From positions 23,549 through 78,146 of the forward strand of contig JAYEJJ010000221.1 of assembly GCA_034660495.1 (NCBI GenBank): 54,598 bases of DNA, in the 5' to 3' direction. Under the pieces are notes generated by a model, which made no database searches, had not been told where the DNA came from, and saw nothing but the letters and a program-made list of their open reading frames with translations. Origin of the DNA: Thermodesulfobacteriota bacterium (GTDB taxonomy: Bacteria; Desulfobacterota; Desulfobacteria; Desulfobacterales; Desulfobacteraceae). The position numbers and the translations under genes are program-made. Below, piece by piece: positions 1 to 54,598 of this stretch. The stretch's first letter is position 1. Each line of letters opens with the position of its first letter.

Positions 1-125
1 GGACGAGCTCCTTGAGATGCTGAAGGGCAGGGTTAAGGGATCATCCGGTGAGGACGAGCTCCTTGAGATGCTGAAGGGCAGGGTTAAGGGATCATCCGGT
101 GAGGACGAGCTCCTTGAGATGCTGA
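1..125. repeat. 51-bp tandem repeat (~2.4 copies) inside the fliK 5' region
   Basis: The unit ggacgagctccttgagatgctgaagggcagggttaagggatcatccggtga recurs identically at 1-51 and 52-102 and partially to ~125. It encodes GRVKGSSGEDELLEMLK units. Confidence 0.9.
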
Positions 126-1813
126 AGCCCAGCAGCAAAGACACATCTCCTTTGGAAGATCTGCTGCAGGAATTTGTCAGCAACCAGGAAGACGCTTTAC
201 AACTTGACAAATCACTGGCCAGATTTTTTTCTTTTTTTATCCAGAACCTTGAACATGCAGAGGAACAGGATTTCCTCGATCAATTCAAAAATTGTCTTGA
301 AATCCTGGGCGTTGATATTGAAGACATTTCTGTGGATGAACAAGGGCTTGATATTTTAAAGCATTTACTTGTCAAAGCCGGATTTCCGGAAAAGGAAATT
401 TCAGATCTTTTTGAAGAGCTGCAGCTTGAATCAGAGGACAGTTTTGTTGCGCTTTCCGATCTGATGACGGAACTTTCAAAAATAGAAATACCACAAAGTG
501 TTAAAGACGAAGCCATCTTTTTACCTGTTTCAAGTCTTCCTTTTATCGAAACCATACTTACGGCCCTTAATGTGCCTGCAGATGTCTCAAATCAGATTAT
601 AACACCAGCTGCCCGAAAAAGAGAAGGGATAGATCTCAACACCCTGATTACAGGGCTTCAAAACCTTCAAAAACAGGCTTTTTTAACAGGTACAGATTTC
701 AGGACAGCATCTGAACAAAAAGGCGTAAAAGGTCTTTTAACCCGTCTTGGACTTGATATATCAGGCTCAGAACAAAAGGAGCTGACTCTGGAGGAATTTA
801 CTGCCGCCCTTGAAAATCTGAGAAAGGACTTTAAACAGTCCCGTGAAGAACAAGCTTTGACCAGTAAAGAACAGCCTTTGACCAGTGAAATCACCAGCGT
901 GTCCGGGAAATCCAAAACAGAACTTTTTACTGCGTTTTTGTTCAGCCTGAATAAAAATGACGCTGCAGGAACCAGCGATAAAACAGATGTGTTACCTGTC
1001 GGAGAAGGAAAGACCCCGGCGGAAACGGCAACTTTTGAGCTTCAGAGGATGTCCCGTGAAAATCAGAATAGGATTTCAGATTTATTTGCAGACCAGAATG
1101 ATCTGAAAATCAATGAAAAGAATTTTTTAAATCAGGAAAACAGCTCAAAAAAGGAAATTGAGCTGTTGCTGAGCCGGCTTGGTATTTCAGAAAAGGGCGG
1201 TCAAAAAGGGAATCCTTCTGGTTTGCAGGGAAAGGAGGGAGATGCTTATCTGTCAGGAAACCATAAAAAAGCAGATATAAAAAGCCTTGATGCAGGCCAG
1301 TTGGCAGGCGGCAGTTCCAATGAGTCTGATTTAAGCCAGGGCGGATCGAAAATTTTAAAGGGCAGGTCTGCGCCAAAACCATTGCCTGCCTACGTGACAA
1401 ACCAGGTGGAAAAAAATTTGGCCAGGGCAGTGGACCGGGGGGACAGTGAACTGAAACTTCAGCTCAAGCCCCCGGAACTGGGAAGGATTATTGTAAAAAT
1501 TGAAAATCTCGGGGACAGTCTCAAAGTTAATATTATAACGGAAAATCATGCGGCAAAGGATATCCTTGTGTCCCATGCCAATGAGCTGAAAACAAATCTT
1601 TCCGGCAGCGGTGTGGATCTGAAAAGTTTTGAGGTGGAAATGGGAAGCGATTTTAAACAGTCCATGGCCGATGCCAGGCAGCAGTCCGGACATTCCGGCT
1701 CCGGCAGGGGGAAAAAAAGAGGAATTGATTTAATCAATGAAACCGAAACTAAAGCGTCAATCAATATACAGGAAGATAAAAATCAGGATGGACAGCTTCA
1801 TTATGTGGCCTGA
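2..1813 (+). CDS. fliK: Flagellar hook-length control protein FliK. The frame is open to the left window edge, so it is probably 5'-partial; the first in-window ATG is at 17.
   Basis: C-terminal Flg_hook-type pattern (LKLQLKPPELGRIIVKIENLGDSLKVNIITENHAAKDILVSHANELKTNLSGSGVDL). It sits directly upstream of flgD-flgE. There is no stop between nt 2 and the first ATG. Confidence 0.8.
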   Translation, partial: DELLEMLKGRVKGSSGEDELLEMLKGRVKGSSGEDELLEMLKPSSKDTSPLEDLLQEFVSNQEDALQLDKSLARFFSFFIQNLEHAEEQDFLDQFKNCLEILGVDIEDISVDEQGLDILKHLLVKAGFPEKEISDLFEELQLESEDSFVALSDLMTELSKIEIPQSVKDEAIFLPVSSLPFIETILTALNVPADVSNQIITPAARKREGIDLNTLITGLQNLQKQAFLTGTDFRTASEQKGVKGLLTRLGLDISGSEQKELTLEEFTAALENLRKDFKQSREEQALTSKEQPLTSEITSVSGKSKTELFTAFLFSLNKNDAAGTSDKTDVLPVGEGKTPAETATFELQRMSRENQNRISDLFADQNDLKINEKNFLNQENSSKKEIELLLSRLGISEKGGQKGNPSGLQGKEGDAYLSGNHKKADIKSLDAGQLAGGSSNESDLSQGGSKILKGRSAPKPLPAYVTNQVEKNLARAVDRGDSELKLQLKPPELGRIIVKIENLGDSLKVNIITENHAAKDILVSHANELKTNLSGSGVDLKSFEVEMGSDFKQSMADARQQSGHSGSGRGKKRGIDLINETETKASINIQEDKNQDGQLHYVA

Positions 1814-1863
1814 TCCCTCGGGTCCCATGGAGACAGAAACTGGTTTATAAACGGAGGTTGGAT

Positions 1864-2967
1864 ATGACCATACAGGCATCAGGAAACAGCAGCCTTGAGG
1901 CATTGAGCAGTTCCTACCAGGCAAGGAAAACCGAAGAAAAAGAAGACACCTTAGGCCGGCAGGATTTTCTGACCATGCTGGTTACCCAGCTGGAGCATCA
2001 GGACCCGTTAAATCCCATGGAAGGGTCTGATTTTTCAGCCCAGCTGGCCCAGTTTTCCTCCCTGGAACAGCTGATGAATCTCAATAAAACTATGGAAACA
2101 ATGGCATCCGCGTTTCAGTCCGGCAGTTCTGAATCGGATTTAGGGTCAATGATCGGCAGAGAGGTAACAGGTGAGGTGGATGCCGTTGAAGTGGCGGACG
2201 GAGAGTTTTTTGGAGGGGATTACACCATTTCAGAACCCGGTGATGTTATGGTTCAGATTTCAGATGCCAGCGGCAACGTGATCCGCTCTCTGTTTCCGGG
2301 ACAGAAAAGTGCGGGCAGCTACAATATCAACTGGGACGGCACAGACAACAACGGCAATACTGTGGCGGACGGGTCATACAAATACAGCATCCTGGTGAAC
2401 TCAGGCTATGGATACACTGAAATGCCGACCACTGTAATCGGCAAAGTTGACAGTATTGTTTATAATGAGGGGAAAGCCTATCTCCAGGTGAACGGCACCC
2501 TGGTTGATCCGGATTCCCTTGTACAGGTCGGGGGATATGGTGAAACAGAAGAAAAAGCGTCCTCCATAACAGATTACCTTGGAAAAAATATTACATCAAC
2601 CCAGTCCATCGCCGGGATTAAAGGGGGCGTTGTTTCAGGAGACACATGCACCTTTGAACTTGAAGCCAGTGAGGATATTATTCTGTCCGTATTTAACCAG
2701 GCCGGAGAGGAGATCAGAAGTATTCCTGTACTGGCTGATGAAACATCACAGGGAAGTAATTCTGTTAAATGGGACGGCACAGACAACTCGGGAAATATTG
2801 CTGAGGACGGGCTGTATCTCTATTCCGTTTCCAGTGCATCGGGAAACATAGAAACCCTGGCATCGGGTGAAGTATCCGGTATAGAGTATGTGAACGGGGA
2901 AAAATACCTGGTGCTGAAGGAAAGCAATCTTTTAACAGGTCTTTCATCTGTAACCAGTGTAAATTAA
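1864..2967 (+). CDS. flgD: Flagellar hook capping/assembly protein FlgD
   Basis: N-terminal FlgD signature DFLTMLVTQLEHQDPLNPMEGSDFSAQLAQFSSLEQL. Two Ig-like segments carry the WDGTD-NGN-ADG-Y motif. GGAGG lies 6 nt before ATG 1864; the track's TTG at 1858 has no spacer. Confidence 0.9.
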   Translation: MTIQASGNSSLEALSSSYQARKTEEKEDTLGRQDFLTMLVTQLEHQDPLNPMEGSDFSAQLAQFSSLEQLMNLNKTMETMASAFQSGSSESDLGSMIGREVTGEVDAVEVADGEFFGGDYTISEPGDVMVQISDASGNVIRSLFPGQKSAGSYNINWDGTDNNGNTVADGSYKYSILVNSGYGYTEMPTTVIGKVDSIVYNEGKAYLQVNGTLVDPDSLVQVGGYGETEEKASSITDYLGKNITSTQSIAGIKGGVVSGDTCTFELEASEDIILSVFNQAGEEIRSIPVLADETSQGSNSVKWDGTDNSGNIAEDGLYLYSVSSASGNIETLASGEVSGIEYVNGEKYLVLKESNLLTGLSSVTSVN

Positions 2968-3019
2968 TTATTATACCCTGGAAACCAGGGGGCTCAATAA
3001 AAATAAGGGGGAGTTTGCT

Positions 3020-5842
3020 ATGTCATTGTCAAGTTCACTTTATACAGGCACAAGTGGTCTGACCAATATGGGGAATGCCATGCAGGTAGTGGGAAATAAT
3101 ATCTCCAATGTCAATACTGTGGGATTTAAAAAGGGTCGGTCCACCTTTGCCGATACCTTGAGTGAGAGTATTGCCACCCAGGCGGGAGCCGATCAGGTGG
3201 GAAGGGGAATGGCCATGGGCAGTGTTGATCAGAGTTTTGGCCAGGGTTCCTTTGAATCCACCTCCAATTCAACGGACCTCTCCATCGGCGGGGATGGTTT
3301 TTTCGTGATGCGGTGGAGCGATTCTGAAGAGATGTATTATACACGGGCTGGTAATTTCCGCTTTGATAAAGCAGGGCAGCTCGTCAATCCCCAGGGGTAT
3401 ATTGTCCAGGGGTGGGAGATCGACAGTAAAACCGGGGATGATACCGGTGCCATAAAGGATATTGTGCTTGGCGCCTTCTCCTCTCCGCCGAAAAAGAGTG
3501 AAGAGATCACCGTTATAACCAATCTTGAGGCCAGTGCCGAGAGCAAGGCAGTGGTGTTGTCCAATCTATGGGATGCCAGTGCCGAGGAGTATATCGAGGC
3601 GGGGAAGTACAATTACCAGACTTCGGTAAAGGTGTACGATTCCCTGGGAAGCACCCATGACATTACCATTCATTATGACAAGAAAAAGGATACCGAGTGG
3701 GAGTACACCATTACATGCAATCCAGAAGAGGATAAACGGGATCTGGTCCGGGGGACGACCAGCCAGGGACTGCTTGCCCGGGGCACCATAACCTACAGCC
3801 AGGACAACGGCAATATTGTCAATTTTACCATGAGCAAGATGACCGGCAGGATCGGTAATGTCCAGAACCAAGGGCTCAATACGGCGGACACGACCCATTT
3901 TACCGTTGAAAATTTGGATGCCATGGAGCTGGATGGTTACAATTTCAATTTTGAGTTCAATGGAACCGAGTGGGAGTGGAAGGATATTGATGAAGACGGC
4001 ACAAACGGGGATATTGATGACCTTCCTGTCAATTACAAGAGCGCGGAGATTTTATATTCAGATGCCGAGAACATTGAGATCGCCTTGAACGGTGAAGACA
4101 AGAATGCCGATCTTAAGATCAAGCTTGACGAGGCTGCCGGATCCACCGAGGCGTTGTCCTTTGATGTGAGCAGCAAAGACAAGCTCCACGTTCAAGGGCT
4201 TACAAACAACTTTTATACCGGAGATACCGCCAACGGGAACTCAAGCTTTGAAATAAATGCACCAGGGGTGATGACCGTGGATTCAAAGGATGTGGGCATG
4301 ACATGGTATCCCCAGGAGGAAAAATGGCGCTGGAGCAACCCAGAGGTGGCTAAGGATAACGGCACCCTCATTTCCGGTATGAATTACAGCAATTTTGTTG
4401 CTGTTGATCCCGATGAAGGCGGTGATGGCACATGGGATTTTACAAATAATCCTGAAAAACCGTACAGTGATCCCGCCGATGAAATACGGGTTACCGATGC
4501 ATCGGTCATGACAAAATATTCGAATATTCAGGTTCAATACGGTGATCCCGGTACGGGCAATCAGTGGAACTGGGACACCCCGGTCAAGGATGCCGATTTT
4601 ACCGCTTTGGCCACACCGTCATGGGCGGCCCCGTTTGATTCTCCCTCACTGTCCGGTATTGATAATGGCATAACTTCGGGCAATGCTTTTGATGCCGCAG
4701 GCAGCTACCAGCTTACCTACACAAACGGAACACCCTCCACCTGGACAAGTACCGGTGCTACAGCGGCTGCCATTGTTTCCGGTGATGATTCCGGGGTGAC
4801 CTTTGAGCTGGCCAACGGCACCCAATCCATGTATTCCTTCGGTTCCAAGCTTGGAGCCGACCAGGATGGCGGCACCATTGAGTTTACCATCACCCCTTCG
4901 GCACCGGAGCAGTACCCTGATGCCGATTTAAAAACAGGTTCGGTTGCAGGTACCGACCTTGACGATATGATGATCGATTTTAACGGGGATGCCACCGATG
5001 ATCTCACCTTTGACATGGCCGAGGGTGTTTTTTCACCGGGAGAGACTTTTGTGTTCAATGTGGATCCCGATGCGCCTCCGGCGGAATACGCCAGTGCGAC
5101 GTTAAAAGGGGATAGTGAAAGCGCCACCATAGATCTTGACGGATCGGCCAGTGATGCCACCGATGATGATATTGTTTTCAACTTTGACGAAGCGTTGACA
5201 TCCGGTCCCAGTTCTGATTCCTATGCGGACAGAAGTGAAATTAAATTTGATATCGAGGGGTCAGCCGCCTGGGAGGAAATCCCCAAGGATACCATCAAAA
5301 AAGATGGGGTATACAGCTTTTCAGCAGATTTCCTCGGCGGAGACAACGATTCCACAAAAATGGATATTGTGTTCGATATTGGAACAAGGTTTGACGGTAC
5401 CAGCTGGATAAATGACTCCATGTCATCAACTCAGTTTGCCAAATCTTCATCCACAACGTTTCAGACTGCTGATGGCTATAGTTCAGGAGATCTCCAGGAG
5501 GTTGATGTTTCCCTGGACGGGGTAATGACCGGTATTTTTTCCAATGGCGAAAGCACTCCCCTTTTCCGTGTGGGGCTTGCAAAATTTTTCAATAATCAGG
5601 GGTTGAGTAATTCGGGCAGCAATCTTTTCAGGGAAACCACGGACAGCGGTGAGGCCATTACCAATAGACCCGGGGATAACGGTCTTGGCACCATTTCTTC
5701 CAACTCACTGGAAATGTCAAATGTGGACATTTCCGAGGAGTTTGTCAAGATGATCAGCACCCAGAGGGGATTCCAGGCCAATTCCAAAACGATCACCACC
5801 ACCGATGATATGATGAGCACGGTGATCCAGATGAAACGATAA
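3020..5842 (+). CDS. flgE: Flagellar hook protein FlgE, unusually large (940 aa)
   Basis: Rod/hook N-terminus (MSLSSSLYTGTSGLTNMGNAMQVVGNNISNVNTVGFKK) and C-terminus (SNSLEMSNVDISEEFVKMISTQRGFQANSKTITTTDDMMSTVIQMKR). GGGGGAG RBS. Confidence 0.95.
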   Translation: MSLSSSLYTGTSGLTNMGNAMQVVGNNISNVNTVGFKKGRSTFADTLSESIATQAGADQVGRGMAMGSVDQSFGQGSFESTSNSTDLSIGGDGFFVMRWSDSEEMYYTRAGNFRFDKAGQLVNPQGYIVQGWEIDSKTGDDTGAIKDIVLGAFSSPPKKSEEITVITNLEASAESKAVVLSNLWDASAEEYIEAGKYNYQTSVKVYDSLGSTHDITIHYDKKKDTEWEYTITCNPEEDKRDLVRGTTSQGLLARGTITYSQDNGNIVNFTMSKMTGRIGNVQNQGLNTADTTHFTVENLDAMELDGYNFNFEFNGTEWEWKDIDEDGTNGDIDDLPVNYKSAEILYSDAENIEIALNGEDKNADLKIKLDEAAGSTEALSFDVSSKDKLHVQGLTNNFYTGDTANGNSSFEINAPGVMTVDSKDVGMTWYPQEEKWRWSNPEVAKDNGTLISGMNYSNFVAVDPDEGGDGTWDFTNNPEKPYSDPADEIRVTDASVMTKYSNIQVQYGDPGTGNQWNWDTPVKDADFTALATPSWAAPFDSPSLSGIDNGITSGNAFDAAGSYQLTYTNGTPSTWTSTGATAAAIVSGDDSGVTFELANGTQSMYSFGSKLGADQDGGTIEFTITPSAPEQYPDADLKTGSVAGTDLDDMMIDFNGDATDDLTFDMAEGVFSPGETFVFNVDPDAPPAEYASATLKGDSESATIDLDGSASDATDDDIVFNFDEALTSGPSSDSYADRSEIKFDIEGSAAWEEIPKDTIKKDGVYSFSADFLGGDNDSTKMDIVFDIGTRFDGTSWINDSMSSTQFAKSSSTTFQTADGYSSGDLQEVDVSLDGVMTGIFSNGESTPLFRVGLAKFFNNQGLSNSGSNLFRETTDSGEAITNRPGDNGLGTISSNSLEMSNVDISEEFVKMISTQRGFQANSKTITTTDDMMSTVIQMKR

Positions 5843-5888
5843 AATGAATCGCTGAATTGCCCTCAGGCAGACCAGACACTTTATAAAG

Positions 5889-5941
5889 TCCCCTGATTTT
5901 ATTGTGCACGGCATGACAAAGATCAGGGGATTTTTGTTTTT
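5889..5941 (+). terminator. Rho-independent terminator candidate after flgE
   Basis: Stem tcccctgat...atcagggga followed by tttttgttttt, about 45 nt after the flgE stop. Confidence 0.6.
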
Positions 5942-5994
5942 GTCTGTATACCCCCAGTGTCCTGACGGACACAACGAAAAATGAAACAGGAGAG

Positions 5995-6080
5995 TGCCGC
6001 CCCGAACACTTGCCTGTCAGGAACGAGAACAATGGAGGACTTTTGGTTATCAATGTTCCTGACAGGCACCCCCTGGAGGG
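5995..6080. repeat. Long hairpin repeat (cctgtcagg family), copy 1
   Basis: Arms gcctgtcagg / cctgacaggc with a loop containing ttttggttatcaatgtt. Homologous to 23461-23567, which shares the tttggtt-tcaatgttcctgacag loop and arm. Confidence 0.7.
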
Positions 6081-6252
6081 TCTTAATCAATTGTTTGATA
6101 TAAAAAATCAGTCTGGTAAAAAAAAATCTTTGTTCAATGTCATGTTTTTGACGTATTTTATTTGACACTCTTCCCCATATCCTTCATATTTCACCTTGAT
6201 ACTGCTGAATTCAAATCTGAATCAGGCACTGAAAACATTGAAAAATAAGTTG

Positions 6253-6268
6253 TGGCACAATGATTGCT
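6253..6268 (+). promoter_or_regulatory. Sigma-54 (-24/-12) promoter candidate for the fliL operon
   Basis: TGGCAC-aatga-TTGCT has the exact spacing of the TGGCAC-N5-TTGC consensus. It lies ~290 nt upstream of fliL, after the flgE terminator. Confidence 0.5.
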
Positions 6269-6294
6269 TATAACGATAACGATAATATAACCGG

Positions 6295-6535
6295 CTTGAG
6301 CAACGTGCTCACAACAAAGATAGAAAGTCTGCCGGTATTACACGATTTTCTTGTAATGGCCATGCCCTTTCGGGCCCAACAAATGATAAAAGCCATCAGC
6401 TGCCAGTAATCACCAGAAAAAAAATTGTAATTGTTTACTGGAAACTGATTACTGAAGGCTTTTATATAACGGCCATGCCTTGACAGGCACAACAAAGCAT
6501 GAAAGCTGTTAGCTGACTACTGATGGCTTTCAAAC
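6295..6535. repeat. Three adjacent units of the mosaic hairpin repeat family (R1)
   Basis: Units at 6295-6329, 6355-6412 and 6453-6535. Each has the conserved flank cacaacaaag-atgaaag(c) (reverse of ctttcat-ctttgttgtg) around a short variable hairpin (gagcaacgtgctc; ggcccgaaagggc-type; gccttgacaggc). Confidence 0.8.
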
Positions 6536-6560
6536 AAATAAATTTGGGAAATAAAATGGT

Positions 6561-7058
6561 ATGAATTTTTTAAGCCGCATAAAAGCCCCTAGAGTTTTGA
6601 TGGTCGCAGGGATAATCCTGGTTGTTCTATCAGCCTCGGGCCTGGTCTGGCATTTTTTTTTAAAGGGACATGAAGAAAATCATTCAGACAGGGCATCTTC
6701 TGCAGATATTGCTTCGTCTGATGAAGAGATTGGTCAAAAAAGGGAAGGTTTGGCTGCAGATATTATTAAGCTGGATCCCTTTAACAATATAAAACTTCAG
6801 CCCGGCGGGAATATGGATCAGCTGGACTTGGAGATCGCCCTGGAACTGGCTGACCCCGGCATGAGAAAATCGGTTGAAACCATTGTGTTTAAAATCCGTG
6901 AAGTTGTTGAAAGGGAATCGGCCAAAAAAAGCTGGATGGAATTAAGAACTCCGGCCGGGAAGCTGTCTTTGAAGTATACCCTGTTAGACAGAATTAATGG
7001 GGTGCTTTCGGAGGCAAAAATTAACAATGTCTATTTTACACATTTAATCATGAAGTGA
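6561..7058 (+). CDS. fliL: Flagellar basal-body-associated protein FliL
   Basis: N-terminal TM helix and a FliL-like pattern (IKLDPFNNIKL...LDLEIALELADP...IREVVERE...INNVYFTHLIM). Located upstream of fliM. Confidence 0.75.
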   Translation: MNFLSRIKAPRVLMVAGIILVVLSASGLVWHFFLKGHEENHSDRASSADIASSDEEIGQKREGLAADIIKLDPFNNIKLQPGGNMDQLDLEIALELADPGMRKSVETIVFKIREVVERESAKKSWMELRTPAGKLSLKYTLLDRINGVLSEAKINNVYFTHLIMK

Positions 7059-7068
7059 TTTAGAAATT

Positions 7069-8049
7069 ATGAGTGACATACTATCCCAGGATGAAGTAGA
7101 CAGTCTGCTGGCAGGACTTGATTCCGGCGATGTAGAAGCAGAAAAAGACGCAGATGCACCGGAGCCGGAAGGTATTGTTGCCTATGATTTTACAAGCCAG
7201 GACAAGGTGGTGCGGGCAAGGATGCCCACCTTTGACGTTATCAATGAACGGCTGGCCAGGGAAATCAGGGCCAGCATGTCCACGCTGCTGCAGACCAATG
7301 TAGATGTGACAGCCAATCCTCTGGATACCCTCAAGTTCTCAGAATTTGTCCGAAGTCTGCCTGTTCCCACAAGCCTTCATGTGTTCCGTATGGAGCCTTT
7401 AAGGGGGCACGGGCTGGTGGTGCTGGAGAGCCAGCTTGTTTACAACCTCATTGATACCTTTTTCGGGGGTGAAGGCTCAGGCCAGGCCAGGGTGGAGGGC
7501 AGGGAGTTTACAGCCATTGAAGAGGTAATGATCAAAAAGGTGGTGGTGGCCTGTCTTAAGGATATTGAAGTTGCCTGGTACCCCATTGAACCGGTAAAGA
7601 CCACCCTGGTCCGATCTGAAATGAACCCTCAGTTTGCCGCTGTGGTCCTGCCCACAGACCTTGTGATTGTAACGCGGTTTGAGATTGAGCTGGAGCAGGC
7701 TGCCGGCACCCTTGTCATATGTCTGCCCTATTCCATGATCGAACCGTTAAGAGCAAAGCTGGCATCAGGCTTTCAGGCTGAAACCGAGGAGATTGATCTG
7801 ACGTGGCGGACCATACTCAAGGAAATTATTCTCCAGTCTTCCGTGGATCTGCGCATACAGCTGGGCACTGCGGACATAACAGGAGAGCGCCTTATTTATA
7901 TGCAGAAAGGGGATGTGATTCAGCTGGATCATGATGCAAAGGATCCCTTGATGGGATTTGTGGGCGGGCTGCCCAAACTCAAAGGATTTGCCGGTGTAAA
8001 ACGGGGCATGCAGGCGTTTAAGATCGAAAAAACGATAATCAGAAAATAA
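7069..8049 (+). CDS. fliM: Flagellar motor switch protein FliM
   Basis: N-terminal CheY-P docking peptide MSDILSQDEVDSLLAG. FliM-sized body followed by fliN. Confidence 0.95.
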   Translation: MSDILSQDEVDSLLAGLDSGDVEAEKDADAPEPEGIVAYDFTSQDKVVRARMPTFDVINERLAREIRASMSTLLQTNVDVTANPLDTLKFSEFVRSLPVPTSLHVFRMEPLRGHGLVVLESQLVYNLIDTFFGGEGSGQARVEGREFTAIEEVMIKKVVVACLKDIEVAWYPIEPVKTTLVRSEMNPQFAAVVLPTDLVIVTRFEIELEQAAGTLVICLPYSMIEPLRAKLASGFQAETEEIDLTWRTILKEIILQSSVDLRIQLGTADITGERLIYMQKGDVIQLDHDAKDPLMGFVGGLPKLKGFAGVKRGMQAFKIEKTIIRK

Positions 8050-8059
8050 GAGAGCGAGT

Positions 8060-8422
8060 ATGGATGAGAATACAGGCACTGAAAACAATGAAAATCAGGA
8101 AAACGAAGAAGCAGAAGCAGAAGCAGAAGAGGAAGTGGAGTCAGCGGTTGATCAGGCTCAGGATCTTGATTTTATCCTTGATATTCCCCTGGAGCTCTCA
8201 GTGGAGCTTGGAAAAACAAGGATGCTGATCAATGATCTGCTCCAGCTCGGCCAGGGATCCATTCTTGAATTGAACAAATTTGCCGGTGAACCCCTGGAAG
8301 TGTATATCAATCATAAACTCATCGCCCGGGGAGAGGTGGTTGTTGTCAATGAAAAATTTGGTGTCCGGCTCACGGATATTATTACACCCATGGACCGGGT
8401 AAAGGGCCTGTCCACCTTATGA
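8060..8422 (+). CDS. fliN: Flagellar motor switch protein FliN
   Basis: C-terminal SpoA/FliN domain (ILDIPLELSVELGKTRMLINDLLQLGQGSILELNKFAGEPLEVYINHKLIARGEVVVVNEKFGVRL). Confidence 0.95.
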   Translation: MDENTGTENNENQENEEAEAEAEEEVESAVDQAQDLDFILDIPLELSVELGKTRMLINDLLQLGQGSILELNKFAGEPLEVYINHKLIARGEVVVVNEKFGVRLTDIITPMDRVKGLSTL

Positions 8423-8730
8423 ATGACTCACTGAACATATGGTCTGCCTTTGCCAGAACAGCGGTGATGCTTACTTTTGTTATTGCGTTGCTTTTTTTGA
8501 TCCTTTATCTGTTCAGGCGGTTTTCTTCAATTAAAGGGAAAAAAGGCACCCCCAGTTTTATTAAAGTACTCAGTGTGCATCATTTTTCCCCCAAAGAAAA
8601 AATTGTGCTTGTGGATGTGATGCAGAAGAAGGTGCTTGTCGGTATCACCTCTGCCAGTATGAATACCCTTGCCGTGTTTGAGAACCATATGGAAGGGGAA
8701 ACAGAACAGGGGGATGCAGATGAAGATTAA
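8419..8730 (+). CDS. fliO: Flagellar biosynthesis protein FliO
   Basis: 103 aa with a single N-terminal TM helix. Start overlaps the fliN stop (ATGA). Sits between fliN and fliP. Confidence 0.7.
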   Translation: MNDSLNIWSAFARTAVMLTFVIALLFLILYLFRRFSSIKGKKGTPSFIKVLSVHHFSPKEKIVLVDVMQKKVLVGITSASMNTLAVFENHMEGETEQGDADED

Positions 8731-8793
8731 CATAAAACAGCGTATTCCTGTTTTATATAAAGCATTTGTTAGCGCTTTGCCTTTGGCGGTGTT

Positions 8794-8853
8794 GCATTTT
8801 TCGTTGCCGCCGGGCCATGTTCATGGGCCGCCCATGCCGGTTTATATGAAAGG
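8794..8853. repeat. R1-family hairpin repeat inserted between fliO and fliP
   Basis: gcatttttcgttg-ccgccgggccatgttcatgggccg-cccatgccggtttatatgaaagg matches the copies at 15261-15315 and 27428-27486. Confidence 0.75.
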
Positions 8854-8902
8854 AGTTTGCAGATCCCTGAATTTTTTCAAGAGTTGCTGCTTCTCCAGGG
8901 GG

Positions 8903-9655
8903 ATGTCGGTTATATGGATTTTTACCCTGGCAGGTGGTGTTTTATTTTTTGGGAAAACCGCTTTGGGTGCAACGTTTCCCATACCTGCCATTAATATCGG
9001 GGTCGGTCAGGCCCAGGGGCCGGACGACGTTGTTGTGGCCCTTGAAATTATCGCCCTTTTGACGGTATTGTCCCTGGCCCCTGCCATTCTTATCCTCATG
9101 ACCCCTTTTACCCGGCTGGTTGTAGTTTTTCATTTTCTGCGCCAGGCCATTGGTACCCAGTCAAGCCCCCCCAACCAGGTTGTTGTGGGACTGGCGCTGT
9201 TTATGACTTTTTTTATCATCAAGCCGGTTGCCTTAGATGTTTATAATTCCTCCCTGAACCCCTATCTTGAAGGGGAGATCAATTACGCAGAAGCCTTTGA
9301 AACCGCACAGGTGCCCATACGCAAATTCCTGCTGATCAATACAAGGGAAGCGGATATTGCCCTTTTTGTCAAAGGCGGGGATATGAAAAAACCCGAGAAC
9401 CGGGAGGATGTTTCCCTGCTGGTGCTCATTCCCGCCTATGTGATCAGTGAATTAAAAACCGCGTTTATTATCGGGTTTGTGCTCTATGTTCCCTTTCTGG
9501 TGATTGATATGGTGGTGGCTTCGGTTCTTCTTGCCATGGGGATGATGATGCTTCCCCCTGTTATGATTTCCCTGCCCTTTAAGCTCATGCTGTTTGTGCT
9601 GGTGGACGGGTGGCACCTGCTGACCGGATCATTGATGAAAAGTTTTGGAGTGTAA
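8903..9655 (+). CDS. fliP: Flagellar export apparatus protein FliP
   Basis: Start chosen at ATG 8903, which has an aggggg RBS and yields a signal-peptide-like MSVIWIFTLAGGVLFFGKTALGA. The longer track ORF (8669) reads through a repeat element. Conserved FliP body (ALEIIALLTVLSLAPAILILMT...). Confidence 0.9.
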   Translation: MSVIWIFTLAGGVLFFGKTALGATFPIPAINIGVGQAQGPDDVVVALEIIALLTVLSLAPAILILMTPFTRLVVVFHFLRQAIGTQSSPPNQVVVGLALFMTFFIIKPVALDVYNSSLNPYLEGEINYAEAFETAQVPIRKFLLINTREADIALFVKGGDMKKPENREDVSLLVLIPAYVISELKTAFIIGFVLYVPFLVIDMVVASVLLAMGMMMLPPVMISLPFKLMLFVLVDGWHLLTGSLMKSFGV

Positions 9656-9657
9656 TC

Positions 9658-9927
9658 ATGAGTCCTGAATTTGTTGTTGCCTTTGCCAAGGAAGCTATTA
9701 TCCTGACCATTTATCTTTCCATGCCCATGCTGGGTCTGGGGCTTATTGCCGGCCTGGTTGTCAGTATATTCCAGGCGGTCACATCCATACAGGAGATGAC
9801 CCTGACCTTTGTGCCCAAGATTATAGCCGTGTTTCTGGGGCTTTTGTTTTTTGCCCCCTGGATGCTCAATGAAGCAACAACCTTTACCAGAAATATTATA
9901 GAGAATATACCCATGTATATTCGGTGA
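9658..9927 (+). CDS. fliQ: Flagellar export apparatus protein FliQ
   Basis: 89 aa with two TM helices (MSPEFVVAFAKEAIILTIYLSMPMLGLGLIAGLVVSIFQAVTSIQEMTLTFVPK). ATG lies 2 nt after the fliP stop. Confidence 0.9.
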   Translation: MSPEFVVAFAKEAIILTIYLSMPMLGLGLIAGLVVSIFQAVTSIQEMTLTFVPKIIAVFLGLLFFAPWMLNEATTFTRNIIENIPMYIR

Positions 9928-9953
9928 AAGATCAGCTGACGCAGAGGGGATCA

Positions 9954-10742
9954 ATGGAGATCCTGAATTTAATAGACCCTGAGGGATTTAAAATTTATCT
10001 GCTGGTACTTGCAAGAATGGGATTTGTGCTGTTTATGCTGCCTGTTTTTTCTTCTACCATGCTGCCTGTATTGGTCAAGGCGGCGTTTGCCATGGTTATT
10101 TCTATTCTTCTGTATTCGGTCGTGGATATTGACCCCTCTCTTTTTCCTGAAACCGTTGTGGGTACGGGCCTGCTTTTTTTAACCGAGGCTATGATCGGCA
10201 TTACGCTGGGATTGTGCGTCAGGACCTTTCTGGGCTCGGTTCAGCTGGCCGGTCAGGTGATCGGGTTTCAGATGGGGTTTTCCATGATTAATGTGGTGGA
10301 CCCCCAGTCCGGGGCCAATGTATCCATCATGGAGCAGATTGCTTATTGGGTGGCCCTTCTTGTTTTTCTTCTGCTCAATGGCCATCATATCATGCTTTTA
10401 TCTGTTATAGAGAGTTTTGACCTTGTTCCCCCGGGATATTTCATGATGCAGCAGGTGATGCTGGATAAAATTTTAGCCATTGGCGCAGACATGTTTATCC
10501 TGGCCATAAAAATAGGGGCTCCGGTCATTGCAGCCCTTTTGTTTACCAGTGCGGCCTTTGGGCTGACAGCTAAATTTTCACCCCAGATGAATGTCATGAT
10601 TGTTGCCTTTCCCTTGAAAATTTTTGTAGGACTTGTGCTGTTTGGATTGTCCCTTGATATTATTTTAAGGATTTTAAGGGATTATGTGGTTGATCTTAAA
10701 TCTGTTTTTTTATCCCTGCTGTTCTGGGCAGGGGGAGGATAA
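9954..10742 (+). CDS. fliR: Flagellar export apparatus protein FliR
   Basis: Polytopic membrane protein between fliQ and flhB. ATG 9954 is preceded by gagggg; an alternative GTG at 9924 overlaps the fliQ stop. Confidence 0.9.
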   Translation: MEILNLIDPEGFKIYLLVLARMGFVLFMLPVFSSTMLPVLVKAAFAMVISILLYSVVDIDPSLFPETVVGTGLLFLTEAMIGITLGLCVRTFLGSVQLAGQVIGFQMGFSMINVVDPQSGANVSIMEQIAYWVALLVFLLLNGHHIMLLSVIESFDLVPPGYFMMQQVMLDKILAIGADMFILAIKIGAPVIAALLFTSAAFGLTAKFSPQMNVMIVAFPLKIFVGLVLFGLSLDIILRILRDYVVDLKSVFLSLLFWAGGG

Positions 10743-10745
10743 TGT

Positions 10746-11819
10746 ATGGCTGAAGATCCTGAAGGCGGAGGAGAGAAAACTGAAGATGCGTCGTCGAAGA
10801 AGCTTTCCAAGGCCCGTGAAGAAGGGCAGGTGGCAAAAAGCATGGAGGTGCCGTCGGTTTTTGTCCTTCTGGCAGGGGTGCTGGCGCTTTTTGTTTCAGG
10901 ATACCATGTGTATATCAATTTTCTGGCATTGATGACGGATTCATTTGATTTTAAACAATTGCCCCTTTTAAACAGCGTCAACCTGGTTCATCTGTTAATT
11001 CTCTATACCCAGCGGATGTTTATTATTCTGGCCCCCCTTATGGCAGCGGTGTTTGCAGCTGCTTTTTTAGCCAATGTGGCCCAGGTCGGGTTTGAACTGT
11101 CCTGGAAAGCCATCCAGCCCAAAATTTCCAAGATAAATCCGATTAAGGGATTTGCCAGGATATTTTCAAGCAGATCCCTTGTGGAGATGGTCAAAAGCAT
11201 TTTAAAGATTTCCATTATCTTTGCTGTTGCCTATTTTGCCGTAAAAGCCAGAACAACTGAGATTGCAAGGCTTTACGATCACAGCACGGCTTATATTTTA
11301 TTGTATGTGCTAAAGGTTATTTTTTATATTTTTATTAAAGTGCTTTTGATTATGATAGTGGTTGCCATTCTGGATTATGCCTTTCAAAGATGGAAATTCC
11401 TTGAGGACCAGAAAATGACCAAAAAAGAGGTCAAGGATGAGCATAAACAAATGGATGGTGACCCCCAGGTCAAGGCCAGAATCAGAAAACTCCAGGCCGA
11501 AGCCGCACAGAAGCGGATGATGGCCGAGGTGCCCGAAGCAGATGTGGTGGTCACCAACCCCACACGCCTGGCAGTGGCTGTGAAATATGACTCAATGAAA
11601 ATGACCGCGCCCCATGTGGTTGCCAAGGGGGCGGGTCCTGTGGCCGCCAATATCAGAAAAGTGGCTGAAGCACACCATGTGCCCATTATTGAGAACAAAC
11701 CCCTGGCCCGGAACTTGTATAAGCTGGTAGATATAGGCAAAGAGATTCCCTCACGGTTTTTTCAGTCTGTTGCAGAAATCCTTGCCCAGGTGTACAAACT
11801 CAAGGGAAAGACATTGTAG
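10746..11819 (+). CDS. flhB: Flagellar export switch protein FlhB
   Basis: Four N-terminal TM helices and a C-terminal domain with the autocleavage-site region VVVTNPTRLAVAVKY (NPTH-type motif, here NPTR). Confidence 0.95.
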   Translation: MAEDPEGGGEKTEDASSKKLSKAREEGQVAKSMEVPSVFVLLAGVLALFVSGYHVYINFLALMTDSFDFKQLPLLNSVNLVHLLILYTQRMFIILAPLMAAVFAAAFLANVAQVGFELSWKAIQPKISKINPIKGFARIFSSRSLVEMVKSILKISIIFAVAYFAVKARTTEIARLYDHSTAYILLYVLKVIFYIFIKVLLIMIVVAILDYAFQRWKFLEDQKMTKKEVKDEHKQMDGDPQVKARIRKLQAEAAQKRMMAEVPEADVVVTNPTRLAVAVKYDSMKMTAPHVVAKGAGPVAANIRKVAEAHHVPIIENKPLARNLYKLVDIGKEIPSRFFQSVAEILAQVYKLKGKTL

Positions 11820-11870
11820 AAAGATTCCGCCGGGGTGTTTGTCGTTTGGCACGGGCGTCAAAAATTGAAC

Positions 11871-11973
11871 GTGGGGTGGGGTCAGGCTTCGGTTATTGCG
11901 CTTTTGTTTAAATTTGCCTTTAAACAGAGTCCTTTGTCAAAAGCGTAATAACCGAAGCCTGACCCCGTTGATC
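11871..11973. repeat. ~100-bp palindromic element (P2), copy 1, between flhB and flhA
   Basis: 29-bp arms ggggtcaggcttcggttattgcgcttttg / caaaagcgtaataaccgaagcctgacccc with one G-T mismatch and a ~40-nt loop. A second copy is at 34469-34570. Confidence 0.85.
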
Positions 11974-12028
11974 AACAAACCAGCCGATTTGGCCGAAGTT
12001 ATGACCAAGCCCAAAAACAGGAGTGTGA

Positions 12029-14116
12029 ATGGCAGCTGAAACAACAGGCATATTATCAGGCATAAGACGGGAAAGCTCTGATGTGGCAATGATTGTTTTC
12101 CTGATCGGGATACTGATGGCCATGATACTGCCCCTGCCTCCCATGCTTCTGGATTTTTTTCTGACCCTGAATATTTCCTTTGCCGTTATTGTTTTGATTA
12201 CCACCATGTATACCAGGGCCCCGCTTGATTTTTTTATTTTTCCTTCCCTGCTTCTGGTGCTGACCCTGTTCCGTCTTTCCCTGAATGTGGCTTCAACCCG
12301 GCTGATCCTCCTTTGTGGCAATGAAGGGCAGCTGGCTGCCGGCGCCATCATTAAATCTTTCGGCAGTTTTGTTGTTGGCGGGAACTATGTTGTGGGCATG
12401 GTGATTTTTATCATCCTGGTGCTGATCAATTTTATGGTTATTACAAAAGGTGCCGGACGAATTGCTGAGGTTGCAGCGCGGTTCACCCTGGATGCCATGC
12501 CGGGAAAACAGATGGCCATTGATGCCGACCTCAATGCAGGCATGATAGATGAGATCGAAGCCGGCCAGCGGAGAAAGGAGATTGCCAGGGAGTCGGAATT
12601 TCACGGTGCCATGGACGGTGCCAGCAAGTTTGTCCGGGGGGATGCCATTGCCGGTATCATTATCACCTGTATTAATATTGTCGGCGGCTTTGTCATCGGG
12701 GTGCTCCAGCAGGGCATGGCCATGGAAGAGGCCATTGTAACCTATACCCTGCTGACCGTGGGAGACGGCCTGGTCAGCCAGATTCCTGCTCTTCTTATTT
12801 CAACTGCTGCCGGGCTTCTGGTGTCCCGTTCAGGATCAGAAAACAGGATGGGTAAGGATTTTCTATCCCATCTGCTGTCCAGTCCCACTCCGGTTTATAT
12901 TGGTTCTGTCATTATTTTCTGTTTCGGCCTGGTGCCCGGGCTGCCGTCGTTTCCCTTTATGACCCTTGGGGTTGTGATGGGGACATTTTGCTGGTATTTT
13001 TTAAAAAAAGAGGATATGGGAGAGGAAGAAGAACCCGGCGCAGAAGAAGAGGCAGAAGCAGCCGGTGCCCCTGAAGAGGTGGATCACCTCCTGTCCCTGG
13101 ATACCATTGAACTGGAAGTGGGATACGGGCTGATTCCCCTTGTAGACAAGGAGCAGGACGGCCTGCTTCTGGGCAGAATCAGGGCCATCCGGAGACAGTT
13201 TGCCAGTGAAATGGGAATTATCATCCCGCCAATACATATAAGAGATAACCTCAAACTTAACCCGGCCCAGTACAGGGTTATGATCAAGGGCGTTGAAACA
13301 GCAGGTGCAGAACTTATGGTGAATCATCTTCTGGCAATGGATCCCGGTGGGATTGCTCTAAAAATAGACGGCATAGAAACCGTTGAACCGGCCTTTAAAC
13401 TGCCGGCTCTGTGGATTTCCCCGGATATGGAGGAAGATGCAAAATTTGCAGGATACACGGTAGTGGACAATTCAACGGTTATTGCCACCCATCTCACAGA
13501 AGTGGTGAGAAACAATGCCCATGATCTTCTCGGTCGGCAGGATGTTCAGCATCTTCTGGATAATCTGTCCAAAACCAACCCCAAGGCCGTTGAAGAGCTG
13601 ATTCCTGCATTGCTGACCCTGGGCAATGTTCAGAAAGTGCTTCAGAATCTGCTTCGGGAGCGGATTTCCATCCGGGATCTGCTCACTATTGTGGAAACCC
13701 TTGCCGATTATGCGCCCATGAGCAAGGATCCGGATCTGCTGACCGAGTATGTCCGGCAGAAAATTGCCCGGGGCATGCTTGCGCCTTATCTGGGCCAGGG
13801 CAGAAGTCTTCAGGTCATTACCCTTGACCGGGATCTGGAAGAGATGCTGACCAAAAATATAAAACATACCGAGCATGGCTCTTACCTGGCAGTTGATCCC
13901 GGAACCGTGGAAAAAATTATCAATGCCGTAAGCAGCGAAGTTGAAAAAATGGTTGCCATGGATGTCCAGCCGGTTATCATGTGTTCCCCGGCCCTGCGCC
14001 GTCACTTCAGAAAACTGGTAGAGCATGCTGTCCCTTCTGTTTTTGTGATATCCCATGCAGAAATCGTTGATGATATTACCCTGACAGCAGGGGGAAAGGT
14101 AACATTTAAAAAATGA
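12029..14116 (+). CDS. flhA: Flagellar export gate protein FlhA
   Basis: 695 aa with a conserved FHIPEP region (FTLDAMPGKQMAIDADLNAG...RESEFHGAMDGASKFVRGDA). Confidence 0.97.
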   Translation: MAAETTGILSGIRRESSDVAMIVFLIGILMAMILPLPPMLLDFFLTLNISFAVIVLITTMYTRAPLDFFIFPSLLLVLTLFRLSLNVASTRLILLCGNEGQLAAGAIIKSFGSFVVGGNYVVGMVIFIILVLINFMVITKGAGRIAEVAARFTLDAMPGKQMAIDADLNAGMIDEIEAGQRRKEIARESEFHGAMDGASKFVRGDAIAGIIITCINIVGGFVIGVLQQGMAMEEAIVTYTLLTVGDGLVSQIPALLISTAAGLLVSRSGSENRMGKDFLSHLLSSPTPVYIGSVIIFCFGLVPGLPSFPFMTLGVVMGTFCWYFLKKEDMGEEEEPGAEEEAEAAGAPEEVDHLLSLDTIELEVGYGLIPLVDKEQDGLLLGRIRAIRRQFASEMGIIIPPIHIRDNLKLNPAQYRVMIKGVETAGAELMVNHLLAMDPGGIALKIDGIETVEPAFKLPALWISPDMEEDAKFAGYTVVDNSTVIATHLTEVVRNNAHDLLGRQDVQHLLDNLSKTNPKAVEELIPALLTLGNVQKVLQNLLRERISIRDLLTIVETLADYAPMSKDPDLLTEYVRQKIARGMLAPYLGQGRSLQVITLDRDLEEMLTKNIKHTEHGSYLAVDPGTVEKIINAVSSEVEKMVAMDVQPVIMCSPALRRHFRKLVEHAVPSVFVISHAEIVDDITLTAGGKVTFKK

Positions 14117-15237
14117 AAAAAAAGATTTTCAGGGCCCAGAGCATTCAGCAGGCCGTCACCCAGGTCAAGGAAGCTTTAGGCGAGGATGCCATGATCCTCT
14201 CCACCAGAAAACTTCCCAGAAGCGTAAGCTCCCCCTATACCCGGCAGATGTTTGAAGTTGAGGCCGCTGTGTCAGACAGTTCAAGCCAGGTAAAGAAAGA
14301 TATCCTTGAAAAAGCCGTTTCCCGGGATCAGTCAGCAGATGGGTACGGCGGAATAAAAGAAGAACTGCTCAGCATAAAGGATTTGATTTCCCTTGTGGGG
14401 TTGGGTTCGGGATTTCAGAACATGATCTGCGCCTATCCGGGAACCCAGGCGCTGTTTGCCTCCCTTCTGCGCAGCGGTGTGTCCGAACAGATGGTGACCT
14501 TTGTACTTCAGAACGCCCTTTATGCCATGGATAAGGATAAGATTCCGGAAACAGATAAAGGGGCTGTTTTAAAAAAATATGTACTCAGGCAGTTTGTCCG
14601 GCAGATAGAAACCAAAGATTTTTTTGACCTGCCGTCAGATCCGGGCCATCCCCATGTGGCTGCCTTTGTAGGGCCCACCGGTGTGGGAAAAACCACCACA
14701 ATTGCAAAACTGGCTGCTGAACTGAGTCTTAAAAGAAAAAAAAAGGTGGGCCTTGTTTCAATTGACAATTATCGTATCGGTGCCTATGAACAATTAAAAG
14801 CCTATGCATCCATTATGGGGTTGATGTCTGTTTCTGCCTTTACCAGAAAAGATCTTGAAACAGCTCTTTTAAATATGAGCCGGATGGATATGGTGCTCAT
14901 AGATACAGCCGGGCACAGCCATTCGGACAATGTACGGATGAACGAGGCCACACAGATGATAAACGGGAATTTTAATATGTCAGTGCACCTGGTTTTAAGT
15001 GTGACAACGGATTTTGTTGACATGAAACAGGCTGCCAGGGCATTTTCTTCATTAAAGCCGGACAGCTATGTGTTTACAAAAATTGACGAAGCCAGACGGT
15101 GTGGTAAAATTCTGGATCAGATCAGTCAGATGAAACTGCCGGTATCCATTGTTACCAACGGACAGAAAGTTCCGGAGGATTTAATTGTTCCGGATGTCAG
15201 TACAATGCTGGGTATTGTGCTGGGGACCGAGACTTGA
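14113..15237 (+). CDS. flhF: Flagellar biosynthesis SRP-type GTPase FlhF
   Basis: G1 GPTGVGKTTTIAKLAA, G3 DTAGHS and TKIDE motifs. Start overlaps the flhA stop. Confidence 0.9.
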   Translation: MKKKIFRAQSIQQAVTQVKEALGEDAMILSTRKLPRSVSSPYTRQMFEVEAAVSDSSSQVKKDILEKAVSRDQSADGYGGIKEELLSIKDLISLVGLGSGFQNMICAYPGTQALFASLLRSGVSEQMVTFVLQNALYAMDKDKIPETDKGAVLKKYVLRQFVRQIETKDFFDLPSDPGHPHVAAFVGPTGVGKTTTIAKLAAELSLKRKKKVGLVSIDNYRIGAYEQLKAYASIMGLMSVSAFTRKDLETALLNMSRMDMVLIDTAGHSHSDNVRMNEATQMINGNFNMSVHLVLSVTTDFVDMKQAARAFSSLKPDSYVFTKIDEARRCGKILDQISQMKLPVSIVTNGQKVPEDLIVPDVSTMLGIVLGTET

Positions 15238-15260
15238 GACAGGAGACAAGAAACAGCCGA

Positions 15261-15315
15261 CTTCGTTGTGGCCGGGTCGGTGATCATGGTCCGGCCATGC
15301 CGGTTATATAAAATA
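15261..15315. repeat. R1-family hairpin repeat between flhF and flhG
   Basis: cttcgttgtg-gccgggtcggtgatcatggtccggc-catgccggttatataaaa. Near-identical core to 27428-27486. Confidence 0.8.
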
Positions 15316-15373
15316 AGGTATTGATTTGTTGGATCAGGACATTCAGGGTTACGGTGAAAAGGAGATATAAAAG

Positions 15374-16264
15374 GTGGATCAGGCAAATGGACTGCGGCAC
15401 ATTGTAAGAAAAGGACAATTGGCAAAAAGGAAATCCCCCGGCACAAAATCTGTGCCCAGGGTTATTGCTGTGACCAGCGGCAAGGGAGGCGTCGGTAAGA
15501 CCAATCTGGTGGGTAATCTTGCCATTGCCCTGAGCCAGCGCGGTAAAAAAGTCGTGGTCCTTGATGCAGATGTGGGGCTCGGTAATATTGATATTATATT
15601 CAATCTCAGGCCCAGGTATAATATCAGCCAGGTGATCGCCGGTGAAATGAGTCTGTCTGATGTTATGGTCACCACCCGTCACGGTGTAAAAATTATTCCG
15701 GCAGGGTCAGGGTTTGCCAATCTTACTCAGCTTGCGGATGGTGAAAAGCTTAATCTACTGAACGCCTTTGAACGTCTGAGCGATACAATTGATATTGTGC
15801 TGGTTGATACTGGAGCCGGCATATCCTCCAATGTGCTGTATTTTAATTCTGCAGCCGATGAATCCATTGTTGTGGCCACAAATGAACCTACTTCCATTAC
15901 AGATGCCTATGCACTGATGAAGGTTTTATCCAGGGAATATGGAACAAGGTATTTTAAACTGGTGGTGAATATGGTAAGGTCAGATAAAGATGCAAAATTA
16001 GTTTATGGGTCATTGAGCGGCGCCCTGGACCGTTTTCTGGGAAATGTGGTGCTGGAGTATTTTGGTTTTATCGGCCATGACCCCATGATTAAAAAAGCGG
16101 TGATGAATCGAACTCCGGTTATTGATTTTGCAGGCACATCTCCTTCAGCTGCTGTGTTTAAGGATTTTGCGGAAAAACTGGTTAAATCGCCGAGAAGAAC
16201 CAATGCAGATGGGAACATCACTTTTTTTATGAAAAAATTATTTAATGCAGCAGATCAAGGTTGA
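15374..16264 (+). CDS. flhG: MinD/ParA-type flagellar number regulator FlhG (FleN)
   Basis: Deviant Walker A VTSGKGGVGKTN. GTG start with an AAGGAG RBS. Located between flhF and fliA. Confidence 0.9.
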   Translation: MDQANGLRHIVRKGQLAKRKSPGTKSVPRVIAVTSGKGGVGKTNLVGNLAIALSQRGKKVVVLDADVGLGNIDIIFNLRPRYNISQVIAGEMSLSDVMVTTRHGVKIIPAGSGFANLTQLADGEKLNLLNAFERLSDTIDIVLVDTGAGISSNVLYFNSAADESIVVATNEPTSITDAYALMKVLSREYGTRYFKLVVNMVRSDKDAKLVYGSLSGALDRFLGNVVLEYFGFIGHDPMIKKAVMNRTPVIDFAGTSPSAAVFKDFAEKLVKSPRRTNADGNITFFMKKLFNAADQG

Positions 16265-16350
16265 TATGAACTGGAAATTGACCTTATACACTGGATGAAC
16301 ACTGGATGAACAGGTTTTAATAACTCCACAGAGGTACGGTCTAAAAGCCT

Positions 16351-17085
16351 ATGGGTAAGAAAAAAGACGACAGGTGGCGGGAAGACAGAATTCTGGAAAA
16401 TGCGTATCTGGTCAAGTATATTGCCTCACGGTTTGCCAGACGTCTGCCTTCAAATGTGCTTTTTGATGAGCTTGTCAGTGCAGGGTCTCTTGGCTTGATT
16501 GATGCTGTGGATAAATTTGATACAGATAAGCATGTCAGTCTCAAGACCTATGCCCAGTACAGAATAAAAGGCGCTATTCTGGATGAGCTGAGAAGCATGG
16601 ATACTTATTCCAGGTCCATGCGTAAAAAAATTCAGGATATTGCCCAGGCAGCAAAGCAAATAGAAAATAAAACCGGCGTTCCTGCCTCTGATCCTGAAGT
16701 GGCAGAGGCCCTTGGCATGGACCTTGAGTCTTATTATGATATGCTGACATCCATTCATGGTGCTGCAATTTTAAGCCTGGATGCATTTATATCTCCCCAC
16801 AGAACCAATGCATTATCAAATAAAAGATTTGTATCCGGGTTAAAAGCCAGGGACAATCCTGCTGATTTATTTGACAGGGAGGAGTTGAAGGCTGTTCTGG
16901 CCAGGGCTATAGAAAAGATGGGAAAAAAGGAGCAATTGGTTGTTTCCCTTTACTATTATGAAGAATTAACTTTAAAGGAAATAGGAGAGGTGCTCTCTCT
17001 GACAGAATCCCGGATATGTCAGATTCACACTGCCGCATTGATCAAGCTGAAAATCAAACTCCAGGATTATTTTCAGTCAACATAA
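16351..17085 (+). CDS. fliA: Flagellar sigma factor FliA (sigma-28)
   Basis: 244 aa with sigma-70 region 2 and region 4 patterns (LVSAGSLGLIDAVDKFD; LTLKEIGEVLSLTESRICQIHTAAL). Follows flhG. Confidence 0.9.
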   Translation: MGKKKDDRWREDRILENAYLVKYIASRFARRLPSNVLFDELVSAGSLGLIDAVDKFDTDKHVSLKTYAQYRIKGAILDELRSMDTYSRSMRKKIQDIAQAAKQIENKTGVPASDPEVAEALGMDLESYYDMLTSIHGAAILSLDAFISPHRTNALSNKRFVSGLKARDNPADLFDREELKAVLARAIEKMGKKEQLVVSLYYYEELTLKEIGEVLSLTESRICQIHTAALIKLKIKLQDYFQST

Positions 17086-17111
17086 AACACAGGGGTTAAA
17101 GAGGGCCTGAA

Positions 17112-19085
17112 ATGTCTGATACGACTACAGATGACGATCTTGTCTCCCAGGATGATATTGACAATCGTCTGGATTCCGGTCAAAATACGGGTTCTGACGG
17201 GGCAGGCAAAGAAGAAGAGTTTGGAGAGCTTTCTCAGGATGATATAGACAGCCTTTTAAACGGCTCGTCCATGGGCAGCGGATCTTCAGATGATGATTCT
17301 GGTGACATGGATGACGATGATTTTGAGCTGGTTTCCCAGGATGACATAGACAGCCTTCTGGAGGAATCCTCATCCAGAGATCTGGAAGATTCATCTGATG
17401 GGCCTGACCTCATTGATTCAGAATCCATGGAAGACACTGAAGAAGATCTGATTTCCCAGGATGACATAGACAGTCTGCTGGAGGATTCATCTGCCGTTGA
17501 TCTGGAGGTGTCGTCTGCCGATTCTGATCTCAGTGATCAGGAAAGCATGGAAGATACTGAAGAAGAACTGGTTTCCCAGGATGACATAGACAGCCTGCTG
17601 GAGGGTTCGTCTGATGTTGATCTGGAATCGTCATCTGCCGATCCTGATCTCAGTGAACAGGAAAGCATGGAAGACACTGAAGAAGAACTGGTTTCCCAGG
17701 ATGACATAGACAGCCTGCTGGAGGGTTCGTCTGATGTTGATCTGGAATCGTCATCTGCCGATTCTGATCTCAGTGAACAGGAAAGCATGGAAGACACTGA
17801 AGAAGAGCGGGTTTCCCAGGATGACATAGACAGCCTGCTGGAGGATTCATCTGCTGATGATCTGGAAGTGTCATCACACGGCCCTGACCTCAGTGGTACG
17901 GAAAAGGGGAGCAGGGGACCTGAATCCGGCAATGAGGATGTGATTGACGAATCCCAGGGAATTGACATTCAGGATTGTCTGATTACCCAGGAAGTGCTGG
18001 ATCAGTTGATAAAGGAAGATGAAGAAGCTGAAAACCAGGCGGATGATGAAATAGAACCATCCCTGGAGACAGAAGCGGTTCCGGAACAGGATCAGCAGCC
18101 GGATTTAAAAGAAGAACCCGATGCACAGGTTGATTCAGAAGAAGAGCCGGATTTACAGCCTGTTTCAGGCGCAGAGACGGACGCTGAAGCAGATTCGGTT
18201 CCACTGGAAAATCAGGGGGAAGATGTCAGCCAGAATGATATTGATGCACTGCTGGATGATCCCGATGATGACATGACTGATGATGAGGAAAGCGGAAAAT
18301 CACTGATTTCTCATAAGGATATAGACTCTCTGCTGGGAAGCACTGAGGAGGATGATGAAGATTTTCTCGGCGATGTTGATTCAGATGGTTCCTTTGGTGA
18401 CACTTCACTGGGGCTTGATGATGACGATCAGGAAATTGAACCTGATGACGCAGGTGAAGAGTTTTATCCCTACGATGAAGCAGAAAAAAGTGATCAGGTT
18501 GTATTGGAGGCTGGAGAGGACACTCAGGTCGAGAAAGACACAGACGTCGGGAAAGAAAAAGAAAAACGTACTGGAGAAAAAAAATTCTCGTTAAAAAAAG
18601 TATTGGTTTTTGCGTCCATATGCATTGTTTTATCTGTTTCAGGTGCGTCTTATTATATTTTAAACGCCATGAAAGATAAAAGCGAGTCTGAAAATCAGGT
18701 TGTTTTGGAAGAACCGGTACAGTCAGACGGGCCTGAGGTGGAAACCGTGGAGATTGATCTTCGGAAAACTGCAAATCTGCCTGATTCCGGCACTGTGGAC
18801 CTGAATGGGTTTTTTGTGCTTTCTCCAACTGAAGAGAGCGGGTTTGTCTATGTTTCCGCCGACCTTTCAATAGATTATTCCCGTGGCAGAGCCCTTTCCG
18901 AGATAAATAAACATATGGCCCTTTACAGGGATATAATTTATGATGCCATCAGTCATGCCATTGCCAGGGATACCAATGCAGTGTCTGAAAAAGAGCTGCT
19001 TTCTGCAGTAAAAAAAGCGCTGAACAGCGCGCTTCCTGACAACTATATCGAAAAGGTCAGTTTTACACGGTTTAAAACTGGATAG
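17112..19085 (+). CDS. FliL-domain membrane protein with a long acidic N-terminal arm bearing 9-10 SQDDIDSLL (CheY-docking-like) repeats
   Basis: RBS agaggg. Repeated [LIV]xSQDDIDSLL motifs. One TM helix (VLVFASICIVLSVSGASYYILNA). The C-terminal ~130 aa match the FliL pattern (FFVLSP...ADLSIDYS...YRDIIYDAI...IEKVSFTRF). Confidence 0.65.
   Translation: MSDTTTDDDLVSQDDIDNRLDSGQNTGSDGAGKEEEFGELSQDDIDSLLNGSSMGSGSSDDDSGDMDDDDFELVSQDDIDSLLEESSSRDLEDSSDGPDLIDSESMEDTEEDLISQDDIDSLLEDSSAVDLEVSSADSDLSDQESMEDTEEELVSQDDIDSLLEGSSDVDLESSSADPDLSEQESMEDTEEELVSQDDIDSLLEGSSDVDLESSSADSDLSEQESMEDTEEERVSQDDIDSLLEDSSADDLEVSSHGPDLSGTEKGSRGPESGNEDVIDESQGIDIQDCLITQEVLDQLIKEDEEAENQADDEIEPSLETEAVPEQDQQPDLKEEPDAQVDSEEEPDLQPVSGAETDAEADSVPLENQGEDVSQNDIDALLDDPDDDMTDDEESGKSLISHKDIDSLLGSTEEDDEDFLGDVDSDGSFGDTSLGLDDDDQEIEPDDAGEEFYPYDEAEKSDQVVLEAGEDTQVEKDTDVGKEKEKRTGEKKFSLKKVLVFASICIVLSVSGASYYILNAMKDKSESENQVVLEEPVQSDGPEVETVEIDLRKTANLPDSGTVDLNGFFVLSPTEESGFVYVSADLSIDYSRGRALSEINKHMALYRDIIYDAISHAIARDTNAVSEKELLSAVKKALNSALPDNYIEKVSFTRFKTG
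17330..17900. repeat. 120-bp tandem repeat (~4.5 units) within the acidic FliL-like gene
   Basis: Phase-locked units begin at 17341, 17461, 17581, 17701 and 17821 (atgacatagacag...). Units 17581-17700 and 17701-17820 differ at only a few bases. Confidence 0.9.
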
Positions 19086-19099
19086 GAGGTGGTGTTTGC

Positions 19100-19420
19100 A
19101 TGACAACCATACCCGGACACAATATAGTCATTCAGCAGTCAGGGGCATTGCATGAGGCCATACACCATGTAAAACCCAATGCACCCCTGCCTGAACAGCT
19201 GGCATACCATCAGGCAGCACGGGAGGCCCTTGAAAAAAGCAGTGTACAGGAAACTGAAAAGCCGGAAAAAGCAAAGCAGAAAAAGGAAAAAGCCATAGAG
19301 GAAAGAGAAGCACGCAGGGAAAGGGAACGGCAGAAAAGAAATGCTGAGAAAAAGAAAAAAAAATCAGAAAAGGATAAAACAGCCGATTTTCCAGGGAGTC
19401 TGCTTAATACCACTGTATGA
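19100..19420 (+). CDS. Hypothetical Lys/Glu-rich small protein (106 aa)
   Basis: AGGAGG RBS. Stop overlaps the next start (ATGA). I recognise no family. Confidence 0.5.
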   Translation: MTTIPGHNIVIQQSGALHEAIHHVKPNAPLPEQLAYHQAAREALEKSSVQETEKPEKAKQKKEKAIEEREARRERERQKRNAEKKKKKSEKDKTADFPGSLLNTTV

Positions 19421-20058
19421 TTGAATTGTTTTCCATTGAATTCTGGATCTGTATACAGCTGTTTGTCGATCTTGTTTTTGCCGCTCTTTTGTTTATATTT
19501 GTAAAAAGGGTGGGTAAAGCGTTGAAAAACAGACCAGAAGCCGAGGACTTAAGTTTCGGGTCTGATCCAGGGTCAAAACTTAGGTCTAAGCTGGACAGCT
19601 ATCCTGCAGAAAAAGCGGCAGAGGAGATTATTGGCCTGCTGGAGCCCCTTGTTGCTGAAGCAGAACGTGCGGCGAAAATCTTTGACGGTCAGATAAAGGA
19701 AAAGAAGAAATTGATAAACGGGGTCAATGATGCCCTGGATTCAAGAATTATAAGTATCAATCTTCTTCTTTCACGGGCTGAGGCCCTTTACAGATCCCAG
19801 AAGGAATCCAGTCCACTTGAAGCATGCCAGCGGCCAAACGATTTTTCAAATGCTCCTTTTAATCCCTCTTCCAGCAGCCGCCCTTCAGACCTGGGTAAAA
19901 AAGGGGATGTATTTGACCAGCAGAAGCGTATTATTGATTTATACACCCAGGGGTTCGGCATTGAGGCCATAGCCTCAAAGCTGTCCATGCCCAAGGGGGA
20001 AGTTCAGCTGGTGGTCAGTCTTAAACAGAAATTTGTCAATATGGAAAATCAAAAGTGA
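19417..20058 (+). CDS. Hypothetical membrane-anchored protein with a C-terminal HTH-like segment (possibly DUF2802-like)
   Basis: N-terminal TM helix (FWICIQLFVDLVFAALLFIFV). The C-terminus IIDLYTQGFGIEAIASKLSMPKGEVQLVVSL resembles a short HTH. Translationally coupled on both sides. Confidence 0.5.
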   Translation: MIELFSIEFWICIQLFVDLVFAALLFIFVKRVGKALKNRPEAEDLSFGSDPGSKLRSKLDSYPAEKAAEEIIGLLEPLVAEAERAAKIFDGQIKEKKKLINGVNDALDSRIISINLLLSRAEALYRSQKESSPLEACQRPNDFSNAPFNPSSSSRPSDLGKKGDVFDQQKRIIDLYTQGFGIEAIASKLSMPKGEVQLVVSLKQKFVNMENQK

Positions 20059-21284
20059 TCAAGGGCATTGATATTTTATCTTCTGACGTGAAGCTCAGAC
20101 CTGAAGCCAATGAAAAATCAGTGCTTTCTTTTTTAAAAAAAAACGATATTGTAGAGGCCAGGGTGCTGAAACTCATCCCCCCGTCAAAGGCTGAACTTCT
20201 CATTGCAGGGAAAAAAGTAGTGGCAGACACCAGTGTTTTTCTAAAACAGGGGGACACCATTCAGCTGAAGTTTACACCTGAAAAAAACCTTCAGATTTTA
20301 AAGCTTGTCTCTCCTTCAAACAGGGACGTCCCATCTGCTGCTGCCCTGCTTGGCGCTTTAACAAAGGCCGGTCCCTTTTCCCATTTACAGAATCTGTTTG
20401 GTGGGCTCACAGATGTGACAAAAACGTCCATCCAGGAAAATTTGCAGTCTATCCCTTTTTTTTCAGAAATGAAAGCAGATCCATCCCTTATGGGGGAAAG
20501 AGCCGGACAGACGGGAAAGATGCTGCAGCAGCTTGGGGAGAAACTCCTTGAACTGGCCTTAAAATCTGAACATGCAGACAAGGGTTTTCTGCCCCGGGTT
20601 CTAAATCAAAGCGGTCTGCTTCACGAAAGAAATCTGTCCCGCCTTTTATTTAACCCGCCCTCTGTTTTGGGGAAGGAATCCTTAGCTGCGGGGAAAGATG
20701 TTCCTGTTTCCGGGAAAGAACTGCCTGAAAAATTTTCTAATCTGGATCTCAAAGCCTTTGTTTTAAAATCCCTGGCAGGAGATACGGGAAAAGATCCAGT
20801 CCTGATCCGGTCTTTAAAGGGGTTTGCTGAAACCATTGAAAAATTTCAGGTTTTAAATCATCACACCTCAGATACCAATAGATATTTGATTCCCTTTCCT
20901 GTTTTTGCCGATGATTTACTGGGGTCAGGACAGCTTTTCCTGGATCTGGGCAAAGCCGCCAGGGAAAGAGACAAAAAGGAAAGCCGTCTGATAAAACTCT
21001 CCATTCTTTTGAATATGTCTTTTCTGGGTGCCGTCAGGGTGGACGGGTCTGTTCTGAACAAGGAGATTTCAGGGGTTTTCAAGGTCTCCAGTGAGGACAT
21101 GGTTAAATTTGTAAAATCACATATTTCAAATCTTAAAAAAGCCCTTTTAAAACAGGGGTTTACCCTGACCAGCATGGAATGCAGAATGGCCGCTTCGGTA
21201 GAGCTTGAAGAAAATGCGCTTTTTAACATGGTTTTAAAAGAGGATCAGGACAGGGCAGACCAGGGTGTGGATATAATTATATGA
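20055..21284 (+). CDS. Hypothetical protein with a FliK-C-terminal (Flg_hook)-like region
   Basis: GTG start overlaps the upstream stop. The segment LIPFPVFADDLLGSGQLFLDLGK...LSILLNMSFLGAVRVDGSVLNKEISGVFKVSSEDMVKFVKSHISNLKKALLKQGF resembles the hook-length-control C-terminal domain. Weak call. Confidence 0.4.
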   Translation: MIKGIDILSSDVKLRPEANEKSVLSFLKKNDIVEARVLKLIPPSKAELLIAGKKVVADTSVFLKQGDTIQLKFTPEKNLQILKLVSPSNRDVPSAAALLGALTKAGPFSHLQNLFGGLTDVTKTSIQENLQSIPFFSEMKADPSLMGERAGQTGKMLQQLGEKLLELALKSEHADKGFLPRVLNQSGLLHERNLSRLLFNPPSVLGKESLAAGKDVPVSGKELPEKFSNLDLKAFVLKSLAGDTGKDPVLIRSLKGFAETIEKFQVLNHHTSDTNRYLIPFPVFADDLLGSGQLFLDLGKAARERDKKESRLIKLSILLNMSFLGAVRVDGSVLNKEISGVFKVSSEDMVKFVKSHISNLKKALLKQGFTLTSMECRMAASVELEENALFNMVLKEDQDRADQGVDIII

Positions 21285-21811
21285 AAACCAGGGGGATTCA
21301 AATCGGGATTGGTTCTTTTGCTCTGTGCACAGGTGCTTTGATTTATCTTGTGGACCGGCCTCCAGAATCCACCTATTTTGTGGATCAGTTTTTTTACAAA
21401 TTTACTTTATATGGAATTATTCCAAATATTTTTGGAAGTGCCCATAAAAATCTGGCATCTTTTCTGCACGTGTTTTCCTTTGTAATGATATCAGCAGGTA
21501 TTTCAGCGGATTCAAAAACCGGATATTTAATGACAGCCCTGGGCTGGGCCGCGGTTAATACGGCTTTTGAAGTCGGTCAATATTTTGACACGGCTGCTGC
21601 CGCCATGGTTCCGGCATGGTTTGAAAATTATCCCCTGCTTGACGCAGTGGACAAATATTTTACAGCGGGCTGTTTTGATATCTTTGATATTGCAGCTGTT
21701 TTTGCAGGCGCAGCAGCTGGTTTTTTTGTACTGGTTGGTATAGACCTTTATCTTGTAAGATCAGGGGGAGAGCTCAAACTATTTGGAGAAAAAAGGATTT
21801 TAAATGAATAA
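21281..21811 (+). CDS. Hypothetical small polytopic membrane protein (176 aa, ~4 TM)
   Basis: Hydrophobic segments throughout. Start overlaps the upstream stop and the stop overlaps the next start. Confidence 0.55.
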   Translation: MKTRGIQIGIGSFALCTGALIYLVDRPPESTYFVDQFFYKFTLYGIIPNIFGSAHKNLASFLHVFSFVMISAGISADSKTGYLMTALGWAAVNTAFEVGQYFDTAAAAMVPAWFENYPLLDAVDKYFTAGCFDIFDIAAVFAGAAAGFFVLVGIDLYLVRSGGELKLFGEKRILNE

Positions 21812-23459
21812 GATAAGTGCGTTAAAAATCATGCGGGGGGCAGCTGGATGTTTTGCGGCTGTTCTGGGGATGGCAGCCATTATTGCAACCAGTGGAGACA
21901 GCGGCGGCGGGTCTGGCGATGCAGCACCGCCTGCAACCGGCGTGGTAATTGATATGCCGGCTGACGGCAGTGCCTATGTTCACGGCTGCACTGTCAGTTT
22001 TATCAGTAAATTATCGGATCCGGCCGATGGTGAGACCTATACGTATTCCTGGATTTCAGACCAGGACGGGGAGCTTGGTACGACCACCAATGTCACCTCC
22101 AATGCCCTTTCTTCAGGTCCCCATGAAATTATTCTGACGGTAACAGACGCGGCCGGTAATACCGTGGGCTCTGATTCGGTTAACATTACCATTGGCGAAG
22201 CAGATACCTCTTCTGATGCCGCATCAAATACCCCGCCCAATGCAGACATTACCTCACCTTCAACCCTTTTGTCCTTTAATACAGGGGAAACCATTACCTT
22301 TGAAGGAACAGGAACAGATGCTGAAGACGGCACCCTGACCGGAGATGCCCTTGTGTGGAGTTCAGACCGGGACGGCGGCCTTGGTACAGGCGCTTCCCTT
22401 TCCAATGCCAGCCTAAGTGAAGGCGAGCACACCATTACCCTGACGGCTTCAGACACCAGCGGCAGTTCAGCCATGGCGTTTATCATTATCACGGTGGGGT
22501 CTTCGGCCAATGCACCGGCGGTTATCATTTCAAGTCCTGCAGAAAGTCCTTCAGGCACCTATGAGGCCAAAGCCGGGGATACCATCAATTTTATCGGCAG
22601 TGCATCAGACTTTGACGGATCTCCCATTGCAGATGAAAATCTTGAATGGATTTCTTCAAGGGATGGAAAAATTGGGACCGGCAGTGTATTGTCCCTTGAC
22701 ACCAGCAATATCCCTTTGAAAAATGCGCCCTTGAAAGAGGGTGACCATACCATTTATCTCAGAGCCTCTGGCAGCGCAGGGACAGGTCAGGCATCCATCG
22801 TAATTACCCTTGTGAATACAGGCCCTGCTGCAGACATATCCAATCCACCCAAAACCTGTCCAGATACCAATGCCCTGTGCCAGACCTTTGCCCCGGGGGA
22901 ATGGATTGATTTTCATGGAACTGCTTTGGACAGTGAAGACGGAGATCTTTCCGGAGACAGCCTTGAATGGAGATCCCATATTGACGGGCTTCTGGGAACA
23001 GGCGAGCGCCTCAGCATTAATACAGACAATGTCCAGGCCCTGAACAATTCCCCCATGACCCATGGGGAGCATATCATCACCTTGATGGCAAAGGACAGCT
23101 GGGGCTCAACTGGAACAGATTCGATTATCATTAATATCGGGGAAAACACTCCGCCTGTACCTTCCATTACCTATCCTGAAGGGGATTATACCAGTCCGGC
23201 ATCCACCGGGTATGTTATTTTTTTCGGAAAGGCCGAAGACGCGGAAGAGGGGTCCCTGACCAGTGATACCCTGGAATGGTTTCGCTCGGATCAGGCCAAT
23301 ACAATCACACCCGGGGAAGCACCCGGATCAGGGGTGCTGACCTCCTCTGTAAGTCTTGATATTTCATCGTTTGAAGCAGGCATCCATACCATTTCCCTTG
23401 TGGCCACGGACAGCAATGGGGAAAAAGGGGTTGTCACACGCAGTATAACCGTTCCATAG
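21804..23459 (+). CDS. Secreted protein with five tandem Ig-like (PKD/Big-like) repeats
   Basis: N-terminal signal/anchor (AAGCFAAVLGMAAIIATSG). The ~93-aa repeat occurs five times with the motif D-EDG-L-G-L-W-S-DG-LGTG...LS-G-H-ITL-A-D-G. Confidence 0.7.
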   Translation: MNKISALKIMRGAAGCFAAVLGMAAIIATSGDSGGGSGDAAPPATGVVIDMPADGSAYVHGCTVSFISKLSDPADGETYTYSWISDQDGELGTTTNVTSNALSSGPHEIILTVTDAAGNTVGSDSVNITIGEADTSSDAASNTPPNADITSPSTLLSFNTGETITFEGTGTDAEDGTLTGDALVWSSDRDGGLGTGASLSNASLSEGEHTITLTASDTSGSSAMAFIIITVGSSANAPAVIISSPAESPSGTYEAKAGDTINFIGSASDFDGSPIADENLEWISSRDGKIGTGSVLSLDTSNIPLKNAPLKEGDHTIYLRASGSAGTGQASIVITLVNTGPAADISNPPKTCPDTNALCQTFAPGEWIDFHGTALDSEDGDLSGDSLEWRSHIDGLLGTGERLSINTDNVQALNNSPMTHGEHIITLMAKDSWGSTGTDSIIINIGENTPPVPSITYPEGDYTSPASTGYVIFFGKAEDAEEGSLTSDTLEWFRSDQANTITPGEAPGSGVLTSSVSLDISSFEAGIHTISLVATDSNGEKGVVTRSITVP

Positions 23460-23460
23460 A

Positions 23461-23567
23461 GAAGACATATCACTGCCCCCAGCGGTTGCCTGTCAGGAAA
23501 AAAGTCTGATCTCCTTTGGTTCTCAATGTTCCTGACAGCCAACCGCTGGGGGCTCTTATAGGTCTTC
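23461..23567. repeat. Long hairpin repeat (cctgtcagg family), copy 2
   Basis: Arms gaagac..cccccagcggttgcctgtcagg / cctgacagccaaccgctgggggc..gtcttc. The loop is homologous to the 5995-6080 copy. It starts 2 nt after the upstream stop codon. Confidence 0.8.
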
Positions 23568-23686
23568 GCATATGGATTGAGTCCTTCCTCTTATAGTTAG
23601 AAGGTAAGATTGGTATCAGTTCACTTGCGAACATCTATAATCGGCTTTTCCATAAAAATTTGATAATCGAGTAAAAGGAAATGAAT

Positions 23687-26600
23687 ATGCCAGAACATCT
23701 CATGACGTTTTTAAAAAAAAGAACAGCCTGCTTTGCCTGCTTTTTTGTTTTTTTTATAATGACTTCTGTGCCAGCCTTTGGTACTGAACCTGTGGTTACC
23801 ATAACCTCTCCGGATGATGGCTCTGACGCTTTTTACGGAAACCGTGTGGATTTTGTGGGCAGTGCTGTTGATGATACAGACGGGGATTCCATTGCCTCTT
23901 ACAGCTGGACATCTGACCTTGACGGTGCGCTTTCCACAGATCCGACCTTTCATTCAAACAATTTAAGTGTGGGCGAGCATTCGATTAAGCTCTTTGCAAC
24001 AGATTCAGGATCTGAAACCGGGTTTGCCCAAATTTCCTTAATCATTAAGAACAATAATCCCACGGCTAGAATAATTTCTCCCTATGGAGGACGAATCTTT
24101 GACTATGGCCAAAACATCCCTTTCACAGGAAAAGGAACTGATATAAAGGACGGAATACTCTTCGGTAACAGTATGTCATGGTCTTCAGATATTGACGGTG
24201 TGATCGGTACCGGGCAGAATTTCGGCACCACTAACCTTTCCAGTGGCTCACACACCATTACCCTGACAGTCACAGATTCCAACGGCGGCACAGGCACTGC
24301 CACAGTGGTTATACAAGTTAGAAATACCGTTCCGGAAACCGAAATAAGTGCTCCAGCAGACGGTTCAAATTTTGCCTTTGGTGAACTGATTACGTTTCAG
24401 GGAAAAGCGGTTGATCCTGAACAAGGAAATTTGATCGGGGATGCCCTTGTCTGGACCTCCAGCCAGGGAGATCCAATGGGAACCGGAGAAAATCCTGGCA
24501 TTGATACCCTGTCCAGTGGCAGCCATGTCATCACCCTGACAGCCACGGACAGCGGCGGCAACAGCTCTTCAGATGATATCACCATATCCATCGGCAATGC
24601 CCCGCCCCATGCAGAAATCACAGCCCCTGAAGACGGAAGTTCCTTTGGATACAAGGAATTCATTACCTTTAAAGGAATTGGATCAGATACGGAAGACGGT
24701 GATCTTGCTGGAAGTGCTCTGGTGTGGACCCGTTCAGCAGCAGCAGGAGAAGATGTTGAAATAGGAACTGGAAAAACACTTTCAGTTAATAATTTTCCCA
24801 GCGGTACCCATACCATTGTCCTGACAGTTACGGATACAGAGGGTCTGTACGCAGAAGACAGCATTGCCCTTATAGTGGGGAATGCCCTTCCATCAGCCGA
24901 GATAATCGCTCCCCTTAATGACAGCGCCCATGTGTTTGGTACGGCCATTCAATTTGAAGGAAGTGCCGTTGATCCTGAGGATGGATCTCTGACAGACAGC
25001 AGCCTGTCCTGGTCATCCTCAAAGGACGGAGTGATCGGATCAGGGGCCAGTGTGTCCCGAAGCGACCTGTCTGTGGGCAGCCATGTCATCACCTTGGCAG
25101 CCAAGGACAGCGAAGGCAAAGCAGCGGAAGCATCCATCAATATCACAGTGGGAGATCAGGCACCCGATAGTATTTCCATTGACACGCCCATGGACGGGGC
25201 AAGTTTTTATCTCGGTGAATTTATCGAATTTAAAGGAATTGCTTCAGACAAGGAGGACGGGTCCTTAAAAGGAGCTTCCCTGGTCTGGACGTCGGATTTT
25301 GAAAAAACATCATTGAATCCAGCAGGCACCATAGGGGAAGGAAATTCCTTTTCAGTAAGCAATCTGAAAAAAGGAGAACACCTGATAACCCTGACGGCAA
25401 CAGACAGCAGTGGTGCGTCTGTTTCCACCTTTATTGTGATAGAGGTACTCAATCAGCTTCCAGTTCCCCGGATCACAGCGCCTTTAAACAACGCGTCCTT
25501 TGTTCAGGGGGAGGAAGTCAAATTTTCGGCCAGTGTCACCGATGCCGAGGATGTGCAGCTTACCGGCAGCGCCCTTGTCTGGAAGTCAGATATAGATGAT
25601 GTGATCGGTACGGGTGTGACCCCGTCAGCTGTTCTTTCATCTGGAAAACACACCATCACCCTTATGGCCATTGATGCACAGGGTGACAGTGCAGAAGACA
25701 GCATTTCCCTGACCGTTGAAGCCGGACAGGAAAATGACCCATTAGCCCTTGAAAAAGACAATGTGTCAGTTAATTTCATGTCTCTGTGTCTGGATGCCAC
25801 TGAAACCATAAGTATCACCGGCGGATTCCTGCCCTTAAGAGCCAATATAAAGCAGTATTCTCCAAAAATTGTTGAATCTGAGATCACCCATCGCATATTG
25901 AAAATCAAACCTTTGGAAACCGGGACCACAACACTTGAGGTCCGGGATCACAATGAGCATGTCATTTCTTTGACGGTTGAGGTGCTGCCCGAATCAGGCG
26001 AATTTTCCACTGCCAGCGCAGGACCGGATCAAAATGTGATGGAATTTGAAACCGTGACCCTTGACGGGTCTTTTTCAGTGCCGGGCAATTCCGGGATCAC
26101 ATCCTGGAACTGGCAGCAGATCAGCGGCAGCGTAAATGTGGTTCTGTCAGATCCTTCTGCTGAAATAACGACCTTTGTGGCCCCTTGTGCGGATTTTGTC
26201 TCATCATTGACCTTTCAGCTGACCATAACAGACAATAAGGGAAATAAAAGTACAGACGAAATAACAGTGAGTGTTGGGGACAACGGCATAGAACAATTTC
26301 CAGATCTGGCGGCCACCTTTAAAAGTGCCGATGGGTCCCATAATCTGGGCATGAACATAGTTGGACAAGGGGATCTGGTTCTGCTCAAGGGCCGGTATTC
26401 GGAGTTTATTTCAGAACAGTACAACAGGCCGGGCAATATGATTTACGGGCTGATACAGTGCAGAATCAAGGTGCCCTCTCCAGGGGACAGGGCTGATTTT
26501 ATTATTTATCTGCCTCAGGGCCTGGCCCAGGACTACAGCTGCTACAAGTACAATGATGCAAAGGGGTGGTATGGGGTCACAGAAAACATCATGTTTGATG

Positions 26601-26800
26601 CCGCCAGGCAAAAAGCGTATATTTCCATTGTGGACGGCGGTCCCTGTGATGATGACGGCGCTGCAGACGGGATCATCACGGATCCGCTGACCTTTGGCAC
26701 CCCGCCCATGGAAAACACCGACCCGCCTGCAGCAGAGGAAGATAGCGGAGGTGGCGGCGGCGGTGGAGGTGGCGGCTGCTTTTTATCCACCCTTTTCTAA
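23687..26800 (+). CDS. Large secreted protein: seven Ig-like repeats, a PKD-like domain and a C-terminal domain ending in a poly-Gly-Cys tail
   Basis: Signal peptide (ACFACFFVFFIMTSVPAFG/TEP). Seven copies of the repeat seen in the upstream gene. PKD-like segment ASAGPDQNV...TLDGS...W.WQQISG...FQLTITDNKGN. Ends DSGGGGGGGGGGCFLSTLF. ATG 23687 has better RBS spacing than 23681. Confidence 0.8.
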   Translation: MPEHLMTFLKKRTACFACFFVFFIMTSVPAFGTEPVVTITSPDDGSDAFYGNRVDFVGSAVDDTDGDSIASYSWTSDLDGALSTDPTFHSNNLSVGEHSIKLFATDSGSETGFAQISLIIKNNNPTARIISPYGGRIFDYGQNIPFTGKGTDIKDGILFGNSMSWSSDIDGVIGTGQNFGTTNLSSGSHTITLTVTDSNGGTGTATVVIQVRNTVPETEISAPADGSNFAFGELITFQGKAVDPEQGNLIGDALVWTSSQGDPMGTGENPGIDTLSSGSHVITLTATDSGGNSSSDDITISIGNAPPHAEITAPEDGSSFGYKEFITFKGIGSDTEDGDLAGSALVWTRSAAAGEDVEIGTGKTLSVNNFPSGTHTIVLTVTDTEGLYAEDSIALIVGNALPSAEIIAPLNDSAHVFGTAIQFEGSAVDPEDGSLTDSSLSWSSSKDGVIGSGASVSRSDLSVGSHVITLAAKDSEGKAAEASINITVGDQAPDSISIDTPMDGASFYLGEFIEFKGIASDKEDGSLKGASLVWTSDFEKTSLNPAGTIGEGNSFSVSNLKKGEHLITLTATDSSGASVSTFIVIEVLNQLPVPRITAPLNNASFVQGEEVKFSASVTDAEDVQLTGSALVWKSDIDDVIGTGVTPSAVLSSGKHTITLMAIDAQGDSAEDSISLTVEAGQENDPLALEKDNVSVNFMSLCLDATETISITGGFLPLRANIKQYSPKIVESEITHRILKIKPLETGTTTLEVRDHNEHVISLTVEVLPESGEFSTASAGPDQNVMEFETVTLDGSFSVPGNSGITSWNWQQISGSVNVVLSDPSAEITTFVAPCADFVSSLTFQLTITDNKGNKSTDEITVSVGDNGIEQFPDLAATFKSADGSHNLGMNIVGQGDLVLLKGRYSEFISEQYNRPGNMIYGLIQCRIKVPSPGDRADFIIYLPQGLAQDYSCYKYNDAKGWYGVTENIMFDAARQKAYISIVDGGPCDDDGAADGIITDPLTFGTPPMENTDPPAAEEDSGGGGGGGGGGCFLSTLF

Positions 26801-26915
26801 ATACAGGGATATAAATACGGGGGATACTTTTATAAATACGGGGGACACTTTACCTATTTTCGCACTATAAATACGGGGGGGGGGGGGACACTCTAAATAC
26901 GGGGACACTTTACCT
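26798..26915. repeat. Array of five direct repeats (A)TAAATACGGGG-A(C/T)ACTTT, including a G13 homopolymer (26875-26887)
   Basis: Copies start at 26798, 26811, 26832, 26867 and 26895. The first copy contains the stop codon of the upstream gene. Confidence 0.85.
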
Positions 26916-26930
26916 GTTTTTTATTTAAAA

Positions 26931-27014
26931 GCCATCAGTACTCAGCTAAAAGCTAACAGCTAACGGCTAACAGCTGTCGATGATCATGGGCCGGCCATGC
27001 CGATTATATGAAAA
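26931..27014. repeat. R1-family mosaic repeat (agct-stutter plus hairpin unit)
   Basis: gccatcagtactcagctaaaagctaacagctaacggctaacagctg followed by tcgatgatcatgggccggccatgccgattatatgaaaag. Confidence 0.75.
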
Positions 27015-27029
27015 GTTGAACGGAAAATC

Positions 27030-27302
27030 ATGAAGCACAAAAAAAGAAAAAAAGCAGTGGCTCTGGCCTATAATCCTGAAAAGGCCGCTGCTCCCAAGGT
27101 TCTGGCTAAAGGAGAAGACAGGATTGCTGAAAAAATTCTCGAAATTGCCAGAAAATACGATATTCCGGTGAAGGATGATCCAGATCTGGTGGAAGTATTG
27201 TCAAAACTTGATATTGACGAAGAGATCCCTCCTGAAATTTACGCGGCTGTTGCTGAACTGCTCGCCTTTATTTATTCTTTGAATTCAAAAAAAGGGGCCT
27301 GA
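27030..27302 (+). CDS. FlhB C-terminal-domain-like small protein (YlqH/FhlB-type)
   Basis: 90 aa. AVALAYNPEKAAAPKVLAKGEDRIAEKILEIARKYDIPVKDDPDLVEVL matches the post-cleavage half of the FlhB/EscU C-terminal domain. Confidence 0.85.
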   Translation: MKHKKRKKAVALAYNPEKAAAPKVLAKGEDRIAEKILEIARKYDIPVKDDPDLVEVLSKLDIDEEIPPEIYAAVAELLAFIYSLNSKKGA

Positions 27303-27304
27303 TC

Positions 27305-27396
27305 TTTATATGAAAGCCATCAGCTGTCAGCCATCAGTACTCAGCTAAAAGCTTTCATGCTTTGTTGTGTCTGTCAAGGCATAGACGTTTATAAGA
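27305..27396. repeat. R1-family mosaic repeat
   Basis: tttatatgaaagccatcagctgtcagccatcagtactcagctaaaagctttcatgctttgttgtgtctgtcaaggcatagacgtttataag. Confidence 0.8.
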
Positions 27397-27427
27397 AACA
27401 CTCGTCAAAGTATTATCATTGGCGGCG

Positions 27428-27486
27428 TTTCATTCTTCGTTGTGGCCGGATCGATGATCATGGTCCGGCCATGCCGGTTATGAAGA
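27428..27486. repeat. R1-family hairpin repeat
   Basis: tttcattcttcgttgtg-gccggatcgatgatcatggtccggc-catgccggttatgaag. Confidence 0.8.
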
Positions 27487-27659
27487 TCCCTAAAGTCTTT
27501 TTGGAATAATTTTCCTCCCAGGCGTCAAAATTTCCTTTCTCAAGTGTTAAAAATCCAGCCTTGAAGAATCTGCCGGCAGGGCAGCTGTATTTGTCATAAT
27601 GGACAAACAGGCTGTCTGTCTGCCGTACAGCCGCTGCATACCAGGCTGTGCTGTGGCAG

Positions 27660-27675
27660 TGGCATTTTTATTGCA
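27660..27675 (+). promoter_or_regulatory. Sigma-54 (-24/-12) promoter candidate for the flgF operon
   Basis: TGGCAT-tttta-TTGCA with exact consensus spacing, ~85 nt upstream of the flgF ATG. Confidence 0.55.
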
Positions 27676-27759
27676 TTCTTTCTGTTTAAGCCAAAAAGAG
27701 ACAGAGCAAGAGGTAACTTAAAACCAGGTGTAAGTAAAACCAGGTGTAAGGATAAACAT

Positions 27760-28440
27760 ATGATTCTTGAAATGACACGGCCGGTCCAGGGCGGACTCAG
27801 GCAGGAGAAAAAACTTGATGTAACAGCAAATCATCTTGCCAATGTTGATACAGCCGGATTTAAAAAGGATGTGGTGAGTTTTGACAAAATGTTCAAGGCA
27901 AAGCTCAATACAGACCTGACCCAGGGAGACATCAAGCGTACAGGGAATGTGCTGGATCTTGCCATGGCAGATGAGGGGTTTTTTAAGGTCGATACACCGG
28001 CTGGCATCAGGTATACAAGAAACGGCACGTTTACCCTCAATGAGAACAACGTGCTGGTGAATCAGAACGGAGACGTGGTTCTCGGTCAGGCAGGACAGAT
28101 CGTTCTGGACGGAGAAAATATTGATATCAATAAAAACGGTGACATATTTGCTGATAATGAATTCATTGACACCCTTGATATTGTAACCTTTGACAATCTT
28201 GAAAATCTTTTCAAACAGGGCCATGGTAATTTTGTTTATAGGGGTGATCCAGGGGAGGAGCAGGTTCCGGACACAATTAAAGTGAAGCAGCGGTCCCTTG
28301 AAGGGTCCAATGTTGAAACGGTGAATGAGATGGTGAATATGGTCGATCACAACAGAATGTACGAGGTGTTTCAAAAGATGATTATCACCTTTGACGAGGT
28401 GGACGGCAAGGCCATTAATGAGGTAGGAAAACTGCAATAG
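27760..28440 (+). CDS. flgF: Flagellar proximal rod protein FlgF
   Basis: Rod N-terminus (LDVTANHLANVDTAGFKKD) and C-terminus (LEGSNVETVNEMVNMVDHNRMYEVFQKMI). Precedes flgG. Confidence 0.85.
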   Translation: MILEMTRPVQGGLRQEKKLDVTANHLANVDTAGFKKDVVSFDKMFKAKLNTDLTQGDIKRTGNVLDLAMADEGFFKVDTPAGIRYTRNGTFTLNENNVLVNQNGDVVLGQAGQIVLDGENIDINKNGDIFADNEFIDTLDIVTFDNLENLFKQGHGNFVYRGDPGEEQVPDTIKVKQRSLEGSNVETVNEMVNMVDHNRMYEVFQKMIITFDEVDGKAINEVGKLQ

Positions 28441-28459
28441 ACAGATCAGGAGGAAATAT

Positions 28460-29242
28460 ATGATCCGAGCGCTTTGGACCGCAGCAACAGGTATGAACGC
28501 CCAGCAGATGCAGACAGATGTGGTGGCAAATAATCTGGCCAACTCCAGTACCACAGGGTTTAAAAAATCCAGGGCCAATTTTGAAGACCTCATGTACCAG
28601 ACCATGCTGGTGGCCGGGGCCACTACACCGGGTGGGGGGCAGGTGCCCACAGGCATACAGGTGGGCATGGGGGTTAAGCCGGCCGGGGTTCAGAAACTCT
28701 TTACCCAGGGGGATTATGTGCAGACAGGCAATGACCTTGACATGTCCATCCAGGGCGATGGATTTTTCAGGGTGCTTCACGGTGATGAAGAGCTCTATAC
28801 CCGGGCGGGCAATTTTACCCTGGACAGTGAGGGATTTATCACAACACCCAGCGGGGACAGGCTTCAGCCCGAGATTGCCCTGCCTCCGGAAACCACCCTG
28901 GTGACCCTTCAGGATAACGGGACACTGACGGTGCATGGGGCAGAGGATCAGATCCTTGCAACAGAAGAGATAAACGTTTACACCTTTGTGAACAATGCCG
29001 GTCTTTTTGCCGTGGGCAACAATCTTTTCAGGCCCACTGAAGGCTCTGGCGTGGCAGTTGAGAATATTCCCGGAGAAGACGGGGCAGGAACAGTGATCAA
29101 TAATAATCTGGAGATGTCCAATGTCAGTGTTGTTGAAGAAATGGTGGCCATGATTGTGGGCCAGCGGGCCTATGAAGCCAATTCAAAATCCATTCAGACA
29201 GCGGACACCATGCTGGGGACGGCCAACGGTATAAAGAGGTAA
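28460..29242 (+). CDS. flgG: Flagellar distal rod protein FlgG
   Basis: MIRALWTAATGMNAQQMQTDVVANNLANSSTTGFKKSRANFEDL... and LEMSNVSVVEEMVAMIVGQRAYEANSKSIQTADTML. 260 aa. Confidence 0.95.
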   Translation: MIRALWTAATGMNAQQMQTDVVANNLANSSTTGFKKSRANFEDLMYQTMLVAGATTPGGGQVPTGIQVGMGVKPAGVQKLFTQGDYVQTGNDLDMSIQGDGFFRVLHGDEELYTRAGNFTLDSEGFITTPSGDRLQPEIALPPETTLVTLQDNGTLTVHGAEDQILATEEINVYTFVNNAGLFAVGNNLFRPTEGSGVAVENIPGEDGAGTVINNNLEMSNVSVVEEMVAMIVGQRAYEANSKSIQTADTMLGTANGIKR

Positions 29243-29388
29243 ATCAGGTGTATGTTTATAAGAAACTTGAAACAAGAGACAAGAAACAAGACTCTGTACA
29301 ATTCATGTTTCATGGTTTGTTGTGATGCTGTGCATCATGTGAGTTATTTAAAAATCAATTTCTGCAATTTAAAACCAAAGGGAATGGT

Positions 29389-30573
29389 ATGAAACAGTAT
29401 TATCGCATCCTGGTGCATGGATGTCTGATTTTTTTCTGGATCAGCCTGTGCAGTGCTGCAGCAGTCAGTTCCGCCCAGGGTAAAGCCGGTATTGCAGACA
29501 ATGAAATAAGCATGACATCAAATGAAATACGTTTTGCCGAAAGAGATACAGGGATTGCCGAAAGAGATATAGATAGTGCAAAAGGTGATACAGGTCGTCC
29601 AAAAAGCGATATAGATATTTCGGAAAATGATTCAGGCGCTGCACAGAGAGATGTCAGTACAGAGAATCCAGCCCTGAACGTAAGAATTGAGGTCAGCCAG
29701 TCAGCAGAGGTGAATTTTAGAAAAATTTATTTAAAAGAAATTGCTGACATTAATGCGTCAAAATTTCTAAAGCAGCAGATTCAGACCATTGATCTTGGGT
29801 TTGCCCCGAAATTCGGAGAAGTAAAAGGTTTATCCAGGGATCAGGTTATATCCAGGATCAGATCCTGCCCTGGCCTGCCCCATGACATGGATCTGCAGGT
29901 GCCTGAACAGATATTTGTAAAACGGGCCTGCCAGCGTATTCCAGAAACCCGGTTCAAGAATCTGTTTATGGATTACGTCAAAGAGCGGGTAGAGGGAAAA
30001 GAATTTCATGTCAGGGATTTTGAGGTCAGGAATTCCGGCCTTTACAAAAAAGGGGATACGTCTCTTGTCCTGGTCTCAGACCATACCAGGGATGTAAAGG
30101 GAAGGCTGACCCTTTACGTAAATGTGGATATTGACGGAGAAAAGTGCGACAGGGCAGCCCTTTCAGGCATTGTAGATGTGTTTGACCATGTGGTGACCGC
30201 CGCAAGAACCTTAAGACGGGGCAGTATTGTTTCCGCGTCCGACCTTTGCGTTGAAAAAATGAATATTTCAAATATTTATGGTCATTACCTTTCCTGCAAA
30301 GAGGATGCTGTGGGCCTGGCCCTGAAGTCCAGTGTCCGTCAGGGCAGGCATATCAGACAGAAAATTCTGGAAGATCCCCCTATGGTCTACAAGGGAAAAA
30401 TGGTGCAGATCATTGCCTCCTCAGGCAATCTCTGCATAACCACCTCAGGTGTTGCCAGGGAAGACGGGAGATTGAACGACCAGATCCCGGTTGAAAATAT
30501 ACGCTCAGGAAGGATTGTGCACGGCGTGGTGATCGGGAAATCCATAGTTAAAGGGCTTTACCAGGCCTATTAA
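29389..30573 (+). CDS. flgA: P-ring assembly chaperone FlgA, with a long N-terminal extension
   Basis: Signal peptide. C-terminal FlgA pattern (RTLRRGSIVSASDL...GKMVQIIASSGNLCITTSGVAREDGRLNDQIPVENIRSGRIVHGVV). 394 aa. Confidence 0.8.
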   Translation: MKQYYRILVHGCLIFFWISLCSAAAVSSAQGKAGIADNEISMTSNEIRFAERDTGIAERDIDSAKGDTGRPKSDIDISENDSGAAQRDVSTENPALNVRIEVSQSAEVNFRKIYLKEIADINASKFLKQQIQTIDLGFAPKFGEVKGLSRDQVISRIRSCPGLPHDMDLQVPEQIFVKRACQRIPETRFKNLFMDYVKERVEGKEFHVRDFEVRNSGLYKKGDTSLVLVSDHTRDVKGRLTLYVNVDIDGEKCDRAALSGIVDVFDHVVTAARTLRRGSIVSASDLCVEKMNISNIYGHYLSCKEDAVGLALKSSVRQGRHIRQKILEDPPMVYKGKMVQIIASSGNLCITTSGVAREDGRLNDQIPVENIRSGRIVHGVVIGKSIVKGLYQAY

Positions 30574-30574
30574 C

Positions 30575-30696
30575 TGAAAGCTGATGACTTTATATGAAAG
30601 TGTTAAGTTTTAAGTGTTAAGTTTTAAGCCAGTGACGGCAGACGGCTTTCATGTTTTGTTGTGCCTGTCAAGGCATGGCCGTTTATATGAAAGTCG
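30575..30696. repeat. R1-family mosaic repeat
   Basis: ctgaaagctgatgactttatatgaaag, a gtgttaagttttaag duplication, then ggctttcatgttttgttgtgcctgtcaaggcatggccgtttatatgaaagtcg. Confidence 0.8.
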
Positions 30697-30705
30697 TGTA
30701 ATCCC

Positions 30706-30870
30706 GGCCGCCGATTCGGGGTATTGCCCTACGCTCATAGAGCCAAGGCTCCTCTTCGAGTCTCACAAATCACAAGGATTTGCTCCGAGGCGAGCGGCAG
30801 CTGTTCAGTGTATCCGCACCTCACAGCTGCCGCTCAAAACCGCTACGGGCAAAACCCCGAACCGGCGGCC
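30706..30870 (+). repeat. ~165-nt structured element (S-element), copy A, upstream of flgH
   Basis: 24-nt terminal arms ggccgccgattcggggtattgccc / gggcaaaaccccgaaccggcggcc. Internal hairpin gagcggcagctgt...acagctgccgctc. Homologous to 31892-32057 in the opposite orientation. Confidence 0.8.
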
Positions 30871-30877
30871 TCTGTAT

Positions 30878-30957
30878 CGGACTTTCATGCTTTGTTGTGA
30901 GCATGCTGCTCATGGTCGTTAGTACTAAAGGCTGAAGGCTGAAGGCTTTCATTTAAA
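30878..30957. repeat. R1-family mosaic repeat
   Basis: cggactttcatgctttgttgtgagcatgctgctcatggtcgtt followed by aaggctgaaggctgaaggctttcat. Confidence 0.8.
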
Positions 30958-30989
30958 GATCGAAATACAGAAATAATACAGGAGGAGGC

Positions 30990-31712
30990 ATGCAGAAAAA
31001 AACAGCTGTTTTTACGGCAATTGTATTGACCGTTCTGATATCGGGATGCGCGTCTGTTGAAAAAGAAAATCCTTTAACGGTTCTGCCCGAGGGCATTTCC
31101 GCACAGCCTGCACTTCAGCCCCAGTACGCAATGCTTCCCCCGTCTGAAGGCTCTTTGTGGACCGAGGCCAGTGATCCGCTCTTTGAGGACACAAAGGCAA
31201 GAAATCCAGGAGATACCCTGGTGGTGGATATTGTTGAAAATTCATCCTCAAGAATGGATGTGAATACGGAAACGAGCAGGGAATCCAATATGAATATCGG
31301 GGTGCCCAATTTTTTCGGGGAAATGCGCAAATACGAGGCCCTGGCCAATCCAGTCAGAAAAGGCATGCTGGCAGACAAACTTGTCGGAACGACCTACACC
31401 AATGAATTTGAAGGAGAAGCCTCAAGTGACCGCATGGGTCAGGTTACTGCTTCCATTTCCGCCAGGATAACAGAGGTGCTTCCCAATGGAAATTTAAGCC
31501 TTTACGGCCGGCGGGCCATGAAGGTGAACAATGAGGTTCAGTATATTGTGGTCTCAGGCGTTGTAAGGCCCCAGGATATTTCATCTGACAACAGAGTGCA
31601 ATCAACCTATCTGGCAGATTCAAGCATTGAGTATTTTGGCCGGGGCGCTTTGGCAGACAAGCAGAAACCCGGATGGGGCACCCGGCTGTTTGATAATTTC
31701 TGGCCGTTTTAA
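30990..31712 (+). CDS. flgH: Flagellar L-ring lipoprotein FlgH
   Basis: Lipobox LISGC. Conserved FlgH body (GDTLVVDIVENSSS...ITEVLPNGNLSLYGRRAMKVNNEVQYIVVSGVVRPQDI). AGGAGGAGG RBS. Confidence 0.95.
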   Translation: MQKKTAVFTAIVLTVLISGCASVEKENPLTVLPEGISAQPALQPQYAMLPPSEGSLWTEASDPLFEDTKARNPGDTLVVDIVENSSSRMDVNTETSRESNMNIGVPNFFGEMRKYEALANPVRKGMLADKLVGTTYTNEFEGEASSDRMGQVTASISARITEVLPNGNLSLYGRRAMKVNNEVQYIVVSGVVRPQDISSDNRVQSTYLADSSIEYFGRGALADKQKPGWGTRLFDNFWPF

Positions 31713-31740
31713 GATTTGAAATTCTGTAATTCGATTAACG

Positions 31741-31858
31741 TCCATGCCTTGACAGGCACAACAAAGCATGAAAGCTGTTAGCTGTTAGCTTTTAGCTGAA
31801 TACTGAAGGCTGATGGCTTTCATATAAACGGCATGAGCAGCGTGCTCACAACGTAGAT
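31741..31858. repeat. R1-family mosaic repeat (two units)
   Basis: tccatgccttgacaggcacaacaaagcatgaaagc, an agct-stutter, then ggctttcatataaacggcatgagcagcgtgctcacaacgtagata. Confidence 0.8.
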
Positions 31859-31891
31859 AGGGTCGTAGACGCGAAGCCAAGTCCAATTAGA

Positions 31892-32057
31892 GGCAGCCGG
31901 TTCGGGGTTTTGTCCGTAGCGGTTTTGAGCGGCAGCAGTGAGCACGGATGCTCAAAACAGCTGCCGCTCGCATCAAGGCAAATCCTGGATGATTTGCGAG
32001 GGCCGAAGGCAAGCGACTGCTTACATGAGCGGAGGACAAAACCCCGAATCGGCTGCC
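31892..32057 (-). repeat. ~165-nt structured element (S-element), copy B, downstream of flgH and inverted relative to copy A
   Basis: The reverse complement aligns with copy A along its full length. Arms ggcagccgattcggggttttgtcc / ggacaaaaccccgaaccggctgcc. The same internal gagcggcagc...gctgccgctc hairpin is present. Confidence 0.8.
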
Positions 32058-32094
32058 GGCGCACCACGACTTTCATATAAAACAGGGTGGAATT

Positions 32095-33357
32095 ATGAAT
32101 AAAAAGAATTGTTTTATAACAGATACGTATGTTTCCAGGTACATTTTCCATGGGGTCAGGTATATTTCCCGTGGCGTTAAGTACATTTCCCATGGCGTTA
32201 TATCCCTTTCCCACGGATGCTTAACTCTTCTGACTCCCTGTTCTATTTTTTTATGTTCCGGTAAATTTGTTTTTTACGGGTTTCTGGTGATTTGTCTGTT
32301 CTGTATTGATCCGGCCTGGGGGGCACGGATAAAGGACCTTGCTGCCATCAAGGGGATTAGAACCAATCAGCTGACAGGATACGGCCTGATTGTGGGGCTT
32401 GACGGAACCGGAGACAAGGCAGGCACAGATTTTACCACCCAGGCACTGGCCAATATGATGGAGAGAATGGGCATTCATGTGGACAAAAATTCACTCAGTG
32501 TGAAAAATGTGGCAGCCGTGATGCTCACCGCCAATATCCCGCCCTTTGCACGGATTGGGAATAAAATTGATATCATGGCCTCTTCCATTGGCGATGCCAA
32601 AAGTCTCATGGGCGGCACACTTTTATTAACCCCGCTCAAGGGGGTGGATGGAAAGGTCTATGCCCTGGGACAAGGTCCGGTGACCATAGGCGGAATGGGC
32701 GCCGGGGGGGCCGGCGGCACCACACAGAAGAATCATCTCCAGGTGGCAAGAATAGCCAATGGCGCAACCATTGAAAGGGAGATCCCTTTCCGGCTGGATG
32801 GTAAGGAATTTTTAACCCTGTCTTTGTTTAATCCTGATTTTACAACGGCCAAACGCGTTTCTGATACCATTAATGCCTCCATTGGCGAGGGGATTGCCGA
32901 AGCAGTGGATTCCAGCGCCCTCCGCCTGAAAATTCCGGAAAATATGCGAGAGGCAGATGTGGCTGAATTCATCGCTGATATTGAAACATTAAGCGTTGTG
33001 CCGGATACACGGGCCAAGATCGTTGTCAACGAAAAAACAGGCACCGTTGTTATCGGAGAAAATGTGACCATTTCAACAGTTGCTGTGGCCCACGGCAATC
33101 TGACCGTGACCATTAAAAAATCCAGTGACGTGGTCCAGCCCCAGCCGCTGGCCGGGGGAGAAACCGTTGTCACACCGGAAAATGAAATAACCATGGAGGA
33201 AGAGGATGTCAAGGTCATGCCCCTGCCGGGCAGTTCAACCATTGGGGAACTGGTCAAGGGGCTGAACGCCATCGGGGTTTCCCCAAGGGATCTGATCAGC
33301 ATCCTTCAGAGCATCAAGGCATCTGGTGCGCTTCAGGCAGAACTTGAAATAATTTAG
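32095..33357 (+). CDS. flgI: Flagellar P-ring protein FlgI, with an atypical ~55-aa N-terminal extension
   Basis: The mature region ARIKDLAAIKGIRTNQLTGYGLIVGLDGTGD... is classic FlgI. The only in-frame canonical start is ATG 32095. Confidence 0.9.
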   Translation: MNKKNCFITDTYVSRYIFHGVRYISRGVKYISHGVISLSHGCLTLLTPCSIFLCSGKFVFYGFLVICLFCIDPAWGARIKDLAAIKGIRTNQLTGYGLIVGLDGTGDKAGTDFTTQALANMMERMGIHVDKNSLSVKNVAAVMLTANIPPFARIGNKIDIMASSIGDAKSLMGGTLLLTPLKGVDGKVYALGQGPVTIGGMGAGGAGGTTQKNHLQVARIANGATIEREIPFRLDGKEFLTLSLFNPDFTTAKRVSDTINASIGEGIAEAVDSSALRLKIPENMREADVAEFIADIETLSVVPDTRAKIVVNEKTGTVVIGENVTISTVAVAHGNLTVTIKKSSDVVQPQPLAGGETVVTPENEITMEEEDVKVMPLPGSSTIGELVKGLNAIGVSPRDLISILQSIKASGALQAELEII

Positions 33358-33392
33358 TAGAAATAATTCAGTAGAAATAATTCAGGAGTACG

Positions 33393-33848
33393 ATGGATAC
33401 AGATATAATCAGCCAGAACCTTGGCCAGGCCGGCCTTGAAAAACTGAGAAGGAACAGCACCAAAAATCAGAACAGCTTTCTGAATCAAAACAGCTCTCTG
33501 AATCAGAATATCACCCGGAATCAGAGCGATTTTATGAATCAGACAGGCAGCTGTATTGATACCACCAGCCGGGATCAGGCTGGCAGCCTGAATTCGAAAA
33601 ACTCAGACACCACTGAAAATACTGAATTAAAGGAAGCCTGCCAGGGATTTGAAGCTATTTTTTTAAACAGCCTGATGAAGTCCATGCGTACCTCCCTGCC
33701 AGGAGACGGGCTCTTTAAGGAGAGCCACGGCATGGGTATCTATAAATCTATGTATGACCGGTATTTAACAGAGGATATTGCCAAAAATAGCCCCGGCACG
33801 GGAATTGGGCAGTATCTTTACAGGCAGCTGCAGGATCAGGCCCTTTAA
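33393..33848 (+). CDS. flgJ: Rod-binding FlgJ-type protein (N-terminal domain only, no muramidase domain)
   Basis: Rod_binding pattern ACQGFEAIFLNSLMKSMRTSLPGDGLFKESHGMGIYKSMYDRYLTEDIAK. Follows flgI. Confidence 0.85.
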   Translation: MDTDIISQNLGQAGLEKLRRNSTKNQNSFLNQNSSLNQNITRNQSDFMNQTGSCIDTTSRDQAGSLNSKNSDTTENTELKEACQGFEAIFLNSLMKSMRTSLPGDGLFKESHGMGIYKSMYDRYLTEDIAKNSPGTGIGQYLYRQLQDQAL

Positions 33849-33875
33849 ATCGCCTATAAAAAGTAGGTGACCCCA

Positions 33876-34400
33876 CTAGGTGAGTTTGAGAACGCCGATG
33901 ATGATGCCGGCCATGGTCACGGATAATCCAAAAGACCAGATCATGAACCGGTCAATTCTTTTGGTGAGGAGCTCAAAGCGGTTGTTCATGGTTTCAGTCA
34001 GTTTATCAAAGCGCTTATCAATCTGTAGGAACCGTTCATCCTGCTTCTCAAACCTTTTGTCCTGCTTCTCAAACCTTTTGTCCTGCTTCTCAAACCTTTT
34101 GTCCTGCTTCTCAAACCTTTTGTCCTGCTGTTCAAACCTTTTGTCCTGCTGTTCAAACCTTTTGTCCTGCTGTTGAAAGCGTTTTTCATGCATTTCAAAC
34201 CCCTGTTTCATCTGCTCAAACCCCTGTTTCATCAGCTCCCGCTGGTTCTTCAGCTCTTCTTCTACCCGGACCATGCGCTCTCTGAGCTCTATTTCATAGA
34301 CGTGGGGCGGTTTTGCAAGACTTTGATCGCTGAGCCACTGGCTGATGTTTTTGCGGACAAATTACCCTATTTCCTGAAAATCCTCATTTGCTAAGGCCAT
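33876..34400 (-). pseudogene. Tail-anchored coiled-coil protein paralog with an in-frame TAA at codon 13. The remaining ORF 33876-34274 could still be expressed from an internal Met.
   Basis: Collinear with the intact paralog at 35643-36062. GAA in the paralog is TAA here (34362-34364 on the + strand). Heptad DKRFE(Q/K)Q repeats and a C-terminal TM helix (FMIWSFGLSVTMAGIIIGVLKLT). Confidence 0.6.
34032..34178. repeat. 21-bp tandem repeat x7 (encodes the DKRFE(Q/K)Q heptads)
   Basis: ccttttgtcctgcttctcaaa / ccttttgtcctgctgttcaaa units in perfect 21-nt register. Confidence 0.9.
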
Positions 34401-34468
34401 GGCTGCTCTCCTTTTATTTTGGGGTATGGTCACTGCATTTTCGGGTTTGATTATAACATCTGCCACCC

Positions 34469-34570
34469 TGGGGTGGGGTCAGGCTTCGGTTATTGCGCTT
34501 TTGTTTTAATTTGTCTTTAAACAGAGTCCTTTGTCAAAAGCGTAATAACCGAAGCCCGACCCCGTTAATC
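34469..34570. repeat. ~100-bp palindromic element (P2), copy 2
   Basis: Near-identical to 11871-11973. Confidence 0.85.
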
Positions 34571-34678
34571 ACTCTTATTTGTACAACGGGAGCAGGGCTT
34601 TTTCAAGGGAAAATTTTTTTTCTGTTTTAACATCAGATTTATTCAAAAGTCATTGTTATTGCAATACTATTGCAGTTT

Positions 34679-34805
34679 GGGGTATCCTTCATAAGTACTT
34701 TACACTTTTTATTTTTTTTAACCACGAAACACACGAAAGGCACGAAAAATATAAAAATCAAACAAAAAAGTGTAAACTACTTTTGAAGCATTATGAAGAA
34801 TGCCC
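34679..34805. repeat. Long asymmetric palindrome (P3), copy 1, inverted relative to copies 2 and 3
   Basis: Arms ggggtatccttcataagtactttacacttttt / aaaaaagtgtaaactacttttgaagcattatgaagaatgccc with a variable centre. Confidence 0.75.
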
Positions 34806-34913
34806 AGTTTGGCTGTACTTCCATAAAAAATGTGTAATTATGTTTTTTTGTTTTGATTGTTACATAATTACAGATTATAATGTTTTCAACTTCAATGCAA
34901 TAGAAGGAAGCAG

Positions 34914-35090
34914 ATGACAAAACGGGAATTGATAAAGCTCTTGAAAAAATCGGGCTGGAAATATCTCAGAGAGGGGCGGCATGAAGTCTGGGGTAAAAAA
35001 GGGAAAACGATCCCGCTCCCACGACATGCCGGAGATATCCCCGTGGGAACCGTTAACAGAATTTTGAAAAGAGCAGGCATTAAGAAATAA
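34914..35090 (+). CDS. hicA: HicA-family toxin (58 aa; below the ORF-track size cutoff)
   Basis: Manual translation: MTKRELIKLLKKSGWKYLREGRHEVWGKKGKTIPLPRHAGDIPVGTVNRILKRAGIKK. GAAGGAAG RBS. Immediately upstream of hicB. Confidence 0.8.
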   Translation: MTKRELIKLLKKSGWKYLREGRHEVWGKKGKTIPLPRHAGDIPVGTVNRILKRAGIKK

Positions 35091-35150
35091 GACCGCCCTC
35101 TCGGGAGCATCCCGTTTCTAAAAGTATAAACATGACATGGAGGTAAAAAA

Positions 35151-35537
35151 ATGGAGTTCTTTTACGCTGTTTTCACAAAAGAAGATGATACTGTTTTGGT
35201 TTCGATTCCAGATGTGGAAATCTGCGAGACCTTCGGTAAATCATGGGATGAAGCCTATGAGATGGGGGTGGATGCATTGGCCGCTTGTTTGTCAGAACCG
35301 GAAACAATCGTTCATCCAAAATCAACCCGTGAAAAACTACAGGCTGACAATCCGGAATCTGAAATTGTGCCCATTCCGGTAGATGAGTCTATCAGGAAAA
35401 AATATGCAAAAACCAAACGGTTTAATGTGATTTTCCCTGAAGATTTGTTGGTTCGGGTAGATGAGTATCGAGCCGGTGCAGGAATGAAGCGCTCTCAACT
35501 ACTGGCAGAAGCAGCGGAGCAATATTTAAAAGCATAA
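35151..35537 (+). CDS. hicB: HicB-family antitoxin with a C-terminal ribbon-helix-helix
   Basis: N-terminus FFYAVFTKEDDTVLVSIPDVEICETFGKSWDEAYEMGVDALAACL (HicB fold pattern). C-terminus KRFNVIFPEDLLVRVDEYRAGAGMKRSQLLAEAAEQYL (RHH/CopG-like). Confidence 0.8.
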   Translation: MEFFYAVFTKEDDTVLVSIPDVEICETFGKSWDEAYEMGVDALAACLSEPETIVHPKSTREKLQADNPESEIVPIPVDESIRKKYAKTKRFNVIFPEDLLVRVDEYRAGAGMKRSQLLAEAAEQYLKA

Positions 35538-35642
35538 AAAATGTGACTTTTTAAACCCTGGCCCGGCTAAGTTTGCTGAAAAGGTTCGTTTGAACATTAC
35601 CCCATCACAGGGATTAGTCACAGTTCTTCCTCATGACTATTA

Positions 35643-36062
35643 TCAGGTGAGTTTGAGAACGCCGATGATGATGCCGGCCATGGTCACGGACAATCCAAAA
35701 GACCAGATCATGAACCGGTCGATTCTTTTGGTAAGGAGCTCAAACCGGTTGTTCATGATTTCAGTCAGTTTATCAAAACGTTTATTCTGCTGATCAAAGC
35801 GTTTATCCTGTTGATCAAAGCGTTTGTCCTGCTGATCAAAGCGTTTTTCATGCATTTCAAACCCCTGTTTCATCTGCTCAAACCCCTGTTTCATCAGCTC
35901 CCGCTGGTTCTTCAGCTCTTCTTCTACCCGGACCATGCGTTCTCTGAGCTCTATTTCATAGACGTGGGGCGGTTTTGCAAGGCTTTGATCGCTGAGCCAC
36001 TGGCTGAGATTTTTGCGGACAAATTCACCGATCTCATTGAAATCCTCATTTGCTAAGGCCAT
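35643..36062 (-). CDS. Tail-anchored coiled-coil protein (intact paralog, 139 aa)
   Basis: Start chosen at MALANEDF with an AAGGAGAG RBS. DKRFDQQ heptads and a C-terminal TM helix. The longer track ORF (to 36224) lacks an RBS. Confidence 0.65.
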   Translation of the reverse strand: MALANEDFNEIGEFVRKNLSQWLSDQSLAKPPHVYEIELRERMVRVEEELKNQRELMKQGFEQMKQGFEMHEKRFDQQDKRFDQQDKRFDQQNKRFDKLTEIMNNRFELLTKRIDRFMIWSFGLSVTMAGIIIGVLKLT

Positions 36063-36329
36063 GGCTGCTCTCCTTTTACAGGTTTTTCTGTTTTCTATTG
36101 TGGAGGTTGCTTTTCTGTTCTGTCTGTTTTGCGGCATGGATATTGCTTTCTTATTTGTACAACGGGGACAATGCTTTTTCAAGGGGAAATTTTTTCCCTG
36201 TTTTAAAATTAAAGTGTGTACCACATGACTTTGCGGTATTTCCGGTTTCGATAAAGTTGATTTGACACATCATAAAGCCAATTTCTACCGCAAAGTCAAA
36301 TGAAACACGCTTTAGTTTGCTTCAGAACT

Positions 36330-36356
36330 TTAATTTGATCCGTTAAAAGCCGATAA
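36330..36356 (+). promoter_or_regulatory. Sigma-28 (FliA) promoter candidate for flgN-flgK-flgL
   Basis: TTAATTTG-N11-GCCGATAA versus the consensus TAAAGTTT-N11-GCCGATAA. The -10 element is a perfect match. It lies ~30 nt upstream of flgN. Confidence 0.6.
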
Positions 36357-36384
36357 AACAAGAGAAAACAGAAAGGAAGCTGTC

Positions 36385-36888
36385 ATGGAAAATTTTGCCT
36401 ATAAAATTGACGATTATATTCACAAAAAGCTGCTGCTGTACGAGGAGCTGAGTGCTGTCCTGGAGCAGGAAAAGACCTTTATCGTTGATATGGATATTAA
36501 AGCCTTGTGGCTTTCCTCGTCCAGGAAAAAACAGCTGACCCTGAAAATTGAGCAGATAAGAGACAATATGCTTTATTTTCTGGATGAAAACCAGGTGGAC
36601 CATGGCATGAATGTCAGAAATTTCAGTCTTGGCGCCCTTATCCGCATTCTTCCGGTTTCTTCAAAAATCAAATCAGACCTCAATAAAACAAGGCATGCCG
36701 TTAACCTGAAAAAAGACGAAATTCAGGTCCTGGGTAGGGAAAACAAAAAATATGTTCAGGAGTATCTCAGTGTCATAGACGGCATCATGTCAAATTTTGC
36801 AGGCCCTGCGCTCAAGGACTGCTACACGTTTTCAGGGATCATACAGTCTTTAGAAAGGGCCAGTTCCCTTATACATGCGGAGGTCTAA
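36385..36888 (+). CDS. flgN: FlgN-like export chaperone for FlgK/FlgL
   Basis: 167 aa, helical, with an N-terminal pattern LLLYEELSAVLEQEKTFIVDMDIKALWLSSSRKKQL typical of the FlgN family. Directly upstream of flgK. Confidence 0.65.
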   Translation: MENFAYKIDDYIHKKLLLYEELSAVLEQEKTFIVDMDIKALWLSSSRKKQLTLKIEQIRDNMLYFLDENQVDHGMNVRNFSLGALIRILPVSSKIKSDLNKTRHAVNLKKDEIQVLGRENKKYVQEYLSVIDGIMSNFAGPALKDCYTFSGIIQSLERASSLIHAEV

Positions 36889-36890
36889 TC

Positions 36891-39800
36891 ATGGGCGGAA
36901 TCGGTGCAACCCTTAATATTGCTAAAAGTGCCATTGCTGCCCAGCAGTATGGACTGCATGTAACGGGCAACAATATTTCCAATGTGAACAATCCTGACTA
37001 CAGTGTTCAAACGGCTGATCAGGAGAACAACACCCCGCAGAAATATGCAGGGTTTATATTTGGCACAGGCGTTTCTGTCCAGCAGATCGAGCAGAGCGTC
37101 AACCAGATGCTGGAGGACCGGCTGACAGACGAAAAGGCCAATCTTGCCGGGTTTGAAGAGGCGGAATCCTACATGAAAATTGTGGAATCCATGTTTGATG
37201 AGTCTTCTGAAACCAGTATCAATACCTTGATGACCGAGTTCTGGAATTCCTGGCACGATCTTTCCGATAATCCCAACGGGCCTTCTGAAAGGGAGGCGGT
37301 GCTGGAGACGGGAAACAACCTGGCCGCCCGGTTTAAAACAGCACAGCTTGACCTGAAACAGGTGGGCAGTGAAACCACAAGGGAGATTGATGCGGGTCTT
37401 TCCAGGGTCAATGCCCTTGCCGATGAAATTGCCGCGCTGAACAAGGAAATCACCGGATTTGAAGCATCATCAACGGCCAATGATCTGCGGGACAAGCGAA
37501 ACGGCCTTGTTGACGAGCTGGGGGATATCATCAATATCAACTCCTTTGAGCAGCCCAACGGGTACTTATCTGTCAATGTGGGCAGGGGGGCGCCTCTGGT
37601 TTATGGGGTTGAGACCAGCCGGCTTGAAATGGTGGACAAAGAGGTGGTGTGGCAGGGCACCGGCCAAAAAAGGGTGATTTCCGATGAGATCTCCGGGGGT
37701 AAAATCAAGGGGTGGCTTCAGATAAGAGACGAAGTGATTCCCAAATATCAGTCAGAGGTGGATGTCCTTGCCAAGGAGATGATCTGGGCAATCAACCTCC
37801 AGCACTCCCAGGGGGCTGGCCTTGATTATTTTTCAGACACAGTGACCGGGGCGTACCAGACCGACGACAGCGGGCTTTTGTCAAGTCTCACCTTTGGAGA
37901 CCGAATCGATTATGAGAAGTCCTTTAAGATGTGGATCAAGGATCAGTCCACTGCCGATACACAATACCAGTCCGCTGAAGTGGACATGGGCATCTCAAAA
38001 GCCGGTCTTTCCAACTGGGACGGGGTCTCTCCAGGGGGAGAACCGTCACGGTACAGACTGACAGTGGTTGACGGTACAACCGTAGGCGATTCCCTGGTAT
38101 CCGAGACCGACGGATCGGGACTTGCCACCACAATTGTTGGATCAGACACGGCAACGGCACTCAATGGCGGTATTGCCGAGCAGACCCTGACCGTCTACGG
38201 CAGTCCCGAGGGGACCAGTACCATAAAGGTCAAGGATATTGCAGGGGACTCTTTGAGGTCTGCGGCCTCTGTGGCAGAGGCGTTGTCGAAAATTGAAGGG
38301 ATAGAGGCCTATGCGTCTGAAACTTCTGTAACATTTTCAACTATAGATTCTGCCACAGGGGACTCTACCTTACCCGATGCCCATGATGGTGATGAGGTGA
38401 AGTTCTCCCTTTATGTTGACGGCTCCCTCCATGAGCTCTCCTTTGTGTTTGATTCTGACAAAGGAAGCCTGGATGATCAGCTTGAAAATGCCCTTTTATC
38501 GGGCGCAGAGCTTATAAACGAAATTAAGGGGGATGAAAACCTGACGGCCAACGGCCTGACCCTTACAAGCAGTAAGGGGTCCACCCTGGGTGCGGAACAG
38601 TTTGAAGTGGTGGATAATGCCGGGGTGCAGCTGAACAATTTTTCAGGATTCAATACCGGGGACAGTGTTACCTTTACAGTGGAGACGGATGGATCTCCCG
38701 CAAGTTCAACAGATCTTACCGTGGATTTATCCGGGGTGGATACCAGTGACGAGGCCAATGTTGCCACAGCGTTTTACGATGCATTATCTGCTGATCTGGA
38801 CAGTTCTCCTTTTTCCGTGGAAAATGATCCCTCCACCAACTCGATTTTTCTAAGAACCACCGACGGGTCCAATCTTACCCTCAGGGATGCTGACAATGAT
38901 GCAGGTGCAGGCGCCTTCATTGATGTGACGGAACTGGCAGGATCAACCCTGGGAGCCGGGAACAACATCCTTACCTTTGATGGAAGCGGTGACACGGAAA
39001 CCTTTACCGCAACCACGGCGGACACGGATACACTGGGGTTTAACAGTGGCGTGATTGCTGAAGATTCAGCCGTCGGCCCGTTTCCGGCGGGAACCGACAA
39101 GGCAGGTGTGATCACGGGAACCGTAACCACTGTCATGGATCCGGATATTTCCATCCATTCCACTGTCGCAGGTCCCGGTCCATTATACGGTGCCCTGTTT
39201 GAAGACGGATCGGCAAAGCGGGGAAGTTCCATCGCCACCCTGGGGGGAGAAGGGGGATTTTCCAACTTTACCCAGGGGGAAGCTGTCTCCTTTGATGTTG
39301 ACGGTATTTCTGTAACGTATAACATCCCTGCCGCTCCCCCCGTTCTTGGAGAGCTGGACCATGCCCAGAATATAGAAATTGCACTTACTGCCGCACTGGT
39401 TACTCCTTTTGTTGATCCCGACTACCAAATCATCAGAACGGACCGGTCTGTCTCCATACTCAAGAATACAGATCAGGATGATCCCATTGAGATCACCAAT
39501 TTCAGCGAATCAGTGACTGATGATGCCAAGCTGGCAGTGAGAACCGGTACAGGAACCGGCACGGCCGAGCCGGGAAACGATCTTCTCGAGGCGGGCAGCA
39601 GTCTCAGGGATTTTTCCACTGCCACCCTGTACAGCGATGACGGGGTGATCAAGTGGGAGCGGCTGAACAGAGATGGGTTTTCAACGGGAAGCAATGGGTT
39701 TGTAACGGTTTCCGATGACGGCAATGTCACCATTGACGAGACCGGAGGCTCCATCTCCTTTGATATTGCAAAAGGCTCCCTTGTGGCGGGCAATACCCTG

Positions 39801-41165
39801 ACGGTGAATACCGACGACTCAGGCCAGCCCGATCCCCTGAATTTCAGAGTAAGGGGCGCTGGAAACAGCATCATGGACACCTATCACTTTACCGTGGTTG
39901 AGGGGGGAAAGGTGGGCCATGTGCCCGGAGAAGATGAAGCGCCCCTGACCATAAAATGGGAAAGCAGCACCTCCTATGGAGAGTTTGTTATGGAAGGGGA
40001 AGATCCTCCGATTACCCCGGATATTCCTGTTGAAGTGGAAGTGGACGGCATGGACCTGGTGTTCAGCAGCGGCACCCTGCTCAAGGATGATGTGTTTACC
40101 ATCACAACCGATGAGGCAGGGTATCCGGTTTCTGAAAATGACAGCGGCATGCCCACCGGAGAAACCCTTTCCGACTGGCACTGGACGGCCGCCTCTTTTG
40201 CCGATCAGTTTAACCGGCAGGCAGGAGGGGTGAAAGCCTCCACGACCCTGGACAATCGACTGAGGTTTGAACAGGATACCGACTACCACGCCATCACCAA
40301 TATTGAATTTTCCAATGAGCAGGTGAGCCAAAACAGCGGATTCAGCCCGGCAAACACCACAATAGAGATAACCAACCATGCCGCATTTACCTTTGAGGCC
40401 CGGGATCTCAAGTTCCAGCGCACCACCAATGCCAGCGGCACCAATGTATGGCAGGTGTTGAACGATCCAACCGGCGGAAACATCAGAATCATACCCGAAG
40501 GGGGAAACGACAGCGGGTTTGGCGTTGATCTCACCAGAGACGGGGTGGCAGACATGGAGATCCGTTTTGAAAAAGAGATCTCCGGCAACGGGTTCGTTGA
40601 AATGGATTTTGTCCACAAAAGCGGGAAGGACATCAGCTTTGCCTTTTCCGATGATGGGTCAAACGCATCGGGTATTATGGCCGCGGCCGGCATCAATACC
40701 TTTTTTACAGGAGAGGATGCCGTTACCATGGAAGTGAACCAGACCCTGAACAACACAGATATGATTGCAGCGGCCACCATTGACAGTGACACCGGGGAGA
40801 TCAGCCAGGGGGACAACAGCAATGCCCTGGCCCTGGCCGATATTCAGTTTGAGAGCAGAACCATGAAAAAATGGACCTTTTCCAGGGGCCAGGATGCGGA
40901 TTCCAGTGTTACCATCGCCACCCTTGATGAGTACTACGGTACCATGATAGGATACATGGGCCTCACCCTGAGAAGCATAGAAAATTCCGGGACGTCAGCA
41001 GGGTTAATGGTTACCTCCATCACAGAAAAAAGAGATGCGATTTCTGCCGTCTCCCTGGATGAAGAGATGATTAATCTGATGAAGTACCAGCACGCCTTTT
41101 CAGCGGCATCCAAGCTGATAAGTGTCTCCGATGAGATGCTGAATACACTTATAAGTGTCAGGTAA
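36891..41165 (+). CDS. flgK: Hook-associated protein 1 FlgK, giant (1424 aa)
   Basis: N-terminus GIGATLNIAKSAIAAQQYGLHVTGNNISNVNNPDYS. C-terminus SLDEEMINLMKYQHAFSAASKLISVSDEMLNTLISVR. Confidence 0.95.
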   Translation: MGGIGATLNIAKSAIAAQQYGLHVTGNNISNVNNPDYSVQTADQENNTPQKYAGFIFGTGVSVQQIEQSVNQMLEDRLTDEKANLAGFEEAESYMKIVESMFDESSETSINTLMTEFWNSWHDLSDNPNGPSEREAVLETGNNLAARFKTAQLDLKQVGSETTREIDAGLSRVNALADEIAALNKEITGFEASSTANDLRDKRNGLVDELGDIININSFEQPNGYLSVNVGRGAPLVYGVETSRLEMVDKEVVWQGTGQKRVISDEISGGKIKGWLQIRDEVIPKYQSEVDVLAKEMIWAINLQHSQGAGLDYFSDTVTGAYQTDDSGLLSSLTFGDRIDYEKSFKMWIKDQSTADTQYQSAEVDMGISKAGLSNWDGVSPGGEPSRYRLTVVDGTTVGDSLVSETDGSGLATTIVGSDTATALNGGIAEQTLTVYGSPEGTSTIKVKDIAGDSLRSAASVAEALSKIEGIEAYASETSVTFSTIDSATGDSTLPDAHDGDEVKFSLYVDGSLHELSFVFDSDKGSLDDQLENALLSGAELINEIKGDENLTANGLTLTSSKGSTLGAEQFEVVDNAGVQLNNFSGFNTGDSVTFTVETDGSPASSTDLTVDLSGVDTSDEANVATAFYDALSADLDSSPFSVENDPSTNSIFLRTTDGSNLTLRDADNDAGAGAFIDVTELAGSTLGAGNNILTFDGSGDTETFTATTADTDTLGFNSGVIAEDSAVGPFPAGTDKAGVITGTVTTVMDPDISIHSTVAGPGPLYGALFEDGSAKRGSSIATLGGEGGFSNFTQGEAVSFDVDGISVTYNIPAAPPVLGELDHAQNIEIALTAALVTPFVDPDYQIIRTDRSVSILKNTDQDDPIEITNFSESVTDDAKLAVRTGTGTGTAEPGNDLLEAGSSLRDFSTATLYSDDGVIKWERLNRDGFSTGSNGFVTVSDDGNVTIDETGGSISFDIAKGSLVAGNTLTVNTDDSGQPDPLNFRVRGAGNSIMDTYHFTVVEGGKVGHVPGEDEAPLTIKWESSTSYGEFVMEGEDPPITPDIPVEVEVDGMDLVFSSGTLLKDDVFTITTDEAGYPVSENDSGMPTGETLSDWHWTAASFADQFNRQAGGVKASTTLDNRLRFEQDTDYHAITNIEFSNEQVSQNSGFSPANTTIEITNHAAFTFEARDLKFQRTTNASGTNVWQVLNDPTGGNIRIIPEGGNDSGFGVDLTRDGVADMEIRFEKEISGNGFVEMDFVHKSGKDISFAFSDDGSNASGIMAAAGINTFFTGEDAVTMEVNQTLNNTDMIAAATIDSDTGEISQGDNSNALALADIQFESRTMKKWTFSRGQDADSSVTIATLDEYYGTMIGYMGLTLRSIENSGTSAGLMVTSITEKRDAISAVSLDEEMINLMKYQHAFSAASKLISVSDEMLNTLISVR

Positions 41166-41249
41166 TGCCCGCTTTGTTCATGGGGATCGGTTTGATGGGA
41201 TATGACCGGTGCCGTTTATGGCTGGCCACAGGTAATATGCGAGGTTACA

Positions 41250-44200
41250 ATGAGAGTTCCAAATATTACACTTTATGATACATCACGCTACCAGCTTGGG
41301 AAGCTAACCTCCAGGCTCAAGGATGCCAATGAGGTTGTAAGCTCTGAAAAGCAGATCAACAGTATGTCCGACGATCCAGTGGGATTAACCCAGGTGGTGG
41401 CCCTGAAAACATCTGTAAAAAACCTGGAACAGATAGAGAGAAATGTCCAGATGGGCAAAACCTGGCTCACCTGCAGTGAAGATGCCCTGGACAGCATCAA
41501 CACCCTTATCCTGAATGCCAGGGCAGAGGCCAGCCGCCTGGTCAACGCATCTGCCACGGCAGACGAGCGCAAGGATGCTGTTCAGCGGATTGACAATATA
41601 CTTGAACAGATTGTCTCCCTTGGCAATACAAAGGTGGGCGGAAGCTATATATTCAGTGGCACAGACTCGGATACCCAGCCCTTTGTTTACCATAAAGATA
41701 CCATTCCCCCCCATGTTTCCTATGAGGGAGACAGTTCGGCTTTTTCCATAAAAACGGACAGTGATACCGAAGTCGAGGTGGGCAGCAGCGGCAGCCGGGT
41801 GTTCAAGGATGATGAGGTGGTGATCAACTCCACCAATAACACCATTGTATTTAAAGAGGATAACGGCCACGGCACAGCGTCGGAAAGGACCATGACCGCA
41901 GTGGTGCCGGATGGTGAATATACACCGGAAAAACTGGAAACCCTGGTAAGAAATGCCTTAAACCAGGCATCGGGCGAGTCCGGGTACGGGGTAACCTATG
42001 ATGTGAATTACGACGCTGATGAAGAGAAATTTTCCATACAATCCGACGGCAGTTACAGCGGATATGTGAGAACGGCATTTCTCTGGGACACTGGTGATGA
42101 GCCGTATCTTAACGGGTATAACACCTCTTCCGGCATTGATCCGGATGATCTGGAGATTGATTTGAAAAATAGATCGGCCCTTACCATTGGTACGCCGGAA
42201 CCGGCAGGCAGTGATCCCGTGAAGCTCATATGGGATGGGGAGGGAAACTGGATTGTGGAAAACAACCCGGGGTATGTCATGCCGGCAAAGGTGGAAGGCA
42301 CCCATTACGGCGTGGACCTGGACCTTACCGAATCCGGAGTTGCTGATATCTCTGTTAAACTGGATCACCCCGTGGAAAAGGCCGGGGATTACATTGAGTT
42401 TGATATCATACCTGAAAAAGGGGATCACAGCATCGGCCATGAGATCGGATTTCCAGACAACAATGTGATTACAACAACACCCGTGTCAGACCGCAGCGCC
42501 GCTTTTGTGACGGACATTGAGATCACAGCCGGGGTCAACGACTATATCGACTTTAAGGAGAGGATGTCTGACTCCATTATCGCCGCCGGCACGGTCCTGG
42601 ATGCAGATTATGAGATAACCGGTGATACGGCTGTTTCCAGCGGCACCATTGCCGCCGGATCGGTTCTCGGCTCGGGATCAACCATTGTCTCCGGTACCAC
42701 CCTGGGTGCGGGAACGGTGATTGGTTCCGGCATCACCCTTTCTCCTGATATTGAACTTGCCAGGGATGTCACCCAAGTCTCTTCCGGTACCCTGATCAGC
42801 GGGTCGCTGTTGGCAGCGGGTACTGTTCTGGGATCGGGTACCGTTCTCGGCATGGGCACCACCATCGGCTCGGGCACGGTTGTGGGCTCAGGCACGGTTT
42901 TAACGGCGGATGTCATCCTGGGCGCTGCTGTGGCCGGTGCTGACGGCGGCACCATGACAAGCGGGTCGGTTCTAACGTCCGGCACTGTTCTGGGGGCAGG
43001 TACGGTTATTGCGTCTGGCACCACCATCGGCTCAGGTACTCTACTGACCGGGGATTTCCTTGTGGATTCAGATATAACAGCCGCCATGGGGGGTGTTTTA
43101 TCCGCCAACTCCTTTGTGGCTTCCGGGTCCACCCTGGTGTCCGGTACAGTGCTTGCCAGTGACGAGTCCATCTCCATTGCCGCTTCCGGGGTCTCGGGTA
43201 CGGTTACAGGCGACGGGACCAGCACCCTGGCCCAGCTGGCCATGGGGTCTCCTCCCCTTGGCGCGGCCGGCAGTTATACGGTTGTATCCGGGGGCGACAC
43301 CCTGAGCCACGGCATCACCACCCTGGCCAGCGGTTCCATCCTGGCCTTTGGCACCAGTTCCGGCCTGGTGGCTGCCGGATCATCCTTTACCGGAACTTCT
43401 GTTACAACGGCTTCCGGATCTGCTCTGGATACCGCCATGACCCTGCAGGGGGGGGATATGGGTTTAACGGCTGACACCACGGTAATGGCCGGCACCACCC
43501 TGGCCTCCGGCACTACCCTGTCTTCCGGTTCTGTTGTGGATAACAAGGGGATTACCAATTCAGATGCTGTTGTCACCCTGAACGGGAATATGACCTTAAA
43601 GGGGACCACCACCCTTAACGGTGCCGCTGCAAACAATGAACTCACCGGTAATGTCGCGCTTAGGGCAGGGACCACCCTGGGTGCCGGCTCCACTTTGATA
43701 AGCGGTTCTTCAGTGGACAACCAGGCCGTTACCATCAATAACGGTATTGTTTTAACTTCCGATATGGCGGTCACAGGAAGCACCGGGGTCTCCCCGGGAA
43801 CTGATATGACCGTCCTTCCTGGCACCGTGATTGCCAAAGACTCCATCCTGGAGCAGGGCTCCGTTGTGAACAGTGATTTGCCCATTGATGCCGATCAAAC
43901 CATTGCGGCTGGAACGGTGTTTCCTGCTGATTTTGGCATCACCTCGGATATAACCGTTACCAGCGGTGTCCTGGCCAGCGGCACCCTGTTTGAGGCCGGG
44001 TCGGTTATTCGTGCCGGCACTGTGCTGGGGGCCGGATCTGTCATCGGGGCCGGTGAAACCCTCACATCGGATGTACAGGCGGCCTCCGATATCAGGATCA
44101 TCAACTCAGGCACATTAAATGTCGGCTCCTTTCTCTCCTCGGGCTCCACCCTGGTGTCCGGTACGGTTCTGGGGATAGGGGAGCAGATCGACTTTGTCAC

Positions 44201-46337
44201 CAGCGGCGGCGCTTCGGGCACCCTGTCTGGAAATGGTGTGTTGACCCTGGGGGAACTTGCCTCGGGAACCGCCATGGACGGCGCCGGTGTGTTTATGGTA
44301 AACGGCGATGACACCTTAAGCCACGGAATTACAACCCTTGCCAGTGGGTCAACTCTCTCTTTTGGCACGGGGTCCGGGGTGATCACCAGCGGTTCGGTTC
44401 TGGCAGGATCTGAGATCACCATCTCCTCGGGCACCACCCTGAACGGTGACATGAATCTTGTTAAAGACGGTGTGGAGCTCGGAACCACTATATCAGGACC
44501 GCCCGGGTCCCTTATCCCGGGGACAACCCTGACGGCAGGCTCCATCATCGGCAAGGGATCACAGATCAACAACACCATGGTCACCACAGGAGGGGTCAGT
44601 GCCGAGCTGACCGCCAGGATTACAGCCGGTACCTATAGCGATATGGATGCCCTGGCAGAAGAGATAGAAACCCAGCTGGAAAAGGAGAGCGCCAATAATA
44701 TCGACTATGCCGTCTCCTATGATGGGGAGACCAGCCGGTTCAATATCCGGGAGAACGGGTCAACCCTCGATGGATTTGACATGCTCTGGAAAACAGGCAG
44801 CCACGCAGGTACCAGTGTCGGTGACATCCTTGGGTTTTACACCATTGATGACACGGTTGAATACCCGGAAAGTGACAATGCGCCGGTGAGAAGCGCCATC
44901 ACCATAGATGACTCCAATGATATCCTGGATTTTGAGGAGATTGACGGTTCCGGCACTGCCAGCGGCACCTTGTCGGCATTCATATCCCACGGGACCTATA
45001 CCTCCATGGATGACCTGACAAGTGAGATCGAGTCAAGCATGGAGGCGGTCTCTGCCGGGACCATTGATTATGATGTCTCCTATGACAATGCAGGAACGCC
45101 TCCGGGATTTGTGATTCAGGGGAATGCCGGCGGTGGGAATGAGCTGCTTCTCTTCAATGACCGGCCTGTCAACTCCATTGGCGATACCCTGGGGTTTGAA
45201 ACGGCAAAGTCCGGATATACCGGGTACAAAAGCGATGAAGCCCCGGCGCTTATCACTTTCGGCTCAGACAACAATGCGGTTGATTTTGCTGAAACCGGTG
45301 TGGACGGTGTTGTGTCAGACCCCGTTAGTTTTGACATTCCAGAGGGACCTTACACCTCCCTGGATGATGTGGCCCAGTCCATGGAAGCAGGGCTGAAGCA
45401 GGCCTCCCCCAACAATGTGGTCTATGAAGTGGCCTATGATTACGGTGAGGGAAAATTCACCGTCAAGGGCAGCAGTGAAGCGATCACCTCATTTTCCCTG
45501 TTGTGGCATTCAGGAGAGAATGGTGATAAAAGTGCCGCCTCTCTGCTGGGATTTGACATAAATTCCGATGATGTTATGGTGTTTTCAGAAAGTGATGAGG
45601 ATATTGTCAATATTAATATTGATACAACCAACAACAAGATAGATTTCCAGGAGATCACAGCCGATGAAGAGGGCAATGAGCATACCATTAACCTGACCGC
45701 CTCGGTTGAATCGGGGAACTACACTTCCCACAACGATCTGGCATCTGCCGTGGAAAACGCCATGGAAAAGAGATCCCTGGAAAAGGGGAACCGGATCGAC
45801 TACTCTGTCTCCTATGACGGGTATACAAAAAAGTTTACCATAAAAGAGGCAGGTACTGAGCTTGACGGATTTGGTCTAACCTGGGGGACAGGCGATAACC
45901 GTCCCGTCCTTGAGGGGGGCACAGGGGAAACCATTGGGGAGATCCTCGGGTTTGACGCATATGATGATATGGACACCCCGGTTGAAAGTTCAGAAACGGT
46001 TGAGTGGAGTATATTTAACACCCTGCTGGATTTTAAAACCCACCTGGAAGAGAATGATCCCGACGGCATTGAAAGAATCCTTAACCGGCTTGAAACCCAT
46101 TTTGACAAGACAACGTCGCATATTGTTAATACCGGCATGCGCTACAGCCGCCTGGATGTGCGGGAGCGGTTGACCACAGAGGTGAATTTAAGCTTGACAG
46201 AACGGCGCTCAATGATAGAAGATGCAGATCTGATAAAGGCTGTAATGGATCTCAAGGCTGTGGAAAATGCGTATAAGGCCTCGCTGAGTTCCACGTCAAA
46301 GGTGATCAACATCAGCCTGGTGGATTACCTGAGGTAA
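41250..46337 (+). CDS. flgL: Hook-associated protein 3 FlgL, giant (~1695 aa)
   Basis: Flagellin-type N-terminal domain (MRVPNITLYDTSRYQLGKLTSRL...INSMSDDPVGLTQVVALK...) and C-terminal domain (MRYSRLDVRERLTTEVNLSLTERRSMIEDADLIKAVMDLKAVENAYKASL). ATG 41250 follows gcgagg; the track start at 41202 is less likely. Confidence 0.9.
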   Translation: MRVPNITLYDTSRYQLGKLTSRLKDANEVVSSEKQINSMSDDPVGLTQVVALKTSVKNLEQIERNVQMGKTWLTCSEDALDSINTLILNARAEASRLVNASATADERKDAVQRIDNILEQIVSLGNTKVGGSYIFSGTDSDTQPFVYHKDTIPPHVSYEGDSSAFSIKTDSDTEVEVGSSGSRVFKDDEVVINSTNNTIVFKEDNGHGTASERTMTAVVPDGEYTPEKLETLVRNALNQASGESGYGVTYDVNYDADEEKFSIQSDGSYSGYVRTAFLWDTGDEPYLNGYNTSSGIDPDDLEIDLKNRSALTIGTPEPAGSDPVKLIWDGEGNWIVENNPGYVMPAKVEGTHYGVDLDLTESGVADISVKLDHPVEKAGDYIEFDIIPEKGDHSIGHEIGFPDNNVITTTPVSDRSAAFVTDIEITAGVNDYIDFKERMSDSIIAAGTVLDADYEITGDTAVSSGTIAAGSVLGSGSTIVSGTTLGAGTVIGSGITLSPDIELARDVTQVSSGTLISGSLLAAGTVLGSGTVLGMGTTIGSGTVVGSGTVLTADVILGAAVAGADGGTMTSGSVLTSGTVLGAGTVIASGTTIGSGTLLTGDFLVDSDITAAMGGVLSANSFVASGSTLVSGTVLASDESISIAASGVSGTVTGDGTSTLAQLAMGSPPLGAAGSYTVVSGGDTLSHGITTLASGSILAFGTSSGLVAAGSSFTGTSVTTASGSALDTAMTLQGGDMGLTADTTVMAGTTLASGTTLSSGSVVDNKGITNSDAVVTLNGNMTLKGTTTLNGAAANNELTGNVALRAGTTLGAGSTLISGSSVDNQAVTINNGIVLTSDMAVTGSTGVSPGTDMTVLPGTVIAKDSILEQGSVVNSDLPIDADQTIAAGTVFPADFGITSDITVTSGVLASGTLFEAGSVIRAGTVLGAGSVIGAGETLTSDVQAASDIRIINSGTLNVGSFLSSGSTLVSGTVLGIGEQIDFVTSGGASGTLSGNGVLTLGELASGTAMDGAGVFMVNGDDTLSHGITTLASGSTLSFGTGSGVITSGSVLAGSEITISSGTTLNGDMNLVKDGVELGTTISGPPGSLIPGTTLTAGSIIGKGSQINNTMVTTGGVSAELTARITAGTYSDMDALAEEIETQLEKESANNIDYAVSYDGETSRFNIRENGSTLDGFDMLWKTGSHAGTSVGDILGFYTIDDTVEYPESDNAPVRSAITIDDSNDILDFEEIDGSGTASGTLSAFISHGTYTSMDDLTSEIESSMEAVSAGTIDYDVSYDNAGTPPGFVIQGNAGGGNELLLFNDRPVNSIGDTLGFETAKSGYTGYKSDEAPALITFGSDNNAVDFAETGVDGVVSDPVSFDIPEGPYTSLDDVAQSMEAGLKQASPNNVVYEVAYDYGEGKFTVKGSSEAITSFSLLWHSGENGDKSAASLLGFDINSDDVMVFSESDEDIVNINIDTTNNKIDFQEITADEEGNEHTINLTASVESGNYTSHNDLASAVENAMEKRSLEKGNRIDYSVSYDGYTKKFTIKEAGTELDGFGLTWGTGDNRPVLEGGTGETIGEILGFDAYDDMDTPVESSETVEWSIFNTLLDFKTHLEENDPDGIERILNRLETHFDKTTSHIVNTGMRYSRLDVRERLTTEVNLSLTERRSMIEDADLIKAVMDLKAVENAYKASLSSTSKVINISLVDYLR

Positions 46338-46573
46338 GGGATCTGGAAGAAAATAATATACTTATATTGCGCAGGCCAATTTGTATGATCGGGTTGTTCG
46401 TCTTCAAGTCGCGGTAATGGGAGCATATTGAAATATGTTCCATTGGCGCAACGCAGGAGACGGGCAAAAAGACAAGCAAGATGCGTGGATAATTGTATGA
46501 TCAAGGCCATTTGTTATGACATGGCAGGGGGCAGGTCGTTCTGCTCGGGCCATGGAGGTACAGGGAAAATGCA

Positions 46574-46816
46574 ATGCTGGTTTTAACCCGGAGGGCGGAA
46601 GAGAAGATAAAAATAGGGGAAAATACCGTTGTCAGCATCCTTGAAGTGGACGGCGGCACGGTAAAGATCGGGATTGACGCCCCAAAAGAGGTGACCATCC
46701 TGAGAATGGAAGTGGTGGAGCAGATTCAAAAGCAGAATATTGAGTCATCAAAAAGAGATGTCGCAACCATAAACAGTGCGGCAGAACTGCTGAAAAAGAG
46801 ATTTTCAGGGGAGTAA
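46574..46816 (+). CDS. csrA: Carbon storage regulator CsrA
   Basis: MLVLTRRAEEKIKIGENTVVSILEVDGGTVKIGIDAPKEVTILRMEV. Confidence 0.95.
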   Translation: MLVLTRRAEEKIKIGENTVVSILEVDGGTVKIGIDAPKEVTILRMEVVEQIQKQNIESSKRDVATINSAAELLKKRFSGE

Positions 46817-46819
46817 ACG

Positions 46820-47260
46820 GTGAAAATAGATACGAGAAAATTTGGAACAATTGAGATCGACAGCAATAAAATTTTGACCATGCCTGAATGTCTTCCCGGC
46901 TTTCCGGGATTTACAAGATTTGCCCTGCTGGAGGACCCCAAATCGGCCCCTTTCTGCTGGTTTCAGTCCACAGAAGATCCAAGCCTTGCCCTGGTGATCA
47001 TGAGCCCGTTTCTGTTCAAGCCGGATTACCGGTTTAACCTTGATAACGTGATTAATGCAAGAAACTGGTCAGGGGTAAAAGAAGAGAACCTTATCATCTA
47101 TGTGGTGGTGAACATATCGGAAAGAGAAGAGAAAAAAAATAGTATCACAGCAAACCTTCTGGGCCCGCTGGTGATCAATTCCGAAAACAATGAAGCCGTT
47201 CAGGTGGTGCTGTCAGACACAAATTATTCCCACCAGCACAATGTTTTGGACGGGGCTTGA
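46820..47260 (+). CDS. fliW: Flagellar assembly factor FliW (CsrA antagonist)
   Basis: LPGFPGFTRFALLEDP...PFCWFQSTEDPSLALVIMSPFLFKPDY pattern. GTG start with a GGGGAG RBS. Confidence 0.9.
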   Translation: MKIDTRKFGTIEIDSNKILTMPECLPGFPGFTRFALLEDPKSAPFCWFQSTEDPSLALVIMSPFLFKPDYRFNLDNVINARNWSGVKEENLIIYVVVNISEREEKKNSITANLLGPLVINSENNEAVQVVLSDTNYSHQHNVLDGA

Positions 47261-47507
47261 ATTTAATTTCCCGCCTTAAATCCCATACAGCTTCCACATG
47301 ACCTGCCATTGCAGCTTACACATGAACGATGGACCGGTTTTATGTATCATACCAATTGCCGCCTTGGGTGACTGGTTTTATAAGAGACAGTTGTCACAAA
47401 AAGCCAGCGCAGTAAGCCAGCACAGTTGATTCTGGGCGGCAATGAGTCAATGAGTCCTGTCTGGTCCGTCGTCTGTTCTGACGGGTCTTATATCTTCTCA
47501 TCAAGTC

Positions 47508-47939
47508 TTATATTTTCTGATCAAAGAGAAGCCCTGTCAGCTCTTCCATTTTTTCCTTTATTTCGAGCAGTTCCTCTGCTGGAATCTGCTTGACAAGCTC
47601 ATCGGTTTTTCTGTTTTTAATCTCCACAACGACCTGATGGTTGAACTCCTCCTTGACAATGAACCCAAGGTTGGTCTGGAGATCGTCCATGTATTCGTTG
47701 AGCTCTTCTGCGATTTCCTCCAGGGCCTGGTTTGTTGCGCTTTTTTCCTGGGTTTTTGCAGCCGTTTCCAGGGGTGTTGCGGCCTTTTTCTGATTTTTTG
47801 TCGGGTCGGTCTGCTCACCCCGGTTTACTTTTACAGGGGCGGGTTCCCTGACACCCTTTATCGGATTTGCTGCAGCCGTGTCACTCTGAACAGCGTCCTG
47901 GCGGGGTATTGTGCCGGTGTTTACGTTGTTTATGTTCAT
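47508..47939 (-). CDS. flaG: FlaG-family flagellar protein
   Basis: C-terminal pattern LNEYMDDLQTNLGFIVKEEFNHQVVVEIKNRKTDELVKQIPAEELLEIKEKM. Confidence 0.85.
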   Translation of the reverse strand: MNINNVNTGTIPRQDAVQSDTAAANPIKGVREPAPVKVNRGEQTDPTKNQKKAATPLETAAKTQEKSATNQALEEIAEELNEYMDDLQTNLGFIVKEEFNHQVVVEIKNRKTDELVKQIPAEELLEIKEKMEELTGLLFDQKI

Positions 47940-47959
47940 TTTTTATATCTCCCTTATGT

Positions 47960-48403
47960 TTATCCCGTCAAATTCATAACCGTTGCCCTGCTTCCAGCCG
48001 ATCCTGAATAAGGACGGTAGGAGATGATGACCTGTTTCCCTCTGGATACATTTTTCATGCTGAGTTTTAACATTTTCTTTTGAAAAAGGACTTTTTCCTT
48101 TAACACTCTGTTTTTTTCAAGTATGCCATTAATCCTGTTTTTGCAGGCCAACAGGGTCGCTTCAGCGTTGTCTGGTTCGTTTATACCGGGTTTGGCGTAC
48201 ACCTGTTCACCTTGTGATTCAGCAGTGCTTTTGCCAAGGATAATGGTGACATATTGTCCAAGCAGGTCAATTTTTTTTTCTCTTTGCTCTGACTGAGCTT
48301 CAAGGTTCGGCAGCAGTTCATTGTCAAAGGAGGAGATCTGATCATCGTGGAGGGTTTCCAGATCGTCAATAAGAGCAATGGTCTGTGTTAAAAGTTTATC
48401 CAT
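47960..48403 (-). CDS. Hypothetical protein in the fliT position (possible export chaperone)
   Basis: 147 aa, helical, tightly packed between fliS and flaG. No motif recognised, so the function is inferred from position only. Confidence 0.4.
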   Translation of the reverse strand: MDKLLTQTIALIDDLETLHDDQISSFDNELLPNLEAQSEQREKKIDLLGQYVTIILGKSTAESQGEQVYAKPGINEPDNAEATLLACKNRINGILEKNRVLKEKVLFQKKMLKLSMKNVSRGKQVIISYRPYSGSAGSRATVMNLTG

Positions 48404-48423
48404 GTCTTTCTCTTTTTTCTTGA

Positions 48424-48936
48424 TTAAACTGCAATGGAGCCAAAGGAGGATTTACCGCCTGTATAGCCGCCGTATCCTCCAGGCCTGGCTGCTGCCGGTT
48501 TCTGTTGTTTGGAATTGCCAGGGGCTGGGTTTTTCCTGGTGTTCTCTGCACGTTTTGGGTGCTTCTTTCCCATAACATCGGTTTCCCAGATTTTTTTCAA
48601 TTGTGTGATATACCTCTCCGTCCGATCAAGGATTTCCAGGCTGTTGGTCAGGGCGACCTTGGGAAGTTCGCTTAAAATAGCCGTGTAAAGCCCCCTTAAA
48701 AATTCGGTGCCTTCATCCTCCATTAAGGGATCAAGGGAGCTGTTCAGTTCTGAAACAATGGCAATAACCCTGCCGATGTTCTCCCCCCGTTTGGCAATAT
48801 TGTTTTCCTTGATCCCCTGCCGGGCAAGCTCAAGACGATCCAGTGCGCCTTTGTACAGCATAAGGATCAGCTGTTCCGGGGTCATGCCGTCATAATGGGT
48901 GTTCAAGTATTGATTAACTCCAGCAGGTACTGCCAT
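48424..48936 (-). CDS. fliS: Flagellin-specific chaperone FliS, with a ~45-aa basic/Gly-rich C-terminal tail
   Basis: MTPEQLILMLYKGALDRLELARQGIKENNIAKRGENIGRVIAIVSELNSSLD...FLRGLYTAIL pattern. AAGGAGG RBS. Confidence 0.9.
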   Translation of the reverse strand: MAVPAGVNQYLNTHYDGMTPEQLILMLYKGALDRLELARQGIKENNIAKRGENIGRVIAIVSELNSSLDPLMEDEGTEFLRGLYTAILSELPKVALTNSLEILDRTERYITQLKKIWETDVMGKKHPKRAENTRKNPAPGNSKQQKPAAARPGGYGGYTGGKSSFGSIAV

Positions 48937-49267
48937 TAAAACCTCCTTGGTGAGCGGGTTGCCGCTGTTGCTTCATGATGGGTTGCTATCAGAAATTTGC
49001 CGGTTTTAGCGCCAGCATTTTGTTTTTAATCTCTTTTGTTTTTAATCTCTTTTGGGTATTGATCAGAGACGTGGTGCTGTATTTGCCCGGTTTGCTGTTA
49101 AAGTTCATCCTTTTCATAGTAATCGATGCTGTAACCAAACCCTGTCTCAGTTCTCCTTCCAGGTAATGTATCGGCAGGGGCACCATTCTACTTTAAAAAA
49201 AACATAACACAAAAGGGCAGGGGATGTCCATTATTTTAAAGTCCATCTGTATTTGGGCAGCATCCTC

Positions 49268-50953
49268 TTAACTGTTATTTGCATTGTTGAAAGCATCGAT
49301 CATGGAGGTCAAGTAATCTGCCTCGGAGTTGAGCTGGTTGATGTAAATGTCAAGCTTTGCAAATTCTTGCGTCATGATGTCATAGCGCTTGTCCAAACGG
49401 TCTGTAGCTGTTTCAATATCTTCAGTCAGACGTTCGATTTTTTTTTCATCTGTACTGATCTCAGTTGTGACGGTTCCGCTGGTGCTGATCATGGTGGTGA
49501 TACCGTCGTTTATGGTATCCCCCAGCCCCTTGACATTGTTGTCTTCATCTCCGATGAACATCTGTTTGACCCCTTCAGGATCTGCAGCCAGGGCCTGGTC
49601 CAGGGTGTTTTCATCCAGGGAGATGGTGCCGTCTTTTTCGATCTCCATGCCCAGGTCAAAAAGACTTGAATATTGGGACTGTGTTGTCACCCTTGTACTC
49701 ATGAGGGAGTGGAGGCTTGAGATCATCTTTTTGACAGTGTAGTTCTCTTCAAGAACAGAGATGTCTGCGGATTCGGAGTCCTCGTTTGATGTTGTTTCGG
49801 TTCCCTTGATGCCGCTTAACAGGGAATTAAACCCTTCTACCATGCCCTGAATATGCTCTTTAACACTCTCCATGTCGTGCTGGACCGTCACCGTGGCTTC
49901 GCCTGTCTTTTTCAGGTTCAGGGTGGCGCCGGAAATAACATCGTCGATACCGTCATTGGACTGACGCTGGTAATCAATGCCGTTGACTGTGAACAGGGCG
50001 TTAAGGGATTCACCGTCCTTCCCGGTCACCTCGGTCATGGGGAGGTTTTGGATGGTTATTCTGTTCTCTTCTCCTGTGGCCTTTGCGGTAATGGTCAGTT
50101 TGTAGGGGGTTTCTTCACTTCCATCGTCTATTACGGCTGCTGTGGCACCGGCGTTGCCCGATGCGTTGTTGATGGCATCGGCTGTTTCCGCATAGGTGGT
50201 GCCCGGGGCCAGGCTTATAAATGTCGGCGCATTGGATTCTGTGTTGCCCAGTGCGATGGCTGTATCGCTTTTAACAAAATCAAACCCTTCCACGGCCACC
50301 TGGCTTTCTGCACTGTTTCCCCCGATTGCCGAACTGATGCGGATATAGTAATTGCCGCTGCTGTTTTTTGCAACGCTGGCTGTAACGATCTGCTCCCCGT
50401 CACTGTCCAGGTTGCTGGCGGACGTGTTCACGGCCTCTGCAATTTCGGAAAGGCTCATTTCACCATCCAGGTTGATATTGATATCTGTCTGGGCGCCCGC
50501 CGCCCCGGACTTGATGGTCATGGTGCCGGCACCGGGGTCAAAGGCGGTGACCGCACTGGTGATGGATGTGTCCGGTTCCGGGTAGATCACGGCACTTTTG
50601 CTGGAAACCCCTACAGACTGCCAGGAGTTGGCCCTGGCCTTCTGTTTGACCTCCAGGCTGGTGGAAGATTCTGCCACGCCGTTGTCAACCCGGCCGGAAA
50701 GTATCTCCTCATCCGACACCTTGAATTTGTTGTTGAGAAAATCCGACTCCAAAGAGAGGGAGAGGGCATCGGACTTAATGGCAAAAAGCCTGGCCTTTAC
50801 ACTGTTAAAGGCATTTACCTCTTTTTGCAGCTCTGTTTTTTCGTTCTCTTTTCTCGTGATGGGGGCTTTTTCAACATCCTTGAGCTGGTCAAGTATGTTT
50901 TGAAGCTCCAGCCCGGACCCAAGCCCGAGACTTGAAATCGATCCTGTAGCCAT
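49268..50953 (-). CDS. fliD: Filament cap protein FliD (HAP2)
   Basis: N-terminus MATGSISSLGLGSGLELQNILDQLKDVEKAPI. C-terminus KRYDIMTQEFAKLDIYINQLNSEADYL. The start at 50953 is preferred over the track's 50998. Confidence 0.9.
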   Translation of the reverse strand: MATGSISSLGLGSGLELQNILDQLKDVEKAPITRKENEKTELQKEVNAFNSVKARLFAIKSDALSLSLESDFLNNKFKVSDEEILSGRVDNGVAESSTSLEVKQKARANSWQSVGVSSKSAVIYPEPDTSITSAVTAFDPGAGTMTIKSGAAGAQTDININLDGEMSLSEIAEAVNTSASNLDSDGEQIVTASVAKNSSGNYYIRISSAIGGNSAESQVAVEGFDFVKSDTAIALGNTESNAPTFISLAPGTTYAETADAINNASGNAGATAAVIDDGSEETPYKLTITAKATGEENRITIQNLPMTEVTGKDGESLNALFTVNGIDYQRQSNDGIDDVISGATLNLKKTGEATVTVQHDMESVKEHIQGMVEGFNSLLSGIKGTETTSNEDSESADISVLEENYTVKKMISSLHSLMSTRVTTQSQYSSLFDLGMEIEKDGTISLDENTLDQALAADPEGVKQMFIGDEDNNVKGLGDTINDGITTMISTSGTVTTEISTDEKKIERLTEDIETATDRLDKRYDIMTQEFAKLDIYINQLNSEADYLTSMIDAFNNANNS

Positions 50954-51070
50954 GGTGTATGTCCTCTTTACTGGTTCCAGGGGAATATTCAACAGCAACG
51001 AAATGCTGGTTTGTCTTCCCGGTTAATTCCCCCTGTGATGTAAAAATAGATGGGGTTCTCTCACCCTTAA

Positions 51071-51098
51071 ATATCGGTCACATCGATAAAAAACTGAA
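51071..51098 (-). promoter_or_regulatory. Weak sigma-28 promoter candidate for fliD
   Basis: The minus strand reads TTCAGTTT-N12-ACCGATAT, ~115 nt upstream of the fliD ATG. The spacer is one nt longer than consensus and the -10 matches 6/8. Confidence 0.3.
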
Positions 51099-51292
51099 GC
51101 AAAAAATGCGCCGGCCTGATCAAGCCATCTTCATCAGGTCCGCTAAAAAGGATGTCTTTTGTTGCAGATGCTGCTGGGGGGTAAAAAACACCGCCCCGGC
51201 AGAATATGCCGGACATGGTTGTTCATTTCTCACCATAAAGTCTTGATGACTGTGGTGCCCCCATGTCGTCCCACCATGCTCTGCATTTTTTA

Positions 51293-51321
51293 TTGACAAT
51301 GGTATAAAATGGGATAATAAT
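51293..51321 (+). promoter_or_regulatory. Sigma-70-type promoter with an overlapping palindromic operator candidate (TA module)
   Basis: TTGACA-N17-AATAAT. The -10 lies inside the ataataatgatattat inverted repeat, ~35 nt upstream of ATG 51356. Confidence 0.4.
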
Positions 51322-51514
51322 GATATTATATCTCAACAAGAAGTGGAGGGTAATCATGGAAATACAACGAATGGCCCATGCACAAATATCCATTCCTGCT
51401 GACAGCCTGGAGCTGATAACAGCTCTTGTTGTCAAGCTGGGAGGGTAGGTATTGAACGATTTTTATCCTGATTTATCCTGCGATCCGGCGTCTGAGATCA
51501 GGCGGGGAGGGAAA

Positions 51515-51787
51515 ATGCTAAAAGAACTTCGCCATCGGGCAGATCTCACACAGAAAGAAGTAGCAAGCGTCCTTGGAATACCCCAGAGCCATATTTCAGA
51601 ATTTGAGAGGGATAAACGCAATATCCCCTATAAACATGCCCAAAAGCTTGCTGCATTATTGCATACAATTCCGAGTCATTTCATGAAGCCGAATAATGAA
51701 ACCTGTGAGGCGATGGCTGAGCTGGGAGAAGGTAAAGGACAGCGTTTCGTATCCGCAGAAAAATTGTTCGAGGGCCTGGGAATATAG
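51515..51787 (+). CDS. XRE-family HTH antitoxin-like protein. It is the downstream part of a longer frame (51356-51787) interrupted by a TAG at 51446.
   Basis: HTH pattern LRHRADLTQKEVASVLGIPQSHISEFERDKRNIPYKHAQKLAALL. GGGGAGGG RBS before ATG 51515. An upstream in-frame segment MEIQRMAHAQISIPADSLELITALVVKLGG has its own GGAGGG RBS. Confidence 0.6.
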   Translation: MLKELRHRADLTQKEVASVLGIPQSHISEFERDKRNIPYKHAQKLAALLHTIPSHFMKPNNETCEAMAELGEGKGQRFVSAEKLFEGLGI

Positions 51788-51790
51788 TGC

Positions 51791-52067
51791 ATGCTGACAC
51801 CGGTAGAGTCATCAAAATTTAGCAAAGATGTAAAGCGGATGAAAAAACGAGGCAAAGACATGGAGAAGCTAAAATCTCTGGTGACTCTTTTGATCGATGA
51901 GGACGGACCCCCTGCCTGAAACTTATCATGCCCATCCGCTAAAGGGCAATTGGCTGCCGTTTTGGGATGCACATATAGAGCCCGACTGGCTTCTCATTTA
52001 CAGTCAGCAAGAAGGAGAGCTTCTTTTGGCAAGAACCGGAACCCATGCCGATATATTTGCTTCATAA
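51791..52067 (+). pseudogene. Frameshifted YafQ/RelE-family toxin
   Basis: Frame 1: MLTPVESSKFSKDVKRMKKRGKDMEKLKSLVTLLIDEDGPPA*. The shifted frame continues LPETYHAHPLKGNWLPFWDAHIEPDWLLIYSQQEGELLLARTGTHADIF. The break lies at the C5 run near 51912. Confidence 0.6.
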
Positions 52068-52069
52068 GC

Positions 52070-52392
52070 AGATTTGAGCTTTATGACCTGAACCGGTTCT
52101 CGGATGATCAGATAAAGGGGACGATCCTCAATCGGATTGCCCTGCTGCTGCTCAAGTACATTTTCTCACCAGAGCTGCGGCACAAGTTGCCGAAAATTTT
52201 TATTCCCTGTTGCGGACGCTGATGGAAAAGGAAACCGGGCTGCAGTATCTGGAGACAGTGATCCGGTACCTGGCATCGGTGCTGGATGAGTTGTCATTGA
52301 AAGAAATAAAGGAGATGGCCGAGCAGGCCATCTCCAAAGATACGGGAGGAGATGATAGGCGAGGTGGAAAGTTTAAAAAAAATGAAGTAAAA
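52070..52392 (+). pseudogene. Fragment of an Rpn/YhgA-like PD-(D/E)XK nuclease (putative transposase) gene, frameshifted
   Basis: FELYDLNRFSDDQIKGTILNRIALLLLKYIFSPELRHKLPKIF then, after a frame change, LRTLMEKETGLQYLETVIRYLASVLDELSLKEIKEMAEQAIS. This resembles the central/C-terminal region of that family. No N-terminal nuclease part is present. Confidence 0.5.
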
Positions 52393-52496
52393 GGCATCCT
52401 TCATATCCTCACAAAAGTAGTTTACACTTTTTGGGGAACGCTCCTGAAAAAAGGAGCTTGGCTTCAGAAAGTGTAAAGTAGTCGTGAAGGATGCCC
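52393..52496. repeat. Long asymmetric palindrome (P3), copy 2
   Basis: Arms ggcatccttcatatcctcacaaaagtagtttacacttttt / cagaaagtgtaaagtagtcgtgaaggatgccc. Confidence 0.8.
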
Positions 52497-52932
52497 TTTT
52501 TCTCGTGCAATTGGTTTTGCATGTTTTTATTAAAAAGCCTGAACAACGGCCACGACCCGTTTTTTAATGCTCCTGCTGTAAAACCCCTATGGTGATTCTG
52601 GGATTCCGGCAAGCTTCATGGAACCCCGGATAGCTTTTTTAAACGGCGAAAGCTGCAGTTCATCTGAATGATGGAGGTGAAAGTTTTATGATACAATCAG
52701 GGGAGAATAACCTGTTTCCAGATCGCTGGACCCGTGCGCCCTGAAAAAGGACATTTTTTCAAAGTATGCTCCCCGCCGTTATTGAAAAAAAAGATATTTC
52801 CTTTATAATAAGACACTCCGGGCTTGTCCAACCAAACGGATAAGATTGTGGTTCGTTCCTTACACAATCTATCCTTATTCGTTGTACAATTGAACAGATT
52901 GAAATGCCAACTATCAATGAGGAGTTACGTTT

Positions 52933-53199
52933 ATGTCTAATCATAGTGGTAGTTATATGCTAAACGATGTACTCAGGATGCTTGAAAAGAAAGAGATTTT
53001 TGATTTTCTAGGCAAAGAAAAAACACAGGATTTGGTTCTTAACGTACTTAAAATGTCATATCAATATGATTGCAATCCAGGAGAAATATTGGAAGATATT
53101 GGAGAACGTGTTGGAATATGCTATTACTGCCAAAGTCCAGCGGAAAAGTTCCATGATGGGATATGTGAAAAATGTTACAAAAAGGATTTTGAAGGATAG
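52933..53199 (+). CDS. Hypothetical small protein with a C-terminal CxxC...CxxC zinc-ribbon-like motif
   Basis: GAGGAG RBS. ICYYCQSPAEKFHDGICEKCY. AT-rich local context. Confidence 0.5.
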   Translation: MSNHSGSYMLNDVLRMLEKKEIFDFLGKEKTQDLVLNVLKMSYQYDCNPGEILEDIGERVGICYYCQSPAEKFHDGICEKCYKKDFEG

Positions 53200-53345
53200 A
53201 TTGCCTAACCGGCTACTCCGCTACCGTTACGGAATTACGTGGAAATATTTATAAACTGCTGGATGAAGTGCTGAATTCCGGAGTCCCACTAGAAGAGAAG
53301 GCCTGCGTATTTAAGGAAGCCCCTGAGTTTTTAGCTCAGGGGTAA
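53193..53345 (+). pseudogene. Start-less fragment resembling the N-terminus of a Phd/YefM-type antitoxin
   Basis: TVTELRGNIYKLLDEVLNSGVPLE matches the ELR-NLY-LLDEV-TGEPLEI pattern and then diverges. There is no start codon in frame. Confidence 0.35.
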
Positions 53346-53386
53346 TTGACCTTAAGGACCTTAGGCAGCAAGTGAAAATAACTTAC

Positions 53387-53496
53387 GAGTGTACCCTTTT
53401 TTGATTATGCGGATTGAATTGTTGCCATGAAACCTCACCCCCCGGCCCCCTCTCCATGATTGGAGAGGGGGAGAATAATTCAAAAAGGGTACACTC
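53387..53496. repeat. Nested palindrome
   Basis: Outer arms gagtgtacccttttttga / ttcaaaaagggtacactc. Inner hairpin ccccctctccatgattggagaggggg. Confidence 0.8.
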
Positions 53497-53550
53497 ATTA
53501 AGGATACCTTTTGTTCATTTAAGTGATTTACCTGTGCTGGAGACTATACT

Positions 53551-53757
53551 GTGTCTTTTTTTGCCAAAGATTATTACAGCAACTCAGCGGTTTTCAGTGC
53601 CATTACGGTAACAGCACAGGGCAAAGATGCGTGCGTTGAAGTTGAGCCTGTTCCGGATAATGAAACGGCAACTACTGTTCCTTCAAGGTTTGATTGTCGG
53701 GCTTATGTTTTCCCTTTTTCCATTGATCAAAAGATGATCAATAATGATGAGTTATAA
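53551..53757 (+). CDS. Hypothetical protein (68 aa)
   Basis: GTG start 7 nt after GGAGA. No recognisable family. Confidence 0.3.
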   Translation: MSFFAKDYYSNSAVFSAITVTAQGKDACVEVEPVPDNETATTVPSRFDCRAYVFPFSIDQKMINNDEL

Positions 53758-53791
53758 CAACCCGATGACTTAACCTTGAACAAGCACTTCT

Positions 53792-54034
53792 TTAATTCTC
53801 ATTTTTTTTCTTTTTTTCAAGAAAACTCTCGATTTCTTTTATTGAAAGTCCACTGAGCCTCTCTTCTAGTTTAAGTCCACTGAGCCTCTCTTCTGGTTTA
53901 AGCCCGCTGAGCCTTTTTTCCGGCTCAAACTTTGATAAAATATCTTCCGGCTCAAACTTTGATAGAATATCTTCCGGACTAAAGCGCTTAATTACATCAT
54001 CCACTTTAAGACTTGCCATAAAAAACTCATGCAT
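53792..54034 (-). pseudogene. C-terminal fragment of an Rpn/YhgA-like (DUF4351-type tail) gene
   Basis: The tandem PEDILSKFE / PEERLSGLK repeats and SIKEIESFLEK ending are typical of that family's C-terminus. The ORF begins immediately beside P3 copy 3. Confidence 0.45.
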
Positions 54035-54039
54035 TTCTT

Positions 54040-54144
54040 GGCATCCTTCATATCAGCATAAAAGTACTTTACACTTTTTCAGTAAAACCACCTTTAAATT
54101 AAGGAATGGTTTCAGAAAGTGTAAAGTACTTATGAAGGATGCCC
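54040..54144. repeat. Long asymmetric palindrome (P3), copy 3
   Basis: Arms ggcatccttcatatcagcataaaagtactttacacttttt / cagaaagtgtaaagtacttatgaaggatgccc. Confidence 0.8.
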
Positions 54145-54464
54145 ATTTCTTTACCGATATTCATAACATCTTCCGGTGTATAGCCACGTTTTTCCATGAT
54201 CTCAGCTCCTTTATGTTTTTTGTTAAAAATATTCCAAAGCCCTGAAAAAATAAAGAAAAGCTCGGCATTAGTATCAATATCTCCAGTTTCTATCAGTTCT
54301 TCAAAAGCCTTTTCCTTTTCTTTTTTTTTGCTTGCAAAACATTTAATGTACTGGTTATGAGCTGAATCAGACAGGTCATTTATTGAAATCAACTGCACAG
54401 GTGTTAACGCCGGCGTGGACGGCCACCACTTACGCCGGGGACGAAACGTCCCCACTTTGAGCAA
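54099..54464 (-). CDS. Hypothetical protein (121 aa); its 3' end runs into P3 copy 3
   Basis: Open frame only. The C-terminal GILHKYFTLSE is encoded by the repeat arm. No family recognised. Confidence 0.3.
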   Translation of the reverse strand: MLKVGTFRPRRKWWPSTPALTPVQLISINDLSDSAHNQYIKCFASKKKEKEKAFEELIETGDIDTNAELFFIFSGLWNIFNKKHKGAEIMEKRGYTPEDVMNIGKEMGILHKYFTLSETIP

Positions 54465-54598
54465 CTCTTTATTTTTATAGTATTATTTGAGAGATATTTG
54501 TTTCAGTTTTTTTACCTGTTGGAGCCATCTTTTGTTAATTTGCAACAAAATCTTTAAATTCTGCAAAAAAATTTACCCCAGCGCCCTGGCAGTATTAT

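What the first reader, a model, noticed from the sequence alone, without database searches (positions are those of the whole stretch)
17112..19085. Second FliL-domain protein with a multivalent array of FliM/CheZ-type CheY-P docking peptides
Seen in the sequence: a 657-aa ORF with its own RBS starts 27 nt after fliA. Residues ~1-490 are extremely acidic. They contain the peptide [LIV]xSQDDIDSLL nine to ten times: DLVSQDDIDNRL, ELSQDDIDSLLNG, ELVSQDDIDSLLEE, DLISQDDIDSLLED, ELVSQDDIDSLLEG (twice), RVSQDDIDSLLED, DVSQNDIDALLDD, LISHKDIDSLLGS, plus a degenerate LITQEVLDQLI. One TM helix follows, then a ~130-aa periplasmic region with the same pattern as the canonical FliL at 6561-7058. The repeated peptide is almost the same as the FliM N-terminus in this window (MSDILSQDEVDSLLAG). 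Established knowledge: the FliM N-terminal LSQxEIDALL peptide and the CheZ C-terminal SQDQVDDLLDSLGF peptide are the docking sites for phosphorylated CheY, and FliL sits next to the stator/rotor. Inference: this could be a motor-proximal membrane tether holding many CheY-P molecules, acting as a sink, buffer or local concentrator. I do not recognise this architecture as characterised.
Basis: partly seen in the sequence, partly recalled or inferred. Interest (0 to 1): 0.85.

Follow-up and report, generated by a model that had tools for sequence, protein, structure and literature searches.

The report
FliL paralog carrying repeated FliM-type docking peptides
A second FliL-like membrane protein in this flagellar gene cluster carries nine copies of the short peptide that the motor switch protein FliM uses to catch the chemotaxis signal CheY-P; it belongs to a conserved family with no description that I could find, and probably holds FliM-binding regulators next to the motor.

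Summary
ORF 17112..19085 encodes 657 aa. A cytoplasmic, very acidic region of about 490 aa (184 D/E against 20 K/R in residues 1-505) holds nine copies of [LIV]xSQ(D/N/K)DIDxLL and one degenerate copy. A single TM helix and a periplasmic domain follow. That domain is FliL by Pfam, NCBIfam, a PDB profile search and Foldseek. A profile built from array motifs finds only FliM N-termini in the PDB below E 0.1. Resemblance to the CheZ C-terminus is weak.

The architecture is a conserved family: 189 of 205 retrieved proteins, mostly Desulfobacterales, carry 2-16 motifs. The gene order flhF-flhG-fliA-X-small protein-FipA-like-FliK-like is the same in seven loci. AlphaFold predicts each motif as a short helix in a disordered chain.

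The best reading is a FliL-anchored, multivalent docking array for proteins that bind the FliM N-terminus. CheY-P is the first candidate. FlhG, which also binds this motif and is encoded two genes upstream, is a serious rival or second client. No binding was tested. I found no paper describing such proteins. I class it as a new variant of known parts, with high interest.

The parts
17112..19085 (+). Whole ORF (657 aa): FliL paralog with a cytoplasmic motif array
   Evidence: homologues
17100..17105 (+). Shine-Dalgarno-like AGAGGG, 6 nt before the ATG
17139..17171 (+). Motif 1, LVSQDDIDNRL (aa 10-20); an N-terminal motif is conserved at this position across the family
   Evidence: helix 13-21
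17226..17258 (+). Motif 2, ELSQDDIDSLL (aa 39-49); S41, Q42, D44, I45 and D46 are invariant in the family alignment
17328..17875 (+). 120-nt tandem DNA repeat (4.6 copies) encoding motifs 3-7 (aa 73-83, 113-123, 153-163, 193-203, 233-243) with acidic and serine-rich spacers
17937..18047 (+). Conserved central element VIDESxxIDIQDCLITQEVLDQLI... (aa 276-312). It includes the degenerate tenth motif and is predicted as a longer helix with pLDDT about 80
18222..18254 (+). Motif 8, DVSQNDIDALL (aa 371-381), conserved in position
18303..18335 (+). Motif 9, LISHKDIDSLL (aa 398-408), followed by the conserved EDEDxLGD
18492..18509 (+). Conserved DQVVLE element about 30 aa before the TM helix; function unknown
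18591..18668 (+). Single TM helix (aa 494-519). The segment before it, KEKEKRTGEKKFSLKK, is basic, which places the N-terminus in the cytoplasm by the positive-inside rule
18789..19079 (+). Periplasmic FliL (SPFH-like) domain, aa 560-656
7078..7110 (+). The FliM N-terminal motif ILSQDEVDSLL, for comparison. It is the only other occurrence in a real coding frame of the window
15374..16264 (+). flhG (MinD/ParA-type ATPase, N-terminal DQAxxLR), a candidate client of the motif
19100..20058 (+). Two co-conserved downstream genes: a 106-aa K/E-rich protein, and a 213-aa protein with a TM helix and a DUF6115/DUF2802-like domain (FipA-like)

Best explanation
The gene encodes a paralog of the flagellar protein FliL. 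Its short cytoplasmic N-terminus has been replaced by a disordered, strongly acidic tail of about 490 aa. The tail displays nine (family range 2-16) short helical docking motifs of the FliM N-terminal 'EIDAL' type.

The TM helix and the periplasmic FliL domain anchor the protein in the inner membrane, most likely at or beside the motor and stator, where canonical FliL sits. The tail acts as a multivalent capture array for proteins that dock on the FliM N-terminus. The most likely client is phosphorylated CheY, which the array would hold beside the C ring as a local buffer, decoy or concentrator, so setting switching threshold and kinetics.

**Shown:** the architecture, the FliL fold, the motif's likeness to the FliM N-terminus, conservation across the family, and operon membership.
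**Inferred:** localisation at the motor, CheY-P binding, and the effect on behaviour.
For: - **Motif identity.** A profile of 70 array motifs, with FliM sequences excluded, hits only FliM N-termini in the PDB below E 0.1: 4iga_B, the T. maritima FliM N-terminal peptide, at E 0.01, and Salmonella FliM residues 3-20 at E 0.012. FliM's EIDAL motif is the CheY docking site (PMC6946799).
- **Selection on the motif.** Family members are only 30-36% identical, but the core [LIV]-S-Q-D-D-I-D-x-L-[LM] is nearly fixed over 644 copies while the flanks vary. Copy number varies from 2 to 16, yet 189 of 205 retrieved proteins keep at least two copies plus a TM helix 130-200 aa from the C-terminus.
- **Structure prediction.** Each of the nine motifs is a short helix with a local pLDDT rise in a chain otherwise below 50. 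This is the usual signature of a fold-on-binding peptide.
- **FliL anchor.** Pfam gives 27.9 bits against a cut-off of 24.6. NCBIfam FliL PRK08455 is matched over positions 6-179 of 182. The profile hits PDB FliL chains 9hmf_O and 7sgn_A. The top 11 Foldseek hits are all solved FliL structures, TM-score on target 0.59-0.78. FliL forms rings at stator units (PMC8794807 and PMC8931381, listed).
- **Operon.** The gene is tightly packed with neighbouring genes in a flagellar cluster: a 26-nt gap after fliA, a 14-nt gap before the next gene, then 4-nt overlaps. The same gene order is found in seven loci, some from distant members.
- **Independent precedent.** Genuine FliM proteins of a Vulcanimicrobiota MAG and one unnamed metagenome carry five tandem copies of the motif at their N-terminus.
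Against: - No binding was tested or modelled.
- The same motif is reported to bind FlhG. The conserved neighbours are flhF, flhG and a FipA-like gene, not che genes.
- The array motif differs systematically from the FliM motif of the window and of D. toluolica: DDID against DEVD. This could mean a different affinity or a different client.
- Localisation at the motor is extrapolated from canonical FliL, which is encoded separately at 6561..7058.
- HubP/FimV polar landmark proteins carry repeats with a related D-[LI]-D-A-L-L core, so a general polar-hub role is possible.
Confidence: 0.5

Rival explanations
1. The array is a docking platform for FlhG. It recruits or sequesters the MinD-type ATPase FlhG at the membrane or pole, together with the FipA-like protein and FlhF. 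It would then control flagellar number and placement rather than chemotactic switching. This may hold together with CheY-P binding, as a dual client.
For: - The EIDAL motif of FliM/FliY is reported as necessary and sufficient for FlhG interaction (10.1101/2022.04.21.489128; PMC12826062).
- The gene order flhF-flhG-fliA-X-small protein-(TM + DUF6115/DUF2802-like) is conserved in seven loci.
- FipA, a TM + DUF2802 protein, is a partner of FlhF (PMC11620751).
- The architecture (periplasmic anchor, TM helix, acidic repeat region) parallels HubP, which has FlhG and FlhF as clients (PMC12918733). HubP repeats share the D-[LI]-D-A-L-L core.
Against: - The full S-Q-containing motif scores far better against FliM N-termini than against HubP repeats: 14-24 bits against 4.5-10.7 bits.
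- FlhG binding to EIDAL has been shown in only a few species, and direct FliM-FlhG binding was not detected by size-exclusion chromatography in V. alginolyticus.
- Nine or more sites per molecule seems a lot for a low-abundance regulator.
- A FliL anchor points to the motor and stator rather than to the bare pole.
Confidence: 0.25
2. The protein is a general polar or motor hub whose motifs bind some other, unidentified client. Candidates include the co-conserved basic 106-aa protein, a ZomB/MotV-like motor effector, or ParA-like ATPases. The resemblance to the FliM N-terminus would then reflect a shared type of acidic amphipathic helix, not a shared ligand.
For: - Similar arrays occur on unrelated scaffolds: TPR giants, zinc-ribbon proteins of Nitrospinota, and Lentisphaerae proteins encoded next to MptE-like genes.
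- Further conserved cytoplasmic elements exist that are not EIDAL-like: the central helix aa 276-312, EDEDxLGD and DQVVLE.
- A strongly basic small protein is always encoded immediately downstream.
Against: - The motif matches FliM N-termini position by position, including L/I-S-Q before the helix.
- Real FliM proteins with tandem copies exist.
Confidence: 0.15
3. The tail is a non-specific polyanionic disordered region, for example an entropic spacer or a cation or proton buffer at the stator, and the motif has no ligand.
For: - The composition is extremely acidic, with a net charge of about -164 over aa 1-505.
- Spacer sequences are poorly conserved.
Against: A non-specific role does not explain near-invariance of a 9-10 residue pattern, with fixed Q, I and L positions, over hundreds of copies at 30% overall identity. 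It also does not explain the predicted helices.
Confidence: 0.05

Closest known systems
Canonical FliL (Pfam PF03748; solved structures 7sgn H. pylori, 6ahq/6ahp Vibrio, 9hmf_O C. jejuni)
   Same: - A single TM helix with the N-terminus in the cytoplasm.
- A periplasmic SPFH-like domain of the same fold.
- Encoded in a flagellar cluster.
   Different: - The cytoplasmic N-terminus is about 493 aa, against about 15 aa in the window's own canonical FliL (165 aa, 6561..7058), and carries nine docking motifs.
- It is a second copy; the canonical FliL is kept next to fliM.
- It scores below the NCBIfam equivalog cut-offs.
MotF, the FliL paralog of Sinorhizobium meliloti (PMC9541039, listed)
   Same: A second FliL-family protein, in addition to canonical FliL, with a distinct role at the motor.
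   Different: The abstract seen mentions no motif array. I did not compare sequences, so no relationship beyond the shared FliL family is claimed.
FliM N-terminal 'EIDAL' peptide (LSQxEIDALL), the docking site for CheY-P and, in some species, FlhG
   Same: The same residue pattern, position by position, and a predicted short helix.
   Different: - Present in 9 copies (2-16 in the family) inside a FliL paralog, instead of once at the N-terminus of a C-ring protein.
- D instead of E at position +3 in essentially all array copies, and I instead of V at +4 compared with the FliM of the window and of D. toluolica.
HubP/FimV polar landmark proteins
   Same: - A periplasmic anchor domain, a TM helix and a long acidic cytoplasmic region with imperfect repeats (PMC12918733).
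- HubP repeats share the D-[LI]-D-A-L-L core.
- FlhF and FlhG are clients.
- JGI auto-annotation names many family members 'FimV'.
   Different: - No LysM domain and no C-terminal FimV/TPR domain.
- Opposite topology: the array lies N-terminal of the TM helix.
- The anchor is FliL.
- HubP repeats lack the S-Q part and score only 4.5-10.7 bits on the motif profile.
CheZ C-terminal CheY-binding peptide
   Different: It scores 0.7 bits on the array-motif profile, against 24 bits for the E. coli FliM N-terminus. No CheZ chain appeared in the PDB search at E up to 10.

Membership tests
FliL (PF03748) | Sequence match to the FliL family model over the periplasmic domain | tested here: met
   - Pfam: 27.9 bits against a cut-off of 24.6 for aa 481-657 scanned alone. 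In the full-length protein it is 23.5 bits, just under the cut-off.
- NCBIfam PRK08455: E 4e-10 over model positions 6-179 of 182.
- PDB FliL chains: E 1.7e-6 and 1.4e-4.
FliL (PF03748) | FliL/SPFH-like fold of the periplasmic domain | tested here: met
   AF2 model with pLDDT above 90 in the domain. The top 11 Foldseek PDB hits are FliL structures, TM-score on target 0.59-0.78; stomatin SPFH domains follow.
FliL (PF03748) | Single TM helix with a cytoplasmic N-terminus, encoded among flagellar genes | tested here: met
   One helix, aa 494-519, preceded by a basic stretch. The neighbours are flagellar genes.
FliL (PF03748) | Short cytoplasmic N-terminus (canonical form) | tested here: not met
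   493 aa precede the TM helix. The protein is a FliL-family paralog, not a canonical FliL.
FliL (PF03748) | Assembles at or around stator units and modulates motor output | not testable with these tools
   Needs cryo-ET, localisation studies and genetics.
FliM N-terminal EIDAL docking motif | Consensus L-S-Q-x-E-I-D-A-L-L | tested here: met
   The motif profile's only PDB hits below E 0.1 are FliM N-termini. The window's FliM scores 14 bits and the E. coli FliM N-terminus (from memory) 24 bits. Position +3 is D rather than E.
FliM N-terminal EIDAL docking motif | Located once, at the extreme N-terminus of FliM or FliY | tested here: not met
   Nine internal copies on a FliL paralog. However, FliM proteins with five tandem copies exist.
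FliM N-terminal EIDAL docking motif | Binds CheY-P (and FlhG in FlhF/FlhG-containing species) | not testable with these tools
Needs AlphaFold-Multimer, ITC or pull-downs.
HubP/FimV polar landmark | Periplasmic LysM domain and C-terminal FimV/TPR domain | tested here: not met
   Pfam and NCBIfam give only FliL.
HubP/FimV polar landmark | TM helix plus a long acidic cytoplasmic region with imperfect repeats | tested here: met
   A related repeat core occurs in Shewanella HubP, P0214.
CheZ C-terminal CheY-binding peptide | Sequence likeness to SQDQVDDLLDSLGF | tested here: not met
No CheZ chain appears among the PDB hits.

The most novel reading that the evidence does not exclude
Multivalent arrays of the FliM N-terminal docking peptide form a general, unrecognised layer of motor control. 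Arrays of this kind sit on several scaffolds: tethered to a FliL paralog in Desulfobacterales, placed on FliM itself in a Vulcanimicrobiota MAG, and in related form on HubP-like and other scaffolds. In this reading they build a dense reservoir of CheY-P, or of CheY-P and FlhG in competition, around the motor. The reservoir would reshape chemotactic signalling through titration-based thresholds, buffering or memory, and could couple it to the control of flagellar number.
Probability: 0.3. Interest if true: 0.85.

Novelty: new variant of a known kind. Interest (0 to 1): 0.72.

Why it matters
- CheY-P is thought to act by diffusing to single FliM N-terminal tethers on the C ring. A conserved membrane protein displaying 5-16 extra copies of that tether next to the motor would add a new element to signal processing at the motor, as a buffer, a decoy or a concentrator.
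- If FlhG is the client, it would instead link motor assembly to the counting of flagella.
- It gives a FliL paralog a concrete and testable cytoplasmic function.
- It suggests a ligand class for the so far unexplained acidic repeats of HubP-type polar hubs.
- The family is widespread in sulfate-reducing Desulfobacterales. Some members come from named organisms with deposited genomes: Desulfobacula toluolica, Desulfatiferula olefinivorans and Desulfobotulus.

Tried and rejected
- **Related loci.** With the single protein it returned only two close loci. Synteny was therefore taken from the look-up of encoding contigs.
- **Comparison with the canonical FliL.** hhalign of the family profile against the single canonical FliL of the window gave only a 20-residue match with probability 6%. 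This is uninformative, because the template is a single sequence. Membership rests on Pfam, NCBIfam, the PDB profile search and Foldseek instead.
- **PDB with one repeat unit.** phmmer with one 40-aa repeat unit found nothing. A profile of 70 motifs was needed.
- **Nitrospinota proteins.** hhalign of the family profile against the Nitrospinota zinc-ribbon protein P0129 aligned only the TM helix. I do not claim a FliL domain for those proteins.
- **Promoters and terminators.** No sigma-28 consensus promoter was found. Sigma-70 promoter-like sites were at chance level; terminator-like sites were 16 against 9.5 +/- 3.2 expected, and none lies on the + strand between these genes. The gene is best read as part of the flhA...fliK-like operon.
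- **Literature.** Searches for the peptide strings, 'EIDAL motif', 'CheY-binding motifs' and FliL+CheY+repeats found no description of multi-motif proteins. The library covers open-access papers only.
- **Complex prediction.** Prediction of peptide with CheY or FlhG was not attempted.
- **Artefact rejected.** The ORF is not a low-complexity artefact. There are 224 homologues at E up to 0.001 with the same architecture, conserved synteny and a confidently folded C-terminal domain.
Full report
**1. The observation**

ORF 17112..19085 (+) encodes 657 aa. It starts 26 nt after the fliA stop codon (TAA at 17083-17085), and AGAGGG lies 6 nt upstream of the ATG.

The protein has nine strict copies of [LIV]xSQ(D/N/K)DID(S/A/N)(L/R)L, with the S at aa 12, 41, 75, 115, 155, 195, 235, 373 and 400. 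A degenerate CLITQEVLDQLI lies at aa 289-300. Residues 1-505 contain 184 D/E and 20 K/R.

Chance cannot produce this. In 20,000 composition-preserving shuffles of aa 1-490, no motif match appeared. In a six-frame scan of the whole 54.6-kb window, the pattern occurs only in this ORF and at the FliM N-terminus (MSDILSQDEVDSLLAG), apart from one chance match in a non-coding frame.

Five copies come from a 120-nt tandem repeat, 17328..17875, with 4.6 copies at 88% match. The other four lie in unique sequence and use different codons.

**2. The membrane anchor is a FliL domain**

- In the full-length protein the Pfam FliL hit is just under threshold: 23.5 against 24.6 bits. When aa 481-657 are scanned alone it passes, at 27.9 bits, and 9 of 22 family members also match.
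- NCBIfam FliL model PRK08455 is matched end to end (positions 6-179 of 182, E 4e-10). The score, 39.6 bits, is close to that of the window's canonical FliL, 44.6 bits.
- A profile of the family's C-termini hits PDB FliL chains 9hmf_O (E 1.7e-6) and 7sgn_A (E 1.4e-4).
- An AF2 model has mean pLDDT 80.8, above 90 in the periplasmic domain. It shows one long TM helix, a linker and an alpha/beta domain.
- The 11 best Foldseek matches in the PDB are all FliL structures (C. jejuni, H. pylori, Vibrio; TM-score on target 0.59-0.78). Stomatin SPFH domains follow.
- The stretch before the TM helix is KEKEKRTGEKKFSLKK, so the acidic region should be cytoplasmic, as the N-terminus of canonical FliL is. 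This follows from the positive-inside rule and is an inference.
- The canonical FliL is present separately at 6561..7058, directly upstream of fliM. This protein is therefore a FliL paralog.

**3. It is a conserved family, and selection acts on the motif**

- A word-indexed search found 224 homologues, typically 30-36% identical. Where sources name them, they come from Desulfobacterales: Desulfobacula, Desulfobacter and Desulfamplus.
- An exhaustive phmmer search with aa 1-260, and a search seeded with a distant member, extended the family. New members include Desulfatiferula olefinivorans, Desulfobotulus and MAGs labelled Thermodesulfobacteriota.
- Of 205 retrieved proteins, 189 have at least two motifs and a TM helix 130-200 aa from the C-terminus. 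Motif number ranges from 2 to 16, with a mode of 5-7.
- Over 644 copies the core is nearly fixed. The search pattern allowed alternatives at several positions, yet Q at +1 (H and E allowed), D at +3 (E allowed) and I at +4 (L, V and M allowed) are each essentially 100%. The flanks are only D/E-rich.
- The first two motifs, the last two motifs and a central element are conserved in position. The middle block expands and contracts: nine motifs here against five in the closest relative, which is 66% identical.
- Other conserved cytoplasmic elements are VIDESxxxDxxDCLITQExxDxLI, EDEDxLGD after the last motif, and DQVVLE before the TM helix.
- Full-length AF2 predicts each of the nine motifs as a short helix starting at Q/D. 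Local pLDDT rises to 57-74 in a chain otherwise below 50. The central element is a longer helix with pLDDT about 80. This pattern is typical of peptides that fold on binding.

**4. What the motif is**

- A profile built from 70 array motifs, with FliM sequences excluded, was searched against all PDB sequences. The only hits below E 0.1 were two FliM N-termini: 4iga_B, the T. maritima FliM N-terminal peptide chain (E 0.01), and Salmonella FliM residues 3-20 (E 0.012). The next hits were at E of 0.3 or more and were unrelated.
- Scored locally with the same profile, the results were as follows:

| Sequence | Score (bits) |
|---|---|
| FliM of this window | 14.0 |
| D. toluolica FliM | 11.6 |
| HubP repeats | 4.5-10.7 |

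- The motif is therefore of the FliM N-terminal ('EIDAL') type.
- FliM of this window and of D. toluolica read SQDEVD, whereas the arrays read SQDDID. This difference is systematic and unexplained.

**5. Context**

- The gene sits in a large flagellar cluster: fliK, flgD, flgE, fliL, fliM, fliN, fliOPQR, flhB, flhA, flhF, flhG, fliA, X, and onwards.
- The block flhA-flhF-flhG-fliA-X is followed by a protein of about 100 aa, a protein with a TM helix and a DUF6115 domain, and a FliK-like protein. The same order is found in D. toluolica, two uncultured Desulfobacter genomes, a JGI contig, Desulfatiferula and a distant 801-aa member with 16 motifs.
- Gaps are 26 nt and 14 nt, followed by 4-nt overlaps, so the genes are probably co-transcribed. 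No sigma-28 consensus was found. Sigma-70 promoter-like sites are at chance level, and terminator-like sites are 16 against 9.5 +/- 3.2 expected.
- The DUF6115 protein (27.5 bits; a weak DUF2802 hit of 19 bits) has the architecture of FipA: an N-terminal TM helix, a coiled region and a C-terminal domain. FipA is a partner of FlhF at the cell pole (PMC11620751).
- The window contains no che genes.

**6. Mechanism**

Established knowledge, as stated in the papers read, is this:
- CheY binds the N-terminal EIDAL motif of FliM to control switching (PMC6946799).
- FliL forms rings associated with stator units (PMC8794807 and PMC8931381).

From this I infer that the protein is a membrane-anchored, multivalent docking array for proteins that bind the FliM N-terminus.

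I rank CheY-P first, at about 0.5, for three reasons. The motif matches FliM over its whole length, including the L/I-S-Q part. CheY binding is the universal function of that peptide. Genuine FliM proteins with five tandem copies also exist, in a fliE...fliM-fliN operon of a Vulcanimicrobiota MAG.

Motif starts lie 27-40 residues apart within the repeat blocks. This should allow several CheY molecules to bind one chain at once (inference).

The consequence could be sequestration (a decoy that raises and sharpens the switching threshold), buffering, or local concentration and hand-over to FliM. The data do not separate these possibilities.

**7. Rivals**

- **FlhG as the client (about 0.25, and not exclusive of CheY).** It is favoured by the conserved flhF-flhG...FipA-like neighbourhood and by the parallel with HubP. 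HubP/FimV proteins have a periplasmic anchor, a TM helix and acidic imperfect repeats, with FlhF and FlhG among their clients. The function of their repeats is not known (PMC12918733).
- **Link to HubP repeats.** A search seeded with a soluble motif-array protein retrieved a Shewanella FimV/HubP protein. Its repeats read ITEGDDLDALLSGFDEE, so they share the D-[LI]-D-A-L-L core but lack S-Q. JGI auto-annotation calls many members of the present family 'FimV'. However, the family has no LysM or FimV/TPR domain.
- **Another client, or a general hub role (about 0.15).** Related arrays occur on unrelated scaffolds: a TPR giant with 15 copies, zinc-ribbon proteins of Nitrospinota, and Lentisphaerae proteins encoded next to MptE-like genes.
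- **A purely non-specific polyanion (about 0.05).** This does not explain the conservation of the motif.

**8. Novelty**

Both parts, FliL and the EIDAL peptide, are known, and FliL paralogs with distinct roles are known (MotF, PMC9541039). I found no paper that describes a protein with several EIDAL motifs, fused to FliL or otherwise. The library searched holds open-access papers only.

Source annotations for the family are 'hypothetical', 'FliL family' or 'FimV'. I class it as a new variant of a known kind. CheY-P binding and motor proximity remain inferences, the CheZ likeness is weak, and FlhG was overlooked.

Noticed in passing
window 19417..20058 (+): A 213-aa protein with an N-terminal TM helix, a coiled region and a C-terminal DUF6115 domain (27.5 bits; weak DUF2802 hit of 19 bits). 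This is the architecture of FipA, the FlhF-interacting pole determinant of gamma-proteobacteria. It is always encoded two genes after the motif-array protein.
   Followed up: partly
window 19100..19420 (+): A 106-aa protein with no family hit, conserved across the loci. It has the N-terminus MTT[VI]PGHN..QQSG, a strongly basic K/E-rich middle and the C-terminus G.LLDT. Being basic and encoded directly after a protein of about -164 net charge, it could be a partner of that protein.
   Followed up: partly
L009 7001..8530 (Vulcanimicrobiota MAG) and protein P0199: Genuine FliM proteins (PF02154 + PF01052, 509 aa) with five tandem EIDAL-type motifs before the FliM domain. P0204 (L009) lies in a fliE-flgB-flgC-fliF-fliG-fliH-fliI-fliM-fliN operon; the context of P0199 was not examined.
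   Followed up: partly
proteins P0214 (Shewanella FimV/HubP) and P0219: [quoted passage not shown] The function of these repeats is not known in the papers read.
   Followed up: partly
L010 8001..11003 and L011 8001..9728: Soluble proteins with 8 to about 25 S-Q-x-E-[LI]-D-A-L-[LI] motifs and non-acidic spacers. P0211 is from a Lentisphaerae MAG; P0141 has no source name. Both are encoded directly after, and overlapping, a roughly 700-aa MptE-like (PF01973) gene.
   Followed up: no
window 17..1813 and 20055..21284 (+); 27030..27302 (+): Two FliK-like hook-length-control proteins lie in one cluster: 598 aa and 409 aa, both with a Flg_hook hit. There is also a 90-aa protein that matches only the C-terminal domain of FlhB.
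   Followed up: no
window 3020..5842, 36891..41165, 41202..46337 (+): Unusually large axial proteins: FlgE-like of 940 aa, FlgK-like of 1424 aa, and a 1711-aa protein with a flagellin N-terminal domain plus hexapeptide (LbH) repeats.
   Followed up: no
window 21804..23459 and 23681..26800 (+): Two PKD/Ig-domain-rich proteins (551 and 1039 aa) are inserted in the flagellar cluster between the FliK-like gene and the FlhB-C-like gene. This insertion is absent from the D. toluolica locus.
   Followed up: no
window 35151..35537 (+): A HicB-like antitoxin gene lies between flgJ-like/rod-binding and flgN.
   Followed up: no
window 17937..18047 and 18492..18509 (+): Family-conserved cytoplasmic elements of the target that are not EIDAL-like: the central helix VIDES...DCLITQE..DQLI (pLDDT about 80) and DQVVLE before the TM helix. 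Their partners are unknown.
   Followed up: partly

Follow-up and report, generated by a model that had tools for sequence, protein, structure and literature searches.

The two structured elements that lie in inverted orientation on either side of flgH (elements A and B) are independent insertions into intergenic spacers that already carried related repeats. Both belong to one small (~210–255 nt), gene-less mobile family, and on balance, though with some reservation, we favour the interpretation that this family is a non-autonomous element moved as single-stranded DNA (ssDNA) by a trans-acting HUH/Y1 (IS200/IS605-like) enzyme. The window referred to throughout is the whole stretch of Desulfobacteraceae DNA that was analysed (54,598 nt). 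Its relevant features are given below, with LE and RE denoting the left and right ends of a unit; the 'top' strand of a unit is the window − strand for A and the + strand for B.

29389–30573, + strand: flgA (P-ring chaperone), upstream neighbour; Pfam PF13144, E = 5.4e-33
30590–30681, − strand: resident sister element with heptamer-repeat cargo; LE and RE as in A, adjoins the RE of A head-to-tail
30682–30918, − strand: full mobile unit A, ~237 nt; LE module, long RE hairpin including the 165-nt core, terminal CTTTCATATAA(A)
30683–30693, − strand: RE terminal motif of unit A; CTTTCATATAA on the − strand, TTATATGAAAG on the + strand
30706–30870, − strand: core of element A within the limits of the original prediction; 24-bp closing stem P1 plus a junction of 3–4 hairpins
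30899–30911, − strand: small LE hairpin of unit A, GAGCAGCATGCTC on the − strand; flanks CCATG and CACAACAAAG conserved
30919–30924, − strand: target motif adjoining the LE of A; TACTAA, a variant of (T)ATAA
30919–30959: degenerate heptamer-cargo relative, whose tail supplies the TACTAA beside the LE of unit A
30990–31712, + strand: flgH (flagellar L-ring protein), bystander between the two insertions; Pfam PF02107, E = 5.5e-58
31734–31828, + strand: resident sister element with heptamer cargo; terminal CTTTCATATAA(A) at 31817–31828, with B inserted right after it
31829–32081, + strand: full mobile unit B, ~253 nt; LE module, long RE hairpin, terminal CTTTCATATAA(A)
31835–31847, + strand: small LE hairpin of unit B
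~31861–31878, + strand: 17-nt optional insert in unit B, GGTCGTAGACGCGAAGCC type
31892–32057, + strand: core of element B within the limits of the original prediction; + is the best-folding strand
32095–33357, + strand: flgI (P-ring protein), downstream neighbour; Pfam PF02119, E = 3.7e-139, domain from residue 78

Fold and covariation of the two elements

In a global alignment of element A (30706–30870, + strand) with the reverse complement of element B (31892–32057), 133 of 167 columns are identical (79.6%), in line with the four-fifths first estimated, and identity is 87% over 228 columns when the conserved flanks are included. Both copies have the self-complementary 24-nt termini originally described, with 23 of 24 positions paired in B and 22 of 24 in A, and both contain the internal hairpin gagcggcagc...gctgccgctc (13 bp in A, ~10 bp in B). 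The single A·C mismatch said to be common to both stems is found as such in B, but the stem of A has an A·A mismatch besides the A·C. The two compensatory changes that had been read between the copies (ggcCgcc/ggcGgcc in A versus ggcAgcc/ggcTgcc in B, and ttgCcc/ggGcaa in A versus ttgTcc/ggAcaa in B) are real, and they correspond to pairs 18/179 and 37/161 of a covariation analysis of 44 copies.

Chance is excluded as the source of the arm motif and fold of A and B. The arm motif has four matches in the window versus 0.00 expected, and the RNA folding energies of the elements (−90.6 to −101.4 kcal/mol) were equalled by none of 200 shuffled sequences (about −52 to −62 kcal/mol; z = −9.5 to −10.0). 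Both cores fold best on the top strand, A at −101.4 kcal/mol on the − strand compared to −92.4 on the + strand and B at −97.2 kcal/mol on the + strand compared to −90.6 on the − strand, an advantage of 7–9 kcal/mol, and the top strand folds as DNA too (z = −8.6 and −7.4). Covariance-model scores on these strands are 173.9 bits for the core of A and 177.4 bits for that of B. The open reading frames called across the elements at 30614–30922 and 31846–32214 had been dismissed as artefacts, and a Pfam search, which returned no family in either, bears this out.

Pairing holds in 94.5% of cells across the 44 distinct copies, compared to 34–43% in slid controls, and double-sided changes occur at 12 pairs (49 cells), a level reached by none of 500 shuffles. 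Helix P1 is 98.5% paired with seven compensated pairs, single-base deletions are matched in both arms (GGGG/CCCC to GGG/CCC), and hairpin P5 exhibits a three-pair swap (GCAGCCC/GGGCTGC versus GCAAATC/GATTTGC). Wobbles are almost confined to the top strand, with 81 G·U cells at 15 sites versus 3 A·C cells at 3 sites, and one single strand is therefore the one that folds. The proposal that selection acts on a folded single strand rather than on coding is supported, at least as survival of that folded strand, and the covariation grew stronger with 44 copies aligned. The wobble asymmetry is equally expected of a top-strand RNA.

Boundaries and distribution of the mobile unit

The ~165-nt elements were correctly located in the original prediction but too narrowly delimited, because conservation among copies extends on both sides to give the units of 30682–30918 (A) and 31829–32081 (B). 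Boundaries were drawn from copy alignments (31–44 copies for A), and those of A match a 237-nt segment (30680–30916, with a 4-nt ambiguity) that is missing from a contig of a related strain in run X4. Units across the family measure ~210–255 nt and have no genes inside. The left end consists of CGGCCATG, a small hairpin whose stem sequence differs between aligned copies, and CACAACAAAG, the flanks of the hairpin being conserved. The right end is one long hairpin in which P0 (up to ~10 bp, ATGAAAGTCG/CGACTTTCAT) and the 24-bp P1 enclose a junction of 3–4 hairpins, the 165-nt element of the original prediction, and the unit terminates after this hairpin in CTTTCATATAA. Left flanks begin to diverge directly before the (T)ATAA that precedes CGGCCATG and right flanks directly after CTTTCATATAA. 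The outer ends, CGGCCATG... and ...CGACTTTCATATAA, are not reverse complements of each other, and the inverted repeats are all internal.

Units are inserted directly downstream (3') of (T)ATAA, in intergenic DNA that is AT-rich. ATAA directly precedes the LE in 38 of 40 full units (in two of these with one or two extra A between), and no flank-sequence repeat that would mark a target-site duplication was found in the 40. Nor is the ATAA beside the LE itself a duplication, because in 8 of the 40 units either the motif or the base that precedes it is unlike the TATAA of the RE. Left-flank variants are TATAA, AATAA, GATAA and ACTAA, while the ATATAA that ends the RE, and with it TATAA, is kept in every copy of the A3 alignment that reaches the RE. 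The whole motif CTTTCATATAA is present in 28 of those 29 copies and CTTTCTTATAA in the remaining one; the extraction pattern for the 40 full units demanded the RE motif, for which the A3 alignment is independent support. At 23 head-to-tail RE–LE junctions, one TATAA is common to both units.

These ends make it very unlikely that the family is a classical MITE, that is, a deletion derivative of a DDE insertion sequence (IS) with the 24-nt arms or the ATGAAAGTCG/CGACTTTCAT arms as terminal inverted repeats (TIRs) bound as double-stranded DNA, a reading that implies cut-and-paste insertion with target duplication. Long, perfect or near-perfect inverted arms and small, multi-copy, intergenic, polymorphic elements are what it would lead one to expect. 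However, conservation in every copy extends beyond both candidate TIR pairs to the linkers and the entire LE module, so neither pair is the end of the unit; the true ends (CGGCCATG... and ...TTTCATATAA) do not form inverted repeats, and no duplication accompanies them. Compensatory arm changes and strand-specific wobbles would also be unexpected for a double-stranded protein-binding site.

Correia/NEMIS, ERIC, RUP and BOX elements are ~100–250 nt in size, form long hairpins, occupy operon spacers, are polymorphic among strains and occur in long and short versions that differ by internal deletion. Their ends are genuine terminal inverted repeats, and a duplicated target usually accompanies them (TA for Correia). 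The A/B family resembles these structured bacterial MITEs (reviewed in PMC10969869, PMC3184786) in size, long hairpins, spacer location, polymorphism and long and short versions, but it lacks TIRs or duplication at its real ends, and selection for pairing acts on just one of its strands.

The fallback offered in the original prediction, MITE- or REP-like elements, proved essentially right insofar as the family is multi-copy, intergenic and polymorphic for presence. A gapped arm pattern recovered 34 true copies in two Desulfobacteraceae metagenome-assembled genomes (MAGs), 31 of them in one MAG, and an outer-stem pattern recovered 13 further copies in JGI metagenomes. With nhmmer, ~55 copies and decayed fragments were found among the collected loci, only two of them in the window; the copies thus number at least 55 across the two MAGs and the JGI metagenomes, and all are intergenic. 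Five of the 39 genome-scan stretches (L005, L024, L026, L036 and L037) are chance matches in unrelated sequence; their taxa are Eggerthellaceae, Adhaeribacter, Ferruginibacter, Draconibacterium and Rubrivivax. Copies are separated by indels of 22 nt and 1 nt, the cores coming as 165 nt and 143 nt, and many copies lie at contig ends. The family is abundant in a brine and salt-lake Desulfobacteraceae lineage and is not specific to flgH.

Unit B had no match to PLSDB plasmids or INPHARED phages by BLAST in distant mode, and the arm pattern had none in IMG/VR. Twenty IMG/VR matches to the 16-mer CACGACTTTCATATAA were rejected as family copies and attributed to chance, because nhmmer detects no copy in them. 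In the literature, diagnostic sequence strings of the family had no match, and keyword searches on Desulfobacteraceae repeats and IS gave nothing specific.

Independent insertions at the flgH locus

That both spacers beside flgH were hit is explained by the resident family members with heptamer-repeat cargo that each already had. These sister elements have both ends in common with the A/B units, carry heptamer repeats as cargo and reach far higher summed depth. The one at 30590–30681 has a contig depth 40–150 times that of its flanks in four metagenomes, and the summed contig depth of the sister unit at 31740–31806 relative to single-copy flgH is ~270-fold in run X1, 276-fold in X3 and 534-fold in X4. 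The bracketing of flgH by A and B appears to be coincidental.

Contigs of related strains lack A or B exactly at the unit boundaries. The 237-nt gap in the X4 contig equals the unit predicted from the copy alignment, and X3 contigs skip 30583–30934 and join 31818 to 32081, the latter without unit B. Such joints could stem from deletion between repeated short modules and are alone no proof of insertion.

The suggestion that A and B are a pair organised around flgH and able to invert it is not supported by these observations. Under that suggestion the inverted pair would be an invertible-DNA switch in which recombination flips flgH and uncouples L-ring synthesis, and the inverted orientation of A and B with exactly one gene between them is as it would predict. 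Nevertheless, the two copies belong to a family of at least 55 at unrelated loci, and related strains carry flgH without one or both of them. Joints between A and B on opposite strands were absent from the contigs of the source-sample runs X1 and X2, from which rare variants drop out, so that inversion at low frequency could have escaped notice. The sole such joint, in X4 (30684/32079), runs from a repeated flank into a copy resembling B, and the strain concerned lacks A at this locus. The cores are only 79.6% identical, and their longest common exact run of ~23 nt is at the minimum for RecA-type recombination. The Pfam-assigned neighbours of A and B are flagellar (flgF, flgG, flgA, flgI and a rod-binding protein), and there is no recombinase gene next to the two copies. 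We therefore regard an flgH switch as extremely improbable.

It is also improbable, if less drastically so, that the units are host-domesticated repeats of the REP/BIME or ERIC/Correia kind that act in operon mRNAs through processing, stabilisation or attenuation, in which case A and B would determine how strongly flgH is expressed compared with flgA and flgI. Several features are compatible with such a role: all copies are intergenic, modules are arranged in BIME-like mosaic arrays, unit B stops 14 nt short of the annotated flgI start codon, and, because both strands fold strongly as RNA (−90 to −101 kcal/mol), A and B would both form large hairpins in a flgA-flgH-flgI transcript. However, the fold is selected on one strand, yet units show no preferred orientation relative to genes (same versus opposite orientation, 18/18 for upstream and 20/14 for downstream neighbours), and host transcripts do not include them in one constant sense. 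Close relatives manage without A or B in the flgA-flgH-flgI operon, the units are much larger than REPs, and the one RAYT-like gene observed is bordered by a repeat of its own.

Proposed movement as single-stranded DNA and the nature of the core

IS200/IS605 elements and PATEs, the gene-less derivatives of IS200/IS605, insert downstream of a target-adjacent motif (TAM) without duplication and carry stem-loops at LE and RE on one strand (PMC10055086), and these defining properties match the anatomy of the units. We propose that a unit would move by the 'peel-and-paste' route as single-stranded top-strand DNA. A HUH/Y1 enzyme (IS200/IS605 TnpA or RAYT type), supplied in trans and recognising the folded ends, would cut and rejoin it at TATAA, which would make the unit a PATE-like non-autonomous element. 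The compensatory changes and one-strand-only wobbles would then reflect a requirement for top-strand folding. Since TATAA terminates each unit, insertion frequently occurs directly behind a resident member, and head-to-tail arrays result. The 165-nt core might be an extension or cargo of the right-end hairpin, and it seems dispensable for mobility because far more numerous sister elements lack it.

Like the PATEs of Haloquadratum (PMC3119063) and Geobacillus (PMC10055086), the units are small, gene-less and multi-copy, lack outer TIRs and target duplications, fold at their ends on one strand, directly follow, on its 3' side, a short conserved motif that has a similar counterpart at their own right end, insert in tandem or nested fashion and are presumably mobilised in trans. 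They differ in that no cognate TnpA was found in the 310 kb searched, in the variable LE hairpin close to the target motif, in the unusually large, branched RE hairpin of ~190 nt and in sharing their ends with sister elements made of heptamer tandem repeats. The ends also depart from the IS608 type. In IS608-type elements the LE and RE hairpins are alike and the LE cleavage site is ~19 nt from the hairpin, whereas here the LE hairpin is 5–6 bp, variable and ~8 nt from TATAA, and the RE hairpin is branched and ~190 nt. The spacing between hairpin and cleavage site is flexible (PMC10055086), and these unlike hairpins and spacing weaken the assignment to PATEs while remaining compatible with it.

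REP/BIME repeats with their RAYT (TnpA-REP) enzymes (PMC8266576, PMC3479197) are likewise intergenic, highly repeated, hairpin-forming mosaics of short modules, and they are thought to be handled as ssDNA by a Y1 HUH enzyme, as proposed here. Unlike the units, which are 210–255 nt with asymmetric ends, REPs are simple 20–40-nt palindromes with a 5' GTAG that flank a RAYT gene. In the search for a cognate transposase, motif-filtered open reading frames examined with Pfam yielded one RAYT-like Y1_Tnp gene (locus L035, 2400–3107; PF01797, E = 1.3e-15) in the MAG with most copies. This gene is flanked by a different repeat, the 20-mer GGGGTCAGAGTAAAATTAAA, and not by the A/B family; because its repeat differs and the window lacks GGGGTCAGAGTAAAATTAAA, it is probably not the partner. 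An IscB gene with a HEARO RNA, a component of the IS200/IS605 superfamily, occurs in the same MAG. No LE–RE pair more than 330 nt apart, as an autonomous partner would have, was present in the 310 kb, and phmmer with a rough, approximate IS608-TnpA-like query gave no convincing match.

The core may additionally be an RNA, and the unknown ncRNA family suggested in the original prediction is possible. Rfam 15 gave no match at gathering scores in the whole window; at E ≤ 10, the best match in 30500–32300 was an unrelated Streptococcus sRNA (18.2 bits versus a cutoff of 72), whereas HEARO, as a positive control, was found at 150 bits in locus L040. Readings as an attC-like site or a group I or II intron were rejected, their consensus motifs being absent and Rfam giving no match. 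A promoter and terminator scan found no promoter-like site in or beside units, and the terminator-like matches within them are the small LE hairpins only. Among RNA runs, none held the window's own copies save one run of unspecified type. In the salt-lake metatranscriptome assemblies X19 and X20, element sequence is present and the flanks are uncovered by contigs. In the RNA run X18, the element/flank depth ratio of ~17–28 comes from strandless contigs and is about that expected from 30–50 DNA copies, which is compatible with DNA carry-over.

A reading that overlaps with ssDNA movement is that the core is a functional RNA gene for which mobility is a mere vehicle and whose top-strand transcript would run across the right end into the flank, serving as an omega-RNA-like scaffold (for example one used in trans by a TnpB/IscB-type nuclease) or as another small regulatory RNA. 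We consider this unlikely. Although dispensable for mobility, the core has kept its fold through covariation and strand-specific G·U pairs; it directly adjoins the right end, where the scaffolds of TnpB omega-RNAs lie; an IscB/HEARO locus is present in the same MAG; and runs X19 and X20 contain the element without flanks. PATEs, moreover, 'often encode omega-RNAs' that work in trans (PMC10055086). Against this reading stand the lack of any Rfam match, HEARO included, and of promoter-like sites at the units, the absence of a nuclease gene linked to any of the copies, and the RNA-run depth ratio, which is that of DNA copies in strandless contigs. Covariation events are also few, because the copies are young and similar. 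Compared with the omega-RNAs of TnpB and IscB (HEARO, RF02033), the core is alike in being a structured module of ~150–200 nt that abuts an IS200/IS605-type end and could read out into the flank next to a TAM-like motif, but it has no HEARO or Rfam match, and neither a linked nuclease gene nor a transcript with strand or ends was found. More specifically, and quite doubtfully, the core might be a new structured RNA cargo of an ssDNA transposon, an orphan guide scaffold that would be transcribed out of the right end and serve a TnpB/IscB-like or other nuclease in trans. If so, each of at least 50 copies would program that nuclease against its own empty site beside TATAA.

Several consequences follow for these genomes and for the family. 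In annotation, the two open reading frames called across the elements should be dropped, and both long spacers, flgA-flgH and flgH-flgI, labelled as arrays of repeats. The A/B family is a point at which assemblies of these Desulfobacteraceae break. It offers a clean natural case of covariation combined with strand-specific wobbles in a mobile element, a signature to be expected where transposition is single-stranded (HUH-type). The modular design of the family, with constant ends and either heptamer repeats or a 165-nt branched hairpin as cargo, makes it a handy system for the study of cargo function. Should the core turn out to be an RNA that is used in trans, it would represent a new class of guide-like RNA; if not, the family would be one more of the MITE-like kind.

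Copies beside flgH and their family

The two folded cores, inverted relative to each other, sit in the gene order flgF, flgG, flgA, A, flgH, B, flgI and a rod-binding (FlgJ-like) protein gene, and the remaining left half of the window is likewise flagellar (fliK-like, flgD, flgE, fliL, fliM, fliP, fliR, flhB and flhA).

Cores, located by alignment to each other and by folding
30706-30870, described on the + strand (top strand = -), core A
31892-32057, reverse complement aligns to A (top strand = +), core B

Aligned end to end, A and the reverse complement of B are identical at 133 of 167 columns (79.6%), close to the four-fifths originally estimated, and similarity runs on past the cores on either side (87% over 228 columns). 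Both matched terminal-stem changes reported between the copies are real, and the gagcggcagc...gctgccgctc hairpin is present in each. The terminal 24-nt arms pair at 23 of 24 positions in B and 22 of 24 in A; the A.C mismatch said to be the only one in either copy is there, but A additionally carries an A.A mismatch. A chance origin is excluded by the arm motif, which occurs four times in the window against 0.00 expected. Fold energies for both strands of A and B (four in all) range from -90.6 to -101.4 kcal/mol (z -9.5 to -10.0). Neither of the ORFs annotated over the elements (30614-30922, 31846-32214) matches a Pfam family, and family copies vary by 22-nt and 1-nt indels; the elements are therefore not protein-coding, and the ORFs are artefacts, as had been proposed.

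A and B belong to a multi-copy family and are more than a pair, although mismatch search, nhmmer and an unfiltered covariance model all find no other copy in the 54.6-kb window. One-genome-per-species bacterial contigs, searched with a gapped pattern for the central part of the terminal stem, yielded 39 stretches, 34 of them true copies (31 in the Desulfobacteraceae MAG BLK6-3.bin.268 and three in SMAG_U9157), with many MAG copies at contig ends; the remaining five match the gapped pattern by chance and are unrelated sequence. With a second pattern, whose anchor lies outside the core, JGI metagenomes gave 13 further, more divergent copies. The census by nhmmer in the collected loci stands at ~55 copies, in two Desulfobacteraceae MAGs and JGI metagenomes, besides decayed and truncated fragments. 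Cores come in a 165-nt and a 143-nt form, the latter without one 22-nt hairpin. The window's sample is a brine metagenome, and related sequence occurs in sediment, oil-field and salt-lake samples. No match was found in the literature, Rfam, plasmids, phages or viral contigs, so by these searches the family is undescribed. It belongs to a type that is already familiar, that of small, non-autonomous mobile repeats that form hairpins and lie between genes.

Several side observations concern this sequence. A 218-nt contig from X16, a run of unknown type, matches the right half of unit A (window 30796-30921) at 100% identity and keeps A-specific variants, and after ...CATGGTCGTTA its flank differs (TACAAAAAGGG...), so there is an A-subtype copy elsewhere, either at a different locus or in a different organism. 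The annotated flgI ORF contains, in its 5' part and before the FlgI domain begins (residue 78), a 21-nt tandem repeat (32136-32213, 3-3.5 copies, 77-80% matches), to which a related strain in run X3 adds one unit at 32164; the position given for the start or signal-peptide region of flgI may be wrong, or may differ between strains. An unrelated ~103-nt palindromic repeat, GGGGTCAGGCTTCGGTTATTGCG...CGTAATAACCGAAGCCTGACCCC, occurs at 11872-11974 and 34469-34571 (96% identity) and in a Desulfobacteraceae MAG (L035 2176-2346, L039 3750-3930), often adjoining the GGCCGAAGTTATGACCAAGCCC motif. This repeat resembles another MITE-like family, common to these genomes; the covariance model gives it a weak score (27-28 bits), as a long hairpin of generic kind and nothing more. 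The window also holds an in-frame 120-nt unit repeated ~5-6 times (17259-17978, inside ORF 17112-19085), three in-frame 51-nt units (1-153) at the start of a FliK-like ORF (17-1813), and a ~300-500-nt duplication, ~1.7 kb apart and 84-91% identical, downstream of the flgJ-like gene.

Duplicated segment pairs
33878-34407 and 35645-36069
34573-34633 and 36149-36209

Covariation and the strand that folds

The minimum-energy structure of one copy was mapped onto an alignment of 44 distinct copies, mostly recent and similar and including the source of the structure, and standard pairs filled 94.5% of 2732 cells, compared with 34-43% when partners were slid by 1-3 columns. Double-sided changes affected 12 pairs (49 cells), a level matched by 0 of 500 shuffles. 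The 24-bp closing stem is 98.5% paired and contains seven compensated pairs. Besides substitutions such as U-A to C-G and G-C to A-U, the two arms had each lost one base in step (GGGG/CCCC to GGG/CCC), one hairpin had three pairs exchanged together (GCAGCCC/GGGCTGC versus GCAAATC/GATTTGC), and in the tip hairpin a G-C had flipped to C-G. The covariation first seen between A and B was thus strengthened by more copies.

Of the non-Watson-Crick cells on the top strand, nearly all are G.U (81 cells, 15 sites), whereas A.C cells, equivalent to G.U on the opposite strand, number 3, each at a different site. The top strand is also the more stable of the two when folded, by 7-9 kcal/mol, and folds well with DNA parameters. 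These results point to a single-stranded top-strand stage, as DNA or RNA, and bear out the original prediction of selection on a folded nucleic acid rather than on coding. A double-stranded protein-binding site is at odds with both the strand-specific wobble and the better top-strand fold.

Unit ends and occupancy of the flgH locus

When copies were aligned with long flanks, conservation reached past the core. On the top strand the unit consists of CGGCCATG, a small hairpin of variable sequence, CACAACAAAG, an optional 17-nt GGTCGTAGACGCGGAGCC, AAGTCGAATTAGA, the 165-nt core and GGGATTACACGACTTTCATATAA; flanks diverge exactly outside it, after (T)ATAA on the left and after GGGATTACACGACTTTCATATAA on the right, and its outer ends have no inverted repeats.

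Units, from aligned copies with flanks
30682-30918, -, unit A
31829-32081, +, unit B

ATAA directly precedes the left end in 38 of 40 full units (two of these with 1-2 extra A between), all collected by a pattern that demanded ATATAA at the right end. The left-flank motif varies (TATAA, AATAA, GATAA, ACTAA), whereas an independently aligned set keeps TATAA in every copy reaching the right end. The right-end motif is therefore part of the element and there is no duplication; the target-site duplications sought were not seen in the 40 full units.

Presence and absence were read from contigs of related strains (flgH ~5% diverged). An X4 contig joins 30679 to 30917 with a 4-nt ambiguity, and the 237 nt missing correspond exactly to the unit A that the aligned copies predict. 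In X3, one contig runs from 30582 straight to 30935, and a second joins 31818 to 32081 plus 21 heptamer-repeat letters and is without unit B. The flgH locus itself is therefore polymorphic for the elements. Taken alone, these joints could alternatively be deletions between repeated modules, but their positions agree with boundaries derived independently from at least 40 loci, which favours insertion.

It had also been suggested that recombination between the inverted copies flips flgH. We consider this highly improbable: source-sample contigs, which could miss a rare inversion, contain no A-B inversion joint, uninterrupted identity between the cores is only ~23 nt, and no recombinase gene lies nearby. 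The sole 'opposite strands' joint comes from an X4 strain that lacks A here, and connects a B-like copy with repeated flanking sequence.

All family copies are intergenic. The top strand agrees with the upstream gene in 18 cases and opposes it in 18, and with the downstream gene in 20 and 14; at flgH, A is antisense and B sense. A promoter scan found no promoter-like sites within units. The units are no fixed part of host transcripts.

Sister elements, movement and the role of the core

A shorter sister element has the left-end module and CTTTCATATAA right end of the 165-nt family, with heptamer-repeat cargo (GCTGTTA, GGCTGAA or AAGTGTT) replacing the core.

Sister elements with heptamer cargo
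27305-27400
30590-30681
31734-31828
~6288-6541 (region)
26917-27007

Summed contig depth over sister units greatly exceeds the single-copy flgH level in four metagenomes (relative to flgH, ~270 in X1, 276 in X3 and 534 in X4 for 31740-31806; 40-50 in these runs for 30601-30667); the 165-nt cores reach ~1.3-5 times flgH in the source sample. Elements stack head to tail: at 23 junctions the terminal TATAA of one is followed by the left end of the next. A and B each lie directly behind the right end of a resident sister element, which explains why both flgH spacers were hit: these residents already served as landing pads. Heptamer tracts also flank MAG copies (TTTCTTG x4 in L040, CTTAAAA x3 in L029). 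A third related module with a longer hairpin, GTTGTG-GCCGGnTCgnTGAnCATGGnCCGGCC-ATGCCGGTTAT, occurs at 8798-8844, 15261-15307, 26961-27007 and 27435-27481 and in the flanks of L002, L018, L032 and L039; in the MAG it has different cargo, bounded by GAAAC...GTTTC rather than GAAAG...CTTTC, which suggests a superfamily built on 'same ends, different cargo'.

The family thus combines gene-less units without terminal inverted repeats or duplication, ends folded on one strand, tandem insertion, and insertion 3' of a short motif that also terminates the element. The same anatomy characterizes 'peel-and-paste' elements of the IS200/IS605 type and their PATE derivatives (PMC10055086), and related chemistry has been proposed for REP/RAYT (PMC8266576). 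Unlike the IS200/IS605 norm, the left-end hairpin is unusually small, variable and near the target motif. We infer that the family works like PATE, and would move by IS200/IS605-type peel-and-paste, although it is not a proven IS200/IS605 member.

The MAG richest in copies contains components of the IS200/IS605 superfamily, one of them a gene for a 235-aa Y1_Tnp protein (IS200-like/RAYT-like).

Y1_Tnp gene
L035 2400-3107, -, flanked by inverted copies of GGGGTCAGAGTAAAATTAAA

This 20-mer differs from the family ends, and no family unit longer than 330 nt was found in 310 kb of sequence examined; no cognate enzyme is therefore assigned to the family. Several small repeats, among them one 165-nt-family copy, have inserted into a decayed copy of the cassette (L039 3698-4854). 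The second such component in this MAG is an IscB gene (RRXRR plus HNH) behind a HEARO RNA (L040 6860-7998, contig JAWOGI010000142.1, extending past the locus end; Pfam RRXRR E = 2.2e-71). The HEARO omega-RNA (Rfam RF02033, 150 bits) lies 5' of the gene with TATAA at the 5' edge of the match, and two family copies share this contig.

Since sister elements move without it, the core would be cargo or an extension of the right-end hairpin. PATEs are reported to encode, in many cases, omega-RNAs used in trans (PMC10055086), and the strand-specific conservation of structure, together with the core abutting the right end where omega-RNA scaffolds lie, leaves room for a trans-acting, omega-RNA-like role. 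We give this only a minority chance, as the suggested Rfam search matched no family and none of the copies has a linked nuclease. Salt-lake metatranscriptome assemblies, whose contigs are strandless, contain family sequence at an element-to-flank depth ratio equal to that expected from 30-50 DNA copies.

What the first reader, a model, noticed from the sequence alone, without database searches (positions are those of the whole stretch)
41250..46337. FlgL of ~1695 aa with hexapeptide-periodic tracts, a large internal duplication and five repeated modules
FlgL is normally ~300 aa (Salmonella 317, memory). Here the flagellin-like N- and C-terminal helices enclose three unusual features. First, long Gly/Ser/Thr tracts have strict 6-residue periodicity G-x-x-[LIV]-x-x (for example GSVLGSGSTIVSGTTLGAGTVIGSGITL and GSGTVLGMGTTIGSGTVVGSGTVL), reminiscent of left-handed beta-helix hexapeptide repeats. 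Second, two paralogous blocks lie at ~42585-43460 and ~43905-44480, sharing stretches such as SGSTLVSGTVL...GDDTLSHGITTLASGS. Third, there are five ~85-aa modules of the form TA-I--GTY-S-DDLA-EIE--M------IDY-VSYD----KF-I-------(D)GF-L-W--G------G-ILGF, at ~41885-42100, 44605-44850, 44950-45200, 45310-45560 and 45670-45960. I am not aware of a junction protein with this architecture.
Basis: partly seen in the sequence, partly recalled or inferred. Interest (0 to 1): 0.7.

Follow-up and report, generated by a model that had tools for sequence, protein, structure and literature searches.

The report
Giant FlgL with flagellin-like beta-helix insert
This is a genuine hook-filament junction gene (flgL) five times the usual size: five tandem surface modules shared by about 100 Desulfobacteraceae relatives, plus a rare 670-residue hexapeptide-repeat domain, inserted in a loop of module 2, that most resembles the outer domain of the same lineage's giant flagellins.

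Summary
All three observations hold. The ORF (start 41250, GAGG ribosome-binding site) encodes a 1695-aa FlgL: TIGR02550 scores 214.6 bits against a cutoff of 127.2, in flgN-flgK-flgL-csrA-fliW synteny.

The architecture is nested. Five homologous modules of about 115-135 aa (27-41% identity) lie between the D0/D1 helices. M1 carries a 100-aa domain "X" in one loop. M2 carries a 670-aa hexapeptide-repeat insertion (aa 442-1111) in another.

The five-module scaffold is not unique. About 95 Desulfobacteraceae FlgLs of about 1025 aa have it, and NCBI names them FlgL. The insertion occurs only in the window and three metagenomic orthologues (54-70% identity). It is as conserved as the core and has almost no indels. 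It contains an old internal duplication (46% aa, 56% DNA identity), so it is not an assembly artefact.

By sequence it is LbH-class (Pfam Hexapep 60 bits). AlphaFold2 was inconclusive, and no His is invariant, which argues against an enzyme.

Its best non-self matches among 1.84 billion proteins are giant flagellins with hexapeptide middles. The neighbouring flagellin on a sister contig has the same repeat.

Most likely this is a structural junction protein whose outer layer matches the filament's. It is a new variant of a known kind.

The parts
41250..46337 (+). flgL coding sequence, 1695 aa plus stop. The mechanical ORF starts at 41202.
   Evidence: GAGG 6 nt upstream of the ATG at 41250, and homologues start MRVPNI. 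TIGR02550 scores 214.6 bits against a cutoff of 127.2.
41250..41810 (+). N-terminal D0/D1 helical region (aa 1-187).
   Evidence: Pfam Flagellin_N covers aa 15-138. TIGR02550 covers aa 2-209. PDB FlgL chains 5yti, 5ziy, 7c7z, 9go6_L and 2d4x match aa 20-205.
41811..42500 (+). Module M1 (aa 188-417), interrupted by domain X.
   Evidence: Spliced-module alignment. Module HMM hits at 189-285 and 389-416. AlphaFold2 pLDDT is about 90-97.
42117..42416 (+). Domain X (aa 290-389). It is an all-beta domain nested in the LWxTG...SxGxxLGF loop of M1 and is homologous to FlgK aa 1144-1245.
   Evidence: hhalign gives probability 96.2% and E 2.2e-9 against FlgK.
42507..42572 (+). M2 N-terminal hairpin (aa 420-441, ..IEITAGVNDYIDFKE..).
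   Evidence: Alignment to FlgLs without the insert. pLDDT is 74-97 in AlphaFold2 job 1.
42573..44582 (+). 670-aa hexapeptide-repeat insertion (aa 442-1111) in the M2 loop. It is absent from the FlgLs of about 1025 aa.
   Evidence: insertion point. (Hexapep hit and periodicity). (similarity to flagellin middles). (59-71% identity to orthologues with 5-9 gaps).
42648..43172 (+). Longest single-phase hexapeptide tract (aa 467-641, 27 hexads).
   Evidence: The best Pfam Hexapep stretch is aa 524-555. PglD and DapH PDB chains align to aa 392-565.
42888..43445 (+). Duplicated block A (aa 547-732).
   Evidence: 46% aa and 56% DNA identity to block B.
43908..44459 (+). Duplicated block B (aa 887-1070).
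44583..44891 (+). M2 C-terminal part (aa 1112-1214).
   Evidence: AlphaFold2 pLDDT is 87-98, with strand-strand-helix-strand-strand-strand secondary structure.
44892..45245 (+). Module M3 (aa 1215-1332).
45246..45602 (+). Module M4 (aa 1333-1451).
45603..46004 (+). Module M5 (aa 1452-1585).
46005..46334 (+). C-terminal D1/D0 helical region (aa 1586-1695).
   Evidence: Second TIGR02550 stretch. Matches the C-terminus (661-750) of PDB chain 9gsx_A, E 0.0026. Homologues carry Pfam Flagellin_C.
36891..41165 (+). flgK, 1424 aa, immediately upstream. It shares domain X with FlgL.
   Evidence: FlgK_D1 scores 186.7 bits and TIGR02492 scores 326.6 bits.
36385..36888 (+). flgN-like chaperone gene.
   Evidence: Pfam FlgN scores 27.6 bits, below the cutoff of 30.5. 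The syntenic gene in L002 carries a precomputed PF05130 (FlgN) hit, and L001 has a 167-aa ORF at the same position.

Best explanation
The gene encodes the distal hook-filament junction protein FlgL (HAP3) of a Desulfobacteraceae-like bacterium.

Its conserved terminal helices (aa 1-187 and 1586-1695) build the junction ring that sits directly under the first flagellins. This is inferred from the Salmonella and Campylobacter junction structures.

The roughly 1400 residues in between are surface-exposed outer domains arranged as nested insertions. Five tandem alpha/beta modules form a family-wide scaffold. Domain X sits in a loop of module 1. A 670-residue hexapeptide-repeat domain, probably beta-helical, sits in a loop of module 2.

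The hexapeptide domain is the same kind of domain that forms the outer region of this lineage's giant flagellins. My inference is that it is structural, not enzymatic. It would give the eleven FlgL subunits an outer layer matching that of the filament, so that the thick outer coat continues across, or is seeded at, the junction.

Shown: the identity as FlgL, the architecture, the insertion point, conservation, and similarity to flagellin middles. Inferred: the beta-helix fold, surface exposure, and the matching or templating role.
For: Identity. TIGR02550 scores 214.6 bits against a cutoff of 127.2 in two stretches, with Flagellin_N. PDB FlgL chains match the N-terminus. The C-terminus matches the end of PDB chain 9gsx_A, a 750-aa chain that I take to be the C. 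jejuni FlgL. Synteny flgN-flgK-flgL-csrA-fliW, with fliS and fliD on the other strand, holds in the window, L001 and L002.

Architecture. FlgLs of about 1025 aa equal window aa 1-441 plus 1112-1695. The spliced modules align at 27-41% identity. The module HMM hits all 99 family members and no flagellin, FlgK, FlgE or FliD. The modules and X are predicted with pLDDT above 90.

The insertion is a constrained, folded unit. It is 59% identical to P0003, compared with 55-58% for the D0/D1 ends. There are only 5-9 gapped positions in 670 aa across orthologues at 55-71% identity. dN is 0.22 with dS saturated.

Hexapeptide class. Hexapep scores 60 bits, the periodicity z-score is about 9, and 81 of the top 150 exhaustive hits are proteins of 320 aa or less; the five of these that were scanned against Pfam were four hexapeptide proteins, one of them with a PglD N-terminal domain, and one with no hit.

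Flagellin link. In the word-indexed search, 115 of the 120 listed hits carry the Flagellin_N domain and 117 Flagellin_C. In the exhaustive search of 1.84 billion representatives, the best non-self hit is a 1328-aa flagellin at 105.8 bits, and 5 of the top 10 non-self hits are flagellins. Pairwise scores of 95-113 bits compare with 47-65 +/- 8 for shuffles in 18-residue blocks. On sister contig L002, the flagellin next to fliD has the same 6-residue periodicity and aligns to the insertion at 27-29% identity.

Not an enzyme. Neither of the two His residues in the insert is conserved among the four orthologues. All acyltransferase models score far below their cutoffs.
Against: The left-handed beta-helix fold is not shown. 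AlphaFold2 gave pLDDT 40-70 for the insert, and Foldseek found no LbH protein; the weak top hits were right-handed autotransporter helices at E 0.8.

Similarity to flagellin middles is only about 30% identity with many gaps in a repetitive, compositionally biased sequence. It may reflect a shared repeat type rather than descent. Giant non-flagellar hexapeptide proteins (P0224, P0227, P0229) are interleaved among the top hits.

Most relatives with hexapeptide flagellins manage with an FlgL that lacks the insert, for example Desulfospira joergensenii and Desulfobotulus alkaliphilus. Matching is therefore not required.

There are no expression, localisation or imaging data. The window's own flagellin is not in the window.
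Confidence: 0.6

Rival explanations
1. The hexapeptide insert is a catalytic LbH acyl- or acetyltransferase, or a gamma-carbonic-anhydrase-like module, displayed on the flagellum. It would be analogous to enzymatic flagellins such as flagellinolysin, for example modifying glycans or substrates near the junction.
For: The sequence hits are to enzymes: PglD 4m98 at E 2.7e-6, DapH 3r8y, LpxA 3r0s, gamma-carbonic anhydrases and GlmU. There are partial NeuD/PglB/VioB and LpxD matches. Many proteins of acetyltransferase size (320 aa or less) appear in the exhaustive search, and four of the five that were scanned carry Pfam Hexapep.
Against: Every enzyme model is far below its cutoff, for example NeuD_NnaD at 49.8 bits against 160.8. 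The hits cover only the generic repeat (aa 440-610). There is no substrate-binding N-domain. Only two His residues lie in the 670 aa and neither is conserved in all four orthologues. The composition is Gly/Thr/Ser-dominated. LbH enzymes need trimer interfaces, which do not fit 11-fold helical packing; this last point is inference.
Confidence: 0.07
2. The giant size is an artefact. Either repeats were mis-assembled, or the gene is a pseudogene or fusion that is not made full length.
For: The gene is repetitive and comes from a metagenome-type contig. One orthologous contig (L003, P0004) has flgL and flgK broken by frameshifts.
Against: Three independent assemblies give intact, collinear ORFs of 1685-1695 aa in the same synteny: the window, L001 (GenBank JAYEHB010000369) and L002 (ENA ERZ27316399). 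Internal repeats are only 56-85% identical at the DNA level. There are almost no indels between orthologues, and dN is far below dS. The L003 contig name suggests a long-read assembly, and both of its flagellar genes are broken, which points to indel errors.
Confidence: 0.04
3. The outer domains, including the hexapeptide insert, are an environment-facing decoration unrelated to the filament's outer layer. They could be an adhesin, a glycosylation carrier, an antigenic or phage decoy, or a collar interacting with the cell surface. The resemblance to flagellin middles would be convergence on a Ser/Thr/Gly-rich solenoid that passes easily through the type III export channel.
For: The hexapeptide solenoid recurs in unrelated settings. 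These include small FlgLs of Ca. Epulonipiscium (P0228) and P0233, flagellins of several phyla, and giant non-flagellar proteins with TSP_3 or Ig domains. Identity to flagellins is low. Close relatives with hexapeptide flagellins lack the FlgL insert.
Against: Real alignments score well above block-shuffled controls. Flagellins are heavily over-represented at the top of an unbiased search, even though LbH enzymes are very common. No adhesin or lectin domain was detected.
Confidence: 0.25

Closest known systems
Canonical FlgL / HAP3 (Salmonella FlgL, 317 aa, PDB 9GO6 chain L; Bacillus, Xanthomonas and Legionella FlgL crystal structures, PMC6155364; native junction, PMC12221982)
   Same: The N- and C-terminal D0/D1 helices are homologous, the gene sits after flgK, and the TIGR02550 equivalog model is passed. 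It presumably forms the same 11-subunit distal junction layer.
   Different: It is more than five times longer. About 1400 aa of outer domains occupy the place where Salmonella has almost nothing and Xanthomonas has one small beta D2. Foldseek matches of M1+X to X. campestris FlgL and Salmonella FlgK are weak (TM about 0.2).
Large epsilonproteobacterial FlgL (C. jejuni, 750 aa, 'bulky D2', PMC12221982; NCBIfam models PRK14692 with 749 positions and PRK08412 with 827 positions)
   Same: Both are FlgLs with a big outer domain in a lineage whose hook and FlgK are also enlarged. The C-terminus aligns to 9gsx_A.
   Different: Only the termini match (36-73 bits against cutoffs of 749-878). The outer domains are unrelated. 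The window protein is more than twice as long and is modular.
Desulfobacteraceae FlgLs of about 1025 aa (e.g. Desulfobacula phenolica P0048, Desulfospira joergensenii P0084, Desulfobotulus alkaliphilus P0099; named FlgL by NCBI)
   Same: They share the D0/D1 ends, the same five modules and the same domain X, at 44-57% identity over the shared parts. This is the family the window protein belongs to.
   Different: They lack the 670-aa hexapeptide insertion, so the M2 loop is a few residues long. Other enlarged relatives (1268-1653 aa) show no Hexapep hit and have long unmatched stretches between their modules, which I did not characterise.
Giant flagellins and flagellin outer-domain diversity (PMC6248924; PMC11532411; PMC8931119)
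   Same: In both, an axial flagellar protein keeps its helical core and acquires very large, lineage-specific surface domains. The window insert's best matches are flagellin middles with hexapeptide repeats (P0223, P0103, P0104, P0123, P0174).
   Different: The window protein is the junction protein, not the filament subunit. PMC6248924 explicitly filtered FlgL out. I found no mention of hexapeptide or beta-helix outer domains in these papers.
Hexapeptide-repeat (LbH) acyltransferases and gamma-carbonic anhydrases (PglD 4M98, DapH 3R8Y, LpxA 3R0S, GlmU 5VMK)
   Same: They share the [LIV]-G-x-G-[ST]-x six-residue periodicity. Pfam Hexapep is above its cutoff.
   Different: There is no conserved catalytic His, no substrate domain, and enzyme-family cutoffs are not met. 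The run is about 10 times longer than in the enzymes. The trimeric assembly and left-handed fold are not shown.
Small FlgLs with a hexapeptide middle (Ca. Epulonipiscium fishelsonii OON96111.1, 662 aa; P0233, 551 aa)
   Same: Both pass TIGR02550 (141 and 199 bits) and have hexapeptide repeats between the D1 helices. The FlgL-plus-hexapeptide combination has therefore arisen elsewhere.
   Different: They have no five-module scaffold. The repeat sits directly in the D1 hairpin position, not inside a module loop. At least P0228 comes from an unrelated phylum (a Firmicute; the source of P0233 is unknown). Similarity to the window insert is only 54-59 bits.

Membership tests
FlgL / HAP3 (NCBIfam TIGR02550) | Whole-protein score above the curated equivalog cutoff. 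| tested here: met
   214.6 bits against a cutoff of 127.2, in two stretches.
FlgL / HAP3 (NCBIfam TIGR02550) | Flagellin-like N-terminal D0/D1 helices. | tested here: met
   Flagellin_N scores 41.1 bits against a cutoff of 26.6. PDB FlgL chains 5yti, 5ziy, 7c7z, 9go6_L and 2d4x match aa 20-205.
FlgL / HAP3 (NCBIfam TIGR02550) | C-terminal D1/D0 helices. | tested here: met
   Second TIGR02550 stretch. The last 115 aa match the C-terminus of 9gsx_A at E 0.0026. Orthologues carry Flagellin_C.
FlgL / HAP3 (NCBIfam TIGR02550) | Gene immediately downstream of flgK in a late flagellar operon with flgN. | tested here: met
   The order flgN-flgK-flgL-csrA-fliW is found in the window, L001 and L002.
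FlgL / HAP3 (NCBIfam TIGR02550) | Forms the distal 11-subunit layer of the hook-filament junction. | not testable with these tools
   This needs cryo-EM or cryo-ET, or immunolabelling.
Flagellin (FliC/FlaA) | Best match and above-cutoff score to flagellin models, with Flagellin_C. | tested here: not met
   The best flagellin model, NF006489, scores 48.5 bits against a cutoff of 217. FlgL models rank first. No Flagellin_C hit at E<0.01.
Hexapeptide-repeat / left-handed beta-helix superfamily (Pfam PF00132) | Imperfect tandem [LIV]-[GAED]-x2-[STAV]-x hexapeptides. | tested here: met
   Hexapep scores 60 bits against a cutoff of 27. Lag-6 autocorrelation is 0.35 against a shuffle sd of 0.038. One tract has 27 in-phase hexads.
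Hexapeptide-repeat / left-handed beta-helix superfamily (Pfam PF00132) | Left-handed parallel beta-helix fold with 18 residues per turn. | tested here: inconclusive
   The AlphaFold2 model shows 2-residue strands every 6 residues, but pLDDT is 40-73. Foldseek against the PDB found no LbH match.
LbH acyltransferases (NeuD/PglD, LpxA/LpxD, DapH, GlmU) | Family-level score, conserved catalytic His, and an acceptor or CoA-binding context. | tested here: not met
   NeuD_NnaD scores 49.8 bits against 160.8 and LpxD scores 28.2 against 207. Neither His687 nor His1025 is conserved in all four orthologues.
Flagellin_IN motif (Pfam PF07196), as proposed for the five modules | A match to the PF07196 profile. 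| tested here: not met
   No hit in the whole protein at E<0.01. No hit in any of 26 modules at E<1. The hexapeptide flagellins do carry it.
DUF3383 / Pbunavirus-type phage tail-sheath protein (Pfam PF11863), for the modules | An above-cutoff profile match and a shared fold. | tested here: not met
   13 of 26 modules give weak hits (best E 4.8e-6, about 18 bits against a cutoff of 34.9) to profile positions of about 132-170. The PDB sheath protein gp31 (8env) matches at E 0.022. Foldseek against the PDB and BFVD returned no sheath protein. This is at most a remote resemblance.

The most novel reading that the evidence does not exclude
In this lineage the junction protein has acquired the filament's own kind of outer domain. 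The eleven FlgL hexapeptide beta-helices would form the first turn of the thick outer coat and template, or mechanically anchor, the outer-domain lattice of the hexapeptide-flagellin filament. FlgK and FlgL would be tied together on the outside through their shared domain X. That would make outer-layer continuity across hook, junction and filament a selected property. It would also make the hexapeptide solenoid a recurrent, undescribed class of flagellar surface domain, seen in flagellins of Desulfobacterota and Sulfurospirillum and in FlgLs of Desulfobacteraceae and Epulopiscium.
Probability: 0.3. Interest if true: 0.7.

Novelty: new variant of a known kind. Interest (0 to 1): 0.55.

Why it matters
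Junction proteins are usually treated as small, conserved adaptors. Here FlgL is five times the normal size, FlgK is 1424 aa and FlgE is 940 aa, so the whole extracellular axis is thickened.

The nested design is a clean natural example of how flagellar surface domains are added without disturbing the assembly core. Tandem modules serve as an insertion-tolerant scaffold, with whole domains dropped into their loops.

The hexapeptide-repeat outer domain appears to be undescribed in the literature I could search. It occurs in hundreds of giant flagellins and, rarely, in FlgL.

If the junction and filament outer layers really match, that would bear on how ordered outer-domain lattices start at the base of a filament. 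This question is open after the recent native junction structures. It can be tested by cryo-EM in cultivable relatives such as Desulfospira and Desulfobacula, which already have the five-module FlgL and hexapeptide flagellins.

Tried and rejected
1. BLASTP of the whole protein against itself returned only the identity hit. I replaced it with 100-aa fragment queries.

2. AlphaFold2 of aa 415-1235 with a 99-sequence alignment gave confident modules but a low-confidence insert (mean pLDDT 57.8). Foldseek against the PDB gave nothing significant.

3. Foldseek of the confident M1+X model (pLDDT 82.7) against the PDB and BFVD gave only low-TM hits of 0.33 or less. These were PBCV-1 and EsV-1 capsid-associated proteins, mavirus and adenovirus penton jelly rolls, FlgK 2d4y at E 0.02, and X. 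campestris FlgL. I assign no fold family.

4. The search for homologous proteins with the 4-sequence module alignment returned nothing, not even the known family members. That result is uninformative. I assessed module distribution only within the proteins already fetched.

5. The genome-contig scan found only one related locus, L001. The window's own species is apparently not among the representative genomes.

6. dN/dS: dS is saturated or undefined between the window and L001. Only the qualitative conclusion that dN is far below dS is usable.

7. Modules as Flagellin_IN: rejected.

8. Modules as DUF3383 sheath domain: weak sequence hints, no structural support.

9. Insert as a recent copy of the cognate flagellin: rejected. 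Identity to the neighbouring flagellin in L002 is only 27-29%.

10. Literature searches for giant FlgL, hexapeptide or beta-helix flagellin domains, and Desulfobacteraceae flagella found no description.
Full report

The window has one uninterrupted ORF at 41202..46337 on the + strand. All homologues begin MRVPNI.. and a GAGG lies six bases upstream of the ATG at 41250. All protein numbering below starts at nt 41250.

- *FlgL identity.* NCBIfam's FlgL equivalog model TIGR02550 scores 214.6 bits against a cutoff of 127.2, in two stretches. Pfam finds Flagellin_N.
- *Hexapeptide periodicity.* It is strong in aa 440-1120. Lag-6 autocorrelation of aliphatic residues is 0.354 and of Gly 0.201. In 1000 shuffles the sd was 0.038 and the maximum 0.127-0.144. 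One tract keeps a single phase for 175 residues, aa 467-641. In all, 478 of the 670 inserted residues lie in periodic tracts.
- *Duplication.* It is real and old. aa 547-732 against 887-1070 gives 46% protein identity and 56% DNA identity.
- *Modules.* The five modules are real.
- *Not an assembly artefact.* DNA repeats within the gene are short and only 60-85% identical.

**2. Anatomy: a nested architecture**

I compared the protein with its homologues. About 95 FlgLs from Desulfobacteraceae are 1011-1161 aa long. They include Desulfobacula, Desulfospira, Desulfobacter and Desulfobotulus, and many are already named FlgL by NCBI. They are collinear with window residues 1-441 and 1112-1695 at 44-57% identity.

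- *Insertion point.* Residues 442-1111 sit in what is otherwise a loop of a few residues. In the window the sequence runs ..IDFKE-[670 aa]-GGVSAELTARITAGTYSDMDAL... In P0011 it runs ..IDFIEKSPLS-GGTSAELTAVITAGNYTDMDAL...
- *Module structure.* Each module starts with an I-x-I-x4-N-x-I-D-F-x-E hairpin. It continues through TA-I--G-Y-S-DDLA--IE, IDY-VSYD, F-I and LW-TG, and ends at S-G--LGF----SD.
- *Nested domains.* Module 1 is interrupted as well. A domain of about 100 aa, 'X' (aa 290-389), sits between LWDTG and SIGHEIGF. When both inserts are spliced out, the five modules (115-135 aa) align end to end at 27-41% identity.
- *Distribution of the module.* An HMM of the module hits every one of the 99 family members. 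It finds five modules, or six in forms of about 1150 aa. It hits no flagellin, FlgK, FlgE or FliD that I fetched.

The resulting layout is: D0/D1-N (1-187), then M1[X], then M2[hexapeptide domain], then M3, M4, M5, then D1/D0-C (1586-1695).

**3. Who else has the insertion?**

Only three other sequences among 5.8 billion clusters have it:

| Sequence | Length | Identity | Source |
|---|---|---|---|
| P0002 (= GenBank MEA1968365.1, named FlgL) | 1688 aa | 70% | Thermodesulfobacteriota MAG, locus L001 |
| P0003 | 1685 aa | 57% | ENA metagenome, L002 |
| P0004 | 1533 aa | 54% | L003, a contig with frameshifts in both flgK and flgL |

- L001 and L002 have the same synteny, including a FlgK of 1417-1419 aa.
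- The insert is as well conserved as the assembly core. Against P0003 it is 59% identical, compared with 55-58% for the D0/D1 ends.
- There are only 5-9 gapped positions in 670 residues. That is unexpected for a disordered or freely slipping repeat and argues for a folded, length-constrained domain.
- dN is 0.22 and dS is saturated.
- Both duplicated blocks are present in the full-length collinear alignments with P0002 and P0003, so the duplication probably predates their divergence.

**4. What is the insert?**

By sequence it is a canonical hexapeptide repeat of the form L-G-x-G-[ST]-x.
- Pfam Hexapep scores 60 bits against a cutoff of 27.
- PDB sequence hits include PglD, DapH, LpxA, gamma-carbonic anhydrases and GlmU.
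- Eighty-one of the top 150 hits in an exhaustive phmmer search of 1.84 billion representatives are proteins of 320 aa or less. The five of these that I scanned were four Pfam hexapeptide proteins, one of them with a PglD N-terminal domain, and one with no hit.

Evidence against an enzyme:
- No enzyme family cutoff is approached.
- The insert has only two His residues, and neither is conserved among the four orthologues.

Structure prediction did not settle the fold. AlphaFold2 on aa 415-1235 gave pLDDT above 90 for the module parts but 40-73 for the insert. The insert showed two-residue strands every six residues. Foldseek found no LbH structure.

**5. The link to flagellins**

- *Word-indexed search.* I searched with the insert alone. 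Of the 120 best hits, 115 carry the Flagellin_N domain and 117 Flagellin_C. They are giant flagellins of about 510-1160 aa, most of them 750 aa or longer. Those that carry a source name are from Desulfobacteraceae, Desulfobacter, Desulfospira, Desulfobotulus, Desulfamplus, Desulfurivibrio, Sulfurospirillum, Thermodesulfatator and a Nitrospinota MAG. Most have a middle annotated with Hexapep or LbH models, or both.
- *Exhaustive search.* That search is biased by word content, so I repeated it exhaustively. The best non-self hit is again a flagellin (P0223, 1328 aa, 105.8 bits). Five of the ten best non-self hits are flagellins. They are interleaved with giant hexapeptide-only proteins of unknown function.
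- *Shuffle controls.* Pairwise alignments run 500-680 residues at about 30% identity and 95-113 bits. Residue shuffles score 10 +/- 9 bits, 6-residue block shuffles 24-35 +/- 5, and 18-residue block shuffles 47-65 +/- 8. The similarity therefore exceeds composition and bare periodicity.
- *Sister contig L002.* The gene next to fliD is a flagellin. Its middle has the same 6-residue periodicity (lag-6 0.40) and aligns to the insert at 27-29% identity.

The lineage's filament therefore carries this kind of domain. The FlgL insert is the same kind, but it is not a recent copy.

Relatives with insert-less FlgL also have hexapeptide flagellins, apparently on the same contigs (matching contig lengths). 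Examples are Desulfospira joergensenii (P0084 and P0174) and Desulfobotulus alkaliphilus (P0099 and P0171).

**6. Modules and domain X**

- AlphaFold2 on aa 150-445 gave a mean pLDDT of 82.7. Each module is a small alpha/beta unit: hairpin, strands, one long helix, then three or four strands. X is all-beta.
- Foldseek against the PDB and BFVD found no convincing neighbour (TM 0.33 or less).
- The modules are not Flagellin_IN.
- Half of 26 modules give sub-threshold hits to DUF3383, a phage tail-sheath family. A module profile hits sheath protein gp31 (8env) at E 0.022. There is no structural support, so I treat this only as a remote resemblance.
- Domain X is homologous to FlgK aa 1144-1245 (hhalign probability 96.2%, E 2.2e-9).

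**7. Mechanism**

Established knowledge of the junction comes from PMC12221982. Eleven FlgL subunits form the distal layer. Their D0/D1 helices line the channel and the first flagellins stack on top. C. jejuni FlgL has a bulky D2 domain that affects the cap.

From this I infer that the window protein's termini do the conserved job and the roughly 1400 intervening residues project outward. I think the insert is most likely structural. It would give FlgL an outer layer of the same kind as the filament's, continuing or seeding the thick coat across the junction.

This is inference, and it has a clear weakness. Most relatives with hexapeptide flagellins do without the insert.

Rivals:
- A decoration with an environment-facing role and convergent resemblance to flagellins (0.25).
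- An enzymatic LbH module (0.07).
- An artefact or pseudogene (0.04).

**8. Novelty**

- FlgL identity and enlarged outer domains are known themes (Campylobacter and Helicobacter FlgL, giant flagellins).
- Public databases already hold and name the relatives, including the 1688-aa orthologue.
- Small FlgLs with hexapeptide middles exist in Ca. Epulonipiscium fishelsonii (P0228, 662 aa) and in P0233 (551 aa).
- I found no paper describing giant FlgLs, the five-module scaffold, or hexapeptide outer domains in flagellins or FlgL. The giant-flagellin survey explicitly removed FlgL.

I therefore rate this a new variant of a known kind. It is of moderate to good interest, mainly for three reasons: the nested-insertion architecture, the undescribed hexapeptide class of flagellar outer domain, and the testable idea of outer-layer matching at the junction.

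Noticed in passing
window 36891-41165 (FlgK); X-like segment at about 40320-40625: FlgK is also giant, at 1424 aa (1419 and 1417 aa in L001 and L002). Its aa 1144-1245 is homologous to FlgL domain X (hhalign probability 96.2%, E 2.2e-9). The two junction proteins therefore share an outer domain. FlgK has no FlgL-type modules and no hexapeptide repeats.
   Followed up: partly
window 3020-5842: The hook protein FlgE is 940 aa, about twice the Salmonella size. The hook, both junction proteins and, in relatives, the flagellin are all enlarged.
   Followed up: no
window 21804-23459 and 23681-26800: Two large PKD/Ig-repeat proteins (551 and 1039 aa) are encoded in the middle of the flagellar gene cluster. 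It is unknown whether they have any flagellar role.
   Followed up: no
window 17112-19085; 17-1813; 20055-21284: One ORF encodes a 657-aa protein with only a weak C-terminal FliL match (23.5 bits against a cutoff of 24.6). Two separate ORFs carry the FliK hook-length-control domain (598 and 409 aa).
   Followed up: no
window 35151-35537 and 51000-54598: A HicB-like antitoxin gene sits between the flgJ-like gene and flgN. Beyond fliD the window has only small ORFs (one reads like a helix-turn-helix protein; not tested) and no flagellin. In L002 a hexapeptide flagellin lies directly upstream of fliD.
   Followed up: partly
window 38000-46000: GC content rises to 0.51-0.56 across flgK and flgL, against about 0.46 elsewhere. 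This is plausibly due to Gly/Ala/Thr-rich coding rather than foreign origin. Not tested.
   Followed up: no
L003 1-6542 (contig ERZ22147072 ctg20286l): In this orthologous contig both flgK (433 + 53 aa) and flgL (166 + 1533 aa) are split into pieces. This is probably long-read indel error, but a decaying locus is not excluded.
   Followed up: no
P0228 (Ca. Epulonipiscium fishelsonii OON96111.1, 662 aa) and P0233 (551 aa): These are FlgL proteins from at least one unrelated lineage. They pass TIGR02550 (141 and 199 bits). Their whole middle is a G-T-x-[LIV]-P-x-type hexapeptide repeat. P0228 is annotated 'hypothetical protein'.
   Followed up: partly
P0224, P0227, P0229, P0236, P0243, P0225 (1100-2700 aa): These are giant non-flagellar proteins. 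Five of them (P0224, P0227, P0229, P0236, P0243) consist largely of hexapeptide repeats, with Hexapep scores of 175-214 bits, and P0243 also has TSP_3 and Ig domains. P0225 (2664 aa) has no Pfam hit at all. They rank among the insert's best matches. Their function and relation to the flagellar domains are unknown.
   Followed up: no
P0094-P0097 and P0093 (FlgLs of 1268-1653 aa): Other enlarged Desulfobacteraceae FlgLs keep the modules but have long stretches between them that neither the module HMM nor Pfam matches, for example P0097 aa 532-920 and 1033-1298. This suggests the module scaffold has been expanded repeatedly.
   Followed up: no
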